Source: Candidatus Pacearchaeota archaeon
GTDB taxonomy: Archaea > Nanobdellota > Nanobdellia > Pacearchaeales > GW2011-AR1
Assembly: GCA_018304025.1 (NCBI GenBank)
Contig: JAGVXA010000004.1
Location: 9,719 to 73,718 of the forward strand
Direction of reading: 5' to 3'
Length of the DNA: 64,000 bases
This document shows, in pieces, positions 1 to 64,000 of the stretch. The notes beneath the pieces are model-generated. The model searched no databases, was not told the origin of the DNA, and saw nothing but the letters and a program-made list of their open reading frames with translations. The position numbers and the translations under genes were made by a program. Numbering within the stretch: the first letter of the stretch is position 1; the number at the start of each line of letters is the position of its first letter.

Positions 1-522
1 AAGATAAGTTTTCAAATCTTCTCCTAAATTCGAGGATAAAATAAACAATCTGTCCTTTCCGCCTTTTCCACGCCGAACCCACCCAGTATTTTCCGCGAAA
101 TTCACGTCATCAACTTTCAAATTCACAATTTCGCTGACTCGCAGTCCGGAAGAATAGAGCAAGGAAACAATCAGCCGTGATTTTTCAGCGTCAGAAAAAT
201 CAATAAGTCTTCTGACTTCTTCCTTCGACAAAACTTCCGGCAATTTCCTGTCTTTTTTCGGCAGAGGAATTTTGTCAAATTCCTTGTCTAAAATCTGCTT
301 GAAGAAAAATTTTAGCGACGCCGCAGCCAGCATGATTGTATTTTTCGACTTAGTGTCGAACATTTCTCCCAAATATTTTTTGGCGTCGTCCTGATTCACC
401 TCCGACGGTTTCTTCTCTGCGCTCTGCAAAAATTTCTCGACAAAAAAACTATAGTTCCGAACAGTCAACGGAGAAAACCCGCGAATTCTCAACTCTGTTT
501 TTAATTTTTCTATTTCTTCCAT
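1..522 (-). CDS. Tyrosine recombinase XerC/XerD-like (N-terminal SAM-like domain plus start of catalytic domain); C-terminus runs off the window edge
   Basis: Reverse-strand translation from the ATG at 522 gives MEEIEKLKTELRIRGFSPLTVRNYSFFVEKFLQS...LPEVLSKEEVRRLIDFSDAEKSRLIVSLLYSSGLRVSEIVNLKVDDVNF...GKGRKDRLFIL. This matches the Xer integrase core-binding domain and the start of the catalytic domain (LYxtGLRxSEl...GKGnKeR). There is no stop codon before position 1. Confidence 0.55.
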   Translation of the reverse strand, partial: MEEIEKLKTELRIRGFSPLTVRNYSFFVEKFLQSAEKKPSEVNQDDAKKYLGEMFDTKSKNTIMLAAASLKFFFKQILDKEFDKIPLPKKDRKLPEVLSKEEVRRLIDFSDAEKSRLIVSLLYSSGLRVSEIVNLKVDDVNFAENTGWVRRGKGGKDRLFILSSNLGEDLKTYL

Positions 523-644
523 AATATCCTCTTTTCTAAAAAAGGATTAAACCGAACTCTTATTTAAATTTTTAGTTACACCAGCCCAACTATCCTTCCC
601 GCGTTTTACGTAAATTATATATACTGCAAGATAATTCTATCTCT

Positions 645-908
645 ATGAACAAAAGAGCTCTTGTTTTAAAACTCCTCTTCATATTTTTAGTAGTAGGAAT
701 AATTTTTCTGTCTTTATCAGCATACATAAAATTTAACAAGAACAACGTTAAAATCACGACAGGCAACATCATAATTACTGTTGATTATAACAATACCGAA
801 AGCAAGAGCGATACAATTTCTCCCCCTTCAAATTTGCCGAATGCAAACCAAACAAATTTCTCTCCAGAAAATTTAACGCGCACAAACCAAACAAATGCAT
901 CTCAATAA
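645..908 (+). CDS. Small N-terminally membrane-anchored secreted protein with Asn/Thr-rich (N-x-S/T sequon-rich) tail
   Basis: The N-terminus is a hydrophobic signal/anchor (LVLKLLFIFLVVGIIFLSLSAY). The overlapping antisense ORF 590..772 looks less protein-like. Confidence 0.3.
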   Translation: MNKRALVLKLLFIFLVVGIIFLSLSAYIKFNKNNVKITTGNIIITVDYNNTESKSDTISPPSNLPNANQTNFSPENLTRTNQTNASQ

Positions 909-939
909 TCTTTAAATAACTCTCTTGCAAAGAAATACA

Positions 940-1092
940 ATGAAAGAGGAAGATTATAAATTAAAAATAGCACTTATTTCTGGCGCGTCTGAAGCAGCCA
1001 AGTTCAAATCAGAAAACCCCTACGCAACCGACGAAGAAATCATAAAGCACGTCACAGACAACGCAGAAAAAATACTCTCTGAAATTGACTAG
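940..1092 (+). CDS. Small hypothetical protein (50 aa)
   Basis: The ORF reads MKEEDYKLKIALISGASEAAKFKSENPYATDEEIIKHVTDNAEKILSEID. It fills an otherwise empty gap, but it is below the ORF-track cutoff. Confidence 0.2.
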   Translation: MKEEDYKLKIALISGASEAAKFKSENPYATDEEIIKHVTDNAEKILSEID

Positions 1093-1152
1093 CGATTCTA
1101 ATAATTAATTAGCAAGACAAACTTATTTAAAATCCTTTTTCTATTTAAAATA

Positions 1153-2256
1153 ATGCAAAACAAAACCTATATTCTTCTGATTCTTTCTTTCCTGATTCTA
1201 ATCGGAAGTGCAATCGCTTTTTTAATAATAACAGAACCTGAAATTCTCCCTTCCTCCCCGTCAGAAACTATCGAGGAATGCCAAAACCTTGCCTACTCCT
1301 CCCCAAACGCAATCAATCTCGTATTTTTCTCCGAAAAAGCAGACGCCCAAAAATATTCTGATTACATAGCAGGAATAAAACCCTTCGATAAAAATCCTCT
1401 CAACATTTATTACATTCCAACCTACATTCCAAAATGCGAGCTGTATAAAGAAATAGCAGTGCTTTGTTATTCAAAAGAATTAATAAAAAAAGCTTCTTCC
1501 TGCCCCAACGATTATTTGATCGTCTTGAAAGAAGAGCCGTCATCCATAAGGAGCTCAGCTTATATGAATGTTTTAAGCATTAATACTCGGCATCCAAAAT
1601 CCGTTTTCCCCCACGAAATCGCCCACGCGCTGGCAAATTTAGCAGAGGAATACACTCCTGCAAATCTTCCGTCAGGACAAAAAAATTGCGTCTCGTCCTG
1701 CAATAAATTTGAAACAGAAATAAATGCTTGCGAACTCGGCTGCTCAAAGGACTCATACTACCGTTCAATAGACAGGGGAATAATGCGCACGCTCTCGTCA
1801 AATGAATACGGAATCTACGACGAGAATTTAATTCAGGAAAGAATAATTTCACAAGTCTCTTCCTCCCCTATAACAGGAAACGCGATATATGAAAATTGCC
1901 TGGATAAAAATTATTATCTAATCGAAGCAGTTTACATCTCGCAGCAAAATGAAATTCAAGTTCAGTCGCAGACAATAGAGCTCGGTTGTGTCGGAAGCAA
2001 CGGATACGGAAACTTTAATTACACCCTTTACGATAATAACGGCATGCCGTTAGACTCAAAATCTTTCAACGCTGAACTAATTTTCACAGATGCGCCCGGT
2101 GAAATAGAAATAGAAGGTGAAATCTACGAAAACGACGGCCCTTTCATTTTAAAAATCTCGGCAATTCCCGACGTCAAAAAATTAGAAATAAGCCATAAAG
2201 AAAAAATCACAGAAATAAATATGCGGGGAATAGGAGCAAGACCATGCAGAATATAA
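1153..2256 (+). CDS. Membrane-anchored extracellular protein with an HExxH zinc-metalloprotease-like motif
   Basis: An N-terminal TM/signal anchor is followed by the motif PHEIAHALANLAEEY (HExxH) and several conserved Cys. Confidence 0.5.
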   Translation: MQNKTYILLILSFLILIGSAIAFLIITEPEILPSSPSETIEECQNLAYSSPNAINLVFFSEKADAQKYSDYIAGIKPFDKNPLNIYYIPTYIPKCELYKEIAVLCYSKELIKKASSCPNDYLIVLKEEPSSIRSSAYMNVLSINTRHPKSVFPHEIAHALANLAEEYTPANLPSGQKNCVSSCNKFETEINACELGCSKDSYYRSIDRGIMRTLSSNEYGIYDENLIQERIISQVSSSPITGNAIYENCLDKNYYLIEAVYISQQNEIQVQSQTIELGCVGSNGYGNFNYTLYDNNGMPLDSKSFNAELIFTDAPGEIEIEGEIYENDGPFILKISAIPDVKKLEISHKEKITEINMRGIGARPCRI

Positions 2257-2696
2257 ATAAAAAAGCAGTTTCAGACCACATAGCAATAGTTTCCGTAGTT
2301 TTGTTAGCGCTAATTTTTGTTTCAGTAATGTCGTATGTATTCAACAAAATAACCGCGGCACCAGAGCTCGCTCCGGCAGTGTCTTGTTTGGAAATGCAGA
2401 CTTCTTTTCCACTCGCAATCCAAAACTCCTGCTTCAATTCGGAGACAAACCAAATAGAAGCAACTCTAAAACGAAAACTCGGCACAGAAATAAATTCCTT
2501 TGACTTTTCGATAACAACTCCGTCAGAAACTTCAGCGTGGCATGCAGGTCCTGGCTGCGAGGGCTGCGAAGTTCTGTCAGAGGGGCAAGTTAAGACATAC
2601 TACATAGAGCAAAATATAAATGCAGGCGAAAACAATAAAATAGGCGTCTTAATTAATAACTGCTTGATACAGACCAAAGAAATTCTGCCTTGTTAA
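2244..2696 (+). CDS. Small membrane-anchored secreted protein
   Basis: An N-terminal hydrophobic anchor is followed by Cys-containing domain. Its start overlaps the upstream gene by 13 nt, which suggests an operon. Confidence 0.4.
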   Translation: MQNINKKAVSDHIAIVSVVLLALIFVSVMSYVFNKITAAPELAPAVSCLEMQTSFPLAIQNSCFNSETNQIEATLKRKLGTEINSFDFSITTPSETSAWHAGPGCEGCEVLSEGQVKTYYIEQNINAGENNKIGVLINNCLIQTKEILPC

Positions 2697-2749
2697 AATT
2701 TTCTGCAAGCATACAAATAATTAAATAATTCTTTTTCAGAAAATTAAAA

Positions 2750-4318
2750 ATGGAAAGGGTTTTGACAAAAGGAGAGATTGCGCGGCGAAAAGAATCTGCA
2801 GTCCAGGAGATTAAAAAAAATTATCCGCAGTTTGTGGAGCGAAGGAGCCATATCGATTCAGGAATATTTTCAACAGTGCATACGAGAGATGTTCCTGATA
2901 TTGGCATTGAATTTGTTTTATGGGAGGAATTAGAGCGGGAACGCTACTGGCGCGTCTTGCCTCCGCTAAATGAATTAAAGCATCGCGGCAAGCTTGCGAA
3001 ATTTGATGAAGTAGTCCAGCGCGATATCGTCGAGCTAATGGTCGAGCAGGCGATGGAAGGAAAAAGCATAACATCGAGTATTCCTCTCTACTCAGATATC
3101 TGGGCTAAAGTCGGAAACCCCGAGGAAAATCCTCTCGCGCATTTTGTAACAAAAGAAAATAAGCACAGGGCATTAAATGTCGGGTTTTGGGATTGCTTGT
3201 ATAAAGTAACCGACGCGCGGAAAAGCAAAGACGCAGGAAAACAATTTGTAGAGATTTTTTATTATCCCGGTTTCTTTTTCAATTTTGATTATCTGGAGGG
3301 AAGTCGGAGAGCGCCGGACTTGCCGGATATCGACGAGATTCCTTCTTTTGGGATGTGGAAAGATTATACAGGGTGGCTAATTGTGCAGCAGGATGCAATC
3401 AGACAAACTCTGCCTCGCGAAGATGCGATAAGCGCGCTTGGAAAACTTTCCGCTCCGTTGGCATACGGCCTGCTTAAAATTGGCGATTATGACAGAGACG
3501 CAGGATTAAAAAAATTATTCAACGAATTTATTCCCAAAGAAGTTTTGCACACAAAACCAATGCAGCGCGTTTTAGGAATTGCGTTTGAGGACGAGCTGAA
3601 AAATTTATTTTTAGTAGAAAATGGATATTATCTGTCAACAGAAAATCTAAAAAGAACAGAAGAATTGCTAGATGACGCGCCTGACAGGGTCGAAAAAGTT
3701 TGGAATAAAGTTAGGGGCGGTATAGATCTGGGTGGCATCTCTCCAATAGCACGAAAATATATTCCTGCCAGCGAATATAAAACGCGCGTCGATTCTTTAA
3801 CTGCTGAAATGGAAAAAATGGAAAGATTTGATATTGAACTTTTCAATAAATGGATGCAGCCAGAAATACAAAGAGCTGTTTCTCCGTCTACTTTTGGAAG
3901 AGTGCGAAATTCTGCTCTTGAGAATTATGTTTGTCAGGAGCGAAGACCAAAGATAGAAACAGCAAAACAGCTTTTTCGTATGCGCGAGAGATTTGGGGAG
4001 CCAATCGGCGACGAAGTCTGCGCAGCAATTTTTGCAGATTTTCTTTCAAAAAAAAATTATCCTGACGCAAATAATCTTCTTCATTATTACGGCATTCCTT
4101 TCGGAAGAAGCGAAGGCAAAGCAGCTGCGGCGACGCCAAAACACAGGCGCGCATTCATCGGGGGAATTGAATCTTATGTCTCCCGCCATGGGCAAATTCC
4201 TGTTTCGCCGGAAGCACTATGGGAAAAACTTTGTTATCCTCTTTACAATTCAATTCCTGATTTCGTTAAAGATTATAATTCGCTCGTTAAGCCTGTTGAA
4301 AATAAAAAGAGAAAGTAA
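2750..4318 (+). CDS. Hypothetical cytoplasmic protein (522 aa)
   Basis: This is a long clean ORF with no signal peptide. I do not recognise the family. Confidence 0.5.
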   Translation: MERVLTKGEIARRKESAVQEIKKNYPQFVERRSHIDSGIFSTVHTRDVPDIGIEFVLWEELERERYWRVLPPLNELKHRGKLAKFDEVVQRDIVELMVEQAMEGKSITSSIPLYSDIWAKVGNPEENPLAHFVTKENKHRALNVGFWDCLYKVTDARKSKDAGKQFVEIFYYPGFFFNFDYLEGSRRAPDLPDIDEIPSFGMWKDYTGWLIVQQDAIRQTLPREDAISALGKLSAPLAYGLLKIGDYDRDAGLKKLFNEFIPKEVLHTKPMQRVLGIAFEDELKNLFLVENGYYLSTENLKRTEELLDDAPDRVEKVWNKVRGGIDLGGISPIARKYIPASEYKTRVDSLTAEMEKMERFDIELFNKWMQPEIQRAVSPSTFGRVRNSALENYVCQERRPKIETAKQLFRMRERFGEPIGDEVCAAIFADFLSKKNYPDANNLLHYYGIPFGRSEGKAAAATPKHRRAFIGGIESYVSRHGQIPVSPEALWEKLCYPLYNSIPDFVKDYNSLVKPVENKKRK

Positions 4319-4439
4319 TTGTTTGATACGAAAATAAAAATTATGCGGGGATCTTCGTTCGCCGCAGCGAGGAGCTTCGCAGTCGGCGTTAGCCAGACGA
4401 GAAAGCCCGCAGCAAGAGCGAATCGAAGAAAAATAAAAA

Positions 4440-4571
4440 TGCGGGGAGTAGGATTCGAACCCACGAAGGCACTAAGCACACAAGATTTCTCAAGGAAATC
4501 TCATCTTAAATTTTCCCAACGGAAAACCGACTTCTTAAGTCTTGCCCGTTTGACCACTCCGGAATCCCCGC
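4440..4571 (-). tRNA. tRNA-Leu(TAA) with ~47-nt anticodon-loop intron
   Basis: On the minus strand the acceptor stem GCGGGGA pairs with TCCCCGC. A 3-bp D-stem (CCG/CGG) with a long D-loop is typical of class II tRNAs. The anticodon stem CAAGA with loop CTTAAG(A) gives anticodon TAA. Its pairing strand TCTTG appears only ~47 nt downstream, implying an intron at 37/38. The T-arm GTGGG-TTCGAAT-CCTAC and a long variable arm follow. No CCA is encoded, and an oligo-T (ATTTTTATTT) follows the 3' end. Confidence 0.6.
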
Positions 4572-4795
4572 ATCGATGCGAGACAAAAATAAAGAACAAA
4601 TTACTCTTTTAAACATTTCCTATCACAACACCTTATTAACTTCAACTATCAAATAAAATATTCGGAAATTGCTCTTCGAGCAATTTCTCGATTCTACCAA
4701 ACTAATTATTTCCCCCAAGATTCTACCAAAATAATTATCCCCAACTACAATATTATTTTTATACTTCGCCAATTTCTCCGAATCCTAAAAAGAAA

Positions 4796-5179
4796 ATGAT
4801 TTCATGGTTTGAAAAGAATTCAAAAATTTCTTGGCTGATAACTTTAGCAATCGCAGTAACAATTTTCTACGTCTCTTCTCTGACATTCCTGCCAGGCAAG
4901 CTCGGCGGTTCAAATCTAAAATCAGTATTATATCATTTTTCAGTTTTTTTCGTTCTCGCAATTTTCCTGCTCATCTCTCTAATAAAAAGAAAAAACATAA
5001 AATTTCTGCCGATAGCTTTAGTCATTCTGATTCTTTACGCAATCTCCGACGAGCTCCACCAGGTTTTCGTCCCAGGAAGAGCCTGCGCTCTCGAGGATAT
5101 TTTTACAGACACTGCAGGAATAATCTTCGCGTTCCTGATTTATTCAATTAGAATTATCACAGCCAAAAAATCTAAATAA
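4796..5179 (+). CDS. VanZ-like family membrane protein
   Basis: The motif DELHQVFVPGRACALEDIFTDTAGII matches the VanZ signature DExhQxFvpgR...D...D..G. The protein is short (127 aa) with TM segments. Confidence 0.55.
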   Translation: MISWFEKNSKISWLITLAIAVTIFYVSSLTFLPGKLGGSNLKSVLYHFSVFFVLAIFLLISLIKRKNIKFLPIALVILILYAISDELHQVFVPGRACALEDIFTDTAGIIFAFLIYSIRIITAKKSK

Positions 5180-5181
5180 TT

Positions 5182-5589
5182 CTATCCATAAAAAAGTCTC
5201 GGACTTGGTCCAGAAGCCTCTGAGCAAACGCGTCTTGCAAACGCCCTCGTATTTCCAACCACTGCGCCCAATTCGTCGGCAACTTTTTCAATCCACCCAA
5301 TTTCTTTGGCAGGCCGAACAACTGCTCCAAAATCATAAGCAAGATTAAATAATTCTCTAATCGCTTCTCTAACTTCCCCGTCGGGTTTTCTTCCGTATGA
5401 ACACTCCGCAAACCTCAGGCAAGATTTCAATTTTATCATTCTAATAACGCATCCTTGTCTATTCTTGCCGCAATAAATTCCGTTGACAATCGCATATTCA
5501 AACGGCGGCGCGAACTCTCTGCTTTTAGAAACTTTTCTCAGTCTTTCAATAACTTTGTCGGTAAAACCTTCTGGTAATTTTTGTTCCAT
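5182..5589 (-). CDS. Hypothetical protein
   Basis: The ORF is 135 aa. A second same-strand ORF in another frame (5172..5411) overlaps it, so an indel or misassembly is possible here. The region has locally elevated GC. Confidence 0.35.
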   Translation of the reverse strand: MEQKLPEGFTDKVIERLRKVSKSREFAPPFEYAIVNGIYCGKNRQGCVIRMIKLKSCLRFAECSYGRKPDGEVREAIRELFNLAYDFGAVVRPAKEIGWIEKVADELGAVVGNTRAFARRVCSEASGPSPRLFYG

Positions 5590-5621
5590 AAGTTTAATAT
5601 TAATAGACAGTTAAAATATCT

Positions 5622-6119
5622 TTAGGACATTTCAACTTTGCAAACGTGCCTTTTAGTATCGCAGACGCATTTTCCTCTTCGCCCGCCGCATCGCGAATCT
5701 AAATTAATTTTCAAATCGCAATTAGGAGTATAAATAACTGAGTCACAATCAGGCAGAGTAGTGCAGCTTTCCTCTCCTTCGGCAAACGAACATTCCCGCG
5801 TGGCCTCATCGAGCACATTGTATTCAGTTACGTAATAATTAACATCTGTCTCTTCTCTCACAATTGTTTTATTGCAATTTTCAGTGTACTCAATACTCTC
5901 GCAATAATACTGGTTCGGATATTCGATAAAAGCAACAGGCACGCATTCATTCGGATCATAGCACGTCGCCGGCGCGCAGTTAAAATTAGTTTGGCATTCG
6001 TAAGCGTTATCCGTCGGCTCCCACTGCATCCAAATCATCACAGCAGCAATCACAGCCCCAACCAAAAACATCGCGACAATAACCCATATCGTCACCTGCG
6101 CGCTCTTTTTTATCTTCAT
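5622..6119 (-). CDS. Membrane-anchored Cys-rich extracellular protein
   Basis: A start at MKIKK is followed by a TM helix and an ectodomain with ~20 Cys (CQTNFNCAPATC...). Confidence 0.45.
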   Translation of the reverse strand: MKIKKSAQVTIWVIVAMFLVGAVIAAVMIWMQWEPTDNAYECQTNFNCAPATCYDPNECVPVAFIEYPNQYYCESIEYTENCNKTIVREETDVNYYVTEYNVLDEATRECSFAEGEESCTTLPDCDSVIYTPNCDLKINLDSRCGGRRGKCVCDTKRHVCKVEMS

Positions 6120-6169
6120 ACACAATAATAAAAAATAATGTTTATATAGTTAATGAAATTTATTGAACG

Positions 6170-6364
6170 ATGCCAAACAGATTAATAAAAAAGAAAAAAG
6201 ATAAAACCCCTTGGGGAGTTTTGGGAGTTATTCTTTTAATCGGAGGAATTACAGCAACAATACCCTTGGCTCTAAAAGGAGGGCAATATCTAATAGGAAT
6301 TTTAATTACTGCTCTTGCAGTAATCACAGGAATACTTTTAATCGCCTGGGCATTCAGCAATTAG
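6170..6364 (+). CDS. Small two-TM membrane protein
   Basis: There are strongly hydrophobic helices (GVLGVILLIGGITATIPLAL ... ILITALAVITGILLIAWAF). The antisense ORF 6160..6360 is a less convincing alternative. Confidence 0.3.
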   Translation: MPNRLIKKKKDKTPWGVLGVILLIGGITATIPLALKGGQYLIGILITALAVITGILLIAWAFSN

Positions 6365-6631
6365 ATGAACCTCAAAATAAAAAAGAATCTTCTTGACTTG
6401 CATTTTCAGAAATATTTAACTTTTCTCTCGTTATCCGTCGTGATATCTTTTACTTATTTGATTGCCGTAGTAATCGCAGTATTAACAGCCCAGATAAAAC
6501 TAGACAGTTTTTTCTCAATGTCAATATTATTTATTTTTTCAACAGCAGTATTAGGCCTATGTTCTTTTTTATTTTTCAAATCTTTGTTTCATTTAAAGAA
6601 CATAATAAACAGTCTCAAGGAATTAAGTTAA
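6365..6631 (+). CDS. Small membrane protein
   Basis: Hydrophobic TM segments directly follow the previous small ORF. Confidence 0.3.
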   Translation: MNLKIKKNLLDLHFQKYLTFLSLSVVISFTYLIAVVIAVLTAQIKLDSFFSMSILFIFSTAVLGLCSFLFFKSLFHLKNIINSLKELS

Positions 6632-6815
6632 TTTATCTAAAATCCTATCATTATAAAAAAGTAATGACAGAAATAACCTAATCTGGAATAACCTTTCAAA
6701 TGCAGTATTATTTATATAACAGTCAGAATTACGGTTAACTTATGAAAAAGACGAACCAAGCCAAATTAATAACTTACAATTTATGTTTATCAACTGAAAG
6801 GAGGTTTTACAAATA

Positions 6816-8000
6816 ATGAAGAAAACATTAAGCTTTCTAGTAATGGCTATATTGGCATTATCTGTAATGCCTTCAGTTTTCGCAGTTAGCGTAGGTGGAG
6901 GTATCGGCATAGATATTCAACCAGAGGAGTTCGCTCCTTTAATATGGCAATGCGACTCAAGACTTGTTCTTGAAGACTGCGTTGAAGCAGGAAGAACAAC
7001 TGACTGCAACCAAGACCTTTACGAAAGAATAACAAACTATGCTTTCGAAGGAGAACAAATCGGTTGGGAAATTCTTGTTATGGATAAGAACAAGATTGAA
7101 GAAATCGAGGATGTTGTCGGAACAATCGGCTCAAGCCAAGGAACAGGCAACGATATTGAAGTTGAATGTGACGAAATTGCAACAGAATTTGATGATGGTG
7201 ACAAGCTTCCAGTATCTTGCGAGGCAAGAATTGGCGAAGAGAAATTAACAACTTTTGACTCAGACACAATGGGATTCTATAGATGTCTATTCACTGTTGA
7301 AACACCAGACTCAATGGCTGGAGAATATTTCCTTACAGCAGAAGTAATTTCTGTTGACGGAGAAGCAATAATGGCAGAGAACGAATATTGGTTCTTGAAC
7401 CCTGTGATTGCTTTAACAATAGACGGAGATGTTGAATTCGCAGAAGTTAGACAAGGCTCTGTAGCTTACTCAAATACAATTTTGGTAGGCAATGATGCAG
7501 AAGCTGGCTCAGGCGTTTTGCTTGACATGTTCATTTCAGGAACAGATTTCTACGACTCAGATACATCTGGCGCAATGTGCCCATCTACAAATCACTTGAA
7601 GCTATCTCAAGACTTGAGAAGCCAAGCTAATTTGGGAGCAAAGCTAACTTCTGGTCCATCGCAGAGCACAAAGTGCAATGCAGGAACAGGAGGATTAACT
7701 GGCGTTGACAACAACGACCACTTATGCTACTTTGCAACAAGCGGTGCTTACAGCACAGCAGGTGCACCAAACGCTGATGTAGAAGGTTACAGACCGATTG
7801 TTTACAGCGATGCTTTCACAAGAGATTTCTACAATGATGCAGAAATTATCTGGAACGGTGCTCTTACCGGCGGATACTCCGCAGGAAACACACTAACACC
7901 AGGCAGTGAAATCGCTATGACATTCAAGTTAGGATTACCAGAGCCATGCGTTGGAAACTTTGATTCAGGAGATATATTCTTCTGGGGCGAAGCTATCTAA
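6816..8000 (+). CDS. Secreted protein (signal peptide MKKTLSFLVMAILALSVMPSVFA), probably abundant surface protein
   Basis: A strong SD (AAAGGAGG) sits 8 nt upstream. There is a Sec signal peptide with AxA cleavage. The codon and GC usage is somewhat richer than the neighbours. A TATA-like TTATTTATATAA lies ~110 nt upstream. Confidence 0.6.
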   Translation: MKKTLSFLVMAILALSVMPSVFAVSVGGGIGIDIQPEEFAPLIWQCDSRLVLEDCVEAGRTTDCNQDLYERITNYAFEGEQIGWEILVMDKNKIEEIEDVVGTIGSSQGTGNDIEVECDEIATEFDDGDKLPVSCEARIGEEKLTTFDSDTMGFYRCLFTVETPDSMAGEYFLTAEVISVDGEAIMAENEYWFLNPVIALTIDGDVEFAEVRQGSVAYSNTILVGNDAEAGSGVLLDMFISGTDFYDSDTSGAMCPSTNHLKLSQDLRSQANLGAKLTSGPSQSTKCNAGTGGLTGVDNNDHLCYFATSGAYSTAGAPNADVEGYRPIVYSDAFTRDFYNDAEIIWNGALTGGYSAGNTLTPGSEIAMTFKLGLPEPCVGNFDSGDIFFWGEAI

Positions 8001-8195
8001 TAACCAAAATTTATTTTTTATTTTTCCTTTCCCTTCTTTTTTCGGGAAAACAGAACGAGGTGAATTCTAGAGGCGACAGGCGAGTCCTGTAAAACTCAAA
8101 ATAGAAAGACAAAAACCAAAATGAAACAAAACAAAAAAACCATAGCGAAAGAAGATAGAAATAATTTAAAAGCCAGCTCATATCTCGTAAACAAA

Positions 8196-9875
8196 ATGAA
8201 ACCAACAAGATTCTTCTTCGCATTAATTATCTCCCTCTCAATTTTATTAACTCTCTCCCTAGTCAGCGCAAATCTTCTCTACTGTCTTAGCGACGGAGAA
8301 AAGCTCCCCCCGAATTGCGTCGGAAGCGCCTGCAAATACACTTGTGATTTACATTCAGGACAGGGATTCTGCCAGATTTGCACAACTAACTTAGGAACAC
8401 CGGGAGTAGACCCATTATCTTGCGGCGATAAAACCTGCAGTTTTCTCGACGGTAGTGCTGGCGGCGGAAGCGTAGATCCAAACCCTCCAACTCTAGTAAT
8501 AAACACTCCTTCAAACGGAGAAACATACGATTCAGGCAGAGTAATATTTGACTTGTCAGTAGACTCTGCGTCGAGAATAGAATATCGCTCTTTAACAGAC
8601 ACAAGCTGGCACAAACTCTGCGACGGCTGCACAAAGTACAACAGGCACGTCTCTGTTGAAGAAGGGCAAAACCAAATAATAATCAAGGCAACAAAATTCA
8701 GCAACAATATGGAAACTGAAAAAACAATCACATTCAACGTGGACTCAAAAGTGCCCGAGTGCAAGTCCTCAACTCCCCTAAATAATCAATACTCCAACGG
8801 CAAATTCACAGTTGAATACTCCGAAGCAAATTTAGACAAGGTAGAATTATATTACATGGGCCAAGCAGACACCAGCTACAAAAAAGTTTTGTTAACCTGT
8901 CTCCCCGGAGAAGACCAAACTTGCTCAGCAAATGTTAATTTAGACCAATATAAAAATTCCCAGGTGTTGTATTACTTCAATGTCTGCGACAAAGCATCCT
9001 GCGACTCCTGCAAGAGCCAGATAGTAAAAGTAACTTCAAACACACCGCCAGTTTTAACTGTCGCCCCGATTCCATCTCTCAGCACAGACAAGAAAATTCT
9101 TTTGGACATTCAAGCAGACAAATTAGTTTCAATGTATTACATAGACAATTCAGACATAGAACAAAAACCTAAAACTCTCTGCAAAAACTGCAATTCCTAC
9201 AACAAGTTAAGAAGTTTTAACGACGGAGAATGGGACATCACAATTTACGCAGAAGATGAAAACCAAAAGCAGGCAGTTCCTTTCAACGCAAAATTCTTCG
9301 TCGACACAAAAATTCCGATAATCCAGAAAACATATCCTAAGAACAACGAACTGACAAACGGATTATTCACAGCAGTATTCAAGGAGCAAAATCCAGAATC
9401 TCTAGTCTTGCGTTATGGCGAAGATAAATTCCCAGTCGACATTTCCAAATGCACCGAATTCAAGAAGAAATATACTTGTGACGTAGACATTTCAACAAAT
9501 GTAAAAAAATACGACGGCGAAATGATATCTTACTGGTTTGAATTAACAGACAAAGCAGGCAATGAAGCAAAATGGAAAACAATTCCGACAACAATCGACA
9601 CCACTCCCCCTGTCTTGAACGAATTAATAAAAGAGCAGGACGAAAAGAAAGTTGAATTCGCTTTGGACATAACAGAATTAAACTTCGACGAAGTTCTTTA
9701 TATTATAGACCAAGAATCAGATTCAAAAGCAAAATGGAAACCCCTGTGCACAAAACTCAAAGGAGAATTATGCATTAAAACAATAACATTCAGGGAAGGA
9801 ACGCACAAAGTTGACTTCCAGATTTTTGACAAAGCAGGTAATTCAATAGGAACGCAGGAAACAATAACAGTTTAA
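8196..9875 (+). CDS. Secreted Cys-containing protein with repeated Ig-like domains ending in DKAGN motif (alternative upstream start 8121)
   Basis: The signal peptide is MKPTRFFFALIISLSILLTLSLVSA. It has repeated modules containing KLCDGCTKYNRH / TLCKNCNSYNKLRSF and a terminal FQIFDKAGN. It is paralogous to 37603..39861 and 42864..43781. Confidence 0.6.
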   Translation: MKPTRFFFALIISLSILLTLSLVSANLLYCLSDGEKLPPNCVGSACKYTCDLHSGQGFCQICTTNLGTPGVDPLSCGDKTCSFLDGSAGGGSVDPNPPTLVINTPSNGETYDSGRVIFDLSVDSASRIEYRSLTDTSWHKLCDGCTKYNRHVSVEEGQNQIIIKATKFSNNMETEKTITFNVDSKVPECKSSTPLNNQYSNGKFTVEYSEANLDKVELYYMGQADTSYKKVLLTCLPGEDQTCSANVNLDQYKNSQVLYYFNVCDKASCDSCKSQIVKVTSNTPPVLTVAPIPSLSTDKKILLDIQADKLVSMYYIDNSDIEQKPKTLCKNCNSYNKLRSFNDGEWDITIYAEDENQKQAVPFNAKFFVDTKIPIIQKTYPKNNELTNGLFTAVFKEQNPESLVLRYGEDKFPVDISKCTEFKKKYTCDVDISTNVKKYDGEMISYWFELTDKAGNEAKWKTIPTTIDTTPPVLNELIKEQDEKKVEFALDITELNFDEVLYIIDQESDSKAKWKPLCTKLKGELCIKTITFREGTHKVDFQIFDKAGNSIGTQETITV

Positions 9876-10018
9876 TTTTTGTAATTATTTCATTTTATCT
9901 TCATCAATTATCTTTCAGTCATTAAAACAGAATCCCAAAGTATGATTTTACCAAGATAATTATCCCTCTTCCAATACACAACCAAATAACTTTTAAACTT
10001 CCTTATCTAAAAAAATAA

Positions 10019-10501
10019 ATGGATAAAAAAATTATAATCTCCTTAGCCATAATAGCGTCGGTATTATTGATTTATTTTTCAAATCCTCCTTTAATCAGAA
10101 CCCAGATTGAATCTCCTCAAAAACAGCTTCCAGAAAAAACAAAACCTGTAGCAATAACGCAGGAAAACTTCCCAGTTTATCTCCAGCAAAATTCATTAAT
10201 TAAAGAGCTTCCGAAAAAAGCGATTCTCTCATTAAGACTTTATAATTTTGACACAGGCGAAAGAAGATGGGTCGGAGATTACACAATAGAAAAAGATTCT
10301 GTCTCAGAAGGATTGCCAGAATCTCCGGACGCTGAAATTATAATCCATTCGAAATATGCAGGAGAACTAATAAATAATTTTTGCCAAACAATCCAGAATG
10401 CAAAAACCAACAGAGATTTTGCGTTTGAATTAAAAGCAGAAAAATCCTCTCTGCTGTGGAAATACAAAGGCATGATGAAATATAGAGATTGCTTCAGTTG
10501 A
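10019..10501 (+). CDS. Membrane-anchored hypothetical protein
   Basis: An N-terminal TM anchor (IIISLAIIASVLLIYF) is followed by a soluble domain. Confidence 0.4.
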   Translation: MDKKIIISLAIIASVLLIYFSNPPLIRTQIESPQKQLPEKTKPVAITQENFPVYLQQNSLIKELPKKAILSLRLYNFDTGERRWVGDYTIEKDSVSEGLPESPDAEIIIHSKYAGELINNFCQTIQNAKTNRDFAFELKAEKSSLLWKYKGMMKYRDCFS

Positions 10502-10548
10502 CTTTCAAAACCACTAAGTTTAAAACCTGCAATTTGATTAACTATAAA

Positions 10549-11349
10549 ATGACAGTAAAATCATTGAAAAGAACACAAGGAAAAATACCGAGAGAAAGAT
10601 TTTATAAAAATCCGGCAGCCCACATATCAGAAGAAAAGCGGGCGTATTTGTGTTCTCCAGAAGCCAGAAAAAAATATGTAGACATTTCTTACGAAGAAGC
10701 AGAAAAGCTCGGGCAACTAGAAGAATTTTATCGTTTGTTTGCATTGGGCGAGCTGGCTCATCTCGCCGCGACAGGCGCCAGCGGAGAATCAGGCAAATTT
10801 GATTATTACGCAAAAGAATTCGACAGCATGCACGATAAAATCGCCAGAAAAAACACAGGATTAGTTTACAAAATGATTGGTGGGCAGCCTAAAACAGATC
10901 TTGACGATTTAGAATCAGAAGGATTTTATGCTTTGGCAAGAGCAATAGATAAGTTTAATCCATGGTCAGGATATCACTTTTCAACTTATGCCTGCTTTGC
11001 AATAATTCGCGCCGTCGGCAGAAGCAAAAAAAAGCAGTATAGAAACAAAGAAAGATTTAGGCTTTTAACAGATCCTTCCGCAGCATTGGACATTCCAGTA
11101 GAAAATTACGAGCTGTCTTCAGACAATACAGAACGTTTCCTTAAAAACCTCCCAAAGATTTTGATAAACCCAGATGTCCTAGATTTTCTCGATGCTGAAG
11201 TTATATCATCGCGATTTCCAAAAACAGGCGAAAAAGAAAGTCTCGAGTCAATAGGCAGGAGAATTGGTTTGTCAAAAGAAAGAGTCAGGCAGATTCAGAA
11301 CAAAGCATTAGTAAAATTAAGATTCAAATTAGAAGAGTTAGTAGTTTAA
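10549..11349 (+). CDS. Sigma-70 family RNA polymerase sigma factor-like protein (regions 2 and 4); alternative start 10489
   Basis: GFYALARAIDKFNPWSGYHFSTYACFAIIRAV resembles sigma-70 region 2.2-2.4 (GLmkAveKFdp.rGykFSTYAtwwIRqai). LESIGRRIGLSKERVRQIQNKALVKLR resembles region 4.2 (LEEvGkqfgvTRERIRQIEaKALRKLR). Confidence 0.5.
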   Translation: MTVKSLKRTQGKIPRERFYKNPAAHISEEKRAYLCSPEARKKYVDISYEEAEKLGQLEEFYRLFALGELAHLAATGASGESGKFDYYAKEFDSMHDKIARKNTGLVYKMIGGQPKTDLDDLESEGFYALARAIDKFNPWSGYHFSTYACFAIIRAVGRSKKKQYRNKERFRLLTDPSAALDIPVENYELSSDNTERFLKNLPKILINPDVLDFLDAEVISSRFPKTGEKESLESIGRRIGLSKERVRQIQNKALVKLRFKLEELVV

Positions 11350-11360
11350 TTTTCAGCAAT

Positions 11361-11639
11361 CTAATATCTTCTCATGACAAATAACGCTTTCAAATTTTTA
11401 TTCCTTGTTCCGTCGCTGTGAAAAGCTCTTCTGTCAAGAAGAACGTGAAATGTCTCTTCAGGATATTGCTCGTTCCAATACTCCATATCTTCTTCTCTTA
11501 CGTTTGATATAAATTCATATCCCATTTCAAGAAGTCCCGCATGGAATTTTCTGGATTTTCTCTCCCCTTCTGTCATTTCTTCATCTTGCTCTCGCAAGCC
11601 AATTCTCGTTTCTTCAGGAAAATTCTGTCTTGAGTTCAT
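11361..11639 (-). CDS. Hypothetical protein
   Basis: The ORF is 92 aa and acidic. I see no recognisable motifs. Confidence 0.3.
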   Translation of the reverse strand: MNSRQNFPEETRIGLREQDEEMTEGERKSRKFHAGLLEMGYEFISNVREEDMEYWNEQYPEETFHVLLDRRAFHSDGTRNKNLKALFVMRRY

Positions 11640-11930
11640 AGAATTTATTTTAAAGTGCGCTATTTAAACTTTTTTGAAAACCGATATTGTAAACTTCTCG
11701 GGATAAATTTTGAATTCTCTGCTGTCATTAAATTTCTAAGGTTTATATAAACAGAATAAAATGAGATACCTGCGATTAATCGAGTTCAAGATAATTATCT
11801 GTAATCTGATATCTTTGACAAAAAAGAAATTTTGTTTTATCTCGTTAACTTGACAGTATCTTGAAAACCGCAGAATCATCTAATCTCTAGCAATTCGAAT
11901 TCGGACAATCATTCTGTTGTTTTCACAAAT

Positions 11931-12320
11931 TTATTTTCTCTTCCAATAAACTAATCCCAGAGAAATTGCAATAATTCCTAATATCGTCAGAAAGCTGTTC
12001 AGTAAATTAATTTTTACGCCGATTAAATTCAGATAAAAAACAGCGAGGGGAACAATAGCAATTGAAAGCGCAAATGAAAGTGCAATTCTCTCAATCCAGT
12101 CAATCGCGCCGTTTTCTTTTTCTTTAGAATCAAATTCTTTCGTCCTCGGAAAAAACACAAAAGTCAAGATAAATCCCGGCAGAAATAAAACATAAACAGA
12201 ACCAAAAACAATTCTAAAACTCTCGGAATATTCAAGCGCCCCGAATCCTCCAATTACCAAGCTTGCGACTGCTAAAACCGCAATAGCAATTCCAGTCCGA
12301 TAAAGCCATTTATTTTTCAT
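11931..12320 (-). CDS. Small integral membrane protein (4 TM)
   Basis: It shows a hydrophobic helix pattern. Confidence 0.4.
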   Translation of the reverse strand: MKNKWLYRTGIAIAVLAVASLVIGGFGALEYSESFRIVFGSVYVLFLPGFILTFVFFPRTKEFDSKEKENGAIDWIERIALSFALSIAIVPLAVFYLNLIGVKINLLNSFLTILGIIAISLGLVYWKRK

Positions 12321-12370
12321 TAAAAACCCAAATCAAAAACGTATTTAAGCCTTCCGAAACTGGTAATACT

Positions 12371-13729
12371 ATGAAAAAATATGCAACTCTCTTGCTGGCA
12401 ATTCTGGTAGTTTCATCAGCTTTTCTTAATTTCCTTCCCCATCAAAATTACAAATACCCTTTGCATGTTGACGAATGGGTTCATTTTCAATTTTCAAATC
12501 ATCTTTCAAACAATTCTCCGTTGTATCTCGGCGGAGAAGTTTATAGTTTAGAAGGAGGATTCCATTTTTTGCTCGCCACCTTGAATTCCCTAGGAATCTC
12601 TTATCTGATTATGTTCACTTTTTTCGCTTCGCTGGTGACAATTCTGATTTGCTTGGGGGTTTTCATCCTCGCAAGAAAATTATTTGGCGAAACAGCTGCG
12701 TTGTTTTCTGTATTGTTCGTCGTGCTTCTAAAAAGTACAGTTGCTCTTCTTGGTCCAGTGTTCTTGGTGCCGATGGCAGTAGGACTTTTTTTTATCCCTG
12801 TCGCTGTCTATTTAGTTCATATAAAATCAAGCGCATGGGTGTTGATTCTTTCGTCTACTCTGATAATTCATCCTCCGACAGCTTTGGCTCTTTTACTTTT
12901 AATCAACACGCAATTCATAACCGAAAAAAAATTCAATGCCAAAAACATTTTGCTTCAGGGATTATCCGGTCTAATTGCCCTCCCATTCTATCTTCCTTTC
13001 TTTTTTGAAAGAGGCGCAGATTCTGTCAACGCCCTGTCTTTCACAATTATTTCCGGCGCGCTGTTTATCCCCAGCTTCTTAGGATATTTCATAACAGCGA
13101 TAATCGCCGCAGGCATATATTTTTCAACATCAAAAAAGAAATATTTTATAGCTGCCTCTTCTCTCGTCTTGCTCTTTTTCATTATTTTATTTTACAAATT
13201 CAAGATTGAATTTTTCCTGCCCTACAGGCGAACGCTGATGTATCTGTTTATCATCTTCGCAATTTCTTTCGGCTTGGGCTGCGCAGAAATCATCAGCTTG
13301 TTCAGGTCTAAAAAAATAAAAATAATAATCACAATAATTTTGTCAGTCCTTATTCTTGTATTTTCTCTTCCGCAAAAATTAGAGTCTAACTCTCCGATTT
13401 ATCACATAATTAACGAAGAAGATTTCAGGGCATTGAGTTACATAAAAGAGAACACGCCCGAAGAATCAATCGTTTTGGCAGACCCGTGGAAATCAAACGC
13501 AATCACTCCAATCGCAGAAAGGCAGGTTTACTCGCGAATTGTTCAGGGCCCCAGCAGGGAATCAGAAGCTAAAAACGAACAAGCCAGAATCTTTTTTGCA
13601 AACAATTGTCAGGACACCGCTTTCTTAGAACAAAATAATATCTCTGTAATCTACGGAAAATGCAGCTCGCAAAATCTGCAGGAAGTTTATCCTAATGTTC
13701 ATCGTTTTCAGTCAGCAGCAGCCAGCTAA
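12371..13729 (+). CDS. Polytopic membrane protein, putative GT-C-fold glycosyltransferase (PMT/ArnT/Stt3-like)
   Basis: There are more than 10 predicted TM helices. The first extracytoplasmic loop motif HVDEWVHF resembles the DE/DExxH motif of GT-C enzymes. It lies at the start of a glycosylation gene cluster. Confidence 0.45.
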   Translation: MKKYATLLLAILVVSSAFLNFLPHQNYKYPLHVDEWVHFQFSNHLSNNSPLYLGGEVYSLEGGFHFLLATLNSLGISYLIMFTFFASLVTILICLGVFILARKLFGETAALFSVLFVVLLKSTVALLGPVFLVPMAVGLFFIPVAVYLVHIKSSAWVLILSSTLIIHPPTALALLLLINTQFITEKKFNAKNILLQGLSGLIALPFYLPFFFERGADSVNALSFTIISGALFIPSFLGYFITAIIAAGIYFSTSKKKYFIAASSLVLLFFIILFYKFKIEFFLPYRRTLMYLFIIFAISFGLGCAEIISLFRSKKIKIIITIILSVLILVFSLPQKLESNSPIYHIINEEDFRALSYIKENTPEESIVLADPWKSNAITPIAERQVYSRIVQGPSRESEAKNEQARIFFANNCQDTAFLEQNNISVIYGKCSSQNLQEVYPNVHRFQSAAAS

Positions 13730-14096
13730 GCAAGGCAATAATCAATCCGCCGAGAATTGAAATCACATAGCCAATCCATCCCAGTTCTTTCAGCTTCAGA
13801 AAAATAATCGCAGCTCCTAAAACTCCCAGCCCGATAATCAGTAATTTGTCCCTTAGATTAAATTCTTCTTTTCTTTCTGTTTTCTCAACAGGAAACAAAA
13901 TACTCAGCGCCCCGAAGACAATAACAATCAGCATGAACCAATTCACGTTGATTCTTGTGTCTATAAATGACGGATAAAATTCCTTGACTAGAAGAACAAT
14001 CAAAAACAAAATCAGCAGCGTCTGAAAAACATAAGAAAAAATATACTTGGCATGCTCCCAAACGCGCCTTTCTTCGTAGCTCAAATTGAATCTCAT
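13692..14096 (-). CDS. Small integral membrane protein
   Basis: It has 3-4 TM helices. Confidence 0.4.
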   Translation of the reverse strand: MRFNLSYEERRVWEHAKYIFSYVFQTLLILFLIVLLVKEFYPSFIDTRINVNWFMLIVIVFGALSILFPVEKTERKEEFNLRDKLLIIGLGVLGAAIIFLKLKELGWIGYVISILGGLIIALLSWLLLTENDEH

Positions 14097-14097
14097 T

Positions 14098-15285
14098 TTA
14101 TCCTATCTCTCCAACAACTTTAGATATATAATCATTTACACTTCCGGCGTACTGCTCAGATTCAATGTACCAGTCATTCCCGCCGTGCAGCAATTCCGGC
14201 TCCTCAACAACAATAAAATATACCGGTGCGTATCCGTCGTCGTAAGGAGTGTAAACCCAGAACACGTTCCACAAAAATGAATTTTTAAACTGGGCAGATT
14301 CTGGCGAATAAACAATTATCGCTTTTTCCTCTTCGGGATTATAAAATATTTCGTATTTCGAATCTGAAACATCGCTTGCGCTCCCGCTTCTCGTTGTCAC
14401 CTTCTGATTCACATTAATTTTGTTTAAAACATTTTCTCGCAGTTCATCAGAAATATCTGTCGTCGCGCTCCCGCTTTTGTTAAGGATAATTTCAGGAGTT
14501 TGTTCAATCTCTACAACTTCGTTGTCATTTTTCAGCCAAGTTCCATTCTCCAGCAAAACATCATAGCCTTTCATTGTAAACCCGTAAGCGAAATCCCCCA
14601 GCTTTTCATTTTCATCTGCGTTAAACTTGATTTTGAAATAAGGTTTTTTCTTGTAAAAATTATAATCAAATCCCGCCCCTTCAATTTCTCCGCTCCCCAG
14701 CAAAACATCAACTTTCTTCTCGTCCCAGGACGTTTCTTCGTTGACTGTTATTTTCTCCAAATCAGTAAACCATCCGATTCTTGTAACTTCCTCGGGATTT
14801 GTCGTGAGCGGTTCTAATCTTATTTCTTTATCTAGAGAAATAACAGTATACGCCTCTCCGTTTTCATCAAAAACAAGTTCTTTGTAGCTTTCCTTTCCGA
14901 ATAATCTGTCTTCTTTTCCGTCGTATTCCAGTTTGCTTTCCCATCCAGTCAGGGTGAATAAATTAGTTCCCTTGTAATAAATATCTCCGGGCAATCCAGT
15001 CGTGTCTTTGACAATCACGTCAATGTCCTTGAACTTTGCTTCAACCGGCGGGGTAGTCGCAAATGAAATAATCAAGACAGCAGCCAATACCAAGACAATG
15101 CTTCCCAAGACAATCCATTTTTTGTTGATTGACTTTTCAACTCCCGAGATTTTTTCCCTCGTCTCTTCCTTAATTTGAGAAGAATAAATTTCATGAAACT
15201 CTGCGGGCTTGGCTGCTTTTTTCTGGCTCTCTTTTCTCCACTTCTCAAATTCTTCTTCCCATTCGTCTTTTTTTCCTTTGTTCAT
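14098..15285 (-). CDS. Type-II membrane protein with large extracellular domain
   Basis: A charged cytoplasmic N-terminus is followed by a TM (WIVLGSIVLVLAAVLIISF) and a ~320-aa ectodomain. Confidence 0.5.
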   Translation of the reverse strand: MNKGKKDEWEEEFEKWRKESQKKAAKPAEFHEIYSSQIKEETREKISGVEKSINKKWIVLGSIVLVLAAVLIISFATTPPVEAKFKDIDVIVKDTTGLPGDIYYKGTNLFTLTGWESKLEYDGKEDRLFGKESYKELVFDENGEAYTVISLDKEIRLEPLTTNPEEVTRIGWFTDLEKITVNEETSWDEKKVDVLLGSGEIEGAGFDYNFYKKKPYFKIKFNADENEKLGDFAYGFTMKGYDVLLENGTWLKNDNEVVEIEQTPEIILNKSGSATTDISDELRENVLNKINVNQKVTTRSGSASDVSDSKYEIFYNPEEEKAIIVYSPESAQFKNSFLWNVFWVYTPYDDGYAPVYFIVVEEPELLHGGNDWYIESEQYAGSVNDYISKVVGEIG

Positions 15286-15365
15286 ATAATTACGTTTCAG
15301 TAGTGCATATTTAAACTTTGCTCACGATTAGCAACATTTAAAATCTTTAACGCTCTATACTCTAT

Positions 15366-15575
15366 ATGTCAAAAACAACACAGGAAATAAACTACGATTA
15401 TTTTATGGAAGCAGATATTAGCGGATTTATCGGAGAGTGGATTGCAGTTTGTGAAAATAAAATTATCGCCCATGGGAGAAACTTGAAAGAAGTTGTAGAA
15501 CATGCAAAAAAAGTTTCTCAAGGAAAGAAATTCCTTCTTGCTCGCGTGCCAAGCAAAGAGGCGATGATATTCTAG
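15366..15575 (+). CDS. Small protein, DUF5678-like (putative antitoxin-like)
   Basis: The segment GEWIAVCENKIIAHGRNLKEVVEHAKK...KFLLARVP resembles short archaeal/bacterial antitoxin-like proteins. The call is weak. Confidence 0.3.
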   Translation: MSKTTQEINYDYFMEADISGFIGEWIAVCENKIIAHGRNLKEVVEHAKKVSQGKKFLLARVPSKEAMIF

Positions 15576-15744
15576 AATGAGTTTAACATTTAAATACAAA
15601 AGAGTGAAAAGACCAAACAACACAGAGATTAAGTCTCCTTTTATTCTTTGATAAGTTCGTTATAACTTTCGATCAAAAAGAAGAAAAAGTAGTTTTGAAG
15701 TATAATCCAAATAATTAGTTTTTGCTTTTTATCAGCACTCAAAT

Positions 15745-15905
15745 TTTCAGAAGCAGTGCGATACTGTAAACTCATCAGGATAAATCCTCCAAGTTGTCAT
15801 ATCTTAAACCTCCAAGGCATATCAACAACGACGATAAATCAAATGCAGATAATTATTTTGAATTCTTGATGAAACAGAAACTTTGTCATGTCTTGCTGTC
15901 TTGAC
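15745..15905. repeat. ~160-bp dispersed repeat, copy A (copy B at 28135..28300; partial third at 28626..28690)
   Basis: About 85% identity over ~160 bp, including gatactgtaaact(c/t)atcaggataaa...caagttgt(c/t)atatctta...gataaatcaaat(g/c)cagataattatttt...gaaacagaaa...tttgtcatgtct. Confidence 0.65.
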
Positions 15906-15955
15906 AAGTATCCAGAAGCACTCAAATTTATATATTCGAAAAATCAAATTGTTTT

Positions 15956-17011
15956 ATGAGCCTGATAAAAAACAGCACGATCGTGGTGGCAGGAATAATT
16001 ATCTCAAATATTTTTGCGTACGTCTTCCACATTTACGTCGGCAGAGTTCTCGGCCCGGCAGATTACGGGGTTTTCGGTGCGCTGATGTCCCTCTTTTTGC
16101 TAGTCTCTCTTCCGGCAGGTTCAATCGGCTCTGCAGTCACGAAATTTACAGCGAGATTTAAGTCAAAAAAAGAATACCAAAAAATAGGAGCGTTGAGAAA
16201 AAGAATGAGTAAAAAAGTTTTTCTGATTTCGGCATTTATTTTCTTGTTTATTGTTCTGTTGTCCGGAGAGATTGCAGATTATTTGAAAATTGATTCAAAT
16301 GTTCCTGTGATGCTTGTGGGTTTCACGCTAATTTTCGCTTTTATTCTGCCGATAAATCGGGGAGTTTTGCAGGGAATGAAGAAATTTAAAATTTATAGCA
16401 TCAATACTATTTTGGAATCTGTTTCAAGATTGATTCTTGTTGTTTTTCTCGTCATGCTGGGATTGGGAGCAGACGGCGCAATTTTAGCTTACGGCCTGGC
16501 TTATCTTGTTGCGTTTGCCGCGATATTTCCTTTCATCAAGGACGTGAACGGAAAAGAGAAAAGTTTTGAATTAAAACCCGTTTGGAAGTTTGTGATTATA
16601 GTCTTGTTTACAAATCTGATTTTGCAGCTCGTCATAAATCTGCCCACAATTTTTATCAAGCATTATCTCTCTGCAGAATTCACAGGACTTTGGACAGCAG
16701 CGCTTACACTTGCGAGAGTTTCTTTGTTTGTCACGGGGGGAATAGCGTTGGTAATGTTTCCGGAAGTCGCGGAGAAAGAGAATAAGAAAGAGAGAAGAAA
16801 AGTCTTGCTGCATTGTTTGCTGTTGACAGTCGCGGCGTCAGTCGGAATTGCGTCAATATTTCTTTTGTTCGGAAATCTGGCTGTTTCGTTGTTGTACGGA
16901 GTTGAATATCTCGGCGCTGTTCCACTTTTGCAGTGGATGGCTTTTGCAATGATTTTTCTTGCGGTGATTCAGCTGTTTGTAAATTATTGGCTTGCGAAGA
17001 TGGGGAGTTGA
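15956..17011 (+). CDS. Polysaccharide/oligosaccharide flippase (Wzx/AglR-like, MOP superfamily)
   Basis: The N-terminus IKNSTIVVAGIIISNIFAYVFHIYVGRVLGPADYGVFGALMSLF is typical of Wzx-type flippases. It has ~10 TM. Confidence 0.6.
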   Translation: MSLIKNSTIVVAGIIISNIFAYVFHIYVGRVLGPADYGVFGALMSLFLLVSLPAGSIGSAVTKFTARFKSKKEYQKIGALRKRMSKKVFLISAFIFLFIVLLSGEIADYLKIDSNVPVMLVGFTLIFAFILPINRGVLQGMKKFKIYSINTILESVSRLILVVFLVMLGLGADGAILAYGLAYLVAFAAIFPFIKDVNGKEKSFELKPVWKFVIIVLFTNLILQLVINLPTIFIKHYLSAEFTGLWTAALTLARVSLFVTGGIALVMFPEVAEKENKKERRKVLLHCLLLTVAASVGIASIFLLFGNLAVSLLYGVEYLGAVPLLQWMAFAMIFLAVIQLFVNYWLAKMGS

Positions 17012-17066
17012 TTCTTCTCAGGGCTTTTTTCCGAGGGAAGTTTAGATAAGTAAGATTATAAATTTA

Positions 17067-17324
17067 TTAATCATAAACTCTTCCTCTCTTGTCTATATCT
17101 GAAATAAGAAGCGCGTTTTTTTCATCAAAAACAACATAAAGAATCCTGTAACTTCCAACTCTTACTCTGAAGACTTTCTCTTTTCTTCCACCAACTCTTT
17201 TCCTGTCTTTAGGATAAGGATTCACTGCTAACGAATTTATTTTATCATTTATCCTGTTGTATAAATCGTCATCACAATCTCTAAGAAATTTCTTGGAGTT
17301 ATTTGAAAACTCTAGTTTTAGCAT
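17067..17324 (-). CDS. relE: RelE/ParE-family toxin
   Basis: The C-terminal RVGSYRILYVVFDEKNALLISDIDKRGRVY matches the RelE core (vgdYRiiY...lihRkdvY). It overlaps the upstream antitoxin ORF by 26 nt. Confidence 0.65.
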   Translation of the reverse strand: MLKLEFSNNSKKFLRDCDDDLYNRINDKINSLAVNPYPKDRKRVGGRKEKVFRVRVGSYRILYVVFDEKNALLISDIDKRGRVYD

Positions 17325-17514
17325 TTTTTCTCTCTTTTTCTAGTTCTTCTAAAGAAATAGTTTTCCCTTCTTCAAATTCTATTAAACTTTCATCTAATCT
17401 TTCTTCTTCCTCAGGAGTCAAAACACAATCCGCGTCTATCATGTGGCTTTTAATAAAATCCAATTCTGCCTTTATCATGTCTAATTTGCTTATTATTATT
17501 CTTTCGTTTTCCAT
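17299..17514 (-). CDS. Putative antitoxin partner of RelE (71 aa, acidic)
   Basis: It lies immediately upstream and overlaps the relE-like gene. It is small and acidic, with a helical C-terminus. Confidence 0.45.
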   Translation of the reverse strand: MENERIIISKLDMIKAELDFIKSHMIDADCVLTPEEEERLDESLIEFEEGKTISLEELEKERKNAKTRVFK

Positions 17515-17933
17515 AAAAATGAACCCTCCGTTGCCGAAACAAAGGAGGGGAGTTAATTAATTTATTTAGTTATCCTCTATATTTAATCTTTTCGTTGTCT
17601 TGAGTTTCTGGATTCTCGGTTGTTATTTCGCGTCGGTAATTCGGATTCGCGCGGTTGCGGCGATGTTATGTTATGATGGTTGCGGCGACACGACGACCAA
17701 AGACGAGGGGAGTTGGTAATTTGGATTCGCGAGGTTAACGAAACGGGCTTATTCTCTTTTTTGGATTTACAAAATTCCAAATCAAAGTAAAAAGAATTAC
17801 AACCCCAATAAAACCAAGTACTATCTTTATTGTTTCCATAATTTATCTTCGGCATTTATCTATTTAATAATTTAGATATTGGTTGGTTAAGAAGGAGAGT
17901 TAATTTTATAACCGCTCTAACCAATCAAATACC

Positions 17934-18971
17934 ATGAAGAAAAAATTATTAGTCTTTATAGACAGAAACGATATTGCCGATTTTCTAAAGAGAAATTTAT
18001 CAAAAGACTTTGAAGTCACTATTGCCCCATTTGAACAAGAGAAATACAGTATAAAAGATTTATTAAAATATTCTAAGAATTTTAAAAATTACGACATTAT
18101 TCATACTTCTTCTTTCTTTATCCCCGCTTATCTTCTTTACAGAAACAAAAAGAAATACGGAACTAAGTATACTATAACGCTTAATGGTTTAATTTGGAAA
18201 GAACTTGAAGACTATCTACCTAACCGAATGCTTCTCAAGTTTTTGGCTTGGAGAACTCTTCAAAAATTAACAGAAAAGATTTTTGCAAAAGCAGACCATA
18301 TATTCTTTGTCAGCAAATCTCTTGAAGAAAAGTTTAGAAAAAGATATAGAGGAATAGATAAAATGAAACTTAGCATATCATACAGGCCATTACAAAAAAT
18401 TTCAAAAAAGCATTTAAAAAAAGACCACAGAATAGAAGACAAAATTAGATTTATAACTATAACCTCTGGGAAGTTCAAGGAAAAAGCTGAAGGTATAAAA
18501 GAGATTATAAAAATGTTAGAAAAATTGAAATTAGAATTTACCTTCGACATAATTGCTAGCGCAGGTAAACATGAAAAGTTAATCAAAGAGATAATAGAAA
18601 ACAGTAAAATAAAAGAAAAGATTAATTATTTTGGCGAGGTAGACACTGTTTACTCCCTTCTAAAAAATGCAGACATCTTTATTTATTCTTCTAAACTAGA
18701 TGCTTTTCCAAGAGTTATTCGTGAAGCAAAATACATCGGATTGCCAGTCATTTTAATAAAATCTCCGGACATAAAAGAAACTGTAAGACATAACAAAACA
18801 GGTTTTATTGTTAAAAACTCAAACGAACTTCAAGACTCACTAAACAAAATAATTAAAGACAAAAAATTTAGAGAAGAACTACTAAAAAACTCTAGAGAAG
18901 AAGTCATTAATCAATTTAGTGAACTCGAAATTTTTAAAAAATATAAAAAAGTATGGGAAGAACTCGTTTAA
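17934..18971 (+). CDS. Glycosyltransferase family 4 (GT4, group 1)
   Basis: The C-terminal domain YSSKLDAFPRVIREAKYIGLPVILIKSPDIKETVRHNKTGFIV matches the GT4 E-x7-E region. Confidence 0.6.
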   Translation: MKKKLLVFIDRNDIADFLKRNLSKDFEVTIAPFEQEKYSIKDLLKYSKNFKNYDIIHTSSFFIPAYLLYRNKKKYGTKYTITLNGLIWKELEDYLPNRMLLKFLAWRTLQKLTEKIFAKADHIFFVSKSLEEKFRKRYRGIDKMKLSISYRPLQKISKKHLKKDHRIEDKIRFITITSGKFKEKAEGIKEIIKMLEKLKLEFTFDIIASAGKHEKLIKEIIENSKIKEKINYFGEVDTVYSLLKNADIFIYSSKLDAFPRVIREAKYIGLPVILIKSPDIKETVRHNKTGFIVKNSNELQDSLNKIIKDKKFREELLKNSREEVINQFSELEIFKKYKKVWEELV

Positions 18972-18980
18972 ACTTAATCT

Positions 18981-20453
18981 TCAACCTTTAACCAAATCAA
19001 ATCTATAAATTTGGATATTGTTCTTGTTATAAACCAAATAGCCCTCTTTTTTAATTTTTGCTTCTCCACCAATTTCTTCACTATAATTTGTCGGAATGTA
19101 TGCCATCTCCCCCCTGTTAGCCCACAATCTAGTTCTATTACTAATAATTATGTACCTTACGGGTGAAGAACATCTTTGAACTTTCCAGTTAGGATCATAA
19201 TTTACATCTTCCAATATTTGCCTTTGCTTCGCACTCCACGTTTCTTGCGTGAATATTTCTCGCATCATATTCTCTCCTTCGGTGTCGAAGTTAGCGCCTT
19301 CTTTTTTAGACACAGATTTAGATATCAATAAAGTAATGGGATCTGAAATTAAACATTCCTTGCTAGATGACAACATTTCTAACGAAGAAAACGCTTCAAC
19401 TTCGGCGGGATCTATTCTTTCAACAGAAATCTTGGAGAGATTCTTTATATTCTCCGTTAGACCAATAGACAAAAATACAAGAATCATTATTAAAACCAGA
19501 ATAACCTTTTTTTTCTTTAAAATAAAAATTGCTAGATAAATTCCAATAACACAAAAAAGAATAAAGAGGGGCACTAACCTCTTGGTATGGTATGGCAAAA
19601 ATAAGATTAAAGAACCTAATGAGACTAAAGATATTATAATATTCTGATTTAAACTTTGTTTTATTTTAGAAAACAAAAACGGAATAAAAATTAGTAGCAA
19701 TGGAAAAACCTTCAACTCTTTTAAAAATTGAAGAGAGGTTTTTGTCGAATATAATGAGTTAATATCAATTTTAGAGAGTAATTCAACTATTAAAATAAAA
19801 ACGAGAATAAAACTTAAAAAAATCACCCACAAAATAAACTTTTTCGGTATCTCTGAAAAGTTTCTTATTGTATAAGCTATGAACAAGGGGATAACAACAA
19901 ATAAAATAAGAAGATTCAAAAATATAGAAGCCACAGAAAAGATTAATAGGAGCAAAATATTTTTTTTCGAAAATTCTTTTGAAAAGTAGTTTACTGCTAA
20001 AATAAGAAAAGCCATAGAAAGTGTAGATGGAAGAAAATATGGAATACCTAACCAAAAGTTACTAGAGACAAATAAAGAGATAATCAACAAAGGGAGTATG
20101 GGTGCAAATTTTTTGTCATATGAATAAGCCAATTTATAGGTGCTGATAAAAATGAGCAACCCTGTCAAAACAGCCCCAATTTTATTTAGGACAGAGTATA
20201 CTAAGAGACCATCCCCACATAATATTCTAAATAGAGCGACTAGTGTTATCCAAGGATATTGGCTTCCAAAAAAATATGTATTGGTGTGTGTATTATAAAA
20301 AGAAAAATAACTAGCAGAATTATAATAAGATATTGCATCTTTAGAATTAACAAAAGTTATATCATAAAAAGAATAAAATAGATAAATAAAATATATAAAT
20401 AGAACGAATGCTATCAAAAGTTGCTTACTAAACCATTTATTTTGTCTTGTCAT
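18981..20453 (-). CDS. Large polytopic membrane protein (possible O-antigen polymerase/ligase-like or GT-C); alternative start 20510
   Basis: It has more than 10 TM helices and sits inside the glycosylation cluster. Confidence 0.45.
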   Translation of the reverse strand: MTRQNKWFSKQLLIAFVLFIYFIYLFYSFYDITFVNSKDAISYYNSASYFSFYNTHTNTYFFGSQYPWITLVALFRILCGDGLLVYSVLNKIGAVLTGLLIFISTYKLAYSYDKKFAPILPLLIISLFVSSNFWLGIPYFLPSTLSMAFLILAVNYFSKEFSKKNILLLLIFSVASIFLNLLILFVVIPLFIAYTIRNFSEIPKKFILWVIFLSFILVFILIVELLSKIDINSLYSTKTSLQFLKELKVFPLLLIFIPFLFSKIKQSLNQNIIISLVSLGSLILFLPYHTKRLVPLFILFCVIGIYLAIFILKKKKVILVLIMILVFLSIGLTENIKNLSKISVERIDPAEVEAFSSLEMLSSSKECLISDPITLLISKSVSKKEGANFDTEGENMMREIFTQETWSAKQRQILEDVNYDPNWKVQRCSSPVRYIIISNRTRLWANRGEMAYIPTNYSEEIGGEAKIKKEGYLVYNKNNIQIYRFDLVKG

Positions 20454-21402
20454 TTTTATATAGCGTGATAAACTCTTTAGCGAGACTTTTCCAAGATAAC
20501 TTTTTTTCAATTAATTTTTTTCCTGATTTACCCATCTTTCTCCGTTTCTTCGGATTTTTCAACAAATCAATTAAACTTTCTATATATTTCTTGTTTTCAT
20601 TCGTGCAAACACCAAAGTTATCTTCAGATATTATTTCTTTCACAGCACCAACATCATTGCTCACAACAGGTAATCCACAAGCCATCGCTTCAAGTATGGT
20701 GCCCGGATAGTTATCATGTAAAGAATAATAAACAAAAATATCTGATTTTTGCAGTATCTCTTTGGGATTAGGATGAAATCCAATAAACTCAACAGGAACA
20801 TCGTATTTCTTGGACTCTTCTTTTATCTTATCTAAGTAAGGCCCGCCGCCAACGACGACAAATTTGAATTTTTGTTTAGTCTTTTTCTTAACCTCTTCCA
20901 AAATCTTTAATAGTTCTAAAACGCCACGAGATTTTTCAGGAAAACTAAAACCAGTAACAGTTACTAAACATATTTTCTTAGAATTGTTACTATTTTTTAT
21001 ATTATATTCTTCCAAAAAAATTCCGGTGTTAATAACTTTGGCTCTGTTTAGATTTAACTCTTTTTTCATAAATTCACTAGACGTTGTAATCTCATTAGCT
21101 CTCTTTATAGCAAGGGGCCAAGTAAAATCCCATGGGTGGCTTTCTCGCCTGTAATCGCCGTGGATTGTTAACACGATTGGCTTACCTAAGAGATTAAAAA
21201 ATAATGGTACACTTGCTGCGTGAATCACATCAGCATCAGTCCAAAAAAATCTCTTAACTATCCCCCAGAAATTATGAATATTCCTCGCTTCAACTCCTTC
21301 TTTCTTCAAAGCCCTGACTAAATCATCTCCCCATTTCTGCGGTCCGCCAAATCTTATCGGCGTTAAAATATCAACCTTCAATTTCTTAATATCTTTTCCC
21401 AT
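20437..21402 (-). CDS. Glycosyltransferase family 4
   Basis: The segment EAMACGLPVVSNDVGAVKEIISEDNFGV matches the GT4 signature. Confidence 0.65.
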   Translation of the reverse strand: MGKDIKKLKVDILTPIRFGGPQKWGDDLVRALKKEGVEARNIHNFWGIVKRFFWTDADVIHAASVPLFFNLLGKPIVLTIHGDYRRESHPWDFTWPLAIKRANEITTSSEFMKKELNLNRAKVINTGIFLEEYNIKNSNNSKKICLVTVTGFSFPEKSRGVLELLKILEEVKKKTKQKFKFVVVGGGPYLDKIKEESKKYDVPVEFIGFHPNPKEILQKSDIFVYYSLHDNYPGTILEAMACGLPVVSNDVGAVKEIISEDNFGVCTNENKKYIESLIDLLKNPKKRRKMGKSGKKLIEKKLSWKSLAKEFITLYKNDKTK

Positions 21403-22493
21403 TGTTTTATGATTTTCTCCCAATCAAATTTCTCCTTGATTAGATTATTTAAATTATTAGCATACATCTCCCTTTTAGTTCTGTTCATAACCATAAACTC
21501 AATTGCTTTCTTCAACCCGTTACTATCTTTTTCTTTAATCAAAATCCCCGTTTTTCCGTCGATAATTACTTCTCTCGTTCCCCCCGCATCAGTCGCAATT
21601 ACAGGCAGTCCAACAGCCCCCGCCTCAAGAACAGAAGTCGGCAAACCTTCAGAGTAAGACGGATTAACAAACAAATCTGATTTAGCCAATTCTTTCATAA
21701 CTTCTTTTCTGTCTTTCTCTCCAACAAAATTAATTCTATTCTTCAAATTCAATTTTGCGGTTAATTCCCCCAACTCTTTTCTATAAGGCCCGTCTCCAAC
21801 AATTGTCAATTTCAAATTCTTATCTTCTAGTTCAGCAAAAGCATTAATCAAATCTTGAACTCCTTTAGCGTAAATCAATCTGCCGACAAAAACTATATTC
21901 TTAATTTCTTTTTTTACTTTATACTTTGATTCTATATTAGCATTAACTCCATTAGGAATATAAGTTGCTTTTTTTCCGCCGAGATGTCCAACAAATTCGC
22001 ACGCCCTCGGAGATATTCCAATATTCTTTCTTGAATTTTTAACAATTAGACTACCGATAGAGTGGTCATAAATTCTATTCACCATACCAACAATCTTATT
22101 ATCGGTAACAGTATGGCAAGAGCCATGTTCAACATGAATCAACGGAACGTTGCTCTTCTTTGCAAACTTGTAACCTAAATAAGATGTCGTAAAAAATCTA
22201 GTGTGTGTGATAATAACGTCCCACTTCTTCATCCTCAATCCCTTCCAAATCCTAAAAAAATCTTTATTAAATGCAGGAAGAGGATAAGTTCCCCCAAGAA
22301 TATCAAAACCCGGAAGACGATAAATATCAAAATTCTTGTTTATCCTCTCATATTCTTTAACTTTAGACGTATTAATCGTAACCACGCTAATCTCATGCCC
22401 TCTCTTTGACATCTGCTCTGCAAATTGATAAATGTGATTTTCATATCCCCCCGCATAAGGATAAAAATGTCCTGCAAAAATCAGAATCTTCAT
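21378..22493 (-). CDS. Glycosyltransferase family 4
   Basis: The start is MKILIFAGHFYPYAGGYENH. The segment EGLPTSVLEAGAVGLPVIATDAGGTREVIIDGKTGIL is the GT4 C-terminal signature. Confidence 0.65.
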   Translation of the reverse strand: MKILIFAGHFYPYAGGYENHIYQFAEQMSKRGHEISVVTINTSKVKEYERINKNFDIYRLPGFDILGGTYPLPAFNKDFFRIWKGLRMKKWDVIITHTRFFTTSYLGYKFAKKSNVPLIHVEHGSCHTVTDNKIVGMVNRIYDHSIGSLIVKNSRKNIGISPRACEFVGHLGGKKATYIPNGVNANIESKYKVKKEIKNIVFVGRLIYAKGVQDLINAFAELEDKNLKLTIVGDGPYRKELGELTAKLNLKNRINFVGEKDRKEVMKELAKSDLFVNPSYSEGLPTSVLEAGAVGLPVIATDAGGTREVIIDGKTGILIKEKDSNGLKKAIEFMVMNRTKREMYANNLNNLIKEKFDWEKIIKQWEKILRN

Positions 22494-22497
22494 CTCC

Positions 22498-22836
22498 TCA
22501 CTCCCCCTTCTGCATATTCTTAATCGCCAAAACCCTAACCATCTCCTCAATCCTCTTCTCATTCTCCTTCACAACTCTGAACAAATAAAAAACAATAAAC
22601 AGAAAAAACATGAATCCAATAATAGTATACAAATCAAAAACTCTCATAATGCTAAGGCTCTCCAAGAACAAGCCCAATTTTTTATTAAGAAAAATCCCGA
22701 AAATCCCTGCAGCCCAAACCAAAAACCAAAACAACGCAGACAATTTAGACAAACGCTTTGTCTTGTACGACGTGAAAGTAATATAAATCATAATAACCAA
22801 GAATACAACAGCCAGCACTTCAAACCCTGCAATCAT
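22498..22836 (-). CDS. Small membrane protein, DUF2304-like (partner of GT2)
   Basis: It is a 3-TM protein immediately downstream of the GT2 gene. This GT2 + small membrane protein arrangement is typical. Confidence 0.45.
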   Translation of the reverse strand: MIAGFEVLAVVFLVIMIYITFTSYKTKRLSKLSALFWFLVWAAGIFGIFLNKKLGLFLESLSIMRVFDLYTIIGFMFFLFIVFYLFRVVKENEKRIEEMVRVLAIKNMQKGE

Positions 22837-23519
22837 CCTCTTATCCTCCAGCTAATCATGTTCGCCAATATTTTAAGCCCGTCTATCGGAGTAGTCCCCT
22901 TGTAATCGTCGTTATAAATAGTTTCAACCTTCACTTCCGAATGCGAAAGATTATGCTTGGCCAAATTCTTCAGCATCTCTGTCTCGATAGCGTAGCCCTT
23001 GGACTCCCACGCAATCTTCGGATAAATATTTGTGTTGAAAGCGCGGTAGCCTGTCTGAGTGTCTGAAACTTTCGTCCCAAAAAAAAGTTGAGTAAGCTTA
23101 GTCAAAATCTTGTTTCCCATTCTCGAATGAAACGGCATCTCTTTGTTAAATTCTCTCACGCCGATAGCCAAATCAAACTTGTCCAGCTTTTCAAGCAGCT
23201 GCGGAATTTCATCAGGATTATGCTGCCCGTCGCCGTCGAGAGTCAGAATTATTTTAGCGCCAAGCCCGATTGCAGCTTCGCATCCTGTTTTCAAAGTAGC
23301 TCCCTTATGAAGATTTATGCAGTGCCGAAGAACAACCGCCCCCATCCTCCTTGCAATCTCCCCCGTATTATCCTTTGAAGCGTCGTCGACAACTATGACT
23401 TCATCAACATATTTCCTCGTCTCCCTGACAACATCCCCGATATACTTCGACTCGTTGTACGCGGGAATCACCGCGATAACTTTTTTGTTTCCCACGATTT
23501 CTCTAAGTTTCTTGTTCAT
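22833..23519 (-). CDS. Glycosyltransferase family 2, dolichyl-phosphate-sugar synthase-like
   Basis: The segment VIAVIPAYNESKYIGDVV...VVDDASKDNTGEIA...LDGDGQHNPDEIPQL (DxD, QxxRW-less DPM/DPG synthase type) identifies it. Confidence 0.7.
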   Translation of the reverse strand: MNKKLREIVGNKKVIAVIPAYNESKYIGDVVRETRKYVDEVIVVDDASKDNTGEIARRMGAVVLRHCINLHKGATLKTGCEAAIGLGAKIILTLDGDGQHNPDEIPQLLEKLDKFDLAIGVREFNKEMPFHSRMGNKILTKLTQLFFGTKVSDTQTGYRAFNTNIYPKIAWESKGYAIETEMLKNLAKHNLSHSEVKVETIYNDDYKGTTPIDGLKILANMISWRIRG

Positions 23520-23597
23520 ATAATTCTTTTCATCCCCCCACTTTTAAACTTTCCGCTTATTACTATTTTATAATTACACAATTACGGCAAATCAAAA

Positions 23598-23703
23598 CTC
23601 TCCCCTCCCTTTTTCGCTTCGCTCAAAACCCCTCCCCCAAATTCCCCAATTCCCCAACCCCAAAACCTCCCCCAATCAAAAGTTTTAATCCCTGCGTTTG
23701 TCG
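23598..23703. repeat. C-tract-rich (C4A2-like, G4-forming on minus strand) intergenic element + conserved leader caaaagttttaatccctgcgtttgtc
   Basis: The sequence is cccctccctttttcgcttcgctcaaaacccctcccccaaattccccaattccccaaccccaaaacctcccccaatcaaaagttttaatccctgcgtttgtc. Related copies occur at 24972..25030, 26216..26344 and 26963..26996. Confidence 0.6.
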
Positions 23704-23772
23704 TCAAATTAAAGGAGTTGCAAAAATCAGAATCATCCCAAAAGTTTAATATCCTATACGGCAATTAATTGT

Positions 23773-24630
23773 ATGATAAGTTTTATTTTAGCATGCTCAG
23801 ATGATCCCCTCAAACAAATAACAGAATGTCTGGATGTAACAGGACGAATCGAAAAAGAGTGTGAAAAAAATTCAAAGATAACTCTTGATTTATCTAGACT
23901 GGAATGGATTTTGCCCTGTTCTGCTTTGATTCTAAGCAATAAAATAAGCGAAGTCGCAGGGAAAGGATGTGCAATAACATTCATCAAACCAGAGAAACCT
24001 CAGGTAAAAAATTATCTCGAAAGTGTCGGCTTTCCGTTAGGAGGAGTTGGCACAAATGCAACTTACATGCCGATACATCACTTTAGCAGAAAAAAAGGCG
24101 AAGACTCAACCAAAATAATCGAAAAAGAAATGGAAGAGATTTACAGTGTTGTAGAAAAAAACTTGCCTTCCGAATTAAGCAGCGGAATTTATTATTTGCT
24201 TGGAGAACTTTCTGACAACATTGACCAGCATTCAAATTTTACCATTGTGTCTATAATGGTGCAGTATTACAAAAAGAAGGGGCATATAGATATTGGGGTT
24301 TTAGATAATGGCGAGACTATTCCAGGAGTATTCGAAAAAAATGGCATAAAATTCGAGAGAGATGAAGAAGCCATTAAAATGGCTTTGCAGGGAATCTCAA
24401 CAAAAGAAGGAGAAATAGGAAGGGGAAAGGGGCTGATAACATCTAAACGTTTGGTTCAGAAAGGTTTGAACGGAGAATTTTTTATTTTATCACGAAAGGG
24501 ATTTGTCAAAGCAGTAGGAGAGAAAACAATTTTTAACGAACTCGGCGGAAGATCTTTCAAAGGAACTTTAATTTACATGCGTTTTTCAGACCCAAGAAAA
24601 GGTTTAAATATTTACAAGTATGTAGAATAA
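23773..24630 (+). CDS. STAS-like N-domain fused to GHKL (histidine-kinase-like/RsbW-like) ATPase
   Basis: The N-terminal ITLDLSRLEWILPCSALILSNKI is STAS-like. The C-terminal GHKL boxes are LGELSDNIDQHS (N box), GVLDNGETIP (G1) and GRGKGL (G2). Confidence 0.5.
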   Translation: MISFILACSDDPLKQITECLDVTGRIEKECEKNSKITLDLSRLEWILPCSALILSNKISEVAGKGCAITFIKPEKPQVKNYLESVGFPLGGVGTNATYMPIHHFSRKKGEDSTKIIEKEMEEIYSVVEKNLPSELSSGIYYLLGELSDNIDQHSNFTIVSIMVQYYKKKGHIDIGVLDNGETIPGVFEKNGIKFERDEEAIKMALQGISTKEGEIGRGKGLITSKRLVQKGLNGEFFILSRKGFVKAVGEKTIFNELGGRSFKGTLIYMRFSDPRKGLNIYKYVE

Positions 24631-24631
24631 C

Positions 24632-24913
24632 ATGGTTTTACAAATTTCTTTATTTGAATATTTTGGAAGATTTATAGTCACTAGAAACGCGATGTCAAGG
24701 TTTCTGGATGAACTTAGCCGCGCTTCAGATAAAAACATTATCGTCGATTTTAAGGGAACTGAGTTTATTTCCCGATCCTGTGCAGACGAGTATATCCGGA
24801 GAAGAATTATTTTTAAAAAAAACATAACGGAAATTAATGTTAGCCCAACTGTTCTCTCCATGTTTAAATTAGTCAGAAGCCAGTATAAGAAAAATATGGG
24901 TTTAACAGCTTAA
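24632..24913 (+). CDS. DUF4325-like STAS-domain protein
   Basis: The segment IIVDFKGTEFISRSCADEYI matches the DUF4325/STAS-like pattern (IdFkGVefisrSFadE). It lies 1 nt after the GHKL gene. Confidence 0.5.
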   Translation: MVLQISLFEYFGRFIVTRNAMSRFLDELSRASDKNIIVDFKGTEFISRSCADEYIRRRIIFKKNITEINVSPTVLSMFKLVRSQYKKNMGLTA

Positions 24914-25109
24914 CTTCTCTTAGACAATTCATAAACAAACGGCGTAATCGCATCCTCTTTTCCATCTCAAAAACGCCGGCGCAAAAACCCCCAACCCCCC
25001 AAATTCCCCAAACCCAAATTCCCCAAAATCAAAAAAGCTGCAGAAGAAAGTTTTATATAGCACATTAACCAAAAGTTAACATACATTAACTAATAGTTAA
25101 TATAACCAA

Positions 25110-25679
25110 ATGAAACCATCTAAAGAACAGGAAATAATTCGGAGAATATTCAAGGACTTTCAAACTTCCTACAATAGCCGGAGCATTAGCAAGCTAGTTG
25201 GACTTAGCCACGTGGGAGCTTTCAAAATTTTAAAAAAAATAGAAAAAAAAGGAATTGCATCCTCAAAAAAAATAGGAAACGCCGTCATCTATTCGTTAAA
25301 CCTTGCTAACCCCCTCGCACGAAAAGAAATAGAATTATCTCTCCTGATAGATGCTCAAAACCATAAACGCTGGCTGGAAGAATTCAAGGATTTAGAAAAT
25401 ATCTCTGACTTTGTTGTTTTGTTTGGCTCTGTTATCCGCAGCGAATCTTCTGCAAAAGACATAGATGTATTAGTCGTCGCAGAAAGAAGCAATTTCAGCA
25501 AAATAAAAGAAATAATCAAAAAGAGAAATGAAGTTTCAAATAAAAAGATTCATTTGATTCTGCAGGAGCCGGAAGAATTTAAAAAAGACTTAGACAGCAG
25601 AAACAAAGCAATCTTGGAAATAATCAAAACAGGAATTGTTTTGTTTGGACAGGACAATTTTGTACGGAAAATAAAATAA
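25110..25679 (+). CDS. Minimal nucleotidyltransferase (MNT) with N-terminal wHTH
   Basis: The NTase motif is VLFGSVIRSESSAKDIDVLVV (GSxxRGxxxxxSDIDllV). An upstream near-palindrome TTAACTAATAGTTAA is a candidate operator. Confidence 0.6.
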   Translation: MKPSKEQEIIRRIFKDFQTSYNSRSISKLVGLSHVGAFKILKKIEKKGIASSKKIGNAVIYSLNLANPLARKEIELSLLIDAQNHKRWLEEFKDLENISDFVVLFGSVIRSESSAKDIDVLVVAERSNFSKIKEIIKKRNEVSNKKIHLILQEPEEFKKDLDSRNKAILEIIKTGIVLFGQDNFVRKIK

Positions 25680-26188
25680 TGACTCACGCGTCTAACAAAG
25701 TTGAATGGTGCTTAAGAAAAGCCAGAGAAGAGAAAGAGCAGGAAAAGAAGCACAGAGGATTAGTCAAAATAAATCCCGATGTCGAAGAAGCCAGAAAGCA
25801 TATCGAGAAAGCAGAACACAATCTTCGGGCTATAAGTTATTTTAGCGTCGGAGGATTCTCTGACTGGAGTATGAGCGCAGCCTTCTATTGTATTTATCAC
25901 TGTTTCTTGGCAATAAGCATAAACTTAGGTTACGAAAGCAGAAACCAGGAATGCACAATTGCACTGATAAAATATCTTAAAGAAAAAGAAGAAATAGAAA
26001 TTGAAGACAGATTTATCAGCGCTTTGGAAATCTACGACGAACAGGGGCGGCACGAGTCAAATATAATTGAAAAAAGAGAATTATTTACTTACGGAACCAC
26101 AGTTTCAGCAGACAACAGCGAAATTGAGAAAAATGTCCAATTATGCAAAGACTGCTTGTATCAAACAAAGAAAATTATTTTCAAGTGA
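25679..26188 (+). CDS. HEPN-domain protein (partner of MNT)
   Basis: Its start overlaps the MNT stop. The helical core SMSAAFYCIYHCFLAISINLGY resembles COG2250-type HEPN. The canonical Rx4-6H is not obvious. Confidence 0.5.
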   Translation: MTHASNKVEWCLRKAREEKEQEKKHRGLVKINPDVEEARKHIEKAEHNLRAISYFSVGGFSDWSMSAAFYCIYHCFLAISINLGYESRNQECTIALIKYLKEKEEIEIEDRFISALEIYDEQGRHESNIIEKRELFTYGTTVSADNSEIEKNVQLCKDCLYQTKKIIFK

Positions 26189-26215
26189 TTTTTTCATTAC
26201 TCTTCTTTTCCCCAG

Positions 26216-26344
26216 GAAACGCCGACGCAAAAACCAACAATTTCTCCCCCTCAACTTCCCTCCCAAATCCCCCAACCCCAAAACTCCCCAATTCCCCAAA
26301 ATCAAAACCTCCCCCAATCAAAAGTTTTAATCCCTGCGTTTGTC
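26216..26344. repeat. C-tract-rich intergenic element, copy upstream of DUF4258/DUF2283 pair
   Basis: It reads aaacgccgacgcaaaaacc...cccccaacttccctcccaaatcccccaaccccaaaactccccaattccccaaaatcaaaacctcccccaatcaaaagttttaatccctgcgtttgtc. Its 3' half is ~95% identical to 23640..23703. Confidence 0.6.
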
Positions 26345-26414
26345 ATCTAAAAAAGGAGTTGCAAATCAAAAGCACAGTCTTAACATTTATTAACTTCTTT
26401 AGTTTGTTCAACAA

Positions 26415-26708
26415 ATGGTTTATTTATTTGAAGCAGTTGATAAAACCGGCAGAAAAATACATTTGTCAAAAGAAAGATGGACGCATATAAGAAAGAAACA
26501 TCCAGAAGTTGTAGATATAGACGAAATTGAAGAAACCTTAAAAAATCCCGATAAAGTTACTTTTCCTAAATTAGACGAAAACGCTGGCTTGTATTACAAA
26601 TATTTTAAACACAGACACTCACCTTACAAATATCTTCTCGTTTTAGTTAAATATTTAAACGGCGAAGGTTTTGTTATAACCTCTTATTACGAGGATAAAA
26701 TAAAATGA
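26415..26708 (+). CDS. DUF4258-like small protein (putative toxin of DUF4258/DUF2283 pair)
   Basis: It is 97 aa, with HLSKERWTHIRKKHPEV. Its stop overlaps the downstream DUF2283 gene. Confidence 0.4.
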   Translation: MVYLFEAVDKTGRKIHLSKERWTHIRKKHPEVVDIDEIEETLKNPDKVTFPKLDENAGLYYKYFKHRHSPYKYLLVLVKYLNGEGFVITSYYEDKIK

Positions 26709-26950
26709 CAGACACAATATACGAAATTTATTATGATAAAGAAGCAGATTTCTTAGAAGTATTTTTCGGAGAGCCGACACCGTGTTATGCTGAAGAACCA
26801 GAAGAAGGCGTTTTTATAAGAAAAGATGAAAACACAAACGAAGTAAAAAGTGTTGGAATACTTTCCTTCGGAAAGAGAGCGTATCTTCTTAAAAAATTAT
26901 TGCAAAATTTAAATAAAACCCTTCCTAACGAAATAGATATATCTGATTGA
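26705..26950 (+). CDS. DUF2283-family small protein
   Basis: The segment EIYYDKEADFLEVFF matches the DUF2283 signature (YDxEaDaLyI). Confidence 0.55.
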   Translation: MTDTIYEIYYDKEADFLEVFFGEPTPCYAEEPEEGVFIRKDENTNEVKSVGILSFGKRAYLLKKLLQNLNKTLPNEIDISD

Positions 26951-27195
26951 ACATTTGAATCTCATCTCCCCATCCCCCCAAATTCCCCAACCCCTCCAAG
27001 AAATTTTCTCTTCATCATATTAAACCAAACCAAAAGTTTTATATGTTCTCATAATCTAAGTATCTTGTAAGTGAACCGGCTCCATAAAAGGTTTGTGTAT
27101 GCAGACTGGCCAGCGCGTATGCGTGTGATTGGTTGGGAAGGCCGCTACTCACTTACATTAATTTACCATTATTATTAATATTCTTTGTCTGCATA

Positions 27196-27435
27196 TCACT
27201 CAACTTCCCATTTATATTCCTTCTCAATTAATTGCTCTCTCAGCGCAAAAAGATATTCAGAATAATTCCGGCTGCGCAGTTCTTTGTCACCAATCAATCT
27301 CCTTAGCGCCCTGTGATCTTCGCACGCGTTTTGAATAATAACATCATTCTGCCCGTCGTAGATTCTCCCGCTCAAAAAAGCCAGAAAACTATTTGCTCTC
27401 ATCAGCAATTTCCGTTCTTCTGTTTTTCTTTTCAT
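27196..27435 (-). CDS. Small hypothetical protein, paralog of 28350..28592
   Basis: The true ATG is at 27435. The track's MEGFC extension is the translated SD GGAGGG. It has ~40% identity to 28350..28592 and an identical upstream 45 nt. Confidence 0.4.
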   Translation of the reverse strand: MKRKTEERKLLMRANSFLAFLSGRIYDGQNDVIIQNACEDHRALRRLIGDKELRSRNYSEYLFALREQLIEKEYKWEVE

Positions 27436-27502
27436 ACAAAATCCCTCCAATCAATAGTTTTAAACTTTCCGTTTATTGTCTAAGAAAGAGATTACAAAAC
27501 AT

Positions 27503-27904
27503 TCAGAAAGAAACCTGCCCAGGTTCTAATCTTTTTACTTGGGTTTTATCAAAATGCTTGTCAAAACTTACAATAGACAACGAATATTTTTTGCAAACAG
27601 CTAATTGAATAGAATCATCAAAATCAATCTGAAACTCTTTCATATCTTTAACAGCAGTTGATTCATCAGAAGTTACAGTATCCACCCGGATAATTTTACT
27701 TCGGGTAATAAATGAAAGAAAACTCTCCAGCGCTTCTGTCTTGTTATTTCTAGCCATGATTACTTCAATAGAATGCAAGGTGAAAGAACTGACGTAAAAA
27801 GAGTCTTTGCTTTTGTCAATGCTCTTCAAAAAAGATTCGCATTCATCCGCCCTTTCTTGATTAAGGAGAACCTCTAAGAATATATTTGTATCGATTAAAT
27901 ACAT
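27503..27904 (-). CDS. vapC: PIN-domain nuclease (VapC-like toxin)
   Basis: The N-terminal MYLIDTNIFLE is the PIN hallmark, and there are conserved acidic residues. An antitoxin-like gene lies immediately upstream. Confidence 0.65.
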   Translation of the reverse strand: MYLIDTNIFLEVLLNQERADECESFLKSIDKSKDSFYVSSFTLHSIEVIMARNNKTEALESFLSFITRSKIIRVDTVTSDESTAVKDMKEFQIDFDDSIQLAVCKKYSLSIVSFDKHFDKTQVKRLEPGQVSF

Positions 27905-27905
27905 T

Positions 27906-28103
27906 TTACCACTTATCTTTTATTTCGTGCTGTAAATCAACTGACTTTTTATTTACATTTTTTAACGCGCCGCGCCAAGACAATTTCTCGTCTTTTTCCG
28001 GGATAATTTCAATTTCAATAATCATTCCATTTTTCAAGTTCACTCTACTCAAAGGCACAAAATGCCCGTTCACAAATTTAACTTTTATTTCTTTAGGTTC
28101 CAT
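27906..28103 (-). CDS. DUF104-like antitoxin (AF2212/PRC-barrel-like) partner of PIN
   Basis: The segment VKFVNGHFVPLSRVNLKNGMIIEIEI matches the DUF104 pattern (aiYeNGvlkPLepvdLpEGteveI). It lies 1 nt upstream of the PIN gene. Confidence 0.5.
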   Translation of the reverse strand: MEPKEIKVKFVNGHFVPLSRVNLKNGMIIEIEIIPEKDEKLSWRGALKNVNKKSVDLQHEIKDKW

Positions 28104-28134
28104 AATCGCTTTAGCGCGTTTACATTTATATAAT

Positions 28135-28300
28135 TTTCGTTTTTCTGATACTGTAAACTTATCAGGATAAACCCTTCAAGTTGTTATATCTTAATCTATC
28201 TTAAACCTCAAAACATATCAATAACGAAGATAAATCAAATCCAGATAATTATTTTAGTTATTAACGAAACAGAAAATTTTTGTCATGTCTCGTTATCTTA
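28135..28300. repeat. ~160-bp dispersed repeat, copy B
   Basis: See copy A. It lies between the DUF104-PIN operon start and the 28350 gene end. Confidence 0.65.
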
Positions 28301-28349
28301 ACAATATCCCTTTTTCTTTTCTCAAATCTCTCTTCCAAAAATCTCCTCT

Positions 28350-28592
28350 TCATTCTCTCTCAATCTTCCACTTCCTTTCATACTCATCCAACTGGTACTT
28401 CAATGCAGAAATATAAGCATTATAATTTTGATTGCGTAATTTTTTATCACAAACTAATCTCCTCAATCTTCTGCTGTCCCGGCACATTCTTTCAAGAATC
28501 GCGCTGTCTTGGTCGTCGTGTATTCCGCTTCCAAATAAATAAAGAATGTCATCTGCCCTTTCCCTTAGCTGTTCTTCTGTTCTTCTATCCAT
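28350..28592 (-). CDS. Small hypothetical protein, paralog of 27196..27435
   Basis: It has the same upstream SD/promoter block. The ATG is at 28592. Confidence 0.4.
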   Translation of the reverse strand: MDRRTEEQLRERADDILYLFGSGIHDDQDSAILERMCRDSRRLRRLVCDKKLRNQNYNAYISALKYQLDEYERKWKIERE

Positions 28593-28867
28593 GTAAAATC
28601 CCTCCAATCAATAGTTTTAAACTTTCCGCTTGTCAGAATTGGCTCCGTAGAATAACTCCTCCAAGTTGTTACATTTAGTTATAATTTATTGCTACTTGCA
28701 AAAACAACATTTGCAGTCTAAGATGCTGTCCAGTTATCGCGAGATAGATTATAAAAAAGCACCAGAAAAACGAAGAGGTTTCTTTCTAATTATATTTAAA
28801 AGTTGATGATAATTTGACAGTATCCGCAAACAAATAAATTTATATACATCTTTCAATCCCAAAGAAA

Positions 28868-29290
28868 ATGAAGCGAAGTACTCTCGTGGGCATTTTGTGC
28901 GGCGGCGCAGCTGTTTTGCTTACTGCAGGTTATACCGCAAGAAATTATAATGGTTCTCCTTCTAACAACCCTTCAAGCTACGACGCATCCCACGATTACA
29001 TCGGCTTTTCCCCAAGAGGAGAAAACGTCCTCGCCGCAGACAGGGACGGGCTGAAAAGAGTCAGAGTCTGGGACGAGAACGGAAAATTCTATCTGGATGA
29101 AAAAATCTCTCCGGAAATCTGGGACAACTCCCAATCTCCTCCACTCTCTCCAGAAAACAAAATCGTGTCTCCGATTGCCCAAACATTCATATTTGAAAAA
29201 CCATTAAGGGAAGGAGATTACACAATTGAAGTGACAGACACAAAAAATAATATCCAGACATTCAGAAAATATTTCAAGCCGGAAAAATAA
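28868..29290 (+). CDS. Small secreted protein
   Basis: It has a signal peptide (LVGILCGGAAVLLTAGYTA). It sits 1 nt before the giant gene. Confidence 0.45.
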   Translation: MKRSTLVGILCGGAAVLLTAGYTARNYNGSPSNNPSSYDASHDYIGFSPRGENVLAADRDGLKRVRVWDENGKFYLDEKISPEIWDNSQSPPLSPENKIVSPIAQTFIFEKPLREGDYTIEVTDTKNNIQTFRKYFKPEK

Positions 29291-29291
29291 T

Positions 29292-32200
29292 ATGGTTTCA
29301 ATCCAAAACAAAAAGATATTATTCGTTTCATTAGTTCTGGCGCTTCTCTTCGCCTCCATCGCTTTTGTCGAGTCAGCTTCTGAGGAAAGAATCGTCCTAA
29401 AAAACTCAATCCAAAAAAAATCCCCTCCAGAAAAATCAAGCATATCATTGTTAAAAACTGCTCAAGCCAAGTTGAAACAAAAAAATATTTCAATCAACGA
29501 TTCTCTTCTTTCACCTGTCCAGCCCGCAAGCTCCCCTCCCATTGAAACAGAATGTTTCTGGTTTGATGCAGACACTGACAAAGACATTGACCAATCAGAC
29601 TTCGGAAGATTCACAGCTTGTCTGACAGGACAAGGCAGCCCAATCTCTGTAGAATCCTGCAGAAGATTCGACTCAGATTCAGATAACGACGTCGATTCTT
29701 CAGACAGCGCTGTTTTCCAAACCTGCCTCTCAGGCCCGCAAACTCTTTATCCAAATTTCAATCCGCAGATTTATTATTCAACAATATTATTAAAAAATTT
29801 AGAAGAATCAATTTTAGGCGCAGATGTCAGCGAGCCCTTCGCGCTTTCCCAATCCCAGATAATCTCAATAAATAATTTCATAGAATCAACAAAATCCCCC
29901 TCGTCAAAAAACAATCTGGCTGTAATCAGCAAAAAATTATACTACCCTGTCCAGAATAATCTTTTCACATTCAATCCTTCAGCAGACATAGTCCAGTCAG
30001 GAGACTCAACTCTTTATTACTTGTCCATCTCCGACGGAAACAAATTCCTGCTTTTAGAAAAATCAAATTCTTGGGAGCCCTGCGCAGTCGCGAACACGAA
30101 TAATCCATTTGAAATTTTCAAAGACGTGAATTGCATTTTTGAAACAACAGTTTCAGAAGGAAACCCCCCGTTCTTGATAGAGAATCAGGAAGCAATACAG
30201 CAGATTAATTCTTATCTCTCAGCTAAAAAAACAGAAGGAGTCATAACAGACTACGTCCTGCACGCGCTCGACGACGACCCGAATGAATTAGTCGTCTTAA
30301 CAATTCCAAGCCCAGACTTCCCAGAATTAAGCTTTGCTGTTTCAATGCACGATGCAGACAAATTCGCGCCAGAGCCAAACATGACTCTGAATAAAGATTT
30401 ATTCAACGAGCTAATCAACGACGACGTATTCTTATTCTTGGGCGAAAATTACCAATATGTCTCAGATTTCAAAACTCCTCTCTCAGCTCTAAAATCAATT
30501 TCAGAAAATTCAAATTACAAAGAAAAAACCGCAAGAGCTATTGAAATAATTTCTTCAACAGAATTAACAGACTACGGAGTTTGCGGAGATGGTTATTGCG
30601 ATTCAGATGAAACCTGCATAGAAGATTGCGGCGCAAGAGTTTTCGTGACAAGCCAGATTTACGACGGCAATCTCGGCGGCTTGGCGGGCGCAGACGAAAA
30701 ATGCAGGCAAGCTGCAAAAACCGCAAATCTCGGAGGAATCTGGAAAGCTTACATCGGCACAGAAATACTTCCCGCAGAATCAAGAATTTATCCTTCCCCC
30801 CTGCCTTACAAAAAATTAGACGGAACTTTAATAGCAAACAATTACAATGATTTAACAGACAGCAGTATTGAATCGCAGATTAACATCGACGAGTTCAACG
30901 AATCAGTGCCTGCGCCGGAATATTCAAATTTTATTTTTGCATGGACAGGTTCTGCCGGCTCCGACGGCAAAATAGCTGATTGTAACGATTGGACAAATAA
31001 TAATCTTGTATTCTCTAACGGAAATTGGATTCTGCCGTCTTCTTGGAATAATTATGGCGGCGCAGGAATTATAAACTGGGAAAGTGAAAGGCAAGCGCAA
31101 TGGTCAAGCGCAGTGTCTTCGGGATGCCACGTTAAAAATAAATTATATTGTATCGAACAGCCAGCTTCAGAGCCCTCAAGAATTTTGCAGGCTTCTGCAA
31201 ATCCAAATCCCTCCCCAATTCCAATCCCTCAGGGCATGAATACCGACGAATATTACAGGCTTGTTCAGGGAACAGTCCCGTTCAGAAACGGAATTTTCTT
31301 TTTCCAGGGCCCGATGCTCGGATTGAACAAAATCGAGCAAACTCAGATACTAAGCACAAAAAACACGCTGATGAGATTCAAAAAATTTGGCTACACTTTC
31401 AAATCTCTTTCCGCAGGCCCTTATCCAAATGTGAAAGCAATTGAAAAATTTATAGAATACGTAAAGAACCCTGAATACCAGATTATTTATTCAGATGTTC
31501 ACGCTTCTTCCGGAACTCCTCAGTTGATAGAATGCTGGAAAAGCGACGACGCTGTTTTCATGCAGGGCCCTGATTTCAACGCAGCAATGGCGAGAGTCCA
31601 GCAATTAAGAAACGACCCAAGATACGCCAACTACCAGATAGCAATTAACTCTGTCTGCAAGTATCTTGATGTTCATACCGGAAAAATTAAAACAGAAGGA
31701 TACGGAATTACAGTTTCTCCAATCTGGCTATACCGGATGGATGCCAACGGGCAGAACAGAAAATCAATTGTCTTCCAGGCAACTTGCTTCGGCGGAGTTT
31801 CCCACCTAGTTCCGAATTCTGCAGTGAACAGCTGGATTTCAGTCCCCGACAGAATAACAAAACTAGCTTATTCCGCGGGCGTGAAAGATGTTCTTCTCTT
31901 CACAGATTATTTCCTGACTGAAAGAAGTTTCCCGATGGAAGATTTTCCGTACATTTCAAGCGGGTTGTTAAGAACGCCTTCATTAATTTTCAATAAAGTC
32001 GGAACAAAATATGCTTCGTCCAAAGCGTATTACGACGGAGAAACTACTTTGACCGTCGGAAACACAATAATTTTAGACGGTAGTATCGACACAAATAATC
32101 CCTGCCTTACAAAGCGCTCGTTTTCTTCAGCAAGCATTTTCACAGATTATATTTTCTGCCAGATGATTCACCACGGCGGGACAGGCCCCCAGCCGGAAGT

Positions 32201-33173
32201 TGCGCCAAGAGTCTCGTCTGTTTCAGGCCCCGGATTCAGCAAAAAAACAGAGCCATATGAAGGATGCAACAAATACGGATACCAAGTTAAATACACAAAC
32301 ATGTCAAACGAAATCGAAATTAATTTTAACACGCCGATTCTTCCCGAGCCGAACTCCGTCGAAGTAGATGTCACCGGCTGCGTCGCTGATTTTGAAAAAA
32401 ACCCGGACGTATTGCTAAATTATTACGAATCTGCTTATCCAAAATATTCAATTGATTCTCTGAAAGCGCTGAGCGAATTCAAGCAGGTATATAACTTGCC
32501 AATTAATCCGGATAATTTGTACGACATAAATTGGAGCACAGCGCAGACAAATGCCTACAGCGCAAATTACAAGAATAAATTAAATATAAAATTAAATTGG
32601 TGGCCGTCGAGAAGATACGAGATGTGCCTTCCCCAATCTTTCGAAGGAGAGGCAATCTATCCAGATTACACAAAAATAAACTTCCCAGAACACGATCATT
32701 CCTTCCTTGAAAGCGGCGGAAGAAATCAAAATAGATTAGTCGAGTCAGATGCAACAAGCGATAGCGGATGGAAGGACGACACAATCGAGCCGCCTTGGAC
32801 TAGCGGAGATCCGGACATATGGCAGGACGACTGGTCTTCAGACAGATTTGTAAAAATAACTTTGAAAGGAAATTTAATACGAAGCTGGCCCGCAGGAATA
32901 AAATTCAACGGGCAGAACGCAGATGTCTCTCGGTTTAACATGCTCCAGTCAGGATATAATTATTACGGCGTTTACAATCCCTCGACAAAAAATTTCGATT
33001 TGAAATGGGAGTACTACAACGGCAACGACGCTCCTGGAAAAGATTTCCAAATCTGGTTCCCATGCCAAAAGCCCGTCGTCACTTATAACATACAGCAAAT
33101 TTACTGCGAATCAAACGAAGACTGCCCGCCGGATAATTATTGTCTAGTCGATAAGCATATATGCGTAGGATAA
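29292..33173 (+). CDS. Giant secreted protein (1293 aa) with N-proximal dockerin-like double Ca-binding module and Cys-rich segments
   Basis: There is a signal peptide. Residues 91-150 read DADTDKDIDQSDFGRFTACLTGQG...DSDSDNDVDSSDSAVFQTCLSGPQ. A GDGYCDSDETCIEDCG segment follows, and the protein ends CESNEDCPPDNYCLVDKHICVG. Confidence 0.6.
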   Translation: MVSIQNKKILFVSLVLALLFASIAFVESASEERIVLKNSIQKKSPPEKSSISLLKTAQAKLKQKNISINDSLLSPVQPASSPPIETECFWFDADTDKDIDQSDFGRFTACLTGQGSPISVESCRRFDSDSDNDVDSSDSAVFQTCLSGPQTLYPNFNPQIYYSTILLKNLEESILGADVSEPFALSQSQIISINNFIESTKSPSSKNNLAVISKKLYYPVQNNLFTFNPSADIVQSGDSTLYYLSISDGNKFLLLEKSNSWEPCAVANTNNPFEIFKDVNCIFETTVSEGNPPFLIENQEAIQQINSYLSAKKTEGVITDYVLHALDDDPNELVVLTIPSPDFPELSFAVSMHDADKFAPEPNMTLNKDLFNELINDDVFLFLGENYQYVSDFKTPLSALKSISENSNYKEKTARAIEIISSTELTDYGVCGDGYCDSDETCIEDCGARVFVTSQIYDGNLGGLAGADEKCRQAAKTANLGGIWKAYIGTEILPAESRIYPSPLPYKKLDGTLIANNYNDLTDSSIESQINIDEFNESVPAPEYSNFIFAWTGSAGSDGKIADCNDWTNNNLVFSNGNWILPSSWNNYGGAGIINWESERQAQWSSAVSSGCHVKNKLYCIEQPASEPSRILQASANPNPSPIPIPQGMNTDEYYRLVQGTVPFRNGIFFFQGPMLGLNKIEQTQILSTKNTLMRFKKFGYTFKSLSAGPYPNVKAIEKFIEYVKNPEYQIIYSDVHASSGTPQLIECWKSDDAVFMQGPDFNAAMARVQQLRNDPRYANYQIAINSVCKYLDVHTGKIKTEGYGITVSPIWLYRMDANGQNRKSIVFQATCFGGVSHLVPNSAVNSWISVPDRITKLAYSAGVKDVLLFTDYFLTERSFPMEDFPYISSGLLRTPSLIFNKVGTKYASSKAYYDGETTLTVGNTIILDGSIDTNNPCLTKRSFSSASIFTDYIFCQMIHHGGTGPQPEVAPRVSSVSGPGFSKKTEPYEGCNKYGYQVKYTNMSNEIEINFNTPILPEPNSVEVDVTGCVADFEKNPDVLLNYYESAYPKYSIDSLKALSEFKQVYNLPINPDNLYDINWSTAQTNAYSANYKNKLNIKLNWWPSRRYEMCLPQSFEGEAIYPDYTKINFPEHDHSFLESGGRNQNRLVESDATSDSGWKDDTIEPPWTSGDPDIWQDDWSSDRFVKITLKGNLIRSWPAGIKFNGQNADVSRFNMLQSGYNYYGVYNPSTKNFDLKWEYYNGNDAPGKDFQIWFPCQKPVVTYNIQQIYCESNEDCPPDNYCLVDKHICVG

Positions 33174-33236
33174 ATTATATCACTTTAAAATTACTACAAA
33201 AGCAAAGTTTAAATACCATTATACTCTAAAATAATT

Positions 33237-34073
33237 ATGAAAACAAAAGTTTTCTCTGTACTGGCAGCAGGATTAATTTTAGCAATGCTAATTCTCGCAG
33301 GCCCTGCGCAGGGTTTTACATTAAGTCTTGCGTTGGATAATTCCTCGCCGACAATCGGAGATAAAATAAATTTCACAGCCGAAATAAATATTCCTTCGGG
33401 AGAGCAGCTTCCAATGGAATATCTAACATTAGAATTATCCGGCCCGGAAACAGGCGCTTGCAAATTTTCTCCAGACGGAACAATCATAAGTGGATGCAAG
33501 GGAATAACAATTTCATTAAATCAAAATTCAAATTATGGTTACGGTTACGGATATGGATACGGCTACCAATCGGGAAAATTAATTTACACAATTACCGTCG
33601 ATACTTCACAATACAAGACAGGAGAATACTCGACAAGTTTTAATGTAAAAACAAATCCTTTGTTCACTCAGTCAGGTCCGTCTTTCAATATAATAGCAAA
33701 ACAATCAAGCGGCGGTTCAGGATGCTACACTCAATGGCAATGCACAGACTGGACTGAATGCGTCGACGGCGAGCAATTCCGTTCATGTTCTAAAAAAATA
33801 AATTACTGCTCCGCAGCCAAGCAGCCGGAATTGGAAAGAACTTGTTTGAATCAAAAATCTTTGGCTTCCGTCAGCAAAAACAAGAATAGCGACGGCAAAA
33901 TAGAATTAAACGAGACAGAAACATTAAGCCAGTCGTCTCAAAAATTAGCTTCAGCAATAACCGGAGCAGTTACAGGCGTGGCTGGCGACGTCGGCTACGG
34001 CGGAATTATAATTTTTGTTGTCGTGGTTTTGGGCTCGCTTTTCTTGATTGTTTTCCTGAGAAGAGTCTTGTAA
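33237..34073 (+). CDS. Surface-anchored protein with (GY)n repeat and C-terminal TM anchor
   Basis: It has a signal peptide, a NYGYGYGYGYGYQ repeat and a C-terminal GGIIIFVVVVLGSLFLIVFLRRVL anchor. It is paralogous to the next gene. Confidence 0.55.
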   Translation: MKTKVFSVLAAGLILAMLILAGPAQGFTLSLALDNSSPTIGDKINFTAEINIPSGEQLPMEYLTLELSGPETGACKFSPDGTIISGCKGITISLNQNSNYGYGYGYGYGYQSGKLIYTITVDTSQYKTGEYSTSFNVKTNPLFTQSGPSFNIIAKQSSGGSGCYTQWQCTDWTECVDGEQFRSCSKKINYCSAAKQPELERTCLNQKSLASVSKNKNSDGKIELNETETLSQSSQKLASAITGAVTGVAGDVGYGGIIIFVVVVLGSLFLIVFLRRVL

Positions 34074-34144
34074 TTGTAAAATTTACCACTGGAATATAAT
34101 GAAAGAGATTTATATATTTGCTATTCTTCTATAAATCAAGTAAA

Positions 34145-35029
34145 ATGGGGGATGTGAGCAAAATTTCTGCAACTGCAATAACTTTGTTAGTTCTTTCCAT
34201 CTTGATTATAACTGGTCCTGCAAGAGCTTTTGTCCTCGGTTTTTCAGTGTTGAATAACATCCCAATTCCCGGCGCGCCAGTTAATTTTTTAGTTTCAGCT
34301 GAAATAGAGCACGATGAAATTTTAAATATAAAAAATTTCACTTTCGAATTAACAGGTCCACAAAGTTTAACCTGCGATTTTCTTCCGAACGGAACTATTT
34401 TAACTTCTTGTCCGGGAATTAAAATTGAACAAATCGAATCTGCAGAATTTCAATTCGGATATGGCTACGGCTACGGTTATGGATATGGCTACGGCTACGG
34501 CTACGGCGAAAATGGTTTCCTCCGAGGATTTCTAAAATATAATATTACTCTCGACTCAAACACATTGCCCGCAGGAGAATACACCGCAAAACTTTTCGCA
34601 GCAACACCGACGGAGAGATTCCAGAGTTCAGAAGAAGAATTAACAATATTCAAGGAGTTGGCGCCAGTGGAAAAATGCTCGATACGTGCAGAGAAAGGAA
34701 AAATATCTATCGATGGCAAATCCCTGGAATCTCCAAGAACAAAACTTAATCTCGGTGTTCCAGAAAACAGGGCGCAGAAAGGAAAAGGATTTATAACAGC
34801 GCAGGGAGGAAGAGACAGAATAACTTACCAGTTTAAAGTAGACAAAGCAGCTAGAATCAGCGCAGACACAATTCTTTTCTTCACGTCGGGAGTTTTAGAG
34901 CATAATAAGGAAAAAACTTCAGAGTCCGCGCTGATTTCATTCAACACAAAATCCTTTAAGACACAAGTTATTGTCGACGGAGAGTCGCTTAAAATTCAGG
35001 AAATGGATGTTAATTTCGCCAAATGTTAA
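34145..35029 (+). CDS. Secreted (GY)n-repeat protein, paralog of 33237..34073
   Basis: It has a signal peptide (ITLLVLSILIITGPARA), the conserved LTGPQSLTCDFLPNGTILTSCPGIKI block, and a (GY)11 repeat. Confidence 0.55.
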   Translation: MGDVSKISATAITLLVLSILIITGPARAFVLGFSVLNNIPIPGAPVNFLVSAEIEHDEILNIKNFTFELTGPQSLTCDFLPNGTILTSCPGIKIEQIESAEFQFGYGYGYGYGYGYGYGYGENGFLRGFLKYNITLDSNTLPAGEYTAKLFAATPTERFQSSEEELTIFKELAPVEKCSIRAEKGKISIDGKSLESPRTKLNLGVPENRAQKGKGFITAQGGRDRITYQFKVDKAARISADTILFFTSGVLEHNKEKTSESALISFNTKSFKTQVIVDGESLKIQEMDVNFAKC

Positions 35030-35030
35030 G

Positions 35031-35810
35031 ATGAAAAAAATTTTTTGTATTTTCTTTTTCGCTGTAATTTTTTCTGCGCTGGTGTCCTCTGCAGAATTCA
35101 GCCCGAATATTTTAGTTTATAGTCTTGAGCCAAATCAAGAACTATGCCAGCAGATAATAATCTTCTCTGAAACATTAAAAAAATTTGAAGTTTCCGACAG
35201 ATTGTCTGAAAATTCCAGAATTGAAATCAACTTCACAAAAACCATAGACAGATTCAAGGGAGAAAAAATAATTGACATCTGCATAAAAGGAAACCAGAAC
35301 GGAATTTACAACGGAATGGTTTTTTTCAGAGATCCGGCAGAAAAAAATACTAGTCTGTTCGCCGGTTCTGTCCAAATTTTCGTCGACGTTTCAGAAATTC
35401 AGCAATCTCCTTCTGAAATTATCTCTTCCCCCTCGGCAAGTTCAGGCGGCGGGGGAGGTGGTGGGGGTGGCGGCGGCAGTTCAGCAAAACCAAAAACAAC
35501 AGCAAATAAAAATCAAACAATAGCCAACAAAACAATTCAATCACTCTCCGTCCAAACCAAGGAAATTTCAAATTCAAATAACGAGTCTCCCCACGACGCT
35601 TCAGAAATAACCGGCGCAGCAGTCAGCACAAATTCCAAATTAAAACCAATTATCCCGATAATTTTCATCCTCGCTGTTTTGGTATTCTTCGTATACTCGA
35701 AAATAAACCCTTCGGGAAAAAATCCAAGTTCACCAAAGAAAAGGAGTAACACGCATTTAAATAAATCCTCGTCTATTAAACTTATTGAAAGGAGGTTAAA
35801 AAAGAGATGA
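35031..35810 (+). CDS. Surface-anchored protein: signal peptide, conserved N-domain, Ser/Gly-rich linker, C-terminal TM anchor
   Basis: The start is MKKIFCIFFF. It has a G10 run and a C-terminal PIIPIIFILAVLVFFVY anchor. It is paralogous to 36882..37670. Confidence 0.5.
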   Translation: MKKIFCIFFFAVIFSALVSSAEFSPNILVYSLEPNQELCQQIIIFSETLKKFEVSDRLSENSRIEINFTKTIDRFKGEKIIDICIKGNQNGIYNGMVFFRDPAEKNTSLFAGSVQIFVDVSEIQQSPSEIISSPSASSGGGGGGGGGGGSSAKPKTTANKNQTIANKTIQSLSVQTKEISNSNNESPHDASEITGAAVSTNSKLKPIIPIIFILAVLVFFVYSKINPSGKNPSSPKKRSNTHLNKSSSIKLIERRLKKR

Positions 35811-36880
35811 AAAAACTTTTAGTTTTAACAGTTTTGTTTGGCTTGATGCTTTCTATAAGTGGAGTTTTTGCTATCAGTGCATCAATTAGTCGTTCTTCAA
35901 CAGGCGCAGCATATTCTGTTACAAGCGACGTGCAATCAAGTTCTATTCCTAATTCGTTGCATACGAATGCAGACTTAATTACTAATTATCCTCCCTCAAA
36001 TGAAGGAAGAATTAGAATAACTTTTGACACGCCTATGCCTCTTAACAATTTAGAAAAAATTTCTTGGATGCAGTATGTAACGAAAGGATACTTAACACAC
36101 GTCGATATATTGTTAGAATCAGGAGAAGTTCTAGTAGCAGAAGGAGCCCATCAACACGGTAATCTTATAACTGGCTGGCCAGAAAATACTTGGATTAAAA
36201 CATTTAATGGAGTTAATTGTGATATGTCCACACACTGGGCTGATGGCTGGATAGATTGTCCTTCTGATTTAACTAGTGTTAATAACTGGACAAATGTTTG
36301 GAAAGATAGTGGTGGGACGGATGGAACAGGAACCGACGGTCCAAATCTTCAGTCCTTAGAAAAATACAAAAAAGGTTGGAACAATATAATCGGAACCAAT
36401 TTAGTAACTGCCATAGAAATCGAAGTAGACGGATGGGTAGCAGAATCTGAAGCATATATAGATGACATAAAAATAAATGACGATTTAATCACAAACTTTG
36501 ATGATTCAACGCAAATCATCGGAGAAATTAATGAAAATGTAGAGGTTCAAATTTCTCCAGCAGTTCTTAACTTTGGATCCCTCTTACCAGGAACTTCAGG
36601 AAATCCTGCGATTAATGGACCAATAACAATTAATCCAACAGGAAGCAATGTTGATGTGCAGGTTACAGTAACGAATGTAGCAGGATTCCCGTTCGAAACA
36701 GGACTTAAACTCGATGGAAATAATCCTATTGGAAAAATTTGGAATATGGATTGTGTAGGAACAAACATTTGTGCGTATACTTCAGCAACAACTATTCCAA
36801 CTCTGAACATTCCTGCAGGAGCATCAGTCGGAGCAAAGAGCGGGGTAATAACTTATTTCGTTGCGGCACAACCACATTAA
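35807..36880 (+). CDS. Secreted hypothetical protein
   Basis: The SD is GAAAGGAGG. The signal peptide is MKKLLVLTVLFGLMLSISGVFA. Confidence 0.55.
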   Translation: MKKLLVLTVLFGLMLSISGVFAISASISRSSTGAAYSVTSDVQSSSIPNSLHTNADLITNYPPSNEGRIRITFDTPMPLNNLEKISWMQYVTKGYLTHVDILLESGEVLVAEGAHQHGNLITGWPENTWIKTFNGVNCDMSTHWADGWIDCPSDLTSVNNWTNVWKDSGGTDGTGTDGPNLQSLEKYKKGWNNIIGTNLVTAIEIEVDGWVAESEAYIDDIKINDDLITNFDDSTQIIGEINENVEVQISPAVLNFGSLLPGTSGNPAINGPITINPTGSNVDVQVTVTNVAGFPFETGLKLDGNNPIGKIWNMDCVGTNICAYTSATTIPTLNIPAGASVGAKSGVITYFVAAQPH

Positions 36881-36881
36881 G

Positions 36882-37670
36882 ATGAAACGCTTTTTTCTTT
36901 TTTTCTTTTTTATATTAATATCAGTCCAAACAATAACAGCAGTCAGATTTTCTCCTTCAAGTCTGACTTATATGTTAGAGCCAAACGAAGAATTATGTCA
37001 AATGATTTCCCTCAACTCAGAATCTTCACTGATAATTGTTTCAGATGCTTGGACGAAGAACGAGAGTGATGAATGGAAAATCACCCTATTCAACACAACA
37101 GCAGAAGAACATGGCTTGGCAATTTCTTATCCAAAAACTCTTTCAATAAACGAAAGGCAAGTTAACGTCTGTATTTCTGGAACAAAAGAGGGAGAGTTTC
37201 ATGGCGTAATAATAATGAGTCAGAAACAACAAGGAAATTCTATCATTCAGATGGGAGTCTGGCTCAAAGTAATCATTAAAGAAAAACCAATAGAGCAAGC
37301 AACTTCCCAAACAACTTCCCAAACAACAACCACCCCAAGCAGCAGCGGAGGCAGCAGCTCCCCGCCAAAAACAATCCCCCAGAACCAAACTCAAAAAAAC
37401 AAAACATCGACGGAAAACAGCATCAGGCAGTTATCAGCCGAAAAAACCCAGCCCCAAGAAGAGAAAGTATCCAATATAGGAATAACCGGAAAAGTCGTTA
37501 CTGAATCAAACAACAAACTAAGATACTCCACTGCCATAATCATTTTAATAATCATAGCACTCGCCATTGCAGTAGTTTACATAAAAAAAAGGCAAAATCC
37601 ATATGAAAAAATATTTTCTCGCGCTCGCAGGAATTCTTTTAATTACAACTGTCTTTGCAGTTTTAGTTGA
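36882..37670 (+). CDS. Surface-anchored protein, paralog of 35031..35810
   Basis: It has MKRFFLFFFFILISVQTITA, the shared LEPNxELCQ block, a Thr/Ser/Gln-rich linker and a C-terminal TM anchor. Its tail overlaps the next gene by 67 nt. Confidence 0.45.
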   Translation: MKRFFLFFFFILISVQTITAVRFSPSSLTYMLEPNEELCQMISLNSESSLIIVSDAWTKNESDEWKITLFNTTAEEHGLAISYPKTLSINERQVNVCISGTKEGEFHGVIIMSQKQQGNSIIQMGVWLKVIIKEKPIEQATSQTTSQTTTTPSSSGGSSSPPKTIPQNQTQKNKTSTENSIRQLSAEKTQPQEEKVSNIGITGKVVTESNNKLRYSTAIIILIIIALAIAVVYIKKRQNPYEKIFSRARRNSFNYNCLCSFS

Positions 37671-39861
37671 ACAGCAATTAACCGCAACAGTTTTAGAATA
37701 TCCGAAAGTTTTAATCAATGAATTCACAGTAGACCCGCAGACAGACTGGGACGGAAGCGGCTCAGCAACTACGTCAGACGAATGGGTGGAATTATACAAC
37801 ACCCAGCCAATCCCAATTGATTTAACCAGCTGGACTTTAGTCCTCAACGATTCAACAGACGAATTCGAATCCCTAATAGGAATTATTCCGCCATATAGTT
37901 ATTTAGTTATCTATCCAGACGGATCCCAAAATAACGACGGGCAATTGCTTCTTTACGACAATTCAAGCATTCTTATCGACGCAGTAGCATACGGAGACTG
38001 GGACGACGGAAACACAGCAGACAACGCGCCGGATGGAAACGCAAATAACATTACAAACGAATGTCTCTCAAGATTGCCGAATGCAAAAGACACAAACACA
38101 GACAATACTGATTTTACAAAATTAACTTGCACTTACGAACAGTCCAATAATGCCTGGAACATGACTCTCATCCCAGTTGTCATAACAGATATTCCTTCAA
38201 TTCCTTTCTGCCTCTTGGAAACAGACAGCTTAATAGTTTCAGCAAACATAACAGGCAGCATAAAAAAAATCTCTCTCTCTTATAGCACGGGCGGAGCTTG
38301 GAAAGAAATTTCTCTCCCCGGAAATACCGAAGGAATTTATTCAGCAGCAATACCCTCTTCAGAATTAAATGGCAAATCAACGGTCTCTTGGAAATTTGTT
38401 GTCGAAAACATCGCCGGAGATTTAACCTACGGAACAGAGCAAAGCAAAAGCATTGCTAAAAGAACTCTCCTCTCAATCTCCCCATCACAGCCAGATGGAC
38501 AAAACAACTGGTACATCACCGAACCGACTTTCACTTTGGAAAATCCTGACGCATCAATTATAGAATACAGATGGAATGGAAACTTTTTCATATACTCAAA
38601 ACCATTCAAACTCGAAGGCACGCCAAACAACGCAAGCCTCACTGGCGGAATCAGCATGCTAAAATATTGGAGTGATGTTTGTTCAGGAGAGCCAGAACAA
38701 AATCAAACATTTCATTTTGATTTCACAAGCCCAATAATAGAACAAACATCTCCAACAGGGCAGATAACAAAACTAAAACCTACGATAAGCGCGTACATCG
38801 ATGAAAAATATTCGCAAAACTCAGGAATTAATATCTCAAAAATAACAATAAAATTAGACAACGCCGACGTAACCAAAGACGCTGTAATCTCTCCGATAGA
38901 CGCGATCGACGCAGCAATAACTTATTCTCCGGTGGAAAACTTGTCAGTTGGCCAGCACGAAGTAACAATCAGCGCAGAAGACAAGGCAGGAAGAAACTCG
39001 CAATTAACTTGGACATTTGAAATTGTAAAAAGCTTCACGCTAAAATTAGCAGTTGACTATCCTGAATCAAAAGATTACAACATCAAAAGAATTCCGTTCA
39101 ATCTGACAACTTCAGAACAATCAAGAAAAATAGAATACATAAATTACGCAGACAACAAGCCAAGATGGCAGACGCTCTGTTCAAACTGCGACAGCTACGG
39201 CGCCGAAAAAATAAAAACCAAAATCCTCAAAGAAGGATGGAACAATCTGACAATTAGAGCAATAGGAGAATTTAGCACGGACGAAAAAAATATTTCAATA
39301 TTCATCGACTCAAAAGCGCCGGTAATATCAAAAACAGAACCAGCCAGAAATAAAATAATCAACGGCTCTTTCTTCCGGGTAAAATACACAGAAGAAAATC
39401 CTGCAAATATAAAATTATTCTGGAATCCAAACATAACCTTGCAAAATTGCACATCAGGAAGAAACCAAGTCTGTTCTACTTCAATAAATCTCTCTAACTT
39501 TGATGACCAATTGATTGATTATTATTTTGAAATCTCCGACGGAATAAACACAGTAAAGTCAAAAACTAATAAAGTTTTTGTTGACACAACTTCTCCCCGA
39601 TTAGCAATTAACCTTCCACAAAACGAAACAGTTTACAGAAGCAAGGTTCCATTCAACCTCACAGTTTCAGAAAAAGCAGAAATTGAATACTTCGATATTT
39701 CATCAGGAGCAAAATGGATAAAGCTCTGTTCAAACTGCGACAGCTACGGCGCCGAGAAAATAAAATACAAAAGATTCAGCAGGGGAAATCACAACATTCT
39801 AATCAGCGCAACAGACAAGGCTGGAAACTCCGACGTCAAACAGGTTTTTTTCACAGCTTAA
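37603..39861 (+). CDS. Large secreted protein with repeated Ig-like DKAGN-type domains
   Basis: It has a signal peptide. The repeated WQTLCSNCDSYGAEKIK module occurs twice and ends in ATDKAGN. It is paralogous to 8196..9875. Confidence 0.6.
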   Translation: MKKYFLALAGILLITTVFAVLVEQQLTATVLEYPKVLINEFTVDPQTDWDGSGSATTSDEWVELYNTQPIPIDLTSWTLVLNDSTDEFESLIGIIPPYSYLVIYPDGSQNNDGQLLLYDNSSILIDAVAYGDWDDGNTADNAPDGNANNITNECLSRLPNAKDTNTDNTDFTKLTCTYEQSNNAWNMTLIPVVITDIPSIPFCLLETDSLIVSANITGSIKKISLSYSTGGAWKEISLPGNTEGIYSAAIPSSELNGKSTVSWKFVVENIAGDLTYGTEQSKSIAKRTLLSISPSQPDGQNNWYITEPTFTLENPDASIIEYRWNGNFFIYSKPFKLEGTPNNASLTGGISMLKYWSDVCSGEPEQNQTFHFDFTSPIIEQTSPTGQITKLKPTISAYIDEKYSQNSGINISKITIKLDNADVTKDAVISPIDAIDAAITYSPVENLSVGQHEVTISAEDKAGRNSQLTWTFEIVKSFTLKLAVDYPESKDYNIKRIPFNLTTSEQSRKIEYINYADNKPRWQTLCSNCDSYGAEKIKTKILKEGWNNLTIRAIGEFSTDEKNISIFIDSKAPVISKTEPARNKIINGSFFRVKYTEENPANIKLFWNPNITLQNCTSGRNQVCSTSINLSNFDDQLIDYYFEISDGINTVKSKTNKVFVDTTSPRLAINLPQNETVYRSKVPFNLTVSEKAEIEYFDISSGAKWIKLCSNCDSYGAEKIKYKRFSRGNHNILISATDKAGNSDVKQVFFTA

Positions 39862-39961
39862 ATTTTAATAATAGTAGACGAGTCCGATTAACTTGAACAA
39901 AATTTGAGTTATATTTTGTAAGATATATATTATTTAAAATTAAACAAAATTACTTCATTTT

Positions 39962-40405
39962 ATGATAATTCAAGTTTTTTTGTTGATTTTCATAAATATT
40001 TTCATAATTCTAATACTAGGTATAAACTGGAGAAAAATTAGAAATTTTTTTGTTGAAGAAACATATACTTATTTTGAAGTTGTTTTTATAGCCCTATATT
40101 TTTTAGAACAAGCAGCGTTCATAGGGCTATCTTATTTCTATGAAGAGTATAACACTCTTTTAGTAGGCTTCTTCGCACTCGTTGTTTTGACGACAGTTGC
40201 CCTCAACAAATTGATGATGGAAAGTAAAAACAGAAGACTAGCTCAGAAAATCAATCAACTCGTCGATAAATCCTTAGAGAAGTTTGTTTCTGCAATAGAA
40301 CAATATGAAAAATTGATGGACGAAGTTAGAATAAATGTAGAAGAGCTTGAGCAGGAAAATAGAGCATTAAGAAATTTTATAAAAAAGAACAGAAAAAATT
40401 TGTAA
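39962..40405 (+). CDS. Membrane protein with C-terminal coiled coil
   Basis: It has 3 TM helices and a heptad-like C-terminus. Confidence 0.4.
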   Translation: MIIQVFLLIFINIFIILILGINWRKIRNFFVEETYTYFEVVFIALYFLEQAAFIGLSYFYEEYNTLLVGFFALVVLTTVALNKLMMESKNRRLAQKINQLVDKSLEKFVSAIEQYEKLMDEVRINVEELEQENRALRNFIKKNRKNL

Positions 40406-40758
40406 TATTAAATTAATAATCTTATCTTATTGTGTATCTCTAAAACTTCTTTTTCTATTTTATTTACATTTGCTCTTGCACGAGTCATGCTCGAATTCGT
40501 CTCTTTGCTGTAATTTTTATCATTCTCTAAAATTTCTTTTATTTCAATATTCCTTTTAGAAATTTTTTTTGTCATAAATAATTCAGCCTCTTTTTGTATA
40601 TAAAATCTTGTGCAGTAAAGTATATAAATTAATCGTTCTATTGTAAGTAAAATAAAGCGATGCATTCTTCTTGCCGCCAAAGATTCTTTCACCAACTAAT
40701 TTTTCATCAAAAAAAAGTAGTCACGAACATTTAAATAGAAAACCATTTTTTACCCGCT

Positions 40759-42195
40759 ATGAAAAAAAGTGGTGTCGTCATAACAGCTATTCTATCAATA
40801 TTTCTTCTTGTTTCCCTCGCATCAGCAGCAGACGTTGCTTATCTTTACAAAAAAAATTCTCAGGTGGACGATAATGTCCTTGCTGTTTTCAACGAGCTTT
40901 CTCTGACAGTTGATCTAATCCAGGAAAACTCTCTCCCAAATAATTTCAATTCCTACAAATTAATTTATGTCGGAAAAGAAAATTATAGAAACAATGAAAA
41001 CTTTCCAGTTAACAATTATCCTTCTGTAATCTCAAATCGCAACCCTTCAAAGTCATGGGGCTTGACAGACAGCAACGGAGTCAGCCAGATGGGTTCAACA
41101 TCTCCTTTAAGCGTAGTAGTCAACTCAAACTCGCTTGCAGTTTATACGCAGGGGCTAAAAGAAAACAAAGTCGCAGTCTCCTATTATTATCTAGGTAAAG
41201 ACAGCAAAGCGCAATCATTGCAGCAAATCGCAGCAACAAAAACAACTTCATCAGGAGTCAAATTTGGCGACGTTGTTTCCTACGCTGAAGCAGGAGCGCA
41301 ATTGCTCAACGGAAAAACACAAAAGAAAAACCTATGTTTCTTCGGAATAGTCGAATCAGACTACTGGACGCCAGAAGCAAAAAACTTGTTCAAGGAATGC
41401 ATTAATTTTGCCGTCGGCACTGTTCAGCCAGCTCCAGAATGCACAAATAACACAGAGTGCCCAGCAGAACAATTATCACAGCCGTTCTGCCAAAATAATA
41501 ATGTTTACAAAACAAAAACAACGAGCTCTTGCGTAGAAAACAAATGCGTTCCTTCCGGAGAAAATGTTTCCGTTGAGACATGCTTGTTCGGCTGTGAATC
41601 AGGCGCATGCAAGCCAGCTCCAACACCAATAGAAGAATGCAACGCAACCAAAATCTGCAATTCAACATTTTCAGAGCCGTTCTGCCAAAATAATAATGTT
41701 TACAAAACACAATTCAATTCCTCTTGCGTAGCAGGACAATGCGTCGCATCATCAAATCAAAGCATCCTAATAACAGTATGCCCTTACGGCTGTTCGCAAG
41801 CCCAATGCCTTCAACCAGAAATTCACGACGTCGCATTAATCGACTTCGCAAACTCCACAAATAAAATCCGTATCAAAGACGCAGCAGGAATAATTATTTC
41901 AAACAACCAGTTGCAATGCAATTCAAAATACAAGTTTGAAATAAGCGCCGAGAACAAAGGAAACTTCACAGAGGATGTTTCTTTCGCAGGCTCAATCGGC
42001 TCCCTCGAATTAAATCACAATTCAATCTCAAACTTTTCAGCCGGAGAAAAAACAACAACACCAAAGTCAAAGACAATAAACATGACTCTCACAGAAGGAT
42101 ATTACAACATCTCAATCGAAGCAATCCTTGACGGATTCACAGACGCAAACCCATCGAACAATAAAGCTCTAAGAGAAATTTTTGTTTCTTGTTAA
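40759..42195 (+). CDS. Secreted protein: conserved ~220-aa N-terminal domain + two 8-Cys repeat modules
   Basis: The signal peptide ends in ASAADVAYLY. Its N-domain is shared with 43847 and 50256 (VNNYPSVI...WGLTD...CFFGIVESDYWTPEAK). It has two CPAEQLSQPFCQNNNVYKT...C repeats. Confidence 0.6.
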   Translation: MKKSGVVITAILSIFLLVSLASAADVAYLYKKNSQVDDNVLAVFNELSLTVDLIQENSLPNNFNSYKLIYVGKENYRNNENFPVNNYPSVISNRNPSKSWGLTDSNGVSQMGSTSPLSVVVNSNSLAVYTQGLKENKVAVSYYYLGKDSKAQSLQQIAATKTTSSGVKFGDVVSYAEAGAQLLNGKTQKKNLCFFGIVESDYWTPEAKNLFKECINFAVGTVQPAPECTNNTECPAEQLSQPFCQNNNVYKTKTTSSCVENKCVPSGENVSVETCLFGCESGACKPAPTPIEECNATKICNSTFSEPFCQNNNVYKTQFNSSCVAGQCVASSNQSILITVCPYGCSQAQCLQPEIHDVALIDFANSTNKIRIKDAAGIIISNNQLQCNSKYKFEISAENKGNFTEDVSFAGSIGSLELNHNSISNFSAGEKTTTPKSKTINMTLTEGYYNISIEAILDGFTDANPSNNKALREIFVSC

Positions 42196-42204
42196 TAAAA
42201 TTAA

Positions 42205-42744
42205 TTATTTGCTTGCTTCAATAGGTTCTATTTCTCTATTAAAGTTTATTCTTCTGTGTTCTGTCCTTTCTTGAGTTAGAAATGCACATAAATTATCTGT
42301 AATTATATGAACTTTTGCCGTATTTATTTCTGAATAATGATCTCTTAACAGAATCCCTCGCTTTGCTCTCCAGTCTCCTTGAGTAAATCCTGGCATTGTT
42401 CCGTCATAACGATATAACTTACAGTGGGGGAAAAAATATTCTCCAAACTTTCCGCTAATTCCTCCCTCTTCATTATTCCACTTCCAACGCGGATTATAAA
42501 ATTCATTTGCATTAAACCTCGTCATCCAATTATTTTCTAATTCATCAATAAACCAAATTCTATACTCTTTAACATCTTGAATATCAGGACGAGGAATTTC
42601 AACAAAAGTCATGCTATGCATATCAATTAATTCCTCTGCCCTTTTACTAATTTTTTCCATTTGTTCTTGAATTCTTGCTAAGACATCTTCTTCTGCCATG
42701 AAAAGTTTAGCAATTTCATAGATATATAAATATTTCTTCCCCAT
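42205..42744 (-). CDS. Hypothetical cytoplasmic protein
   Basis: The ORF is 179 aa with no signal peptide. It lies antisense, between the surface genes. Confidence 0.4.
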   Translation of the reverse strand: MGKKYLYIYEIAKLFMAEEDVLARIQEQMEKISKRAEELIDMHSMTFVEIPRPDIQDVKEYRIWFIDELENNWMTRFNANEFYNPRWKWNNEEGGISGKFGEYFFPHCKLYRYDGTMPGFTQGDWRAKRGILLRDHYSEINTAKVHIITDNLCAFLTQERTEHRRINFNREIEPIEASK

Positions 42745-42863
42745 CTGTCAAAAAATCTTTTTTCCGTCGGCATTAGGCAATGTAATCCATAAACCATAAA
42801 TTACGCATTCATTAATTCCAAGTGGTAACCAACATTTAAATACAAAATCTATTTTTCCAAGTC

Positions 42864-43781
42864 ATGAAAAAAAGAGTGCTCATAATATCTGTTTTGTGTC
42901 TCGTCATGTCTTGTCTTTTTGTTTCCGCCCTGGAAATAATTTCGCCGGAAGATGAGCAATGGTATGACTCTCGTTCTGTGATGTTCAGCTTAAAATCCGA
43001 CAACCCCAGCGATTTTTTTTATGTCAAAGAGCCGGCACTCAGAGAAAGATGGTCTAAACTTTGCAGCAATGTTAAATCCTGCGAAAAGTTAGTAAAGCTT
43101 CAGGAAGGGAAAAACAATGTCGCAGTGAAATCAGACGGCGTGGTGGTAAGCGAAATGGACTACCAGGAAATAATTGTATACGTTGATTCTAAAAAGCCAA
43201 TTATAAAAAAGATATGGCACCAAAGAAATTCCCTTCTTCAAGAGGAAGAATTTGGAATCGATTTCGAGGAAAAAAATTTAGATGAGGTTCTTTTGCAGTA
43301 TGGCTCAAATGAAGCAGAAATGAACTCAAATGAAATCTCTGCTGATACAAACTCAGACTGCGAAAGCACAGGCGAAGATAATCAGAGATGTGTCTTCCGC
43401 GTGCCTGGCAGCATGGCAAATTACGAAGGGGAAAAAATAAAATACCGAATCATAGTCGCAGACAAGGCAGTCAACGAAGCTTCAAAAACAGAATTTTTCG
43501 AAGTTGATCAGACAGCTCCGGAAATAAAATTCTCCGATTATGTCGTCAGGCAAAGAACAGTTGATTTTGTTCTTGACATCTTCGAAAAAAACTTTCAGGA
43601 AGTTTATTATACCGACGATAACGATGCAGCAGGCACAAAAAGAAGAATATGCAGCGTGCTAAAGTACGGCAGATGTTTCAAGACAAAAACCTTTGGCCCC
43701 GGTGATTACGCTTTCACGATTCACGTAGTAGACAAGGCAGGCAACGAAGCAGTTGAATCCTTGGACATTTCAACACGTTAA
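42864..43781 (+). CDS. Secreted protein with two Ig-like DKAGN-type domains
   Basis: It has a signal peptide. The modules WSKLCSNVKSCEKLVKLQEGKN...ADKAVNEA and ...VVDKAGNEA are homologous to modules of 8196 and 37603. Confidence 0.55.
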   Translation: MKKRVLIISVLCLVMSCLFVSALEIISPEDEQWYDSRSVMFSLKSDNPSDFFYVKEPALRERWSKLCSNVKSCEKLVKLQEGKNNVAVKSDGVVVSEMDYQEIIVYVDSKKPIIKKIWHQRNSLLQEEEFGIDFEEKNLDEVLLQYGSNEAEMNSNEISADTNSDCESTGEDNQRCVFRVPGSMANYEGEKIKYRIIVADKAVNEASKTEFFEVDQTAPEIKFSDYVVRQRTVDFVLDIFEKNFQEVYYTDDNDAAGTKRRICSVLKYGRCFKTKTFGPGDYAFTIHVVDKAGNEAVESLDISTR

Positions 43782-43846
43782 TCTTTTCCTTCACCAAACA
43801 AAAGTAGTAAGATGCATTTAAATAAAAAACAATCCCTTGATTTTCC

Positions 43847-46453
43847 ATGAAAAAGAGAACGCAGCTGTTCGCAGTATCTTTCACACTTCTAATTTTAACA
43901 TCTGCCATCGCGTCAGCAGGAGACGTCGCATATCTTTACAGAAAAACATTTCAAATAGACAAGAATATAATTGATGTTTTCGAAGAGCTCGGTTTGACAG
44001 TTGATTATATTCAGGAAAAAAATCAGCCGTCAAGTTACAGCGGATACAGATTAATTTTTGTTGGAGACGAAAACTTCAGGGCAAATATTCCAGTTAACAA
44101 TTACCCTTCTGTAATCGTAAGCTACTACGACGCAGAAAGATGGGGATTGACAGACGAGGAAGGAATCAGCCAGATGGGAGCAAACGCCCCTATGAGTGTT
44201 GTAATAAACAGCCATCAAACTCAAGTTTATACGCAGGCATTAATTCAAGAGACAGTTGCAGTTCCTTATTATTATCTTGACATCGAGGACAAAACACCTG
44301 GAATGCAGCAGGTAGCGGCAACAGAAACAACAGAATCTGGATTCAAAATTGGCGACGTGATTTCTTACGCGCCCATCGGAACCCAGATGTCAAATGGAAA
44401 AACACAGCAGGCAGAACTCTGCTTTTTCGGGATAGTCGAATCAGATTACTGGACACCTGCAGCAAAAGAGTTGTTCGTCGATTGCGTGAATTACGTGGCA
44501 GCAGAATGTTCGCAGGACTCAGACTGCCCGGCGCCAACAACCTCCGCGCCGTTTTGCGTCGGAAATGACGTTTACTTTACGCAATATTCAAACACTTGTG
44601 AAAACACTTTGCTGGCGCGCTGCGTTGCGCACGAGCAGGATATATTCAGCAAAACCTGCCCTTACAGCTGCCTTGACGGGCAATGCGCAGGCGAATGCAA
44701 CAACAACGCAGACTGCGACGACAGCAACTCTTCAACAGAAGACATCTGCCATAATCCTCAAACACCCCAATCATTTTGCACTAACGAACCAATAGAATGT
44801 TCTTATAATTCAGACTGCGGAACAGACGGACTAATCAACCAACCAACTTGCTCAGGACTAAATGTCGTTCAAGATTACAAAACATTTACTTGCAATAATC
44901 CTGGCACAGCACAATCATCCTGCTCTTCTTCAATCTCACAGCAAATCTTAGAAACATGCTCAGACATTTGCGTTAATGGAGAATGCAAAGATATAGAATG
45001 CTACAACAACGCAGATTGCGGCACAGACGGATTAATTGGAGAATTATTTTGCACCGGAGACAACGTATTCCGGAATTTCAAAACATTTACTTGCAATAAT
45101 CCTGGCACACCCGAATCTTCTTGCTCTTCTTCAATCTCTCCGCAATTAATCCAGACTTGCCAAGAGACTTGTCTTGAAGGAATCTGCGTCGATATAGAAT
45201 GCAACAACAACGCAGATTGCGGCACAGACGGACTAATCAACCAGCCAACTTGCTCAGGACTAAATGTCGTTCAAGATTACAAAACATTTACCTGCCACAA
45301 CCCAGCAACACCGTCGTCATCCTGCTCTTCCTCAATCACACAGCAAATCTTAGAAACATGCTCAGACATTTGCGTCAATGGTGCATGCCATGACGTAGAA
45401 TGTGATGAAAACTCAGACTGCAACGACGCAAATCCTTTAACGCTGGACGAATGCATCAACCCTGGAACAATAATAAGCGACTGCAGAAACACTCCGATTA
45501 ATTGCAACAACAATTTGGACTGCGGATTCACAGGATTTTTCGGAAATGAATTCTGCTCTAACGACGACATCGTAAAAAATTATCAGCTTGCAGTTTGCCA
45601 CAACCCAAACACTTTGAGTTCATCATGTGATTTGCAAATCTCGCAAGAGACAATCCTCTCTTGCCCATACGCATGCCACGACGCAGCGTGCATTAGATGC
45701 GACGGAAACTCAGACTGCAACGACCAAGATTCAGACACATTAGACATCTGCCGCAATCCAGGTGAATTAAACTCGTACTGTGAAAATCAAAACACAACTC
45801 CGCAAAACATAGACTGCTACACCAACGCAGACTGCGGAACAAACTCCCCAGTCAGCCAATTATTCTGCTCGCTCAACAACGTAAATCAATTATTCCTGAC
45901 ATGGACTTGCAATAATCCTGCGACAATTCAATCATACTGTTCATCAAGCTTCCAGCAGCAAATAATCCAAACCTGCCCAGACATCTGCCAAAACGGGCAG
46001 TGCATCGGAATTACTTGTTACAACAACGCAGACTGCGGAACAGACGGACTAATCAACCAACCAACTTGCTCAGGATTAAATATCGTCCAGGATTACAAAA
46101 CATTTACCTGCCACAACCCAGCAACACCGTCGTCATCCTGCTCTTCCTCAATCTCTCCGCAGTTAATTCAAATTTGCAGTTATGCGTGCGCAGGAGGAAG
46201 TTGTATAGGACAATGCATTCCAGGACAAACTCAGCAATGCGGAAATTCAAATGTCGGAGAATGCGAGTTCGGAACAAAGACATGTAATTCTTACGGTTCT
46301 TGGAACAGCGAATGCGTCGGTGAAGTTTTGCCTTCAAATGAAATCTGCGACGGAAAAGACAACGACGCCTGTCTGTTCAAACGAATGCTCTTCATCAGGA
46401 ACAAGTCAATGTTACGGCGCAGGTTACAGAGTTTGCGGAAACTTCGACGCTGA
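43847..46453 (+). CDS. Large secreted protein: shared N-terminal domain + >=8 tandem 8-Cys repeats + MopE-like C-terminus; reading frame breaks near 46365 (likely frameshifted/pseudogene or assembly error)
   Basis: It has the paralogous N-domain and tandem ECxNNADCGTDGLINQPTCSGLNVVQDYKTFTCxNPxTPxSSCSSSI repeats. After EICDGKDND the frame degenerates into an Arg/Leu-rich tail, while the homologous C-terminal domain continues in another frame (46251..46688). Confidence 0.55.
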   Translation: MKKRTQLFAVSFTLLILTSAIASAGDVAYLYRKTFQIDKNIIDVFEELGLTVDYIQEKNQPSSYSGYRLIFVGDENFRANIPVNNYPSVIVSYYDAERWGLTDEEGISQMGANAPMSVVINSHQTQVYTQALIQETVAVPYYYLDIEDKTPGMQQVAATETTESGFKIGDVISYAPIGTQMSNGKTQQAELCFFGIVESDYWTPAAKELFVDCVNYVAAECSQDSDCPAPTTSAPFCVGNDVYFTQYSNTCENTLLARCVAHEQDIFSKTCPYSCLDGQCAGECNNNADCDDSNSSTEDICHNPQTPQSFCTNEPIECSYNSDCGTDGLINQPTCSGLNVVQDYKTFTCNNPGTAQSSCSSSISQQILETCSDICVNGECKDIECYNNADCGTDGLIGELFCTGDNVFRNFKTFTCNNPGTPESSCSSSISPQLIQTCQETCLEGICVDIECNNNADCGTDGLINQPTCSGLNVVQDYKTFTCHNPATPSSSCSSSITQQILETCSDICVNGACHDVECDENSDCNDANPLTLDECINPGTIISDCRNTPINCNNNLDCGFTGFFGNEFCSNDDIVKNYQLAVCHNPNTLSSSCDLQISQETILSCPYACHDAACIRCDGNSDCNDQDSDTLDICRNPGELNSYCENQNTTPQNIDCYTNADCGTNSPVSQLFCSLNNVNQLFLTWTCNNPATIQSYCSSSFQQQIIQTCPDICQNGQCIGITCYNNADCGTDGLINQPTCSGLNIVQDYKTFTCHNPATPSSSCSSSISPQLIQICSYACAGGSCIGQCIPGQTQQCGNSNVGECEFGTKTCNSYGSWNSECVGEVLPSNEICDGKDNDACLFKRMLFIRNKSMLRRRLQSLRKLRR

Positions 46454-46688
46454 TTCATGTCTTGAATGGTCTTCGGTAACAACATGTAATTACGGCTGCG
46501 CAAATGGAAATTGCAATCCACAACCCCCAATTACTTGCACAAATGAATGCTCTTTCACAGGCCAAAGGCAATGCACAAGCGCAGGTTACAGAATCTGCGG
46601 AAACTTCGACGCTGATTCATGTTTAGATTGGTCTCTGATAACTCAATGCGGTTTAGGAGCCGCGTGCACTTCAGGATACTGCGTTTAA
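46251..46688 (+). pseudogene. Out-of-frame C-terminal domain of the 43847 gene (Cys-rich YRVCGNFDADSCLxWS repeats)
   Basis: The translation ...CSNECSSSGTSQCYGAGYRVCGNFDADSCLEWSSVTTC...GYRICGNFDADSCLDWSLITQCGLGAACTSGYCV is about 80% identical to the C-terminus of 46749..48428. It sits +1 relative to the upstream frame. Confidence 0.5.
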
Positions 46689-46748
46689 TTTGCTACTCAT
46701 GAAGATGACATTTTGCCAACAAAATTTAAAAACCTCTTGCAATCCTAA

Positions 46749-48428
46749 TTGTTACTCCAAAAAATGACACCAAATCTAAGCGATAACAAAAAAGCACAAT
46801 CTTCAATTCTGGTATTTTTATTTATACTCATTTTATTTCTGCTTGCAAGTGCTGCTCTCGTCTTTTTATTATTCTCTTATTCTCCTTCAACTGTAAAAAA
46901 AGAAATCACTAATTCAAATTACAATGAAATTGAACAAGACGCAGTTTTCATTCCAATAAGCAAAGATATAATAGACACAGACGAGGACAGCGTGGAAGAC
47001 ATCGAGGATAACTGCCCGCTCCATTTTAATCCGTTCCAAGAGGACAAAGACGAAGACGGAAAAGGAGACGCCTGCGACGTCTCAAGGTCAAATAGAAACA
47101 GTCACGACGATGACGACGAAATAGAGTGTTCTTCTAATTCAGACTGCGGCACAGGCGCATTAACAGGAAATAGATTTTGCCAATCAGGCGACGTCTATCA
47201 AAATTTCAAAAATCACACTTGCAATAATCCCGGTAAAACATCTTCATCCTGCTCTTCTTCAACAACCCCTAAATTAATTCAAGATTGTATCTTCGGATGC
47301 GCTAACGGAACTTGCATTGTTCCGGCTTGCAGCACAAACACAGACTGCGACGACAGCAATAATTACACAGAAGACATCTGCAAAAATCCAGGCACATCTC
47401 AAAGCTATTGCGAGCACAATCCTATTGCTTGTTTGAAAAATATGGACTGCGGATTTAACGAATTAATCGGCAATTTATTTTGTTCTTCAAATAATTTAAA
47501 TGTGTTGCAATTATTCCAGTCTTGGATTTGTCTTTCTCCGGGCACAGCGCAATCCTCTTGCTCTTCTTCAACAACTCCCCAAATAATCCAAACATGCTCA
47601 GACATTTGCGTTAATGGAGAATGCAAAGATATAGAATGTTACAACAACGCAGATTGCGGCACAGACGGATTAATCAACCAGCCAACTTGCTCAGGACTAA
47701 ATGTCGTTCAAGATTTTAAAATATTCCGTTGCAATAATCCTGGAACTCCGCAATCATCTTGTTCTTTCTCGCTCTGCCAGGAAATCCAGCAGTTATGTTC
47801 AGATGCTTGCATTGCAGGAATTTGCGCCGATATAGAATGTTATAACAACGCAGATTGCAATGACGCAAATCTTCTAACAGAAGACATTTGCCACAATCCA
47901 GCAACACCAGAATCTTACTGCACCAACGAATTAATATCAGAATGTATTCCAGGACAAACTCAGCAATGTGGAACTTCTAATATTGGAGAATGCGATTTCG
48001 GAACAAAGACATGTAATTCTTACGGTTCTTGGAACAGCGAATGCGTCGGTGAAGTTTTGCCTTCAAATGAAATCTGCGACGGAAAAGACAACGACGGGCA
48101 AGTTTGTTATTCAGGAACAGGACAATGCAGAAAAGCTGGAAACTTTGTTTGTTCATCAAATGGATTAACAACAAATTGTAATGCGGTTGCTGGAACACCA
48201 ACAGCAGAAATCTGCGACGGAAAAGACAACGACTGCGACGGTTCAACAGACGAAAATAATGTCTGCGCATCTGGATGTACAAGCGAATGTCCAGTATTTG
48301 AAGCAAGACAATGCACAAGTGGCGGTTACAGAGTCTGCGGAAACTTCGACACTGATTCATGCCTTGATTGGTCTCTGATAACTCAATGCGGCTTGGGTTC
48401 AACATGCTCAGGAGGCTACTGTGTTTAA
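46749..48428 (+). CDS. Secreted/membrane-anchored protein with thrombospondin type-3-like Ca-binding repeat, 8-Cys tandem repeats and MopE-like (CDGKDNDCDG) repeats
   Basis: It has an N-terminal TM, then DNCPLHFNPFQEDKDEDGKGDACD (TSP3 consensus DNCPxxxNPxQxDxDxDGxGDACD). Its repeats are homologous to those of 43847. It also has EICDGKDNDGQ / EICDGKDNDCDGSTDENN. Confidence 0.6.
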   Translation: MLLQKMTPNLSDNKKAQSSILVFLFILILFLLASAALVFLLFSYSPSTVKKEITNSNYNEIEQDAVFIPISKDIIDTDEDSVEDIEDNCPLHFNPFQEDKDEDGKGDACDVSRSNRNSHDDDDEIECSSNSDCGTGALTGNRFCQSGDVYQNFKNHTCNNPGKTSSSCSSSTTPKLIQDCIFGCANGTCIVPACSTNTDCDDSNNYTEDICKNPGTSQSYCEHNPIACLKNMDCGFNELIGNLFCSSNNLNVLQLFQSWICLSPGTAQSSCSSSTTPQIIQTCSDICVNGECKDIECYNNADCGTDGLINQPTCSGLNVVQDFKIFRCNNPGTPQSSCSFSLCQEIQQLCSDACIAGICADIECYNNADCNDANLLTEDICHNPATPESYCTNELISECIPGQTQQCGTSNIGECDFGTKTCNSYGSWNSECVGEVLPSNEICDGKDNDGQVCYSGTGQCRKAGNFVCSSNGLTTNCNAVAGTPTAEICDGKDNDCDGSTDENNVCASGCTSECPVFEARQCTSGGYRVCGNFDTDSCLDWSLITQCGLGSTCSGGYCV

Positions 48429-48518
48429 TCTTAATTTTTTACTAACACCGGGTAGAAACAAAAAACCCCTCTCGCAAGACATAAATGTTTATAACTTAAA
48501 TTCAGCTCAAAAAATAAA

Positions 48519-49574
48519 ATGAAAAACCCAGCAAAAACAATACGCGGAAGAATTTTAGGAACTGCAGCAAGTATCGCATCTCTAGTTATGCCAGGCTGCG
48601 CCCCGCAAGAAAATTATGCCCCTGAATTTTATCTTGAAGATAACGCTGGAAATCCTGTCGCAGCAATTACAGGAGCAAAAGCAGAAGAATACGGCGTCGA
48701 CGAAGTTTACGAAGCTTCATTAGACAAATTCCCGCTTGTTGTAAGAGCTGAAGATTCTGACGGCCCAGAATTAATCGGACATGTTGAGCCATATCAAACC
48801 AATCCTCCAGCAAATCTCGGAACAGAAGTTTCAAGACTGAATAGCGGAGAAGGAAGTTTGGAATGGCTTCTTCAAGCAAATCAAACAGGCCCAGTTGCCG
48901 ACGGAGAAAGACAAATTGCAGGCGCATGGGCATCTGACAGATATAACGGCTCGCGTCCTTCAATCGGAATTGGCGCAGTAGTTTGCGGAGTAGGCGTTTT
49001 CTATAATCTCGGAGATCCTCTGCCTCCAAAAAGAAAAACAGTTGCAGTAATTACAAATATTAACAACCACGAAATTCCTAAACCTTGGGAAGACGGCGAC
49101 GGAAAATGCGACGCGAATTTAGGCGAGCCCTATTCTTCAACAGACTGTTCTCCAACAACAGACGAACTTGTTAAATCAGGGCATATAAAATCTTATTTTG
49201 TCAACGAGCAAGGAGAAAGAATAGACACTGTTACAACAAACCCCGCAACACTTAGAATCTGGGTTTCTAACCAGCTAGATAATAGAAAAGCAGCATGGCC
49301 AACCATAGTTGACCCTCAAGAAAATGGACAGAGTGACTGCATCGATATCAGGAATAATTATTCGCAGCCCCAGCTCAAGGGCTCTGCAACTTATAATAAT
49401 TTATCCGGAGTAGCTTATGACACAAGAATAATTTTCAATGTTGCTCCAAATTGCAGGCAAGATGAAGTTGCAGGATTTGCAGTTTCTTTAACAACAAAAG
49501 ATGGTGACGTTATCTATCCAGTAATTGGCTCGGGCTTTGTTCCTCGTACTCTTCCTCCATACTCACAAGATTAA
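48519..49574 (+). CDS. Secreted (possibly lipo-)protein, compositionally atypical (higher GC)
   Basis: The signal peptide has SLVMPGCAPQ, a lipobox-like Cys. The GC content is noticeably higher than in the flanking genes. Confidence 0.5.
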   Translation: MKNPAKTIRGRILGTAASIASLVMPGCAPQENYAPEFYLEDNAGNPVAAITGAKAEEYGVDEVYEASLDKFPLVVRAEDSDGPELIGHVEPYQTNPPANLGTEVSRLNSGEGSLEWLLQANQTGPVADGERQIAGAWASDRYNGSRPSIGIGAVVCGVGVFYNLGDPLPPKRKTVAVITNINNHEIPKPWEDGDGKCDANLGEPYSSTDCSPTTDELVKSGHIKSYFVNEQGERIDTVTTNPATLRIWVSNQLDNRKAAWPTIVDPQENGQSDCIDIRNNYSQPQLKGSATYNNLSGVAYDTRIIFNVAPNCRQDEVAGFAVSLTTKDGDVIYPVIGSGFVPRTLPPYSQD

Positions 49575-49669
49575 TCCTGTCACTTTGAATAGTAGATACA
49601 CACCTTTATTCTGCAAAGCATATATAACATTACATTATTGTTTATAAACAAAATAACTCCCACTTAAAC

Positions 49670-50263
49670 ATGGTAAAAAATTTCTTGCCAGCCGCGTTAG
49701 CAATAATTTTAATCCTCAATATAACAGCAGCCGCAGCAATTACAGGAGCAATCGGAAATTCCCGAATGGTTTTAAGAATGGAGCAGGGCGAGGAAATTGA
49801 AAAATACGTTCTGGTAAAAAACGTAAATGATATTCCTCTGACAATAGACTTGATTATAACAGGAGATTTGGCAGACGAAGTTGAATTAGAAGAAGAGTCG
49901 TTTGTTCTGCAGCCAAAAGAAGAAAAGAAAGCATACTTCACAATCACGGCTGCAAAATCAGGAACAACAGAAACAAAAATTAATGTCAAATTCACGCCCG
50001 AAGAAGGAAACGGCGTCGGATTATCCTCGTCGGTAATTGTAATAACTTCGGGCGAGGGCGAAGAAGAATTAGACGATTCAGAAACAGATGATTCAGGCGC
50101 AGGCTCTCCATTAACAGGCTCAGTGATATCAGACAATCTTTCAAAAATATCAAGCACAACAATTTTAACAGTTTCAGCAGCAGTTTTGATTCTCGCACTG
50201 TTAGCATTAATAATCTATTCAATAAACAAAAAGAAAAAAAAGGTGAGGAGGTCCAATGCCTAA
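49670..50263 (+). CDS. Secreted protein with acidic linker and C-terminal TM anchor + poly-Lys tail
   Basis: It has a signal peptide, a beta-rich domain, a DDSETDDSGAG linker and a C-terminal ILTVSAAVLILALLALIIYSINKKKKK anchor. Confidence 0.5.
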   Translation: MVKNFLPAALAIILILNITAAAAITGAIGNSRMVLRMEQGEEIEKYVLVKNVNDIPLTIDLIITGDLADEVELEEESFVLQPKEEKKAYFTITAAKSGTTETKINVKFTPEEGNGVGLSSSVIVITSGEGEEELDDSETDDSGAGSPLTGSVISDNLSKISSTTILTVSAAVLILALLALIIYSINKKKKKVRRSNA

Positions 50264-52913
50264 AGCATGGAAATTTATTTTTCTCTTGGCGATTTTAATT
50301 CTTCCGTTGGCATCAGCAGCAGACGTCGCTTATATTTTGGAAGACCCTCCATCAGGTCAAACAAGTCCCCAACTAAATCTAGTAATTATATCAGCATTAA
50401 ATAATAAGGGATTAACATACGACGTAATAAAAGATTCCCAAATTCCGACGACAGATTTCTCCCAGTATTCTCTCTTGTTAATCGCAGAAGACGTTGACAA
50501 ACTAGATTATTCGCGGGTAAGTCAAAAAAATAAAATCTTTTTCAATGATAGAGTAGCAGAAGATGTTTGGAAGGGCGTTAGCGCTACGTATACAACAAAC
50601 AGAAAAACAATAAAATCAACAAATATTAACCATGAAGTTTTCGAAGGAATAACTTTTCCAACAGATTGGACAATGGAAATTTATAGTACAACAAATCAAA
50701 TACATTTTTTACAAATTAAACCATCATATATTACTACGCTGGCAATTAGGTCTGATTTAAACGTTCCAGTAATTGCATACTCAGAATCAAATGAAATAAA
50801 AAATTTCTTTTTCGGAGCCCCTTTCTTCAATGACTGGAACAGCAACGGAAAGCAGATATTTGAAAACGCATTAACCTGGATGACTCAATTACCAGACGAA
50901 TGTAATTTAAACTCAGAATGCGACGACAGTAATCCCCTAACACAAGACATCTGCCACGAACCGCAGGCAGAAACATCTTATTGCACAAACGACTTGCTTC
51001 CCCCTGAAAACAACCCTCCAACATTCACAGGCCCAATCCCAGAAATTAGATGGATAAAAGGAACAGCATCTGAACCTCTTAATCTAAATAATTATTTTGA
51101 TGATTTAGACGGAGAGGATTTAACTTTTGGAATATCAGCATATAATCCGGAGAATACAGGAATTCATATTAACCCGCCAGAAGAAAACGGTATCTTCTCA
51201 TTTTGGTCAGACGCAGAATTCACAGGAGAAGACTGGATTGTCTTTTACGCCGACGACGGAGAAGACAGAACATCAACCAACACAATAATCCTGTCAGTAA
51301 TTCCAATTATTCCGCCGGAAAATCAGCCGCCTGTTTTTCAAGCTCTTCAGTGCGAAACGCAAATAGACGAAGACGCAGAAGAGAAAACCTGCGTTCTGCA
51401 AGCATCTGATCCCGAAAACGACGAATTAACATTTGAAGTTGAATCGCAGGCAAATTTAATCTGCGCAATAAATGAAAACACCCTAACATACTCCCCAGAA
51501 GAAAATTACAACGGTTCAGCATCCTGCACTATCTCAGTTTCCGACGGAACTTCAGCAGATTCAAAAACATTAGAAATAAACATTCAGCCAATTAACGACG
51601 CTCCTGAAATTATCTCTGCCACCCCAAGCCAAAGCGTAATTAATTTATTCGAAGGAAAATCTCAAATTTTCTCATTGGAAACGCAAGACATAGATTCTGA
51701 AAAAACGCTCCAGTGGTTTTTAGATGATATCCTGCAATTAACAACAGCTTCGCAATACACCTTCCTGCAATCTCCAGGCTCTTACATTCTTTCCGCCAAA
51801 GTTTCCGACGGACAATTTACAAATGAAAAAATCTGGAGCGTAATAGTGGGTAATATCGAAGATTACACTTGTTCTGAAGTTTCTGGATATATTACAAAGG
51901 AAAACGAAATCTGCAGAGGGGAATTCTTAGGCGTAAAAGACTACCCTGAATCGTGCTGCTCAACCATTCCCGAACCAAAATTCGGAGACGCAAAGACTTG
52001 CGAATCTTTAAGCAATGAAATAGAGATAGAAATAGAAAATCCAGAAGACGGTGATGCAATAGAATTCGGAAGCACACTAGATATAGAATTAGACATAACA
52101 AATAATCAGGATGAAGAGCAGGACATTGAAGTAGAAGCGTATCTTTATGATTTAACCGACGACAAAGTATTAATGGAAGACAGCGCTTCAATTTCAGTCG
52201 GAGACGACAGCTCAAGAGTATTAAAATTCAATTTCGAAATTCCAAATGATTTGGACTTGGAAAACAAATACGCAATTTTAACAAAGGCGTATTCCGAAGA
52301 CGATAAAGATACATGTAATCAGATTTACAAGAAAATAGAATTAAACAGGCCGAATGAAAATGTTATAATCTCGGCATTTGATTTGCCCTTGACAGCAGTA
52401 TGCGGGCAGGTAATATCCTCAAAAATAAAATTAGAAAATCTTGGTTCAGAAAGCCAGGAAGCAGCAATTTCTTTAAAGAATAAAGACTTGGGCATTTCGC
52501 AGACATCAGAGAAATTCACAATTGAAGAATATGACGAAGACAATGATAAAAAAACAATGGAATTTTCCCTAAAAATTCCCGAAGATGCGGAAACAAAGGC
52601 GTATGTGATAACAGCAACGCTTTCTTACGGCGCGCTAAGAGAAACACTGACAAAAGAAATTAAGATACAATGCAGCTCGCAAGAACCAAACACTTCATTT
52701 ACAGCTGAAACTCTCTCTGACGAACAAACGCAGATAAATTTGAATAAAAACCAACCAGCAGTAGCCTCCCAGCAGACAAAACCAAAGACATTTCTCTATA
52801 TGATGATTTTATCTAACATAAGCCTAATCATAGTCTCTGTCTTGGCTTATCTTTTGATTTTGCCGTCGGTAAATTCAAAGATTTCAATAAGAAGAGAGTT
52901 GTTAAAAAAATGA
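50256..52913 (+). CDS. Large surface protein: shared N-terminal domain, cadherin/Ig-like repeats, C-terminal TM anchor
   Basis: The signal peptide ends in ASAADVAYIL, the same start as the 40759 and 43847 N-domain. It has the CNLNSECDDSNPLTQDICHEPQAETSYC module and a C-terminal IIVSVLAYLLILP anchor. Confidence 0.6.
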   Translation: MPKAWKFIFLLAILILPLASAADVAYILEDPPSGQTSPQLNLVIISALNNKGLTYDVIKDSQIPTTDFSQYSLLLIAEDVDKLDYSRVSQKNKIFFNDRVAEDVWKGVSATYTTNRKTIKSTNINHEVFEGITFPTDWTMEIYSTTNQIHFLQIKPSYITTLAIRSDLNVPVIAYSESNEIKNFFFGAPFFNDWNSNGKQIFENALTWMTQLPDECNLNSECDDSNPLTQDICHEPQAETSYCTNDLLPPENNPPTFTGPIPEIRWIKGTASEPLNLNNYFDDLDGEDLTFGISAYNPENTGIHINPPEENGIFSFWSDAEFTGEDWIVFYADDGEDRTSTNTIILSVIPIIPPENQPPVFQALQCETQIDEDAEEKTCVLQASDPENDELTFEVESQANLICAINENTLTYSPEENYNGSASCTISVSDGTSADSKTLEINIQPINDAPEIISATPSQSVINLFEGKSQIFSLETQDIDSEKTLQWFLDDILQLTTASQYTFLQSPGSYILSAKVSDGQFTNEKIWSVIVGNIEDYTCSEVSGYITKENEICRGEFLGVKDYPESCCSTIPEPKFGDAKTCESLSNEIEIEIENPEDGDAIEFGSTLDIELDITNNQDEEQDIEVEAYLYDLTDDKVLMEDSASISVGDDSSRVLKFNFEIPNDLDLENKYAILTKAYSEDDKDTCNQIYKKIELNRPNENVIISAFDLPLTAVCGQVISSKIKLENLGSESQEAAISLKNKDLGISQTSEKFTIEEYDEDNDKKTMEFSLKIPEDAETKAYVITATLSYGALRETLTKEIKIQCSSQEPNTSFTAETLSDEQTQINLNKNQPAVASQQTKPKTFLYMMILSNISLIIVSVLAYLLILPSVNSKISIRRELLKK

Positions 52914-52985
52914 ATTGATTCAATTCAATTTGTTAGTTTATGTTCATTAAAATAGGGGCGCTTCTCAAGATTCATTTTGTATTAA

Positions 52986-53260
52986 TTATTCCCCTCCCAA
53001 TTTAATTTTATCTCACAACCCAACCGAACTCTTTCCCCAATTTATTTTTGTCTATCGCAATAAATCCCCAACCCCTCTTGAATTTTCTCCCCAATAATTA
53101 TTCCCCTCCCCATTTAATTTTATCTCACAACCCAACCGAACTCTTTCCCCAATTTATTTTTGTCTATCGCAATAAATCCCCAACCCCTCTCGAATTTTTC
53201 TCCCCATTAATTATTCCCCTCCCCAAAACTCCCCACCCATCTTTAAATCCTCACCCCATT
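52986..53260. repeat. Tandem ~113-bp direct repeat (2.3 copies) rich in C4-5 tracts (CCCCAA-like)
   Basis: The unit ttattcccctccc(c)a(a)tttaattttatctcacaacccaaccgaactctttccccaatttatttttgtctatcgcaataaatccccaacccctct repeats at 52986 and 53099. A partial third copy follows. Confidence 0.7.
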
Positions 53261-53263
53261 CCC

Positions 53264-54001
53264 CTAAAATAATTTCCTGAAATTCCCCTCAATCTCCCTC
53301 TCAACTTCCTTCAAACTCTTCCCCTTAATTTCAGCGATTTTACGGTAACTCTCGACGACAAAAGCCGGTTCGTTCTTTCCCTCTCGCAAAGGATGCAAAA
53401 AAGGAGAATCTGTCTCGCACAATAACTGCGAAAGCTCAACGCGCCGAACCAAGTTCTGAAAATGCTCATTATATTTAACAGAAGCAGGCACACTGAAACT
53501 CCAGCCGTTAGCAGAAATCCTGTCAATTAATTTGAACCCTCCCGAAAAGCAATGCATCACAATTTTTTTCGCGCCAGATTCCTCAAGCATCTCAACACAT
53601 TCTTTCTCAGCTTTTCGCGAATGCACAATCAACGGCTTGTTTAATTCAATAGCCAGCTCAATAAATTTCTGAAAAACTTTTTTCTGCTTTTCCCTATCAG
53701 CTCCGCTTTCAAGAAAATCCAGTCCCACTTCACCAATAGCAATAATCTTGCCGGCGTTCGCCCGAATAAACTCAATTTCCTCGTCGATATCTCTCAAGAT
53801 TTCAGTCGGATGCACGCCCAAAGCGCCCCTAATTTCTTTATACTTCTTAGCCAATTCAATTACTTCTTTATTCTCCGAAATTCCAATTCCGTTGGCAACA
53901 ATCAATTTGACATTTTCTTTCTTCGCTCTCTCAACTACTTCCCCAACTTCTCCAGCGCTGTAAAACCGCGAATCCAAATGGCAATGCACGTCGATGAACA
54001 T
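53264..54001 (-). CDS. tatD: TatD-family metal-dependent hydrolase/DNase
   Basis: The N-terminal MFIDVHCHLD and further conserved His/Asp/Glu of the TIM-barrel TatD family identify it. It is 245 aa. Confidence 0.7.
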   Translation of the reverse strand: MFIDVHCHLDSRFYSAGEVGEVVERAKKENVKLIVANGIGISENKEVIELAKKYKEIRGALGVHPTEILRDIDEEIEFIRANAGKIIAIGEVGLDFLESGADREKQKKVFQKFIELAIELNKPLIVHSRKAEKECVEMLEESGAKKIVMHCFSGGFKLIDRISANGWSFSVPASVKYNEHFQNLVRRVELSQLLCETDSPFLHPLREGKNEPAFVVESYRKIAEIKGKSLKEVEREIEGNFRKLF

Positions 54002-54044
54002 TTTATTTCAATGTAGGGAGAGTTTAAAAATATAGCCAAGCATT

Positions 54045-54539
54045 TTAGATTACATCTATTTTCTTAGGTTCGCTAATCGCATTTTCGCATATAATTTCTT
54101 TTCCGTAGACGAGAATTACCGGGATTGCTTTGATCGCGAGTCCCTGAGTAGCCAAATCAATACCAACATTACTCGGATTCGCATTATTATTCTTGAATTC
54201 TTTCGAACCAAACTCAGTTAAATCAGTTGCGTCATCGTCATCGACACTTATAGTCTTATCATCAATAATAAAATTTATTTTTGATAGAGCTCCTGCACCG
54301 TTATTTCTTGTTACAATAATTGTCAGAATCGGATCTGCGCCCGGACCAGGATCACTGTTAAATTCAGCTTTCGTAACTTCAATATCAAAATCTCTGCAAG
54401 CTTCATTAAACTCTATCGAGCTTTTCAAATCATCTATCATTGGAAAGAAAAAACTAGCAACAACACCAACAGCCACAATCACAAGTAAAACAATTAACAC
54501 ACTAGTTATAATTGAAGACAATCCTCTTTTTTTTATCAT
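54045..54539 (-). CDS. Archaeal type-IV pilin-like protein with class III signal peptide
   Basis: The segment MIKKRG|LSSIITSVLIVLLVIVAVGVV has a KRG cleavage motif followed by a hydrophobic stretch and no Glu at +5, which is archaeal-type. Confidence 0.5.
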   Translation of the reverse strand: MIKKRGLSSIITSVLIVLLVIVAVGVVASFFFPMIDDLKSSIEFNEACRDFDIEVTKAEFNSDPGPGADPILTIIVTRNNGAGALSKINFIIDDKTISVDDDDATDLTEFGSKEFKNNNANPSNVGIDLATQGLAIKAIPVILVYGKEIICENAISEPKKIDVI

Positions 54540-54581
54540 ATAAACAATAAATATCTTTAACTCATAAACTTTTCTATTTTA

Positions 54582-57107
54582 TTAGTTGGAAAAATTACAG
54601 TTTGTCGGAATGCCAGGTCCGCTCAAGCACATGTCAAACTTATTCAAATCGTCTTTGTCGACGTCATTATCTCTATCGAAATCCACATCAGAGCATTCAA
54701 ATGTTAGCGGATTTTCAAGCCCAGAAAAACAAGATTGCAAATGTCCAAAATCAATCATGTCAATATCGCCGTCTCTGTCATAGTCAAGGTTTAGTTTTTT
54801 CTGCAGCAGCGGAGCGTTTTGAGGAAGGCGAGCCATGTAAATATCTCCGTAGTATGTGCCTGCATTATTTCTAGTATCTGTCCAGACAAGAATGTTCCCA
54901 CCAAGATTTGGTTCATATTGGTGCTCATTATTTGGTGTAATAATAAATTCTCCTCTGTCGTCATTTGTGCCAAAAACTTTATCTTCTCCAAAATCAAAAG
55001 CAAAAACATCCGCCGTAGCAGAACCTGGCGGATTATTATTATTTCTCCAATCCGAAAATAATAAATATCTATCTCTAATAAAATGATCACCAAGACGCAC
55101 TTTCCCACTCTTAGTTATCTGAAAAGGCCCCCTATCATCGCCTGTTCCGTGTTTCAAATCAACTCCGATATCATAACCATAAATATTTCTAGCCCCAGAA
55201 ATTCCATTTTGCCAGACAATCATTCTTTCCGAGATTTGCGGATTGCAAGAGCTATCAGAAAGATTTTGTGCTATAGTAAAGTCTCTATTAGTCGAAATTT
55301 CTTTCCCATAAATATTTTTAATTTGCAAAGCATATTTCGCCGCATATACAAAATTATCTCCAGACATGTCCAAGACAGTTATAGCAGAATACGGAAGAGT
55401 TAAAACATTCTCATTTCCAGAATTAATATCTTTTATGTGCGCTTCAGACACGTTATTGACTAAAGAAAGCACGCGCCCATTATCGATTGATTGGGCCACA
55501 CTAAATACACCATTACTTAATTGCGTTTTTTCTTTTGTATTCAAATTGTAAAGAATTGCACGAGAATTAGAATAAGGATTCATATTTGTTGAATAAATCA
55601 ACCAACCATTCTCGATACATTTGTATGCACCCATCCTTTTTGACAGTATGTCCGAATCAATTGAAATCTCCTCCCCACCATCTATCTGTCTCGCCTTTAT
55701 CGAATAAACACCATTATTCAATTCTCTCCAAGCTACCCAATTCCCATCAGTTTTCGGATTATCTTCTGTTAAATCGCTAGTCGATAAAGCACTAACAAAG
55801 CCCTGTGGCAGCGTCCCCATCGCCCCCGCCCCATTCACCCTCCCCGCCCCCGAATCAGTATCCCACCCACTGGGAATATCAGCAGTCATTTCCAAATGAG
55901 CCCGCATCGCGTCTGGAAAAGTGCCGGGAAACCGCCCAAGAACCAGCGCAGCCAACCCAGAAACATGCGGAGCAGCCATCGAAGTCCCCGAAGCAATTCG
56001 ATAATCAGCGCCAACAGCAACAGTATTGTTGTCAAAATCAGCATCTCTCTGCGCAGCGCTCAACGAAAGAATTTCTGTCCCCGGCGCGCCCACACTTATT
56101 CCCGCGCCATAATTAGAAGAAGCACTGCGGACATCCTCTGAAGTCAAATTTGAAACAGCAATCACGTGCTCCATGTTCGCAGGAAAAACTCCAGACACGT
56201 CAGCACTTTCATTGCCCGCCGCAGCAACCAATAAAACATTTTTATGAAAAGCATAATCAACAGCTTCTTCAAGATGCGACGGCGCAGCTCCCGATGTCCC
56301 AATGCTCATGTTAATTACATTAGCCCCGTTGTCAGCAGCATATATAATCGCCCGCGCAATATCTGTTGAAGCGCCGTTCCGCCCGCTCGCGCCAATAACT
56401 TTCAAAGGCATTATTTTTGCCCCATACGAAACTCCTATAATTCCTTCATTATTATTTCCTCGTCCAGCAACAATTCCAGCAACATGCGTCCCGTGCCCGT
56501 TGTCATCCATCGGATCAGTATCTTCATTCACAAAATCAAATCCCCGCGCCCCATCAACAGGATTCGTCCAGACATCCCCGACGTCAATTTGATTATAATC
56601 CAAGCCAGTGTCAATCACAGCAACAGTTATATTATTTCCAGCAAGCGGAACACCGTCGCCATTCTTAGGAAAACTATCCCACGCCTTGTCCGCCTGAATT
56701 TTTTTCAATCCCCACAAATCATTATACAAACTATCGTTCGGCTCATAAAAACAATGAACATAAAAGTCAGGTTCAGCATAAGCAATCCGCGCATCTTTTT
56801 TTAATCTGCCAATCACATCCTCAACTTTTTCCCCGTGCGCTATCTTAGCAGTATAAGTTCCAGAAAGTTCTTTAGAACCCGACAGATGCAGCGCTTTCAT
56901 TTCATGAATCCCGTGCCTGCGGACAACATCATCGAGAACTTCTTTTCCGTATCTTCCCTCGAATGTATTTTCATTTAATTTAACAACAACTCTGTCAGAA
57001 ACATATTTTTCCGAGCCGCCAAAAGAAGTTTGCCCGAACATACTCGCGAGTGCAAAAGCCCCGCCAACAAGCGCCTTCTTGAAATTTCCAAAATCGTTGC
57101 GTGTCAT
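54582..57107 (-). CDS. Secreted subtilisin-like serine protease (S8) with beta-propeller-like extension and C-terminal dockerin-like module
   Basis: It has a signal peptide. The catalytic triad motifs are VAVIDTGLDYNQ (Asp), HGTHVAGIVAG (His) and GTSMAAPHVSGLAALV (Ser). The C-terminus reads DYDRDGDIDMIDFGHLQSCFSG...DVDFDRDNDVDKDDLNKFDMCLSGPG. Confidence 0.75.
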   Translation of the reverse strand: MTRNDFGNFKKALVGGAFALASMFGQTSFGGSEKYVSDRVVVKLNENTFEGRYGKEVLDDVVRRHGIHEMKALHLSGSKELSGTYTAKIAHGEKVEDVIGRLKKDARIAYAEPDFYVHCFYEPNDSLYNDLWGLKKIQADKAWDSFPKNGDGVPLAGNNITVAVIDTGLDYNQIDVGDVWTNPVDGARGFDFVNEDTDPMDDNGHGTHVAGIVAGRGNNNEGIIGVSYGAKIMPLKVIGASGRNGASTDIARAIIYAADNGANVINMSIGTSGAAPSHLEEAVDYAFHKNVLLVAAAGNESADVSGVFPANMEHVIAVSNLTSEDVRSASSNYGAGISVGAPGTEILSLSAAQRDADFDNNTVAVGADYRIASGTSMAAPHVSGLAALVLGRFPGTFPDAMRAHLEMTADIPSGWDTDSGAGRVNGAGAMGTLPQGFVSALSTSDLTEDNPKTDGNWVAWRELNNGVYSIKARQIDGGEEISIDSDILSKRMGAYKCIENGWLIYSTNMNPYSNSRAILYNLNTKEKTQLSNGVFSVAQSIDNGRVLSLVNNVSEAHIKDINSGNENVLTLPYSAITVLDMSGDNFVYAAKYALQIKNIYGKEISTNRDFTIAQNLSDSSCNPQISERMIVWQNGISGARNIYGYDIGVDLKHGTGDDRGPFQITKSGKVRLGDHFIRDRYLLFSDWRNNNNPPGSATADVFAFDFGEDKVFGTNDDRGEFIITPNNEHQYEPNLGGNILVWTDTRNNAGTYYGDIYMARLPQNAPLLQKKLNLDYDRDGDIDMIDFGHLQSCFSGLENPLTFECSDVDFDRDNDVDKDDLNKFDMCLSGPGIPTNCNFSN

Positions 57108-57131
57108 CTTATATTATTAATATCTCCGTCG

Positions 57132-57626
57132 TTAAAAATTTATCTCCATATGCGCAATCATCTCCCTATAATCTGAAAAATAAGTTCCGCCTTCAACATA
57201 CCACCTAAACTCTCTCTCTTTCAGTTCGCCTCCCCCGTTCGCTATCGTGTCATCAGAAGTAAAAACATTAAATCCCCTTCGCAGCGCGCCCTCTGCAGTC
57301 GCAGTAACACACGCAGCTCCGCTAATTCCCATAAAATACAAATCTTTCGCTCCCCATTTGGAAAGAATCTTTTCCAAAGTCGTTCCTGCAAACCCGTCAG
57401 CCCCCCTCTTAACAATTCTCGTCTTCCGTTTTAAATTCCTAATTTGCTCCCGAAGCTCTTCGACAGTCTCCCCCATATTATTGTATTCCACCAGCGCAAC
57501 CGGAATTTTCTTGTCGCCCGCGTATCTCAAAACCTCTCCCTGCGCATAGCACAAAAGTTTTCTTTCAGCTATCGCTCTAGCAAACGCATCCTGCATATCC
57601 ACGACAACAATCGCCTTTCCGTTCAT
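57132..57626 (-). CDS. Isochorismatase-family (cysteine hydrolase) protein
   Basis: The N-terminal AIVVVDMQDAF and the downstream catalytic Cys context identify it. It is 164 aa. Confidence 0.6.
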   Translation of the reverse strand: MNGKAIVVVDMQDAFARAIAERKLLCYAQGEVLRYAGDKKIPVALVEYNNMGETVEELREQIRNLKRKTRIVKRGADGFAGTTLEKILSKWGAKDLYFMGISGAACVTATAEGALRRGFNVFTSDDTIANGGGELKEREFRWYVEGGTYFSDYREMIAHMEINF

Positions 57627-57797
57627 AAAAATTAGGAAAAAAGGAGGTATTTAAATTATCTGGAAATCTATTTGTGCCGGTTAACTATATATTCTATTTT
57701 TAATTAATAATTTAATCAAATAATTCCAAAATATATGAAAAATTAATCATAGATTAATCTTTCGACTCTAACAACAATCTCTTAAAATCCCAAAAAA

Positions 57798-59105
57798 TTA
57801 TCTCGGATCAACTACTTTGCCCATGAATAATATGTTTCCAGTTTGCCTTTCTTGAATTATAAAAACAAAAGGATGATCTGCTCTAAATATATTTCTTGGC
57901 ATTGGCGAAATAGTCTCTGCGATAACGGCTGTTGCAGCTGCAGCTTCTGTCCCTTCTTCATCAACTTTCACATATGCCTGATGAATCACTTGACTAATAA
58001 ATAAATCTCTCTTGCCAGTCATTCCAGAGAAATCAGCACTGTCAGAAAAAGAATTAGGCATTCCTAAATTACTTAGAGTTTCTTTCATAAAGTATTTTGT
58101 ATCAAACTCAAATTTAGGCAAATAAATAGCATCCAAATCTGTTTCTTGCATTTTTGATTTATATTCTTCAAGTTTTTCAGAAGAAAGTTCAATATCTTCA
58201 AGAGTGTAATTAGAAGTAATTATCTCGTTGGTTTCGTAGTCATAGTCTTCCCCTTGCTTTGGCAACAAAACTAACATTGAAATATCCTCTCCTTTGTACG
58301 GAAGTTCTAAAATTTGTAAGTCTCCTAAGTCAGCATAATTAAACATTGCTTTGTCATTATCCATGTACATCATTGGAACCCGAATAACATTATCTGTAGT
58401 TATTTTAAACTCCCCCTCTCTTGTGTCGCTCTTATCAAATTCCCATTCCCACGTACCTTTGAAATAAATCGCATTGGTTAAAACCAATCTTGTGTCTGAA
58501 CCTATCACGCCTTCAGGAATCAAATCCCGGATTTTGTCATTAGTTTGTTCCTCAATAAAACTATTAATTGTTTGTCTCGATTTCTCTGTTTCACTAATAA
58601 AATCCAAATTTGCTGCTTTTCCGCCGTAATATTTCTCCGTAGTTGTTATGTACTCTTGAAGAAATGGATAATCTTTTTGAACCCATAGCGCATTTCCTGT
58701 ATTTAACTGATAATCTTTCTGCCCTTTGTTTATGTTGTTATAAATAGCAGCAAAATTCGATCTTAAAATATCACTTTCAGGAAAATGAAAAACAGATTTC
58801 ATTTCATCAGCTGTCGCTCCTCGCGCTCCCTCATAAGTCATTGCTAAAGCAGCAGAAATACTATAAGGCGAATAAAACATATTTCCTTGCTCACTTTTGT
58901 CTAGTTGAGAATAAACCTCAAAAGCAAACCGATTATTTGCAGTTACTACTTCCCGAATTCCTTGTTGCGCCGAACCGTCGTCATCTGCTCGAGGAGGTTG
59001 ATTCGGAGAATAAGGGTATAAAAATAATCCTATCGTAATAACCGCAATAGCAGCCACAACAATTATTGCCACAATCGTTGCACTTGCAGTTTTTTGTTTT
59101 ACCAT
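57798..59105 (-). CDS. Serpin (serine protease inhibitor) with N-terminal membrane anchor
   Basis: The N-terminal TM is TIVAIIVVAAIAVITIGLFL. The hinge/RCL is EEGTEAAAATAVIAETISPMPRNI and the C-terminal signature is FRADHPFVFIIQE. Confidence 0.7.
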   Translation of the reverse strand: MVKQKTASATIVAIIVVAAIAVITIGLFLYPYSPNQPPRADDDGSAQQGIREVVTANNRFAFEVYSQLDKSEQGNMFYSPYSISAALAMTYEGARGATADEMKSVFHFPESDILRSNFAAIYNNINKGQKDYQLNTGNALWVQKDYPFLQEYITTTEKYYGGKAANLDFISETEKSRQTINSFIEEQTNDKIRDLIPEGVIGSDTRLVLTNAIYFKGTWEWEFDKSDTREGEFKITTDNVIRVPMMYMDNDKAMFNYADLGDLQILELPYKGEDISMLVLLPKQGEDYDYETNEIITSNYTLEDIELSSEKLEEYKSKMQETDLDAIYLPKFEFDTKYFMKETLSNLGMPNSFSDSADFSGMTGKRDLFISQVIHQAYVKVDEEGTEAAAATAVIAETISPMPRNIFRADHPFVFIIQERQTGNILFMGKVVDPR

Positions 59106-59182
59106 CTCAATTAACTCGTTCTTCTCCTTTTAAAATTTGTTTAGACTTCAATCACAGTTGAAGTATCGTATAATCAGAGAGA

Positions 59183-60034
59183 CTATTTCTTCAATCCCTT
59201 AACTTTCCCAGCACTCTTCACATCCTCAACTTCCCCAAACCCATCCCACGCCAAATTAAACATCTGCTCCATTGACTTTGCAAAATAGTCAGTAGTAAGC
59301 CAGACAGCGACGTCATAATTCGGATGCACGTGCTTGTCATCAATCAGCATGAACATCAGTTGATTTGAATCAACAATCGCAAATCTTCCGTTAAGATTCA
59401 CGCCCTTCGTGTCCCGAACTTCAGCAACTTTCATCAAATCTTTCGCAATCTTAATATTTTTCTCAGTAATCGGCGCGGCAATCTTTATGCTGACTCCTCG
59501 TTTTTTGGCTTTTTCAAAAGCAGGCAGCAGCGTTTCCATTTTTCTGTTTAACCCGTCTTCAGTCGTAGCAATTGTAATATTCTTTTCAGCAGCGCGAACC
59601 ATCATGTCCAAATGATTGTACATATTCTGTCTTCCCCTCAAACTCCCGGACATGTCAGACGGTTCAACAAATTTAATTCCGTTGTCAAATAGCGAAGTCA
59701 GCTCCCCCAAAACACTGTCTTTTTTCAATTCTTCCAGTCTTTTAGACCGCTCAGAAGCGTTGCTAATTAAATTCCTCTTGACTCTTTCAACAACTTCTTC
59801 CGGCTTAAGAGCAACAAATTTAATCGGCTTCCCAATTTTCATGACGATAAATCCTTTTTTCTCCAGCGATTCCAAAATATCATACGTCCTCGAACGCGGA
59901 ACATCAGAAATATTGCTCAATTCCCCCGCAGTAGAAACACCCCGAGACAGCAAAGCAGTCCAAACTTTCGCTTCGTATAAATTTAAATCGAAGATTTTTC
60001 TGAGCTGACTTAAAAATTCATCCTTTATTATCAT
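59183..60034 (-). CDS. TrmB-family transcriptional regulator
   Basis: The N-terminal wHTH reads LYEAKVWTALLSRGVSTAGELSNISDVPRSRTYDILESLEKKGFI. The C-terminal domain is sugar-binding-like. Confidence 0.65.
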   Translation of the reverse strand: MIIKDEFLSQLRKIFDLNLYEAKVWTALLSRGVSTAGELSNISDVPRSRTYDILESLEKKGFIVMKIGKPIKFVALKPEEVVERVKRNLISNASERSKRLEELKKDSVLGELTSLFDNGIKFVEPSDMSGSLRGRQNMYNHLDMMVRAAEKNITIATTEDGLNRKMETLLPAFEKAKKRGVSIKIAAPITEKNIKIAKDLMKVAEVRDTKGVNLNGRFAIVDSNQLMFMLIDDKHVHPNYDVAVWLTTDYFAKSMEQMFNLAWDGFGEVEDVKSAGKVKGLKK

Positions 60035-60105
60035 ATGATTTTAACCTCTTATAAAAACTAAATCGCTATACTATTTAAACTTTATCAACATATACTACCC
60101 TATAA

Positions 60106-62922
60106 TTAAGAAAAAATTATATTAAATTTTTTACTCCTTATTTCAAATGAAATTTCGTTTTTCCCCAAACTTTTGTCGTCGGTAAATTCAATTTTGCTGG
60201 AGTTGGTTCTCTCTTTCAAGAATTCAATGTGCTTTTCCAGCATCTCTTGGACATCAGAACTAACGTGTATCTTGGTAGAAATCATCTCGCCTTTCTTCAA
60301 TCCTCTGTTCTTTCTTTCCGCCTGGATTTTTCTCGCTAATTCCCTCGCAAAACCCTCTGCCTCCAGTTCAGGCGTCATCCTAAAATCGAATTTAACATTA
60401 AATTCTTTGCCTTGCTTAATCTCTATCTCTTTAACATTCAATTGTCTTGCAATTATTTCTTTTAGATTATCAGGCAAATCAAGACTTTCTGTCACAGCCA
60501 CAGTTGCTCTCTTCAATGGCCATCTCAATCCAACTCCTTCTTTGTCTCTTATCCCCAGCCCCTTTTCAACAACTTCAAAAATTATTTTGAATCTTTCTTC
60601 AAGCTCTGCGTCAATTTTCTTCTCGTCTGGCGCAGGCCAGTCGCATAAATGAACAGATTTCTCATCCACAATCTTTTTTTCCAATAACTTCTGCCAAATA
60701 TCTTCTGTGCTGAATGGAATAATCGGCGCGCACAATTTCATCAGCCCGGCATAAACTTCTTCCAAAACAGATAAAACTTCCGAATCATTTTCAGCTAATC
60801 TGTCTCGAACAATCTGGATATATCCTCTGCTCAAATCATTAAGCCAAAATTCCTGCAGCGCGCGAGTAGCCAGATGCGGGTGCAGTTCTTCCAGCTCCGA
60901 AGTAACTTTTTTAATCAAAGAATTAAATTTGGAAATAATCCATTTGTCTTCCGCGTTTTTTATTTTATTCTTTCCGCTCTTTACAACAAGTCTTTCTATA
61001 TTTTGCAAAATATTCAAGTTGCTTTTCGGCTCCTTCAAAACACTAAACCCAAATCTTAATTCCTGCGAAGGATCCTGCAGGCAATAGAGCAATCTCATAG
61101 GGTCTGCGCCGATTTTTTCGACAGCGTCGTCAAACCAAATCGCGTTCCCCTTGCTCTTGTGCATCTCATCTCCCTTCTCGTCTTTCAAACTTTCGTAGCC
61201 GAAAATAGATTTAAACGGCGCTCTCCCGTCCAAACAAACCGACGCCCAAAACAAGGCATTGAACCATCCCCGATACTGCCCAGGCATGTTTTCTGAAATC
61301 AAGTCAGCAGGAAACCATTCCTCCCAATATTTTTTGTCTTTCAAATAATTCAGAGTAGAAAACGGAACAATTCCAGCGTCGAGCCACGCGTCTCCGACGT
61401 CAGGAATTCTTGAAACATTTTTCCCGCATGAAGCGCATTTGATTTTAATTTCGTCAATCCACGGGCGGTGAATTTCCGGCAGGGAATCAACTTTCTTTTT
61501 GTCGACGGATTTAGCTTTCAATTCCTCCAAACTTCCGATGACTTCAACTTCTCCGCACTCGCATTCCCAAATCGGCAGCGGCAGTCCCCAATATCTTTTT
61601 CTGGAAATCAGCCAGTCGCCCATATTATTGAACCAATCCTCTTGCCTTCTCCCCCCATATTCAGGATACCATTTTATTTTTTGATTCTCGTCAATTAACT
61701 TCCCCCGCATTTCCGAAGATTTAATATACCATTCATCAACTAATCTAAATACAAGTTCTTCTCCGCATCTCCAGCAATGAGGATATCTGTGTTTTATCCT
61801 AGCTGTTTTGTAAACAAATCTTCTCTGCTCTAAATCGTTTAAGACAGCAGTATTAACATCAGAATATTTTTTCATGCTAAACTCTCCAAATCCAACTTCA
61901 TAAATTCCAGCGTCGTTCAACGGCGAAATCGCCGGCAGATTTTCTTTTTTCCCTAAGTCAAAATCCTCTGCTCCGCACCCAGGCGCAATATGAACAATTC
62001 CAGTTCCTTCTTCTCCCGACGCCAAATCCCACAAAACAACCTTGTGCGGAGATTTTTTTTGCGATTCAAAATCAGAGTAAGGCATAAGATATTCCATCCC
62101 CTTCAATTCTCTCCCTTTTTTCCTGTCTAAAATTTTATATTCTCCTTCAAGTTCTTCAAGCCGCGATTCAGCAAGCCAATATCTGAGCCCCTCATTTTCA
62201 ACCTTCACATAATCAATATTTTCATTGACAGCAATTGCAACATTTGCAGGAACTGTCCACGGCGTCGTCGTAAAAATCAGGAAATAAGTATTATGTTCTC
62301 CTTTCAAAGGGAACTGCATAAATAAAGCAGTATGAGTGACTTCTTTGTAACCTTCTGTCGCAATATCATGTTTTGAACTCGCAGTCCCGCACCGCCAGCA
62401 CCAAGGCACAGCGTCTTTTCCTTTATACAATTCTCCTCTTTCAAAATATTTTTTCAATAAAAACCAATTGTGCAAATTATTAGCATCAGTCATCGTGTAA
62501 TAGCTGTTGTCCCAATCCATCCACTGCCCAAGCCGGACAGATTGTTCTTTTTGTATCTTGGAAAATCTCTCAACTCTTCTTCTGCACGATTTCACAAATT
62601 TCAAAACACCAAACATCTCAATGTCTTCCTTGTCTTTCAATCCCAAATCTTTTTCTTCTTCTCTTTCAACCCAAAGCCCCTGGCAGTCAAAACCGTTTTG
62701 GTATCTCATCTCATGCCCCTGCATCGCCTTGAATCTGTGGAAAACATCTTTGTAAGTTCTTCCCCACGCGTGATGCACGCCCATCGGATTATTCGCAGTT
62801 ATCGGCCCGTCGATAAAACTCCATTTTTTCTTCCCGCGATTTTTCTGCCTGAGCTTGTCAAATATCTTTTCTTTCTCCCAGAATTTCAGGATTGCTTCTT
62901 CTGCCTTGTTAAAGTCTAACAT
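60106..62922 (-). CDS. ileS: Isoleucyl-tRNA synthetase (class I; archaeal/eukaryotic-type C-terminus without Zn finger)
   Basis: The HIGH-region analogue is PITANNPMGVHHAWGRT. The motifs GFDCQGL (compare GWDCHGLP), GTGIVHIAPGCGAEDF, WCWRCGT and KMSKS-like MHKSKGN are present. The C-terminus lacks the bacterial Cys4 finger. Confidence 0.75.
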   Translation of the reverse strand: MLDFNKAEEAILKFWEKEKIFDKLRQKNRGKKKWSFIDGPITANNPMGVHHAWGRTYKDVFHRFKAMQGHEMRYQNGFDCQGLWVEREEEKDLGLKDKEDIEMFGVLKFVKSCRRRVERFSKIQKEQSVRLGQWMDWDNSYYTMTDANNLHNWFLLKKYFERGELYKGKDAVPWCWRCGTASSKHDIATEGYKEVTHTALFMQFPLKGEHNTYFLIFTTTPWTVPANVAIAVNENIDYVKVENEGLRYWLAESRLEELEGEYKILDRKKGRELKGMEYLMPYSDFESQKKSPHKVVLWDLASGEEGTGIVHIAPGCGAEDFDLGKKENLPAISPLNDAGIYEVGFGEFSMKKYSDVNTAVLNDLEQRRFVYKTARIKHRYPHCWRCGEELVFRLVDEWYIKSSEMRGKLIDENQKIKWYPEYGGRRQEDWFNNMGDWLISRKRYWGLPLPIWECECGEVEVIGSLEELKAKSVDKKKVDSLPEIHRPWIDEIKIKCASCGKNVSRIPDVGDAWLDAGIVPFSTLNYLKDKKYWEEWFPADLISENMPGQYRGWFNALFWASVCLDGRAPFKSIFGYESLKDEKGDEMHKSKGNAIWFDDAVEKIGADPMRLLYCLQDPSQELRFGFSVLKEPKSNLNILQNIERLVVKSGKNKIKNAEDKWIISKFNSLIKKVTSELEELHPHLATRALQEFWLNDLSRGYIQIVRDRLAENDSEVLSVLEEVYAGLMKLCAPIIPFSTEDIWQKLLEKKIVDEKSVHLCDWPAPDEKKIDAELEERFKIIFEVVEKGLGIRDKEGVGLRWPLKRATVAVTESLDLPDNLKEIIARQLNVKEIEIKQGKEFNVKFDFRMTPELEAEGFARELARKIQAERKNRGLKKGEMISTKIHVSSDVQEMLEKHIEFLKERTNSSKIEFTDDKSLGKNEISFEIRSKKFNIIFS

Positions 62923-62924
62923 CT

Positions 62925-63530
62925 TTATCCCTCGCTCCCTACATTTTTATACCTTGCCCCCCAAAAATCTTCCTTAGCTAGCTTAAAATATTTCGAACAA
63001 CAAGAAATTAATTCATTAGACAAAGAAAACTTTGACATTCTCTTTCTATCAAAAAAACTGTACAATATAACTTCAATTTCAGCGCGTTTTTTAATATCTC
63101 TTATTGCAGGACAAAAATCAGTATCAGAAGAAACCAAAATCACTTTTTTAATCAGAGGGTAATCTTTTTCTATGTGGCTCAAATCAAGTGTTAATAACGT
63201 ATCAACTCCTTTTTGAGAATATTCAATTTCCCCAGCAGGATTTATTATCTTCTGGCATCTCCCTTCCCGGAGTGTAATATTTTTGTTTTTCGATAATGCA
63301 GAGATAAACCTATCGTATCCTTCCCGCATATTTCTCTCTTTTTCTGTCGGAGGTGTTCCTTGAAAAGGTGGAGCAGTATAATAAAACAAATGTTTACAAA
63401 AAAGATTTTGTTTTTTAGAAATATTCTTGGCAAATTCAAATTTGTCAAATTTTAATCTAATCCCTTTCCCAAAAAACTTAGTTAATTTATCTAAAAATCC
63501 CTCATCAATAAAAACCAGCGTTTCATTCAT
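62925..63530 (-). CDS. NYN/LabA-like domain protein
   Basis: The segments VFIDEGFL...QKGVDTLLTLDL...KKVILVSSDTDFCPAIRDIKKRAEIEVIL match the NYN pattern (vfiDgaNl...kgvDvalavDa...vvlvSgDsDfvplv). Confidence 0.6.
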   Translation of the reverse strand: MNETLVFIDEGFLDKLTKFFGKGIRLKFDKFEFAKNISKKQNLFCKHLFYYTAPPFQGTPPTEKERNMREGYDRFISALSKNKNITLREGRCQKIINPAGEIEYSQKGVDTLLTLDLSHIEKDYPLIKKVILVSSDTDFCPAIRDIKKRAEIEVILYSFFDRKRMSKFSLSNELISCCSKYFKLAKEDFWGARYKNVGSEG

Positions 63531-63805
63531 TATAAAAACCTCCCAAAAAATTCAAACAAATCACCAAAAAAAAGTCATCTAGTGACCCCGTGAGATCACT
63601 AGGGAACATTCTAATATTCTTATCAGTTTGAAGTTTATAAAAGTTGCTATGTTCAAGATTTAGAACTAACATCTTAATATTCCATCTCCCCGCCTTTTAT
63701 ATTTTGTTCCAAGCATAGAAATCACGAGGTAACATTAATAGCGGATACTACATCAGAAAAATTAATTAAATAGTTTTTTAAGTCCTAATTCATTATATTT
63801 TTATC

Positions 63806-64000
63806 ATGGAAAGTTCTGAACAAATCCAAAAAACAGCTAGCACTCTTATTAATTTGAGTGAACATTCAAACGTTAGATATGCCAAAGCTATTGCTAAAAA
63901 GTTGCTTGAAGAAAAGGATACCAAAGGGCCTATGCTGTCTATAAAACCCTTCAGCGCTTTTCCAGTTTCAAGGTTTATTACAAATCAAAGATTACTTGAA
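63806..64000 (+). CDS. Hypothetical protein, N-terminal fragment (runs off window)
   Basis: An ATG at 63806 opens an ORF that runs to the window end. Confidence 0.25.
   Translation, partial: MESSEQIQKTASTLINLSEHSNVRYAKAIAKKLLEEKDTKGPMLSIKPFSAFPVSRFITNQRLLE

Follow-up and report, generated by a model that had tools for sequence, protein, structure and literature searches.

Initiation of transcription is defined in bacteria by sigma factors, whereas archaea rely on TBP, TFB and TFE. When a genome-reduced archaeon keeps a sigma gene, gives it a new promoter and even duplicates it, the question arises whether a bacterial initiation factor can join archaeal transcription, or act against bacterial neighbours. 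A sigma gene of an archaeon lies at 10549..11349 on the forward strand of the 64,000-nucleotide stretch of DNA analyzed here, which we call the window, and the host, a tiny archaeon from groundwater, is assigned to the Pacearchaeota (Nanoarchaeota in GTDB usage). An earlier note on this DNA had recognised regions 2.2-2.4 and 4.2 of sigma-70 in the gene product and had offered two readings, an archaeon with a bacterial-type sigma protein or a CPR-type bacterium with features that look archaeal.

The open reading frame starts with ATG, has its stop codon inside the span and encodes 266 amino acids, and its translation contains both peptides quoted in that note, DKFNPWSGYHFSTYACFAIIRAV and LESIGRRIGLSKERVRQIQNKALVKLR. 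The exact protein (266 aa) is deposited as MBS3088390.1 under an NCBI name that begins "sigma-70 family" and gives Candidatus Pacearchaeota archaeon as the source. In Pfam the Sigma70_r4 model matched aa 210-258 with 45.5 bits (cut-off 24.1, E 5e-12) and the Sigma70_r2 model matched aa 104-164 with 34.4 bits (cut-off 24, E 1.9e-8), both above threshold, and Sigma70_r3 and Sigma70_r1_2 gave no match in the protein even at E<=1. Among the NCBIfam models, the sigma-2 plus sigma-4 superfamily model TIGR02937 was passed with 48.1 against a cut-off of 42.9, and the protein scored far under the cut-off of every named sigma equivalog (46-64 bits against 354-582 for the RpoD and RpoS equivalogs). An AF2 model (pLDDT 89.2) has the sigma-2/sigma-4 architecture and retrieved SigA, RpoD and RpoS chains from holoenzyme structures as top Foldseek matches, and a phmmer search against solved structures gave RpoS and SigA as best.

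The protein consists of an N-terminal helical region of approximately 100 amino acids, a sigma-2 domain and a sigma-4 domain, without sigma-3. The sigma-2 domain (regions 2.1-2.4, aa 96-165, 10834..11043, forward strand) was delimited from the Pfam r2 match and the phmmer alignment with RpoS 7vf9_F, where it aligns to RpoS residues 124-172, and it is modelled with pLDDT >88. In a hand alignment to E. coli sigma-70, made via the RpoS alignment, the equivalents of F419, Y425, F427 and Y430 are in place, W433/W434 correspond to F and A, and the group 1/2 positions Q437 and T440 are also substituted. In region 2.2 the equivalents of D403 and E407 are retained in the window protein, and the relative P0002 has Ala at the E407 position. 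The sigma-4 domain (regions 4.1-4.2, aa 209-262, 11173..11334, forward strand) was placed from the Pfam r4 match and from RpoS, SigA and HrdB alignments, and the recognition helix of its helix-turn-helix is SKERVRQIQNKALVKLR. Only about 43 residues, with one helix in the AF2 model, link sigma-2 to sigma-4. The N-terminal region (10591..10773, forward strand; helices at aa 15-110 modelled with pLDDT >86) carries, according to the alignments, a motif of a low-GC group of sequences that we call archaeal-type, RF.KNPAAHI...R...YVDIS..EAE.L.E..NFYRLF.LG..AH.

The gene has an archaeal-type promoter (10511..10525, forward strand) with the TATA box TTTAAAA at 10519-10525 and an A-rich BRE-like stretch before it. 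The TATA box lies 30 nt ahead of the ATG at 10549, which implies a leaderless mRNA. The sequence AAACC..TA.RTTTAAAA is retained in the related loci L003, L006 and L088 although the remaining spacer has diverged, and four loci have kept the TATA promoter before the sigma gene. Because of this conserved TATA box, the equal length of the NCBI protein, and the alignment of the relatives P0002 and P0003 from residue 1, we take ATG 10549 as the correct start. The pattern extends to the rest of the window, as the earlier note had proposed when pointing to BRE/TATA-like promoters: of 52 TATA-like hexamers, 33 begin between -31 and -27 relative to an ATG, and together they cover 26 of the 40 window genes. 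In positions 1-20000 of the window, 59 matches to sigma-70-type promoters were counted against 48.5 +/- 7.0 expected, which is no enrichment. Since leaderless promoters with the TATA box at about minus 29 are a signature of the archaeal basal machinery, the CPR reading fails.

Further features of the window agree with an archaeal host. A tRNA-Leu(UAA) gene with a 47-nt intron at position 37/38 is found at 4440..4571 on the reverse strand; it was missed by ARAGORN and found by Rfam (RF00005, 40.7 bits) as a match whose variable arm is long and whose anticodon loop carries an insertion of approximately 50 nt, and its fold and a reading by hand place the intron after position 37. The ORF at 54045..54539 (reverse strand) starts MIKKRGLSS... 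and matches TIGR02537, the archaellin/type IV pilin N-terminal domain, with 24.6 against a cut-off of 20. The IleRS encoded at 60106..62922 (reverse strand) is of type 2 with a DUF5915 C-terminus, and after ileS its next-best models are the eukaryote/archaeal-type MupA and MupB. The tRNA with its anticodon-loop intron, the KRG-type pilin signal peptide and the archaeal/eukaryotic-type IleRS C-terminus were all listed in the earlier note, and all three hold. TrmB and DUF1616 genes are also found within the window, and P0211, a relative of the sigma protein, is labelled Nanoarchaeota archaeon at NCBI.

A binning or chimeric-contig artefact, which had also been considered, is excluded. An independent assembly (L170) contains a 20.8-kb segment that is 100% identical to positions 549-21349 of the window, the sigma protein is found on at least 24 independently assembled contigs with identical gene order, the synteny survives in diverged relatives, and the GC content of the sigma gene (0.385; GC3 0.32) is like that of the window (0.380). 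With NCBI labels of Pacearchaeota and Nanoarchaeota, the archaeal features and the independent assemblies, the sigma-70-family protein sits on a demonstrably DPANN contig. It is clear that ORF 10549..11349 encodes a genuine sigma-70-family protein and is a chromosomal gene of a DPANN archaeon, which is the first of the two readings.

The closest relatives of the window protein belong to a sigma family of approximately 268 aa from Planctomycetota/Phycisphaerae, as judged from the best 80 of 552 confirmed matches in GTDB species genomes, where the exceptions were a 2-kb contig with a Fimbriimonadaceae label and an unclassified MAG. The named matches of a profile search were all Planctomycetota or Phycisphaerae, and a bacterial gene context was confirmed for P0029, P0032 and P0041. 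The archaeal-type group comprises about 13 low-GC clusters at 50% identity, with intact ORFs of 245-296 aa in these diverged lineages and a common derived N-terminal motif (present in P0205, P0206, P0207, P0211, P0220, P0247, P0248, P0253, P0258 and P0329); an archaeal origin is labelled or supported by context for about half of the group, the rest being placed by motif and amino-acid composition alone. The Planctomycetota N-terminus is homologous yet distinct (LWYVP..R.RTK...LF.ALHTCAYRA). Tandem sigma paralogs occur at two loci, L169 and L180. By neighbour joining, the window protein clustered with its two nearest relatives in 100 of 100 bootstraps, and 13 of 13 archaeal-type sequences fell inside the Planctomycetota-type ingroup in 195 of 200 bootstraps. 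Monophyly of the archaeal-type sequences is weakly supported by the same method (25% for all 13 together, 46% for at least 12), and such distance trees do not tell one transfer from several. A scan of JGI metagenomes with the archaeal motif returned two short contigs only. Viral origin of the gene was rejected because an IMG/VR scan gave merely generic sigma factors with at most 36% identity.

From these data we consider it probable that the sigma gene was acquired from the Planctomycetota-type family and domesticated, and that it most likely serves as an accessory transcription regulator, through a mechanism that we infer. Similarity, trees and composition suggest that an ancestor of the lineage gained the gene horizontally from the approximately 268-aa family, which is ubiquitous in Planctomycetota, especially in Phycisphaerae, and which has a sigma-1.2-like N-terminus, sigma-2 and sigma-4, without sigma-3. 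After the transfer the gene would have adopted the base composition of the host and been put under a leaderless promoter of the archaeal TBP/TFB type, and it would later have been inherited vertically with occasional tandem duplication, evolving faster than its neighbours. The protein is probably not a general initiation factor, since the genome uses archaeal promoters and would not be expected to encode a bacterial core polymerase.

In the archaeal-type group, residues L105, P138, G141, F144, S145, T146, Y147 and R258 are 100% conserved in 13 of 13 sequences, so that the sigma-2 motif P-x-x-G-x-x-FSTY is invariant in the group, and F136 is retained in 85% of the 13 sequences as compared with 13/13 for F144 and Y147. 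Positions conserved in bacteria are kept in the archaeal-type group at a fraction of 0.90 in regions 2.3-2.4 and 0.78 in region 4.2. At the same time the sigma gene is the least conserved gene of its syntenic block, with 46-53% identity versus 66-89% for the neighbours and dN of 0.36-0.48 versus 0.09-0.22, a rate 2-4 times that of the neighbours. YN00 gave no dN/dS values for the sigma pairs due to saturation, and the NG86 omega values of 0.42-0.56, although below 1, are rough because dS is near saturation. Some archaeal copies are altered in the recognition helix and at the E407-equivalent of region 2.2, and among them the recognition helix varies at residues that bacteria keep invariant.

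These rates could also be produced by a slowly decaying relic, a transferred sigma factor that has no partner polymerase and drifts, functionless, under relaxed selection. Besides the position of the gene as the fastest-evolving of its block, the variation at bacterially invariant recognition-helix residues points in this direction, and so does the fact that Sigma70_r2 escapes Pfam detection in part of the archaeal copies, P0211 and P0258 for example. We nevertheless find a relic unlikely: the ORF is intact and of constant length in some 13 diverged lineages, the eight positions that include the FSTY pocket are fully conserved, a dedicated TATA promoter is conserved, tandem duplicates have been kept in two lineages, and omega is below 1. 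DPANN genomes are moreover highly reduced, and useless genes are not expected to persist in them. For the regulator that we prefer, it should be said that the fastest divergence in a syntenic block is also what relaxed selection on a little-used gene is expected to give.

The genes around the sigma gene were compared among the related loci. Directly upstream, an ORF at 10019..10501 (forward strand) with its own conserved TATA promoter encodes a 160-aa protein with an N-terminal membrane anchor that has no match in Pfam, NCBIfam or PADLOC. It is 69-71% identical in L003, L004, L005, L006 and L088 and is syntenic only in these closest relatives, as it is not found beside the sigma gene in L169, L177, L179 or L180. 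As it lacks a cytoplasmic domain, this protein is not a credible anti-sigma factor. Upstream of it, at 8121..9875 (forward strand), a 584-aa secreted Ig-like surface protein is encoded (Pfam Big_13, 34.7 bits), which in tblastn searches is 81% identical to L006, 66% to L003 and 31% to L177. L177 and L180 have proteins of the same Pfam pattern upstream of the sigma gene, and a homolog or analog of this Big_13 surface protein, of about 560-584 aa, thus precedes the sigma gene in five lineages (the window, L003, L006, L177 and L180). Downstream, a DUF1616 membrane protein gene (11931..12320, reverse strand; Pfam 73.5 bits) is syntenic in L006 (89%) and L177 (65%) by tblastn. In L179 the sigma gene lies within a Polysacc_synt/GT4/GT2 cluster that is orthologous to 13.7-23.5 kb of the window. 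A 92-aa downstream ORF was rejected as a conserved partner, since the 93-aa ORF that takes its position in L006 is not homologous to it, and with the 160-aa anchored protein and this non-conserved ORF as neighbours, no anti-sigma candidate is found beside the sigma gene. The anti-phage role suggested in the earlier note did not find support either, as PADLOC shows just a similarity of the sigma domain to MzaA (37.8 bits) and the NCBIfam MzaA model scores 45 against a cut-off of 800; membership in a defence system was rejected on these grounds. The association of the sigma gene with its neighbourhood could be mere inherited gene order among related genomes.

If the protein acts as an accessory regulator, the sigma-4 helix-turn-helix would bind duplex DNA, and the sigma-2 pocket with its strict conservation (P..G..FSTY) would hold a partner on which selection still acts. 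Candidates for this partner would be single-stranded or promoter DNA, or a surface of the archaeal polymerase resembling the clamp coiled-coil, and a plausible target would be the cell-surface and glycosylation gene neighbourhood in which the sigma gene recurs. A stronger version, which we regard as quite unlikely, is that the sigma-2 module (P..G..FSTY and region 2.2) has been kept for docking onto the clamp coiled-coil of the archaeal RNA polymerase and for capturing non-template DNA; the result would be hybrid, sigma-assisted initiation or regulation on a polymerase of the TBP/TFB type, and alternative specificities would come from the tandem paralogs, whose recognition helices differ. If the sigma protein did touch the archaeal polymerase, this would be the first case of a sigma factor being reused across domains; as a mere DNA-binding regulator or a decaying relic the protein would be a modest example of gene transfer into DPANN.

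The protein might also be directed at another cell. If the archaeon lives as an episymbiont on a bacterium, perhaps on a Planctomycete, sigma could be delivered to redirect the RNA polymerase of the host in the manner of a phage sigma factor. Such an effector would account for the specifically Planctomycetota-like family, for the best conservation in those parts that would touch the bacterial core polymerase and the -10 element, for a fast evolution as in genes in conflict, and for the position among surface and adhesin-like genes. However, neither a signal peptide nor another secretion signal is seen in the N-terminus MTVKSLKRTQGK..., the genes next to sigma include no secretion machinery, and Pacearchaeota have no known bacterial host, nor is a transfer route known. 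The proposal is pure inference and appears decidedly improbable.

The earlier note had further suggested that the sigma protein is a partner of an RsbW-like GHKL/STAS pair at 23.8 kb, so that the GHKL ATPase (23773-24630) and the STAS-like ORF (24632-24913) would be anti-sigma and anti-anti-sigma factors of the RsbW/RsbV type. The two genes are adjacent to each other, and they do have weak matches to HATPase_c (24.2 bits) and to the 'STAS-like' DUF4325 (19.1 bits), but both are under the Pfam thresholds of 26.4 and 23, respectively. A sequence search of solved structures gave the GHKL protein no match at E<=1, and for the STAS-like ORF (93 aa) it gave only ribosomal protein L17 at an insignificant E of 0.87, so that SpoIIAB/RsbW and RsbV-type chains were matched by neither. 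The pair is part of a toxin-antitoxin/defence islet (MNT/HEPN, PIN, DUF2283 and ParE genes) at a distance of 12.4 kb from the sigma gene, and it was not seen on those contigs of relatives that were read; the proposed partnership is thus unsupported. Since anti-sigma factors were moreover reported to be lacking in DPANN (Castelle et al. 2021, PMC8204110), partner switching by this pair is very improbable. As for an ordinary bacterial sigma on a bacterial (CPR-like), chimeric or mis-binned contig, sigma factors are otherwise a bacterial hallmark and several proteins of the window contain Ig-like and cadherin-like domains of a 'bacterial' kind, but this reading is already effectively refuted by the archaeal promoter architecture of the whole window including the sigma gene, the non-enrichment of sigma-70-type promoters, the tRNA intron, pilin signal, TrmB and DUF1616, the independent assemblies and synteny, and a GC and GC3 like those of the host, whereas the donor family comes from GC-rich genomes (L087, GC 0.53).

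Among known systems, the closest solved structures by sequence and fold are those of groups 1/2 (RpoD/SigA, RpoS), to which regions 2.2-2.4 and 4.2 can be aligned and with which the region 4.2 recognition helix (K/R-E-R-x-R-Q) is conserved. In contrast to these, the window protein has no sigma-3, no region 3.2 finger and no Pfam match for region 1.2, and its short linker joins the two domains, so it does not classify with groups 1/2. With group 4 (ECF) it shares the sigma-2 plus sigma-4 layout and the match to TIGR02937, but its sequence is nearer to groups 1/2, it has the N-terminal helical extension of about 100 aa, and no co-transcribed anti-sigma factor was found. Phage-encoded and nuclear-encoded plastid sigma factors are likewise genes in genomes without a matching bacterial core polymerase, and this is presumably the situation of the window sigma gene as well. 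In those cases the infected host or the plastid supplies a bacterial-type polymerase, and to our knowledge none is known for a DPANN cell. The viral relatives of the window protein are only generic sigma factors.

The family of approximately 268 aa in Planctomycetota/Phycisphaerae is like the window protein in length and architecture, is 30-44% identical to it over most of the protein, and has the signatures DxFxPWRGxxFSTYAC..I.RA and LSKERVRQIQNxALxKLR in common with it. Both lack the W433/W434 pair as well as sigma-3, the absence of W433/W434 being a family-wide trait. The Planctomycetota members are nearly invariant at 59 positions (median 58/59 kept), of which the four archaeal-type copies tested keep 39-48, and they differ further in the N-terminal motif and in occurring in GC-rich genomes, often beside sodA. 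At the Planctomycetota loci there is no anti-sigma neighbour, just this conserved gene order with sodA. The annotation of its members does not go beyond 'sigma-70 family RNA polymerase sigma factor', and we found no publication specific to the family.

A sigma-70 gene in a DPANN archaeon is already known, and the window protein itself has an NCBI entry that names it a sigma-70 family protein from Pacearchaeota. Castelle et al. (2021, Front Microbiol, PMC8204110) described sigma-70 genes in DPANN as protein family fam00359, ruled out mis-binning and reported TBP, TFB and TFE, with emphasis on Woesearchaeota and with no donor lineage given; the earlier note therefore overstated the novelty in calling either of its readings notable. 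The window protein may belong to fam00359; the supplementary files consulted mention neither that family nor sigma. Common to those genes and ours are a bacterial sigma-70-family protein in a DPANN genome, the exclusion of mis-binning, and the lack of anti-sigma factors. To this we add the probable source in the Planctomycetota-type family, the motif at the N-terminus, the promoter of archaeal type, the accelerated rate and the paralogs in tandem. The case is now narrowed to a donor family of about 268 aa, an archaeal-type group with a diagnostic N-terminal motif, a set of constrained residues and, as a candidate target, the surrounding surface and glycosylation genes.

The sigma-70-family open reading frame at 10549..11349 (+) has 266 codons, and both peptides quoted for it in the earlier note lie in its translation, the coordinates being exact. 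The Pfam search proposed there placed both domains above threshold, Sigma70_r4 at residues 210-258 (45.5 bits; gathering score 24.1) and Sigma70_r2 at residues 104-164 (34.4 bits; gathering score 24), and gave no match for regions 1.2 and 3 even at E<=1. The protein passes the generic sigma-2 plus sigma-4 superfamily model TIGR02937 of NCBIfam (48.1 vs 42.9) and falls far under every NCBIfam cut-off for named sigma factors (RpoD, RpoS, RpoH, FliA, SigB and others). An AlphaFold2 model based on an alignment of 73 sequences is confident (mean pLDDT 89.2) and contains an all-helical N-terminal region with helices within residues 15-110, a sigma-2 domain (118-174), a short linker that is disordered in part and includes one helix (181-206), and a sigma-4 domain (213-265); a three-helix sigma-3 domain is absent from the model. 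The top Foldseek matches were sigma chains of holoenzymes (mycobacterial and Streptomyces SigA, E. coli RpoD, RpoS, sigma-32 and WhiG), and phmmer matched RpoS and SigA among solved structures. These searches and the model show that the sigma observation was correct. The ENA call of the gene (P0001) starts at an internal Met and yields 158 aa, so that it lacks the N-terminal region as well as some of sigma-2; both the promoter and the relatives support the 266-aa call.

NCBI lists the identical 266-aa protein (MBS3088390.1) as [quoted passage not shown], and features of the window support an archaeal origin independently of this label. A TATA-like hexamer (consensus aaGTTTAAATA) begins 27-31 nt upstream of the ATG in 26 of the 40 window genes inspected, and of the 52 hexamers of this kind in the 60 nt upstream of the genes, 33 lie inside that 5-nt span (-31..-27), in line with the BRE/TATA-like promoters listed in the earlier note. 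Hexamers held at this distance typify TBP/TFB promoters whose mRNAs are leaderless, and their regular placement implies mostly leaderless mRNAs in the window. A few genes (6816, 35807) have a GGAGG Shine-Dalgarno-like sequence instead of the hexamer and are probably operon-internal. The intron-bearing tRNA was likewise borne out: Rfam found a tRNA at 4440..4571 (-) with an anticodon-loop insertion of about 50 nt, and manual reading resolved it as tRNA-Leu(UAA) with a 47-nt intron after position 37 (37/38) and a long variable arm; ARAGORN at default settings reported zero tRNAs across the 64-kb window. The pilin-like ORF at 54045..54539 (-), noted for its signal peptide, scores above the cut-off of the archaellin/type IV pilin N-terminal model; the IleRS, whose C-terminus had been called archaeal/eukaryotic, carries DUF5915 there and is similar to MupA and MupB, enzymes of the eukaryote/archaeal type. 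A TrmB/TrmBL2-like regulator and a DUF1616 protein are also encoded. Matches to sigma-70-type promoters were not enriched (59 observed vs 48.5 +/- 7.0 in shuffles). On these archaeal features and the Pacearchaeota label, the alternative of a CPR-type bacterium is rejected.

The check for a binning or chimeric-contig artefact came out negative. Independent groundwater-metagenome assemblies (for example SRR1658343/PRJNA268031 and SRR2177950/PRJNA292723) contain an identical sigma protein on 24 or more contigs, always in the same gene order, and one of these contigs matches window positions 549-21349 at 100%. In GC content the gene (0.385; GC3 0.32) is like both the window (0.380) and the neighbouring genes, the contig of a bacterial-type relative (L087) having a GC of 0.53, and the same archaeal neighbours flank the gene in diverged relatives. 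The independent assemblies, the GC match and the conserved neighbours thus rule out an assembly or binning artefact.

A scan of GTDB, one genome per species with the family alignment as query, gave 552 confirmed relatives. The best 80 of these, 28-42% identical over residues ~87-263, come from Planctomycetota, mostly Phycisphaerae, with two exceptions (an unclassified MAG and a contig of 2 kb carrying the label Fimbriimonadaceae). Among 5.8 billion proteins searched with the profile, 888 matched at E<1e-10; the three nearest relatives score 435-479 bits and the next about 174 bits; from there down the matches are proteins of ~265-270 aa, the named ones all from Planctomycetota or Phycisphaerae. 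No close viral relative was found. Three family members lie in plainly bacterial contexts (MraZ, Nuo, six-domain RpsA, two-component systems, a second full-length sigma). The family carries the signatures DxFxPWRGxxFSTYAC..I.RA and LSKERVRQIQNxALxKLR, and throughout lacks the sigma-3 domain and an equivalent of the E. coli W433/W434 pair. In Phycisphaerae a divergent sodA usually adjoins the sigma gene, the Fe/Mn superoxide dismutase gene being seen at about 26 loci (L007-L086), and no anti-sigma-like neighbour was present beside the gene at Phycisphaerae loci; the adjacency hints at a tie to oxidative-stress genes, or may be mere conserved gene order. A low-GC-type relative of a ~340-aa sister sigma family (P0052, 274 aa) lies on a 16-kb contig (L175, GC 0.44) of nearly all small ORFs without Pfam matches, which also encodes a caspase-like Peptidase_C14 and an HTH_38 protein and may be a virus, a mobile element or a small-genome organism of unrecognised kind.

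Ten further archaeal-type clusters came from an exhaustive HMMER search that covered 1.84 billion cluster representatives. They have a low-GC-type amino-acid composition and share with the window protein the N-terminal motif F..NP...R..RS..F...Y..ISH.EA...E..FFRL.GL..A, homologous to yet distinct from the Planctomycetota motif LWYVP..R.RTK...LF.ALHTCAYRA. One of them, P0211 (MDO8460606.1, [quoted passage not shown]), is 35% identical to the window protein and lies on a contig of GC 0.32, flanked by homologs of the window's 394-aa protein (50%), 584-aa Big_13 protein (31%) and DUF1616 protein (65%). Another, P0258 (contig GC 0.31), is surrounded by orthologs of the Polysacc_synt (55%), GT4 (59% and 49%) and GT2 (50%) genes in the window. 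Tandem sigma paralogs occur on two low-GC contigs, L169 (1069-1539) and L180 (4189-5748), the latter with a 561-aa Big_13 protein upstream of its pair, P0220 and P0248. The recognition helices of region 4.2 differ between these two, YCRETIRKLQEKAIKRLR and VSRQRVYQIKKRAFKKLR. In neighbour-joining trees the window protein clusters with its relatives P0002 and P0003 in 100/100 bootstraps, and 13/13 archaeal-type sequences fall within the Planctomycetota-type ingroup, apart from group 1/2 sigmas, in 195/200. Distance trees give the monophyly of the 13 weak support, holding all of them together in 25% of bootstraps and at least 12 in 46%; a single transfer would be plausible.

The TATA box of the sigma gene itself, TTTAAAA at 10519-10525, lies 30 nt upstream of the ATG, and AAACC..TA.RTTTAAAA is conserved at four sigma loci, the rest of the spacer having diverged or varying in length. 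The gene itself is the least conserved of its syntenic block, with 53% and 46% identity to relatives as compared with 81% for the 394-aa protein, 81% and 66% for the 584-aa protein, 71% and 69% for a 160-aa protein and 89% for DUF1616. Its dN is 0.36-0.48 vs 0.09-0.22 in neighbours, and its NG86 omega 0.42-0.56 vs 0.06-0.27, with dS near saturation. At 59 reference positions conserved in at least 90% of 69 bacterial members, four archaeal-type copies tested keep 39-48 (bacterial median 58). The 13 archaeal-type sequences retain, on average, a fraction of 0.90 of the bacterial-conserved positions of regions 2.3-2.4, 0.87 of those of region 2.2, 0.78 for region 4.2 and 0.31 for the linker, and L105, P138, G141, F144, S145, T146, Y147 and R258 are invariant in 13/13. 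Judged from these rates, identities and retained positions, the protein evolves quickly overall around a strictly constrained sigma-2 pocket, with the sigma-4 helix-turn-helix held more loosely.

These data show that an intact sigma-70-family gene sits in an archaeal chromosome under an archaeal promoter, is related to the Planctomycetota family, and has been retained and sometimes duplicated. Since the promoters of the genome are archaeal, the protein is presumably not a general initiation factor, and the most economical reading would be an accessory regulator whose sigma-4 binds duplex DNA and whose sigma-2 binds a partner still under selection, perhaps DNA or a surface of the polymerase. 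In bacterial sigma factors the flipped -10 base is held in the sigma-2 pocket, which is turned towards the polymerase clamp. The gene recurs beside a large Ig-like surface protein or in an envelope-glycosylation neighbourhood (window, L003, L006, L177, L179 and L180), which is a weak pointer to the regulon, inherited gene order being equally possible. Two less likely rivals to an accessory regulator are a relic under relaxed selection and an effector aimed at the polymerase of a bacterial host. The earlier suggestion of a sigma factor serving as output of an RsbW-like GHKL/STAS partner switch is contradicted, as the GHKL-like ATPase and the 93-aa DUF4325 "STAS-like" ORF are both sub-threshold in Pfam and neither resembles an RsbW/SpoIIAB or RsbV-type chain in the search of solved structures. 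A bacterial or chimeric contig is contradicted by the promoter, GC, assembly and synteny tests.

The GHKL/STAS-like genes lie in a toxin-antitoxin/defence islet (23773-28000) together with a nucleotidyltransferase/HEPN pair, whose nucleotidyltransferase also matches PADLOC PDC-M05A, a PIN-domain protein and DUF2283; at 17067-17324 a ParE toxin is encoded. Between 29292 and 52913 runs a long series of signal-peptide proteins, the majority without Pfam matches and some with LTD, Big_9, Big_13 or cadherin-like domains. Three of them, starting at 40759, 43847 and 50256, open with a similar segment (…DVAY[LI]…), pointing to a family of paralogous surface proteins. At 54582-59105 (-) a serpin (Pfam Serpin, 395 bits) lies close to an 841-aa subtilase (Peptidase_S8), with an isochorismatase-family gene in between; a protease and its inhibitor in a DPANN archaeon may be linked to host interaction.

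The archaeal sigma feature is thus real and was correctly described, and the role of a sigma factor in an archaeon has become a more testable question. The phenomenon was already known from Castelle et al. 2021 (PMC8204110) and from the NCBI annotation of the window protein. That paper describes sigma-70 genes (fam00359) in DPANN, especially Woesearchaeota, excludes mis-binning, states that anti-sigma factors were not found and calls the controlling mechanism unclear. To its passage on these genes our computational analysis adds a proposed Planctomycetota-type donor family, a diagnostic N-terminal motif, a conserved archaeal promoter, rate acceleration with an invariant sigma-2 pocket, and tandem paralogs.

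Follow-up and report, generated by a model that had tools for sequence, protein, structure and literature searches.

Short tandem repeats of the CCCCAAT/CCCCAATT type (STRR) are found in cyanobacteria and other bacteria. In Methanomicrobiaceae, the repeats designated rPQS are G-quadruplex (G4)-capable sequences of non-coding DNA located near gene starts and ends (PMC8044849), and pilin recombination in Neisseria gonorrhoeae requires a small RNA initiating in the G4 of pilE, in cis and with a single orientation (PMC3547852). Integrons and CALINs are known in archaea, including DPANN, and toxin-antitoxin (TA) cassettes are common there (PMC9668308). Here we describe a TA islet of ~5 kb, with a glycosyltransferase cluster downstream, on a groundwater contig of Candidatus Pacearchaeota (DPANN) from Rifle. 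The window, i.e., the whole stretch of DNA that was analyzed, is 64,000 nucleotides long.

Results

Using Pfam at the domain level, we observed five two-gene toxin-antitoxin-like modules and two orphan paralogs of ~80 aa in the islet. The first-pass annotation had listed five two-gene modules or small genes, and the Pfam searches support its domain families except for a DUF4258 label on the toxin gene at 26415-26708, which was rejected because Pfam gives PBECR2. Module 1 (23773-24913, plus strand) associates a GHKL-like ATPase (23773-24630; HATPase_c, E 4.8e-5) with a STAS-like DUF4325 protein (24632-24913; E 1e-3), both scores being under the Pfam curated cut-off, and a proximal TATA-like box, AAAAGTTTAATAT, lies ~28 nt 5' of its ATG. 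Module 2 (25110-26188, plus strand) is composed of an MNT-like nucleotidyltransferase gene (25110-25679; Pfam NTP_transf_2, 3e-7) and a HEPN gene (25679-26188; Pfam HEPN, 3e-7). It was recognized by PADLOC (PDC-M05A, 2e-16) and matched NCBIfam MntA at 1.5e-3, under the cut-off, and the stop and start codons of the two genes overlap, the adjacency of an MNT-HEPN (type VII) pair. Read by eye, the MNT protein carries GS...DxD and the HEPN protein has SRNQECT, without the His, at the expected place of Rx4-6H. Just 5' of the MNT start codon, a 21-nt tandem duplication with an 11-nt palindrome (25062-25104, plus strand) resembles an operator.

Module 3 (26380-26951, plus strand) was delimited as a conserved unit by Pfam and by alignment to two related loci, L137 and L138. 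It comprises its own promoter-like box, TTTATTAA, at -29, the PBECR2 nuclease-like toxin gene, of the barnase/RelE-like clan, and a gene for a DUF2283 protein (Pfam; 26705-26950). In module 4 (27503-28103, minus strand), a PIN toxin gene (27503-27904; Pfam PIN, 1.6e-13; VapC family toxin in the NCBI naming) is found directly 3' of a small AF2212-like (DUF104) antitoxin gene (27906-28103; Pfam, 1e-6), 1 nt apart, as in VapBC-like operons. Modules 1-4 are putative toxin-antitoxin pairs. In every module, a TATA-like box is present at most ~40 nt from its own ATG.

A C-rich element of ~100 nt had been proposed before each of three plus-strand units. The elements are real and far above chance, as the composite pattern of C-tracts plus AAAGTTTTA gave 5 matches compared to 0 in 100 shuffles. 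Their number is four, however, and E4, located 3' of the last plus-strand unit, precedes no plus-strand gene. The four clusters of C4+ tracts (at least four tracts each) all have C on the plus strand, and the elements contain 5-8% G and 31-32% C. All four are described here on the minus strand. E1 (23600-23725) holds a block termed P-block (23660-23725), a TATA-like box (23679-23689; AAAGTTTTAAT on the plus strand) and a C/G-tract array (23629-23675). E2 (24971-25057) is made of a T5-GCGCCGGCG-T5 block (24971-24989), a tract array (24988-25024) and a TATA-like box (25047-25057). E3 (26217-26367) shows a T5-GCGTCGGCG-T3 block (26217-26235), a tract array (26246-26317), a TATA-like box (26321-26331) and a P-block (26302-26367), and E4 (26955-27043) a tract array (26968-26994) and a TATA-like box (27033-27043). 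Read along the minus strand, the TATA box is followed by a GGGG(A)ATT-type array and then, in E2 and E3, by the T5 terminator-like block. This terminator-like sequence, AAACGCCGRCGCAAAAACC, is restricted to E2 and E3, with T-runs on the minus strand only, and E4 has no T-run after its tract. At the tracts, Tandem Repeats Finder called degenerate units of 8-9 nt, CCCCAAATT, in 2.7-3.8 copies. E1 and E3 are 87% identical over 103 nt, and the leader caaaagttttaatccctgcgtttgtc ... aaaggagttgcaaa, previously attributed to all three elements, is in these two only.

The first orphan gene, par1 (27196-27435, minus strand), encodes a 79-aa protein predicted by AlphaFold to be a helical bundle, and par2 (28350-28592, minus strand) is its paralog (46% identity). 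Protein searches among 5.8 and 1.8 billion proteins recovered nothing beyond par1, par2 and a single remote protein of 84 aa. The best AlphaFold model of par1 reached a pLDDT of 89.8, with 50-64 for the remaining four, and structure comparison of the predicted fold gave no informative match. Between E4 and the par1 stop codon lies a GC-rich non-coding stretch (27060-27195) with a 9-bp closing stem, a fold z-score of only -1.27 and zero matches in Rfam.

Both orphan genes are preceded by a P-block copy with an intact promoter on the minus strand, at 27436-27500 for par1 (GGAAAG-TTTAAAAC, box 32 nt 5' of the ATG) and at 28593-28657 for par2. With the 65 nt upstream of par1 as query, nhmmer identified four places only in the window, all on the minus strand: the query itself, par2 (E 3e-6), E3 (4.7e-5) and E1 (4.7e-4). 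Beyond these, zero matches were observed in 128 kb of searched strand. Minus-strand alignment together with nhmmer indicated that the regions upstream of par1 and par2 are homologous to E1 and E3 over ~56 nt. By these comparisons, the "leader" of the plus strand and the "promoter block" of the minus strand are reverse complements of each other and form one ~60-nt family with four copies in the same orientation. What had been described as C-rich spacers, shared leaders and a promoter-like block would therefore represent one repeat family read from two strands.

The promoter-like block had also been extended from the two paralogs to the GT2 gene. It is common to par1 and par2, but the GT2 promoter region (23520-23561, minus strand) shares with them only a core of 17-20 nt, AAGCGGAAAGTTTAAAA (95-100% identity, E 1e-4 to 7e-4, blastn-short), followed by a G6 run. 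This core is 32 nt 5' of the GT2 ATG, and ten of its bases are the generic BRE/TATA consensus of this genome.

The position of the tracts was compared with that of the par1 start codon, which is 21 nt past the AAAAC of its TATA box. For E1-E3, the distance between the first G-tract and the par1-ATG-equivalent position is at most ~5 nt. In E4, the minus-strand sequence ATGATGAAGAGAAAA, 17 nt past the AAAAC of the box, resembles the par1 start; a ATGATGAA(G/A)AG start is kept in E4 and in a related locus, L139, at 17 and 21 nt respectively, and G-tracts follow. Canonical G4 motifs number six in the window, compared to 0.29 expected by shuffling, and four are in the islet. At the elements, G4Hunter delimited regions of 50-81 nt with mean scores of -1.5 to -1.7, and ViennaRNA folding with G-quadruplex energies predicted four-layer quadruplexes. 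The elements contain at least four short-loop G-runs and are repeated in one genome, which is the sequence definition of an rPQS. According to these predictions, the G-tract arrays could form G-quadruplexes.

A synteny comparison with related genomes had been suggested to see whether the islet varies, and it shows variation. In three relatives, which have a GT2 protein of 64-68% identity, the corresponding place is occupied by different genes: HicA with other genes, a 486-aa gene, and a TraC/TrbC conjugation-like cluster. In related populations, the homology of module 3 begins 13 nt after E3, at 26380. L138 aligns to 26380-26956 at 81% identity, with the -29 box and both genes kept and an unrelated region upstream. 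In L137, E3 is 100% identical, the homology ends at 26951, 1 nt past the module 3 stop codon, where E4 begins, and the E4 region is absent. L137 also has a breakpoint at 26669, inside the toxin gene, immediately past 29 nt that do not differ among the three alleles, and this locus may be chimeric through assembly. L139, of 1.8 kb and terminating in a tract, is 76% identical over the AF2212-PIN module. There, a P-block after the PIN gene is followed by G-tracts, and the module is flanked on both sides, 695 nt apart, by a direct repeat of 33 nt that derives from the P-block. L139 is the only related locus with the combination of P-block and G-tract. Overall, these alignments support modules behaving as discrete units at a variable toxin-antitoxin islet, and indicate that the repeat is independent of the module and not carried along, L138 being without E3 and L137 without E4.

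Within the population, six loci taken from different samples and assemblies have islet DNA of 100% identity, apart from one mismatch. No rearrangement was observed among the contigs read (two sets of 24), in which gene order is unchanged. Tract lengths are identical in the six loci, so that the tracts are not visibly unstable. Outside the population, no repeat copies were found in one metagenome scan, two viral scans and a pseudo-ORF protein search. In the ~74 kb of genome read, the element is not placed upstream of many housekeeping genes, the situation that would have made it a generic feature. Copies of a 160-bp dispersed repeat had been thought to bound the islet; of the three copies of this ~165-nt repeat (11680-11870, 15756-15921 and 28144-28316), only the last is in the islet, where it is internal and not at the edge.

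The absence of attC-like inverted repeats and of an adjacent integrase, already noted from the first reading, was confirmed. Folded as ssDNA, E1-E4 gave MFE values of about -3 to -7.5 kcal/mol with z-scores near 0 (-1.3 to +0.6), i.e., no attC-type hairpin, and inverted repeats were not found in these elements. No recombinase was found between positions 20 and 31 kb of the window, and the only tyrosine recombinase is located at 1-522 (minus strand), 23 kb away.

Discussion

We propose, with about an even chance of being right, that the locus is a strain-variable TA islet in which self-contained modules alternate with one small minus-strand repeat unit at the junctions. Each two-gene module would begin with a proximal promoter of its own and end at its stop codon. 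The repeat unit would open with a ~60-nt block holding an archaeal BRE/TATA promoter, which in two copies would drive an orphan gene of ~80 aa (par1, par2). In E1-E4, a GGGG(A)ATT-type array of 30-70 nt, potentially a G-quadruplex, would replace the gene, ending in E2 and E3 in T5-GCGYCGGCG-T3-5, which resembles an archaeal terminator on the minus strand. The G-tract copies may be variants of the par unit, or copies of it that have decayed. If transcribed, the E-units would run leftward from the G-tract edge and yield short G-rich RNAs. These copies are probably dispensable for module expression, and same-orientation repeats at every junction may mark, and perhaps promote, module exchange by ordinary recombination.

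It is also possible, although rather unlikely, that the elements are functionless relics, namely decayed par-type units whose GGAGGGATTTT segment has expanded in the manner of a microsatellite, kept only through the neutrality of intergenic DNA. The degenerate units called by Tandem Repeats Finder, the resemblance of the tract unit to the GGAGGGATTTT of par promoters, and the lack of copies outside the population in the scans listed above are consistent with such an origin, and strain-specific simple G4-prone repeats have been reported in archaea (PMC8044849). However, neutral expansion would have to account for four arrays in four consecutive gaps with the same orientation, for a G-tract after a P-block recurring in a lineage 24% diverged, and for tract lengths constant in six loci.

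An unlikely alternative is that each C-tract is the upstream element of a rightward BRE/TATA promoter (AAAG-TTTTAWW) giving a shared 5' leader to the next TA operon. AAAG is directly 5' of TTTTA on the plus strand in the four elements (the motif occurs five times in the window, four of them in the islet) and matches the genome BRE consensus; a rightward promoter is therefore conceivable. In addition, AAAGGAGTTGCAAA is conserved at the would-be transcript start in E1 and E3, the minus-strand BRE of these two elements is degenerate (GCAGGG versus GGAAAG), and the E2 box is plausible for MNT-HEPN. By contrast, the plus-strand ATGs are separated from the AAAGTTTTAWW boxes of the elements by 93, 62 and 93 nt, whereas the promoter motif of this genome, AAGTTTAWAW, lies 32-33 nt 5' of an ATG in 8 of 11 occurrences. 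No plus-strand gene is downstream of E4, module 3 of L138 has its own -29 box without E3, and what matches the "leader" at the par genes is the sequence 5' of their promoters and not that 3' of them. From these distances and alignments, the first-pass reading of a leader shared by plus-strand units appears doubtful.

The elements might instead initiate recombination, by analogy with Neisseria pilE, which we regard as quite improbable. A promoter firing into the G4 tract, with the G-rich strand non-template, would generate an R-loop and a G4, then a nick or stall, and finally module exchange. In favor of this scenario, the predicted minus-strand start is at the tract edge in E1-E3, the pilin system offers a precedent of a required G4-initiated small RNA (PMC3547852), the module alignments break off at the edges of E3 and E4, and a direct repeat flanks the L139 module. 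The spacing from the TATA box would suit a pilE-type start in E1-E3, but E1 and E3 have a degenerate BRE. Nevertheless, zero rearranged variants were present among the population contigs read (two sets of 24), one breakpoint is intragenic, and the modules have no known donor copies.

That the G-rich strand encodes small Gly/Phe/Trp-rich peptides is very improbable: gene callers predict ORFs of 41 and 46 aa over E1 and E3, and an ATG at the distance of a leaderless start is present in E4 (MMKRK...) and in L139 (MMKRF...), but frames and lengths vary between copies (17-47 codons), in E1 and E2 the start precedes the TATA box, the E1 frame stops after 6 codons in E3, and the protein search gave zero homologues outside the islet. 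Finally, the resemblance to an integron-like cassette array or CALIN with attC-type C-rich elements, although n+1 repeat elements bracket n plus-strand modules, archaeal cases with TA cassettes exist (PMC9668308) and a CALIN can do without an adjacent IntI, has next to no likelihood, and an integron in the strict sense is ruled out, by the absence of hairpin potential on either strand, of inverted repeats and of an adjacent integrase, by modules with their own promoters, and by a site that is not carried with the module.

Compared with known systems, the preferred reading of an islet of modules and repeat units has several partial counterparts. The tract unit is similar in sequence to that of cyanobacterial and bacterial STRR, whose arrays are regular and, in those seen, without link to a promoter block; (CCCCAATT)n arrays are present in many unrelated bacterial genomes, and the likeness of a low-complexity unit does not demonstrate a shared origin. 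The islet shares repeated G4-capable non-coding sequences with the Methanomicrobiaceae rPQS (PMC8044849), but those have an adjacent complementary C-tract and are genome-wide, whereas the islet's have none, carry an attached promoter block and lie within one 3.4-kb stretch. As at the pilE G4 (PMC3547852), the promoter position is one from which transcription would begin at the G4 tract, with the G-rich strand non-template, beside genes varying by recombination. The pilE site is a single one with a bacterial sigma-70 promoter and a proven function, while the islet has four archaeal sites, deduced from sequence, and no known silent donors. With integrons and CALINs, including archaeal ones (PMC9668308), it has in common small modules mostly in one direction, an element at each junction and TA content, and it differs by lacking the attC hairpin and a nearby IntI, and by a repeat that stays apart from the module. 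Chromosomal TA/defence islets (type II VapBC-like, type VII MNT-HEPN-like, DUF2283-associated) are alike in packing several small two-gene modules together, in a locus content that differs among related genomes and in adjoining, here, a cell-surface glycosylation cluster. The modules of the present islet, whose activity is predicted, are distinguished from these by their spacing with a promoter-plus-G-tract repeat and by two orphan paralogs.

Gene content and setting of the islet

The window comes from metagenomes of groundwater in the Rifle aquifer (PRJNA268031) and belongs to a contig of 76-79 kb from a Candidatus Pacearchaeota archaeon (DPANN), whose MAG includes the proteins MBS3088406-MBS3088416. 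The islet occupies window ~23520-28700 (NCBI locus tags J4402_01355 to J4402_01405). On its left is a glycosylation cluster (the glycosyltransferase gene GT2, DUF2304, three GT4 genes and a flippase) and on its right are large secreted-protein genes, in which a repeat scan found 201-nt Cys-rich coding repeats (43847-48428, families D1-D10). A tRNA with an intron at 4440-4571 is an archaeal feature. The BRE/TATA form of this genome, AAAG-TTTAAATA, stands 32-33 nt 5' of most start codons, and AAGTTTAWAW stands 32-33 nt before the start codon in 8 of its 11 occurrences; most mRNAs therefore appear to be leaderless. A 266-aa protein (10549-11349, plus strand) matches the Sigma70 domains of region 2 (E 2e-8) and region 4 (E 5e-12), which is odd for an archaeon; this bacterial-type protein may be horizontally acquired or a repurposed HTH protein.

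The genes listed for the islet by the first-pass annotation were recovered at the domain level using Pfam. Module 1 pairs a weak HATPase_c match with a weak DUF4325/STAS-like partner, module 2 NTP_transf_2 (the MNT protein) with HEPN, module 3 PBECR2 (barnase/RelE-like) with DUF2283, and module 4 an AF2212-like (DUF104) protein with PIN. Directly 5' of the MNT start codon we observed a 21-nt tandem duplication (ACATTAACCAAAAGTTAACAT twice, 25062-25104) containing a palindrome (TACATTAACTA/TAGTTAATATA), which is probably an operator of the MNT protein; this protein also has an N-terminal extension. By eye, the HEPN protein (25679-26188) is missing the Rx4-6H motif, the expected place reading SRNQECT, and it may be inactive or non-canonical. 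Toxin-antitoxin-type genes also occur within the glycosylation cluster, namely a ParE toxin with a 71-aa partner (17067-17514, minus strand) and a DUF5678 protein (15366-15575, plus strand); none of them is accompanied by a C-tract element.

The two remaining islet genes, par1 (27196-27435, minus strand) and par2 (28350-28592, minus strand), encode proteins of 79/80 aa that are 46% identical and form an orphan family. Among 5.8 billion proteins, par1 and par2 were the only members found. Searching 1.84 billion cluster representatives exhaustively with HMMER gave one further credible relative (84 aa), encoded in an unrelated operon. The par proteins had no match in Pfam, NCBIfam or PADLOC. Their predicted structure is a generic three-to-four-helix bundle (pLDDT 89.8 for the best model and 50-64 for the other four) with no significant match among solved structures in the PDB.

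Four G-tract elements in consecutive gaps

The C-rich elements reported in the first pass are real, but they number four rather than three. Clusters of C4+ tracts, with C on the plus strand, occupy four consecutive gaps at 23629-23675 (E1), 24988-25024 (E2), 26246-26317 (E3) and 26968-26994 (E4). A composite pattern of two CCCCAA-type tracts followed by AAAGTTTTA fits all four and is absent from shuffled sequences, and Tandem Repeats Finder resolved the elements into degenerate 8-9-nt units, CCCCAAATT. E1 and E3 are 87% identical over 103 nt; E2 and E3 have in common AAACGCCGRCGCAAAAACC, which directly follows the stop codon upstream and has no other copy in the window. All four elements end in AAAGTTTTAWW, which has one other occurrence in the window.

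Canonical G-quadruplex motifs number six in the window against 0.29 expected, four of them being E1-E4. G4Hunter delimited E1-E4 at 50-81 nt each, with a mean score between -1.5 and -1.7, and ViennaRNA with quadruplex energies predicted a four-layer quadruplex in each. In all six motifs G is on the minus strand. The cumulative GC skew declines steadily over the 64 kb, to -8.3, and so this orientation bias may partly mirror strand composition as well as function. Phase variation by changes in tract length was rejected, since no tract differed among six loci taken from different samples and assemblies. Within the islet, Rfam gave no match at the gathering cut-off or at E up to 1.

Two other kinds of non-coding sequence were observed. 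A dispersed repeat of ~165-190 nt is present in three copies (11680-11870, 15756-15921 and 28144-28316), the best pair being 80% identical; each copy is intergenic with one end abutting a promoter, and the ends have weak inverted similarity (GATACTGTAAAC ... GTTAACAATATC), so the repeat may be MITE-like. A GC-rich stretch from E4 to the par1 stop codon (27060-27195) has a 9-bp closing stem (GTAAGTGAA...TCACTTAC); a structured RNA was not supported there, with fold z-scores of only -1.27 and -0.12 and no Rfam match.

One repeat family on the minus strand

We aligned the minus strands of E1-E4 with the regions upstream of par1, par2 and GT2. The leader and the promoter-like block, previously described as two repeats, both exist but belong to one family read on opposite strands: the leader of E1 and E3 is the reverse complement of the block upstream of par1 and par2, hereafter the P-block. 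On the minus strand this block reads TTTGTAATCTCTTT-CTTAGACAATAAACGGAAAGTTTAAAACTATTGATTGGAGGGATTTT at par1 and TTTGCAACTCCTTT-TTTAGATGACAAACGCAGGGATTAAAACTTTTGATTGGGGGAGGTTTT at E3. When the 65 nt upstream of par1 alone were used as an nhmmer query against the whole window, four places were found, all on the minus strand: par1 itself, par2 (E 3e-6), E3 (4.7e-5) and E1 (4.7e-4). The block had also been attributed to GT2, which has only a 17-20-nt core of it. Seemingly different repeats thus turned out to be one family.

The positions of start codon and tracts also correspond. Counted from the AAAAC of the TATA box, the par1 ATG lies 21 nt downstream, and in E1, E2 and E3 the G-tract array starts within ~5 nt of this position. 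In E4 the distance from AAAAC is 17 nt for ATGATGAAGAGAAAA, which resembles the par1 start ATGAAAAGAAAAA and precedes the tracts. We infer that the G-tract copies descended from par-type units. Between the TATA box and the start codon of GT2 (23520-23545, minus strand) we noted a G6 run and ATGAAAAGAA, matching the first ten bases of par1 but with a stop after five codons; this may be another trace of a par-type unit.

Strand of the elements

The E2/E3 block reads GGTTTTTGCGYCGGCGTTT(TT) on the minus strand and is devoid of the T-run on the plus strand. Archaeal RNA polymerase terminates on T-runs of this kind. Read on the minus strand, the elements thus resemble short transcription units that would run from a promoter through a G-rich stretch to a terminator.

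The elements could instead act on the plus strand, as rightward promoters or leaders. AAAG, the BRE consensus of this genome, is immediately 5' of TTTTA in all four elements on that strand, and the minus-strand BRE is degenerate in E1 and E3 (GCAGGG against GGAAAG in the paralogs). However, the next start codons are 93, 62 and 93 nt away from the plus-strand boxes and E4 is followed by no plus-strand gene, which departs from the 32-33-nt spacing usual in this genome; each module also has a closer TATA-like box. Moreover, the supposed leader matches the sequence upstream of the par promoters. We favour use of the minus strand, on which the elements would be transcribed leftward.

Variability of the locus and module boundaries

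The first pass had raised the possibility that the islet varies between related genomes, and synteny agrees with it. Taking GT2 homologues (64-68% identical) as anchors, we located the contigs that carry them. Upstream of GT2, a Pacearchaeota contig (L128) carries HicA, a 76-aa partner, several unrelated genes and a ParE pair, a second relative carries a 486-aa gene, and a third (L136) a TraC/TrbC conjugation-like cluster with methyltransferases. The content thus differs among the three relatives, and the locus is a variable spot. L128 contains no C-tract elements and no intergenic repeats analogous to E1-E4, its repeats being coding. The large protein right of the islet has no homology to its L128 counterpart, so the right flank was useless as an anchor.

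Within the source population, which is present in 38-44 samples, the islet is fixed: its gene order was the same in the contigs read (two sets of 24 contigs each), and its DNA was 100% identical in six loci, bar one mismatch. One contig (L003) breaks within E1, at ~23690, as would be expected of an assembler at the E1/E3 repeat.

Short contigs of related populations (L137, L138 and L139) were reached via 90%-identity clusters of the islet proteins. L138 is 81% identical to window 26380-26956, spanning the -29 promoter box, both module 3 genes and the stop codon. The 326 nt of L138 upstream of this stretch show no relation to the window, which places the start of homology 13 nt after the E3 P-block. 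L137, from sample 3300025009, matches window 26048-26668 exactly, all of E3 included; identity then drops to ~81% as far as 26950, and from 26952, where E4 stands in the window, the two are unrelated. The first breakpoint of L137 is preceded by a 29-nt stretch invariant in all three alleles, so that this contig may reflect either true recombination or chimeric assembly. L139 comes from another sample and is 76% identical to window 28140-27432, an interval with the promoter, the AF2212-like gene, the PIN gene (frameshifted in L139) and the par1 P-block. Past this P-block it has an ATG spaced as in par1 and then G-tracts (GGCTGGGATGGGGAATGGATGGTTGGGTTTGGGAGGGGGGAATG) up to the contig end. In L139 a 33-nt direct repeat (94% identical, 695 nt apart), corresponding to the 5' half of the P-block, flanks the module on both sides. 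The limits of module homology thus coincide with the edges of the elements. From these contigs we conclude that the modules are discrete units occurring in different contexts, that the repeat units lie outside them, at module junctions, and that the P-block/G-tract combination predates the source strain.

Distribution of the element

Other intergenic regions within ~74 kb of the source genome (the window and 10 kb) contain no copy of the element. The loose pattern CCCCAAN{0,1}TTCCCCAAN{0,12}CCCCAA matched at least 120 stretches of genome contigs; these belonged to unrelated bacteria, such as cyanobacteria and Saprospiraceae, and the source genome was absent among the matches listed. The tighter pattern CCCCAAN{0,1}TTCCCCAAN{15,45}AAAGTTTTA gave three matches in metagenome contigs, all unrelated, in a collection evidently without the source population. 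Pattern scans of viral contigs gave no match to the element, nor did BLAST of E1 against plasmids; spurious ORFs over the G-rich strand, used as a proxy for a DNA search of the protein database, matched only themselves. Many unrelated bacteria (loci L005-L124) have regular octamer arrays, (CCCCAATT)n or (GGGGAATT)n, among them cyanobacteria, Saprospiraceae and Moraxella cuniculi (15 tracts), so the tract motif by itself is diagnostic of nothing. A distinct C-rich family, a tandem repeat with a 112-nt unit (2.2 copies, 96% matches) and further C-tracts behind it, lies in the convergent gap between an 885-aa and a 245-aa gene (52983-53285), again with G on the minus strand.

Comparison with integrons

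Integrons and CALINs exist in archaea, including DPANN, and often carry toxin-antitoxin cassettes (PMC9668308), so the likeness to an integron suggested by the first-pass annotation was worth testing. Folding and a gene survey agreed with its own remark that attC-like inverted repeats and an adjacent integrase are absent. E1-E4 have folding energies of -3.4 to -7.5 kcal/mol, no better than shuffles, and no inverted repeats were found inside them. The only tyrosine recombinase found, a Xer-like gene (1-522, minus strand), is 23 kb from the islet. This gene runs past the left end of the window, is complete in another contig (L133, 8542-9363; 273 aa, Phage_int_SAM_4 and Phage_integrase domains) and adjoins ribosomal protein genes. 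The features that define an integron are absent: there is no hairpin and no adjacent integrase, and the units have promoters of their own. With essentially no self-complementarity in the elements and the nearest recombinase 23 kb away, an integron or CALIN in the strict sense was ruled out.

Discussion

Despite their tiny genomes, DPANN archaea retain toxin-antitoxin and defence genes in variable patches. As a variable toxin-antitoxin patch, the islet is of an ordinary kind; what is unusual is that its modules alternate with a small repeated minus-strand unit bearing either an orphan gene or a G-quadruplex-capable tract array. One repeated promoter-plus-G-tract unit occupies the junctions, and module homology to related strains ends at its edges; the unit may have a role in module exchange. 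If this unit guides the exchange of modules or makes G-rich regulatory RNAs, this would be a new way to organise such islets; should it be no more than decayed promoter DNA, nothing would set the locus apart from other variable toxin-antitoxin islets. A bolder and rather improbable reading is that the elements are a recombination device, in which transcription starting at a G4-forming tract would open the DNA of the junction and drive module capture or exchange, amounting to an archaeal cassette system without attC or an integron integrase. In Neisseria, transcription into a G-tract initiates recombination at pilE (PMC3547852), and the geometry of the islet elements, as read from their sequence, would fit a device of this kind.

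Follow-up and report, generated by a model that had tools for sequence, protein, structure and literature searches.

The two adjacent genes at positions 23773 to 24913 of the window (the whole stretch of 64,000 nucleotides of DNA from a Candidatus Pacearchaeota archaeon that was analysed here) are a stripped-down, mobile, effector-less variant of the CapK/VapK switch, and probably operate as a minimal kinase-substrate switch of that type. The host is a tiny DPANN archaeon from groundwater. The original prediction of two open reading frames on the forward strand, at 23773-24630 and 24632-24913, was confirmed, with a single base between the stop codon of the first gene (hereafter K) and the ATG of the second (hereafter S):

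23773..24630, + strand: gene K, 285 aa, STAS-GHKL serine-kinase-like protein, distantly homologous to VapK and CapK by profile comparison
24632..24913, + strand: gene S, 93 aa, single-domain STAS protein (divergent DUF4325), predicted substrate or partner of K

Profile libraries alone were indecisive with respect to the domain composition of these proteins because the Pfam scores fell under the thresholds (HATPase_c on K, 24.2 bits with a cut-off of 26.4; DUF4325 on S, 19.1 bits with a gathering threshold of 23), and the domains were settled by structure prediction. The predicted fold of K is a STAS domain followed by a SpoIIAB-like GHKL domain, with SpoIIAB as the closest structural match, and that of S is a STAS domain alone, so that both domain readings in the original prediction and its analogy to RsbW/RsbV are correct. 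There is no HTH domain on K, which opens directly with the STAS domain. NCBIfam returned nothing for K beyond a 12-bit match to a sensor kinase, PDB sequence searches with the K and S family profiles yielded no relatives, and PADLOC-DB 2.0 contained no significant defence-model match for either protein; S matched nothing, and the sole PADLOC match of K (DrmA, 14.5 bits) was treated as noise or generic GHKL similarity. At E <= 0.001, a profile search with K retrieved 5,948 representatives (50% identity), among which more distant relatives such as VapK are included; the homologues listed at the top of this set are full-length proteins of about 280 aa. The motifs quoted for K, namely DNIDQHS, DNGETIP and GRGKGL, are all present, and the residue conservation given below comes from an alignment of 44 homologues:

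23773..24087, + strand: N-terminal STAS-like domain of K, approximately residues 1-105
24100..24627, + strand: C-terminal GHKL (Bergerat-fold) kinase domain of K, approximately residues 110-285
23905..23907, + strand: Trp45 in the STAS domain of K, an aromatic residue invariant in the 44 homologues
24205..24234, + strand: N box ELSDNIDQHS of K, with E145, D148, N149, H153 and S154 invariant
24214-24234, + strand: DNIDQHS of K, residues 148-154
24277..24279, + strand: Lys169 in the beta-hairpin QYYKKKG of K, at least 90% conserved
24304..24324, + strand: G1 box DNGETIP of K, residues 178-184, with D178, G180, I183 and P184 invariant
24418..24435, + strand: G2 box GRGKGL (ATP lid) of K, residues 216-221, with R217, G220 and L221 invariant and G218 nearly so
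24562..24567, + strand: G3-like Gly264-Thr265 of K, both invariant

Matches of S to DUF4325 are weak and extend to 33 of the 58 S family members (E <= 0.01; best E 1.6e-4), and no member of the archaeal branch of S has a precomputed Pfam match; more closely related proteins of bacteria and phages resemble DUF4325, with gp42 of Bacteroides phage BF1-TP2 annotated as DUF4325 and one partner (L112_S) showing a weak precomputed match. The word-based search with S gave 5 proteins only, and the S partners were therefore recovered from the K loci; the profile search with S gave 265 proteins. The Foldseek search of the PDB with S used a library up to April 2026 that does not include CapS and VapS. Weak PDB matches of S to ribosomal proteins were dismissed as chance similarity to the string SRSCADEY.

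The motif quoted for S, IVDFKGTEFISRSCADEY, was found at residues 37-54. The original prediction had proposed looking for a phosphorylatable serine or threonine in S, and two serines are present at a site that is invariant in the 58 archaeal partners:

24770..24778, + strand: Ser47-Arg48-Ser49 of S, putative phosphorylation site at the N-terminal end of helix alpha2

Helix alpha2 is predicted to begin at residue 48. The first serine of this motif is kept in all eight divergent bacterial, viral and archaeal partners, and the second is replaced by alanine in one partner (L113_S). By analogy, the site would correspond to the position of the phospho-serine of SpoIIAA, S54 of CapS and S48 of VapS. 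The alignment of S with VapS covers only the N-terminal half (hhalign 52%) and the register at the acceptor serine is off by one residue, which leaves a choice between Ser47, the most likely phospho-acceptor, and Ser49 as the alternative. S of the window stops at residue 93 and has nothing beyond the last STAS helix; a C-terminal tail of 12-15 residues is found in most S family members and is lost in the subclade of the window protein. There is no wHTH DNA-binding domain on S.

The original statement that the pair cannot be assigned to any described system is out of date. CapK/CapS and VapKSC, both reported in 2026, couple ssDNA to an immune output in bacteria by means of an anti-sigma-type kinase and its STAS substrate (PMC13373217). 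CapK/CapS is a DNA-damage-activated pair of a kinase and a repressor that precedes operons such as those of CBASS, Bub and Thoeris, and VapKSC consists of the kinase VapK, the STAS antitoxin VapS and the PIN toxin VapC (Chambers et al., EMBO J 2026; PMC13373217). Judging by profile comparisons, K is a remote homologue of both kinases: a K family alignment (A2) matches VapK over 226 columns that span both domains (hhalign 96.3%, E 2e-9, 22% identity), and hmmsearch with the K profile scores VapK at 38.8 bits and CapK at 22.2 bits, as against 130-190 bits for bacterial, phage and other archaeal relatives of the two-gene type.

The residues on which these kinases depend can be located in K. CapS phosphorylation is lost in the N218A mutant of CapK (PMC13373217), and this residue aligns with N149 of K (hmmsearch). 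Phage protection, or the stimulation of the kinase by ssDNA, is lost on mutation of VapK F54 and CapK W68, residues that the source paper equates (PMC13373217); W45 of K aligns with VapK F54 (hhalign) and probably corresponds to CapK W68, as suggested by the published equation of the two residues together with the local motif read by eye, the hmmsearch alignment with CapK starting downstream. The aromatic residue at this position is kept as W in ORFB of psiM100 and as F in the protein of the virus contig L115 (manual motif reading). K169 of K aligns with VapK K181 (hhalign) and with CapK K239 (hmmsearch), a predicted ssDNA contact (PMC13373217), and K167 with CapK K237. The ssDNA-binding groove was described from AlphaFold 3 models rather than a solved complex, and ssDNA-stimulated phosphorylation of a STAS partner is known only for CapK (PMC13373217).

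Like VapK (302 aa), K has the STAS-GHKL architecture without an HTH domain and retains the aromatic sensor residue and the lysine hairpin, its gene is directly followed by one for a small STAS protein (about 100 aa) that has a conserved serine at the start of helix alpha2, and S can be aligned with VapS over the N-terminal half. Unlike VapKSC, the K-S pair has neither vapC nor any other third gene, in the window and in 45 archaeal loci; the S clade carries the signature F-I/M-S-R-S-x-A-D-E/Q instead of F-A-S-P-F-F of VapS; the K clade possesses a specific C-terminal tail, N-I-Y-x-Y-x-E; and S of the window lacks the VapS-type C-terminal extension, which in VapS reaches the VapC active site and inhibits the toxin (PMC13373217). 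With CapK/CapS the pair shares the order of a STAS-GHKL kinase and a STAS substrate along with the catalytic asparagine and one of the two lysines (K239 of CapK, K169 of K), but K is devoid of the N-terminal HTH domain of CapK (368 aa), S is devoid of the wHTH domain of CapS (182 aa), which makes a CapS-type repressor role impossible, and no immune operon follows. The SpoIIAB/SpoIIAA and RsbW/RsbV pairs similarly combine a GHKL serine kinase with a single-domain STAS substrate or antagonist; in contrast to these, the K-S host is archaeal, neither a sigma factor nor a PP2C phosphatase is linked, and K carries a fused STAS domain that is missing in SpoIIAB and RsbW. The 'PIN.4' group of VapC toxins is transcriptionally coupled to DUF4325 genes (PMC5499597), a coupling that probably represents the VapS-VapC pair.

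The K-S pair, which is conserved in about 100 loci, is far beyond chance, and it is a self-contained and horizontally mobile two-gene unit located, as originally noted, among toxin-antitoxin cassettes. S follows K in every one of the 88 related loci whose downstream DNA is long enough, mostly after a spacer of 1 nt or 34 nt; the pairwise identities of the two proteins co-vary (r = 0.72; mean identity 0.51 for S and 0.48 for K); and on a Nostoc plasmid they are fused into a single protein of 414 aa (K at 33-279, S at 320-391). Most of the approximately 100 archaeal loci look chromosomal. The pair is also found in bacteria, on a haloarchaeal (Halobaculum) and a cyanobacterial plasmid, and in viral genomes: Bacteroides phage BF1-TP2 carries it as an insert, the Methanothermobacter prophage psiM100 has it in fragment IFa, and in the IMG/VR virus contig L115 it stands between the portal-like and terminase genes, so that it crosses the domains of life and their viruses; the IMG/VR pattern scan gave 1 relative only. 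Among phage protein families, K matches phrog_3364 and S matches phrog_20761. In Francisella phage KIRK, the interval from the cI repressor to the integrase contains a gene for a 293-aa protein and, after it, a DUF4325 gene (PMC7924643). This protein, KIRK Fhv_0046, is a possible K homologue and was not among the phage tblastn matches.

In the survey of genomic context proposed in the original prediction, strict linkage was found; enrichment in defence islands did not emerge for the archaeal clade, in which PADLOC gave a handful of candidate-defence matches on 150 neighbours and known defence genes were rare. Integrases and toxin-antitoxin components are the most frequent neighbours in archaea. 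In one bacterial locus the pair lies right after an MmeI-like restriction-modification gene and an SNF2/PLD gene, and in another it is divergent to SIR2_2. The flanks of 45 archaeal loci were surveyed with Pfam (150 proteins) and all-against-all BLAST (225 proteins), and no third gene is shared by more than 4 of these loci; neither a PIN gene nor a conserved third gene was found in three bacterial, two viral and one prophage loci.

The toxin-antitoxin surroundings of the pair in the window and the sigma-70-like gene, both noted in the original prediction, are real: NTP_transf_2/HEPN, PBECR2/DUF2283 and PIN/AF2212-like families were detected, each above the Pfam cut-off, and the pair is situated between these cassettes. 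The genes that follow S are an independent MNT/HEPN pair. Two further genes of the window bear on the interpretation:

27503-27904, strand opposite to the pair: PIN gene with its own AF2212-like antitoxin
10549-11349: sigma-70-like gene (Sigma70_r4, 45.5 bits; Sigma70_r2, 34.4 bits)

The C-rich repeats at the cassette borders were considered as integron attC sites and rejected: no inverted repeats were found there, and the repeats, which contain C, A and T but hardly any G, cannot form the attC hairpin. The promoter and terminator scan was uninformative because it applies bacterial models to an archaeal host. ARAGORN found no tRNA, and Rfam gave a 132-nt tRNA match.

Under the scenario of a CapK/VapK-type switch, K would be an active SpoIIAB-like GHKL serine kinase with its own N-terminal STAS domain packed against the kinase domain. 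By homology with CapK and VapK, ssDNA produced by DNA damage or by the replication of a virus or plasmid would occupy the STAS-GHKL groove, touch Trp45 and Lys169 and turn K on, a trigger to which the two conserved residues and the published AlphaFold 3 models point. Active K would then phosphorylate S, most likely at Ser47, and thereby change its binding partner. In the relatives, the output is carried by the wHTH repressor domain of CapS or by the VapC toxin bound to VapS. With S reduced to a bare STAS domain and no linked third gene, the output would be K itself or a protein encoded elsewhere, by the host or by the invading element; the nature of this output is a matter of speculation, with growth arrest or exclusion of the invader as the likeliest consequence. 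The unit would be inherited and transferred as a two-gene cassette. We also see a modest chance that the pair is a signalling device complete in itself, with an unlinked core host component, such as a transcription, translation or replication factor, as its target. It would in that case be the first pathway of partner switching or of GHKL-serine-kinase signalling that we know of in Archaea, and also a RecA/LexA-independent ssDNA sensor exchanged among DPANN genomes, plasmids and the viruses of archaea and bacteria as a means of halting or reprogramming the cell.

The original prediction offered two options, control of the sigma-70-like protein or a stand-alone defence or abortive-infection-type module, of which the second appears better, although, with no effector identifiable, the role in defence is one that we infer. 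A genuine protein with both Sigma70_r2 and Sigma70_r4 is unusual in an archaeon, and its presence in the same window, along with the anti-sigma F kinase SpoIIAB being the top structural match to K, lends some appeal to a partner-switching scheme in which K holds this protein and S is the antagonist. Nevertheless, such control is very unlikely. The sigma-70-like gene belongs to another gene cluster, 12.4 kb away from the pair, with more than 10 unrelated genes in between. A search of 104 related loci, with flanks of up to 6 kb on both sides, yielded no homologue of it, and the neighbours of the pair are not conserved. Furthermore, no sigma gene is annotated or was found in the inspected flanks of the copies in the methanogen prophage, the haloarchaeal plasmid, viruses, and bacterial phages and plasmids, and PP2C/SpoIIE is absent from the precomputed Pfam lists of the window and from the 25 commonest neighbour families. 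CapK and VapK themselves act on no sigma factors (PMC13373217). The weak HATPase_c and sensor-kinase matches could conceivably denote a fragment of an ordinary two-component sensor histidine kinase next to a chance neighbour, but this reading, to which we assign practically no probability, is refuted by an N-terminal half that is entirely a STAS fold, with no match to HisKA and no DHp or phospho-acceptor histidine region, as well as by the linkage to S. The closest structures being serine-kinase anti-sigma factors and the full-length size of the listed homologues also argue against it.

The two remaining alternatives retain the pair as a functional unit. In a classical toxin-antitoxin module, K would be a toxin that phosphorylates an essential host protein or, as an ATPase, sequesters it, and S a pseudo-substrate antitoxin lodged in the active site of K, such that loss of S frees K in the absence of any nucleic acid sensing. 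The location of the pair in a run of toxin-antitoxin cassettes, its presence on plasmids and prophages, and the tight coupling of the genes through a 1-nt spacer are all compatible with this scheme, which does not require a third gene. Antitoxins usually diverge faster than toxins, however, whereas S is as conserved as K; the natural K-S fusion is more in line with S as a regulatory domain than as a labile antitoxin; and the sensor positions, invariant W45 and K169, would be left without a role. We know of no GHKL-kinase toxin, and consider this alternative unlikely. A counter-defence or life-cycle device borne by viruses or plasmids, which would sense DNA damage for the lysis-lysogeny decision or block host immunity of the CapK/VapK type (for example, with S as a decoy), the chromosomal copy being a remnant or domesticated, is also unlikely. 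The phage protein families, the copies in BF1-TP2, psiM100 and L115, and the gene arrangement in phage KIRK are in accord with such a device, but the window islet contains no viral structural genes and no nearby integrase, and the mostly chromosomal appearance of the archaeal loci and the low yield of the IMG/VR scan do not favour it either. Prophages commonly carry defence modules, and the viral presence of the pair therefore does not separate a defence function from a viral device. The CapK/VapK-type switch is accordingly the reading that we prefer.

The K-S pair represents a separate, large and uncharacterised branch of the CapK/VapK family that corresponds to PHROG families 3364 and 20761. 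Although this branch comprises nothing but a kinase and a bare STAS protein, the pair is strictly conserved and is transferred among bacteria, archaea and their viruses. Tractable homologues for experimental study include gp43/gp42 of Bacteroides phage BF1-TP2, ORFB/ORFC of Methanothermobacter psiM100 and the Halobaculum plasmid gene. Even if the pair is merely a toxin-antitoxin module, it would amount to a new class of toxins. If the switch works as proposed, the sensing module can work without a linked effector, which makes its target one to find, and GHKL-kinase/STAS signalling would reach the Archaea, including the genome-reduced DPANN with their little known regulatory machinery.

The ORF positions confirm two same-strand genes, as originally predicted, with a single base between the stop codon of the first (K, STAS-GHKL kinase-like) and the ATG of the second (S, a DUF4325-like STAS protein):

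23773-24630, + strand: gene K, ORF of 285 aa
24632-24913, + strand: gene S, ORF of 93 aa

A protein 100% identical to K is on record as a "hypothetical protein" of Candidatus Pacearchaeota archaeon, and it recurs, beside the neighbors that K has in the window, on over 20 contigs from groundwater metagenomes; the host is therefore a DPANN archaeon. Both proteins score below the Pfam cut-offs (K against HATPase_c, 24.2 bits, cut-off 26.4; S against DUF4325, 19.1 bits, cut-off 23), and neither has a meaningful match in NCBIfam or PADLOC. The GHKL signature of K is invariant in an alignment of 44 homologues.

Invariant residues of K (+ strand) in the 44-homologue alignment
N box: E145, D148, N149, H153, S154
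G1: D178, G180, I183, P184
G2: R217, G220, L221
Further residues: G264, T265

K lacks a DHp/HisKA region and therefore is not a fragment of a sensor histidine kinase; its reading as an ordinary sensor kinase fragment is refuted. Its fold is that of an active SpoIIAB-type Ser kinase fused to a STAS domain, and none of the catalytic motifs is missing. The structural analogy to RsbW/RsbV drawn in the original prediction was right. S consists of a STAS domain alone, and its invariant Ser-Arg-Ser lies precisely at the start of helix alpha2, apparently the acceptor position of SpoIIAA, RsbV, CapS and VapS; candidates for the phosphorylatable residue sought in the small protein are the invariant Ser47 and Ser49. 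S is basic (pI 10.0; family median 9.3), as might be expected if its partner were a nucleic acid or an acidic protein, but this is no proof.

Profile-guided scans yielded 24 loci from species-representative genomes, all from DPANN archaea (Nanoarchaeota, Woesearchaeota and Pacearchaeota), and 78 metagenome loci which, together with two copies of the window's own locus, amount to 104 loci. An S-type gene follows K on the same strand in 88 of the 88 loci with enough downstream sequence, typically after a spacer of 1 nt or 34 nt, and encodes a protein of 93-120 aa with the motif DF..v.F-I-S-R-S-C-A-D-E-Y; in all 16 remaining loci, the sequence ends at most about 160 nt past K. The linkage that the original prediction required is conserved across genomes. 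Among 58 non-redundant partners, R18, F40, F45, S47, R48, S49, D52, E53 and K63 of S are invariant. The pairwise identity of K tracks that of S (r = 0.72, 903 pairs), so both genes are inherited as a unit; they always occur together and are fused at least once.

In an exhaustive profile search, 5,948 representatives (clustered at 50% identity) passed E <= 0.001 and 287 passed E <= 1e-30; the top 150 of the 5,948 are mostly 250-310 aa long and match end to end. The two-gene relatives, which score 88-189 bits against the archaeal profile, include the following:

Bacteroides phage BF1-TP2: gp43 "ATP-binding protein", then gp42 "DUF4325 domain-containing protein"
Methanothermobacter wolfeii prophage psiM100: ORFB/ORFC, inside the annotated "inserted fragment IFa"
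Halobaculum plasmid: plasmid-borne gene
Nostoc plasmid: 414-aa fusion (K, residues 33-279; S, 320-391)
Bacteroidia chromosome: K-S pair
Bacterial contig: K-S directly after an MmeI-like R-M gene and an SNF2/PLD gene
Bacterial contig: K-S divergent to a SIR2_2 gene
IMG/VR viral contig: K-S between portal-like and terminase genes

The annotation of psiM100 ORFB/ORFC notes similarity to MTH315/MTH316. The PHROG families matched are phrog_3364 for K (153 bits) and phrog_20761 for S; each is annotated "unknown function". All 8 divergent S partners examined contain F-(I/M/I)-S-(R/S)-(S/A)-x-A-(D/H/Q)-(E/Q), in which the first Ser is universal and the second is replaced by Ala in one. The gene directly downstream of K-S varies between elements: in psiM100 it is ORFD (L108, 4916-6394; 492 aa, no Pfam match), and after the Nostoc fusion it encodes a DUF5895 protein (L106, 3202-4308). 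Either could be a lineage-specific output partner.

The closest described systems are bacterial immune switches (Chambers et al., EMBO J 2026; PMC13373217). CapK (HTH-STAS-GHKL) is switched on by T/C-rich single-stranded DNA of roughly 20 nt; activation is lost in the W68A mutant, and K237 and K239 are predicted contacts. It phosphorylates CapS (STAS-wHTH) on S54, whereupon the repressor dimer dissociates and downstream immune operons are de-repressed. In the related three-gene VapKSC system, the kinase VapK lacks the HTH, and VapS (S48), in which a short C-terminal region follows the STAS domain, binds and inhibits the PIN toxin VapC; the system protects E. coli against phage Bas42, and protection is abolished by VapK F54A, a residue equated with CapK W68. 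Dataset EV3 of that study contains three-gene loci only, and the two-gene clade is not described there (PMC13373217).

We recovered the VapK, VapS, CapK and CapS sequences from the supplementary files of that study; in the reconstructed CapK and CapS, W68, N218, K237, K239 and S54 fall on the expected residues. The archaeal K family aligns with VapK across both domains (hhalign probability 96.3%, E 2e-9, 226 columns, 22% identity), and hmmsearch scores VapK at 38.8 bits and CapK at 22.2 bits. In the alignments, invariant W45 pairs with VapK F54, N149 with CapK N218, and K169 (at least 90% conserved) with VapK K181 and CapK K239. The alignment of S with VapS is confined to the N-terminal half and runs as far as the DF..v.F strand (hhalign 52%, E 1.4e-4). 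Unlike CapS with its wHTH, S has no DNA-binding domain; unlike VapKSC, the pair has no linked toxin; and the VapS region that blocks VapC has a counterpart in an amphipathic C-terminal tail on most S proteins that is lost in the window's subclade. The extreme C-terminus of K (window 24592-24627) carries a motif common to the two-gene clade, P-K-K-x-L-N-I-Y-x-Y-x-E (F/L-N-I/F-Y-x-Y-L/V-E in bacteria and phages; homologues in loci L105, L107, L108 and L112-L115), which VapK lacks; this motif and the S tail may both be docking elements. Although originally considered unassignable, the pair belongs to the recently described CapK/VapK kinase-STAS family as a new cross-domain variant that lacks an effector, here in a DPANN archaeon.

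Taken as a whole, a kinase-substrate switch appears to be the most probable function, a reading that we favor with some reservation; any specific output is far less secure. K would phosphorylate S on Ser47, or alternatively Ser49, and single-stranded DNA would switch K on via the conserved Trp45/Lys169 groove. Given that S lacks a DNA-binding domain, a linked toxin and, in the window, the tail, unphosphorylated S might hold its own kinase, K, or else a protein of the host or an invader that is encoded elsewhere, although this output is speculative. A plain toxin-antitoxin pair with K as the toxin seems unlikely, as it leaves the conservation of S, the natural K-S fusion and the conserved sensor residues unexplained. 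A viral counter-defense or life-cycle role, suggested by the frequent carriage of K-S by viruses, we consider slightly less plausible still. The suggestion that K-S controls the window's sigma-70-like protein is attractive but unsupported and highly improbable: the gene (10549-11349, + strand, 266 aa) is real, with Sigma70_r4 (45.5 bits) and Sigma70_r2 (34.4 bits) both above the Pfam cut-offs, but it lies 12.4 kb from K-S and has a homologue in 0 of the 104 related loci. K-S is also found in viruses, prophages and plasmids whose hosts include methanogens, haloarchaea and bacteria, and the flanks inspected there contain no sigma gene. Archaea are not expected to encode a bacterial-type sigma factor, yet the contig is assigned to Pacearchaeota; the gene may have been acquired horizontally, or its product may be a co-opted DNA-binding protein.

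Pfam was searched with the 150 proteins encoded by the two closest genes to either side of K-S in those archaeal loci whose flanks were surveyed.

Commonest neighbor families among the 150 flanking proteins
Phage_integrase: 5
MNT-type nucleotidyltransferases: 3
RadC: 2
GNAT acetyltransferases, DUF2283, HicB-like: 2 each
RhuM: 1

An all-against-all BLAST of 225 flanking proteins revealed no conserved third gene, with no family in more than 4 of 45 loci; K-S is therefore a self-contained unit whose surroundings vary and are rich in mobile elements. PADLOC recognized just a handful of the 150 proteins, which does not support enrichment beside known defense genes for the archaeal clade.

Within the toxin-antitoxin (TA) islet around K-S, a PBECR2-like gene (Barnase-EndoU-ColicinE5/D-RelE-like nuclease; 26415-26708, + strand) overlaps a DUF2283 gene (26705-26950, + strand) in what looks like a toxin-antitoxin pair; DUF2283 adjoins K-S in two further loci. 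Paralogous 84/85-aa genes without a Pfam match (27196-27450 and 28350-28607, both - strand) flank the PIN/AF2212-like pair and may represent a duplicated small gene; a 61-nt stretch across their 5' ends and upstream regions (27414-27474, 28571-28631) is 90% identical and ends in a TATA-like box, TTTTAAAC, similar to one at 23542-23567, upstream of the glycosyltransferase gene. Every cassette border of the islet carries a + strand C-rich repeat (23629-23673, 24988-25024, 26246-26297, 26968-26994), with others at 53216-53238 and 55815-55851; they are built of AATTCCCCAA units and contain 4-6 runs of C3-6. By shuffling, 0.07 such motifs would be expected in the window (genome 37% G+C), and the copy at 23629-23708 shares 89% identity over 80 nt with that at 26271-26350. 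Clusters of G-runs or C-runs resembling these occur in a few related DPANN loci (7 in L019, 3 in L025). The repeats could form G-quadruplexes on the minus strand and i-motifs on the plus strand. They cannot form hairpins and hence were rejected as attC sites; possible roles are as insulators, terminators or recombination hot spots. CapK reportedly prefers T/C-rich single-stranded DNA (PMC13373217), which may be a coincidence. Elsewhere, the window opens with an integrase gene (L109, 1574-2395, equivalent to the stretch from the window edge to about position 515). A full-length Rfam tRNA match spreads over 132 nt (4440-4571, - strand), which suggests an intron of about 60 nt, and ARAGORN calls no tRNA in the window; this would fit an archaeal tRNA that contains an intron.

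We know of no description of GHKL-kinase/STAS signaling of the CapK/VapK kind in Archaea. The interest of K-S lies in a kind of signaling that is, as far as we are aware, new to this domain and in the missing output, which presents a concrete, testable question.
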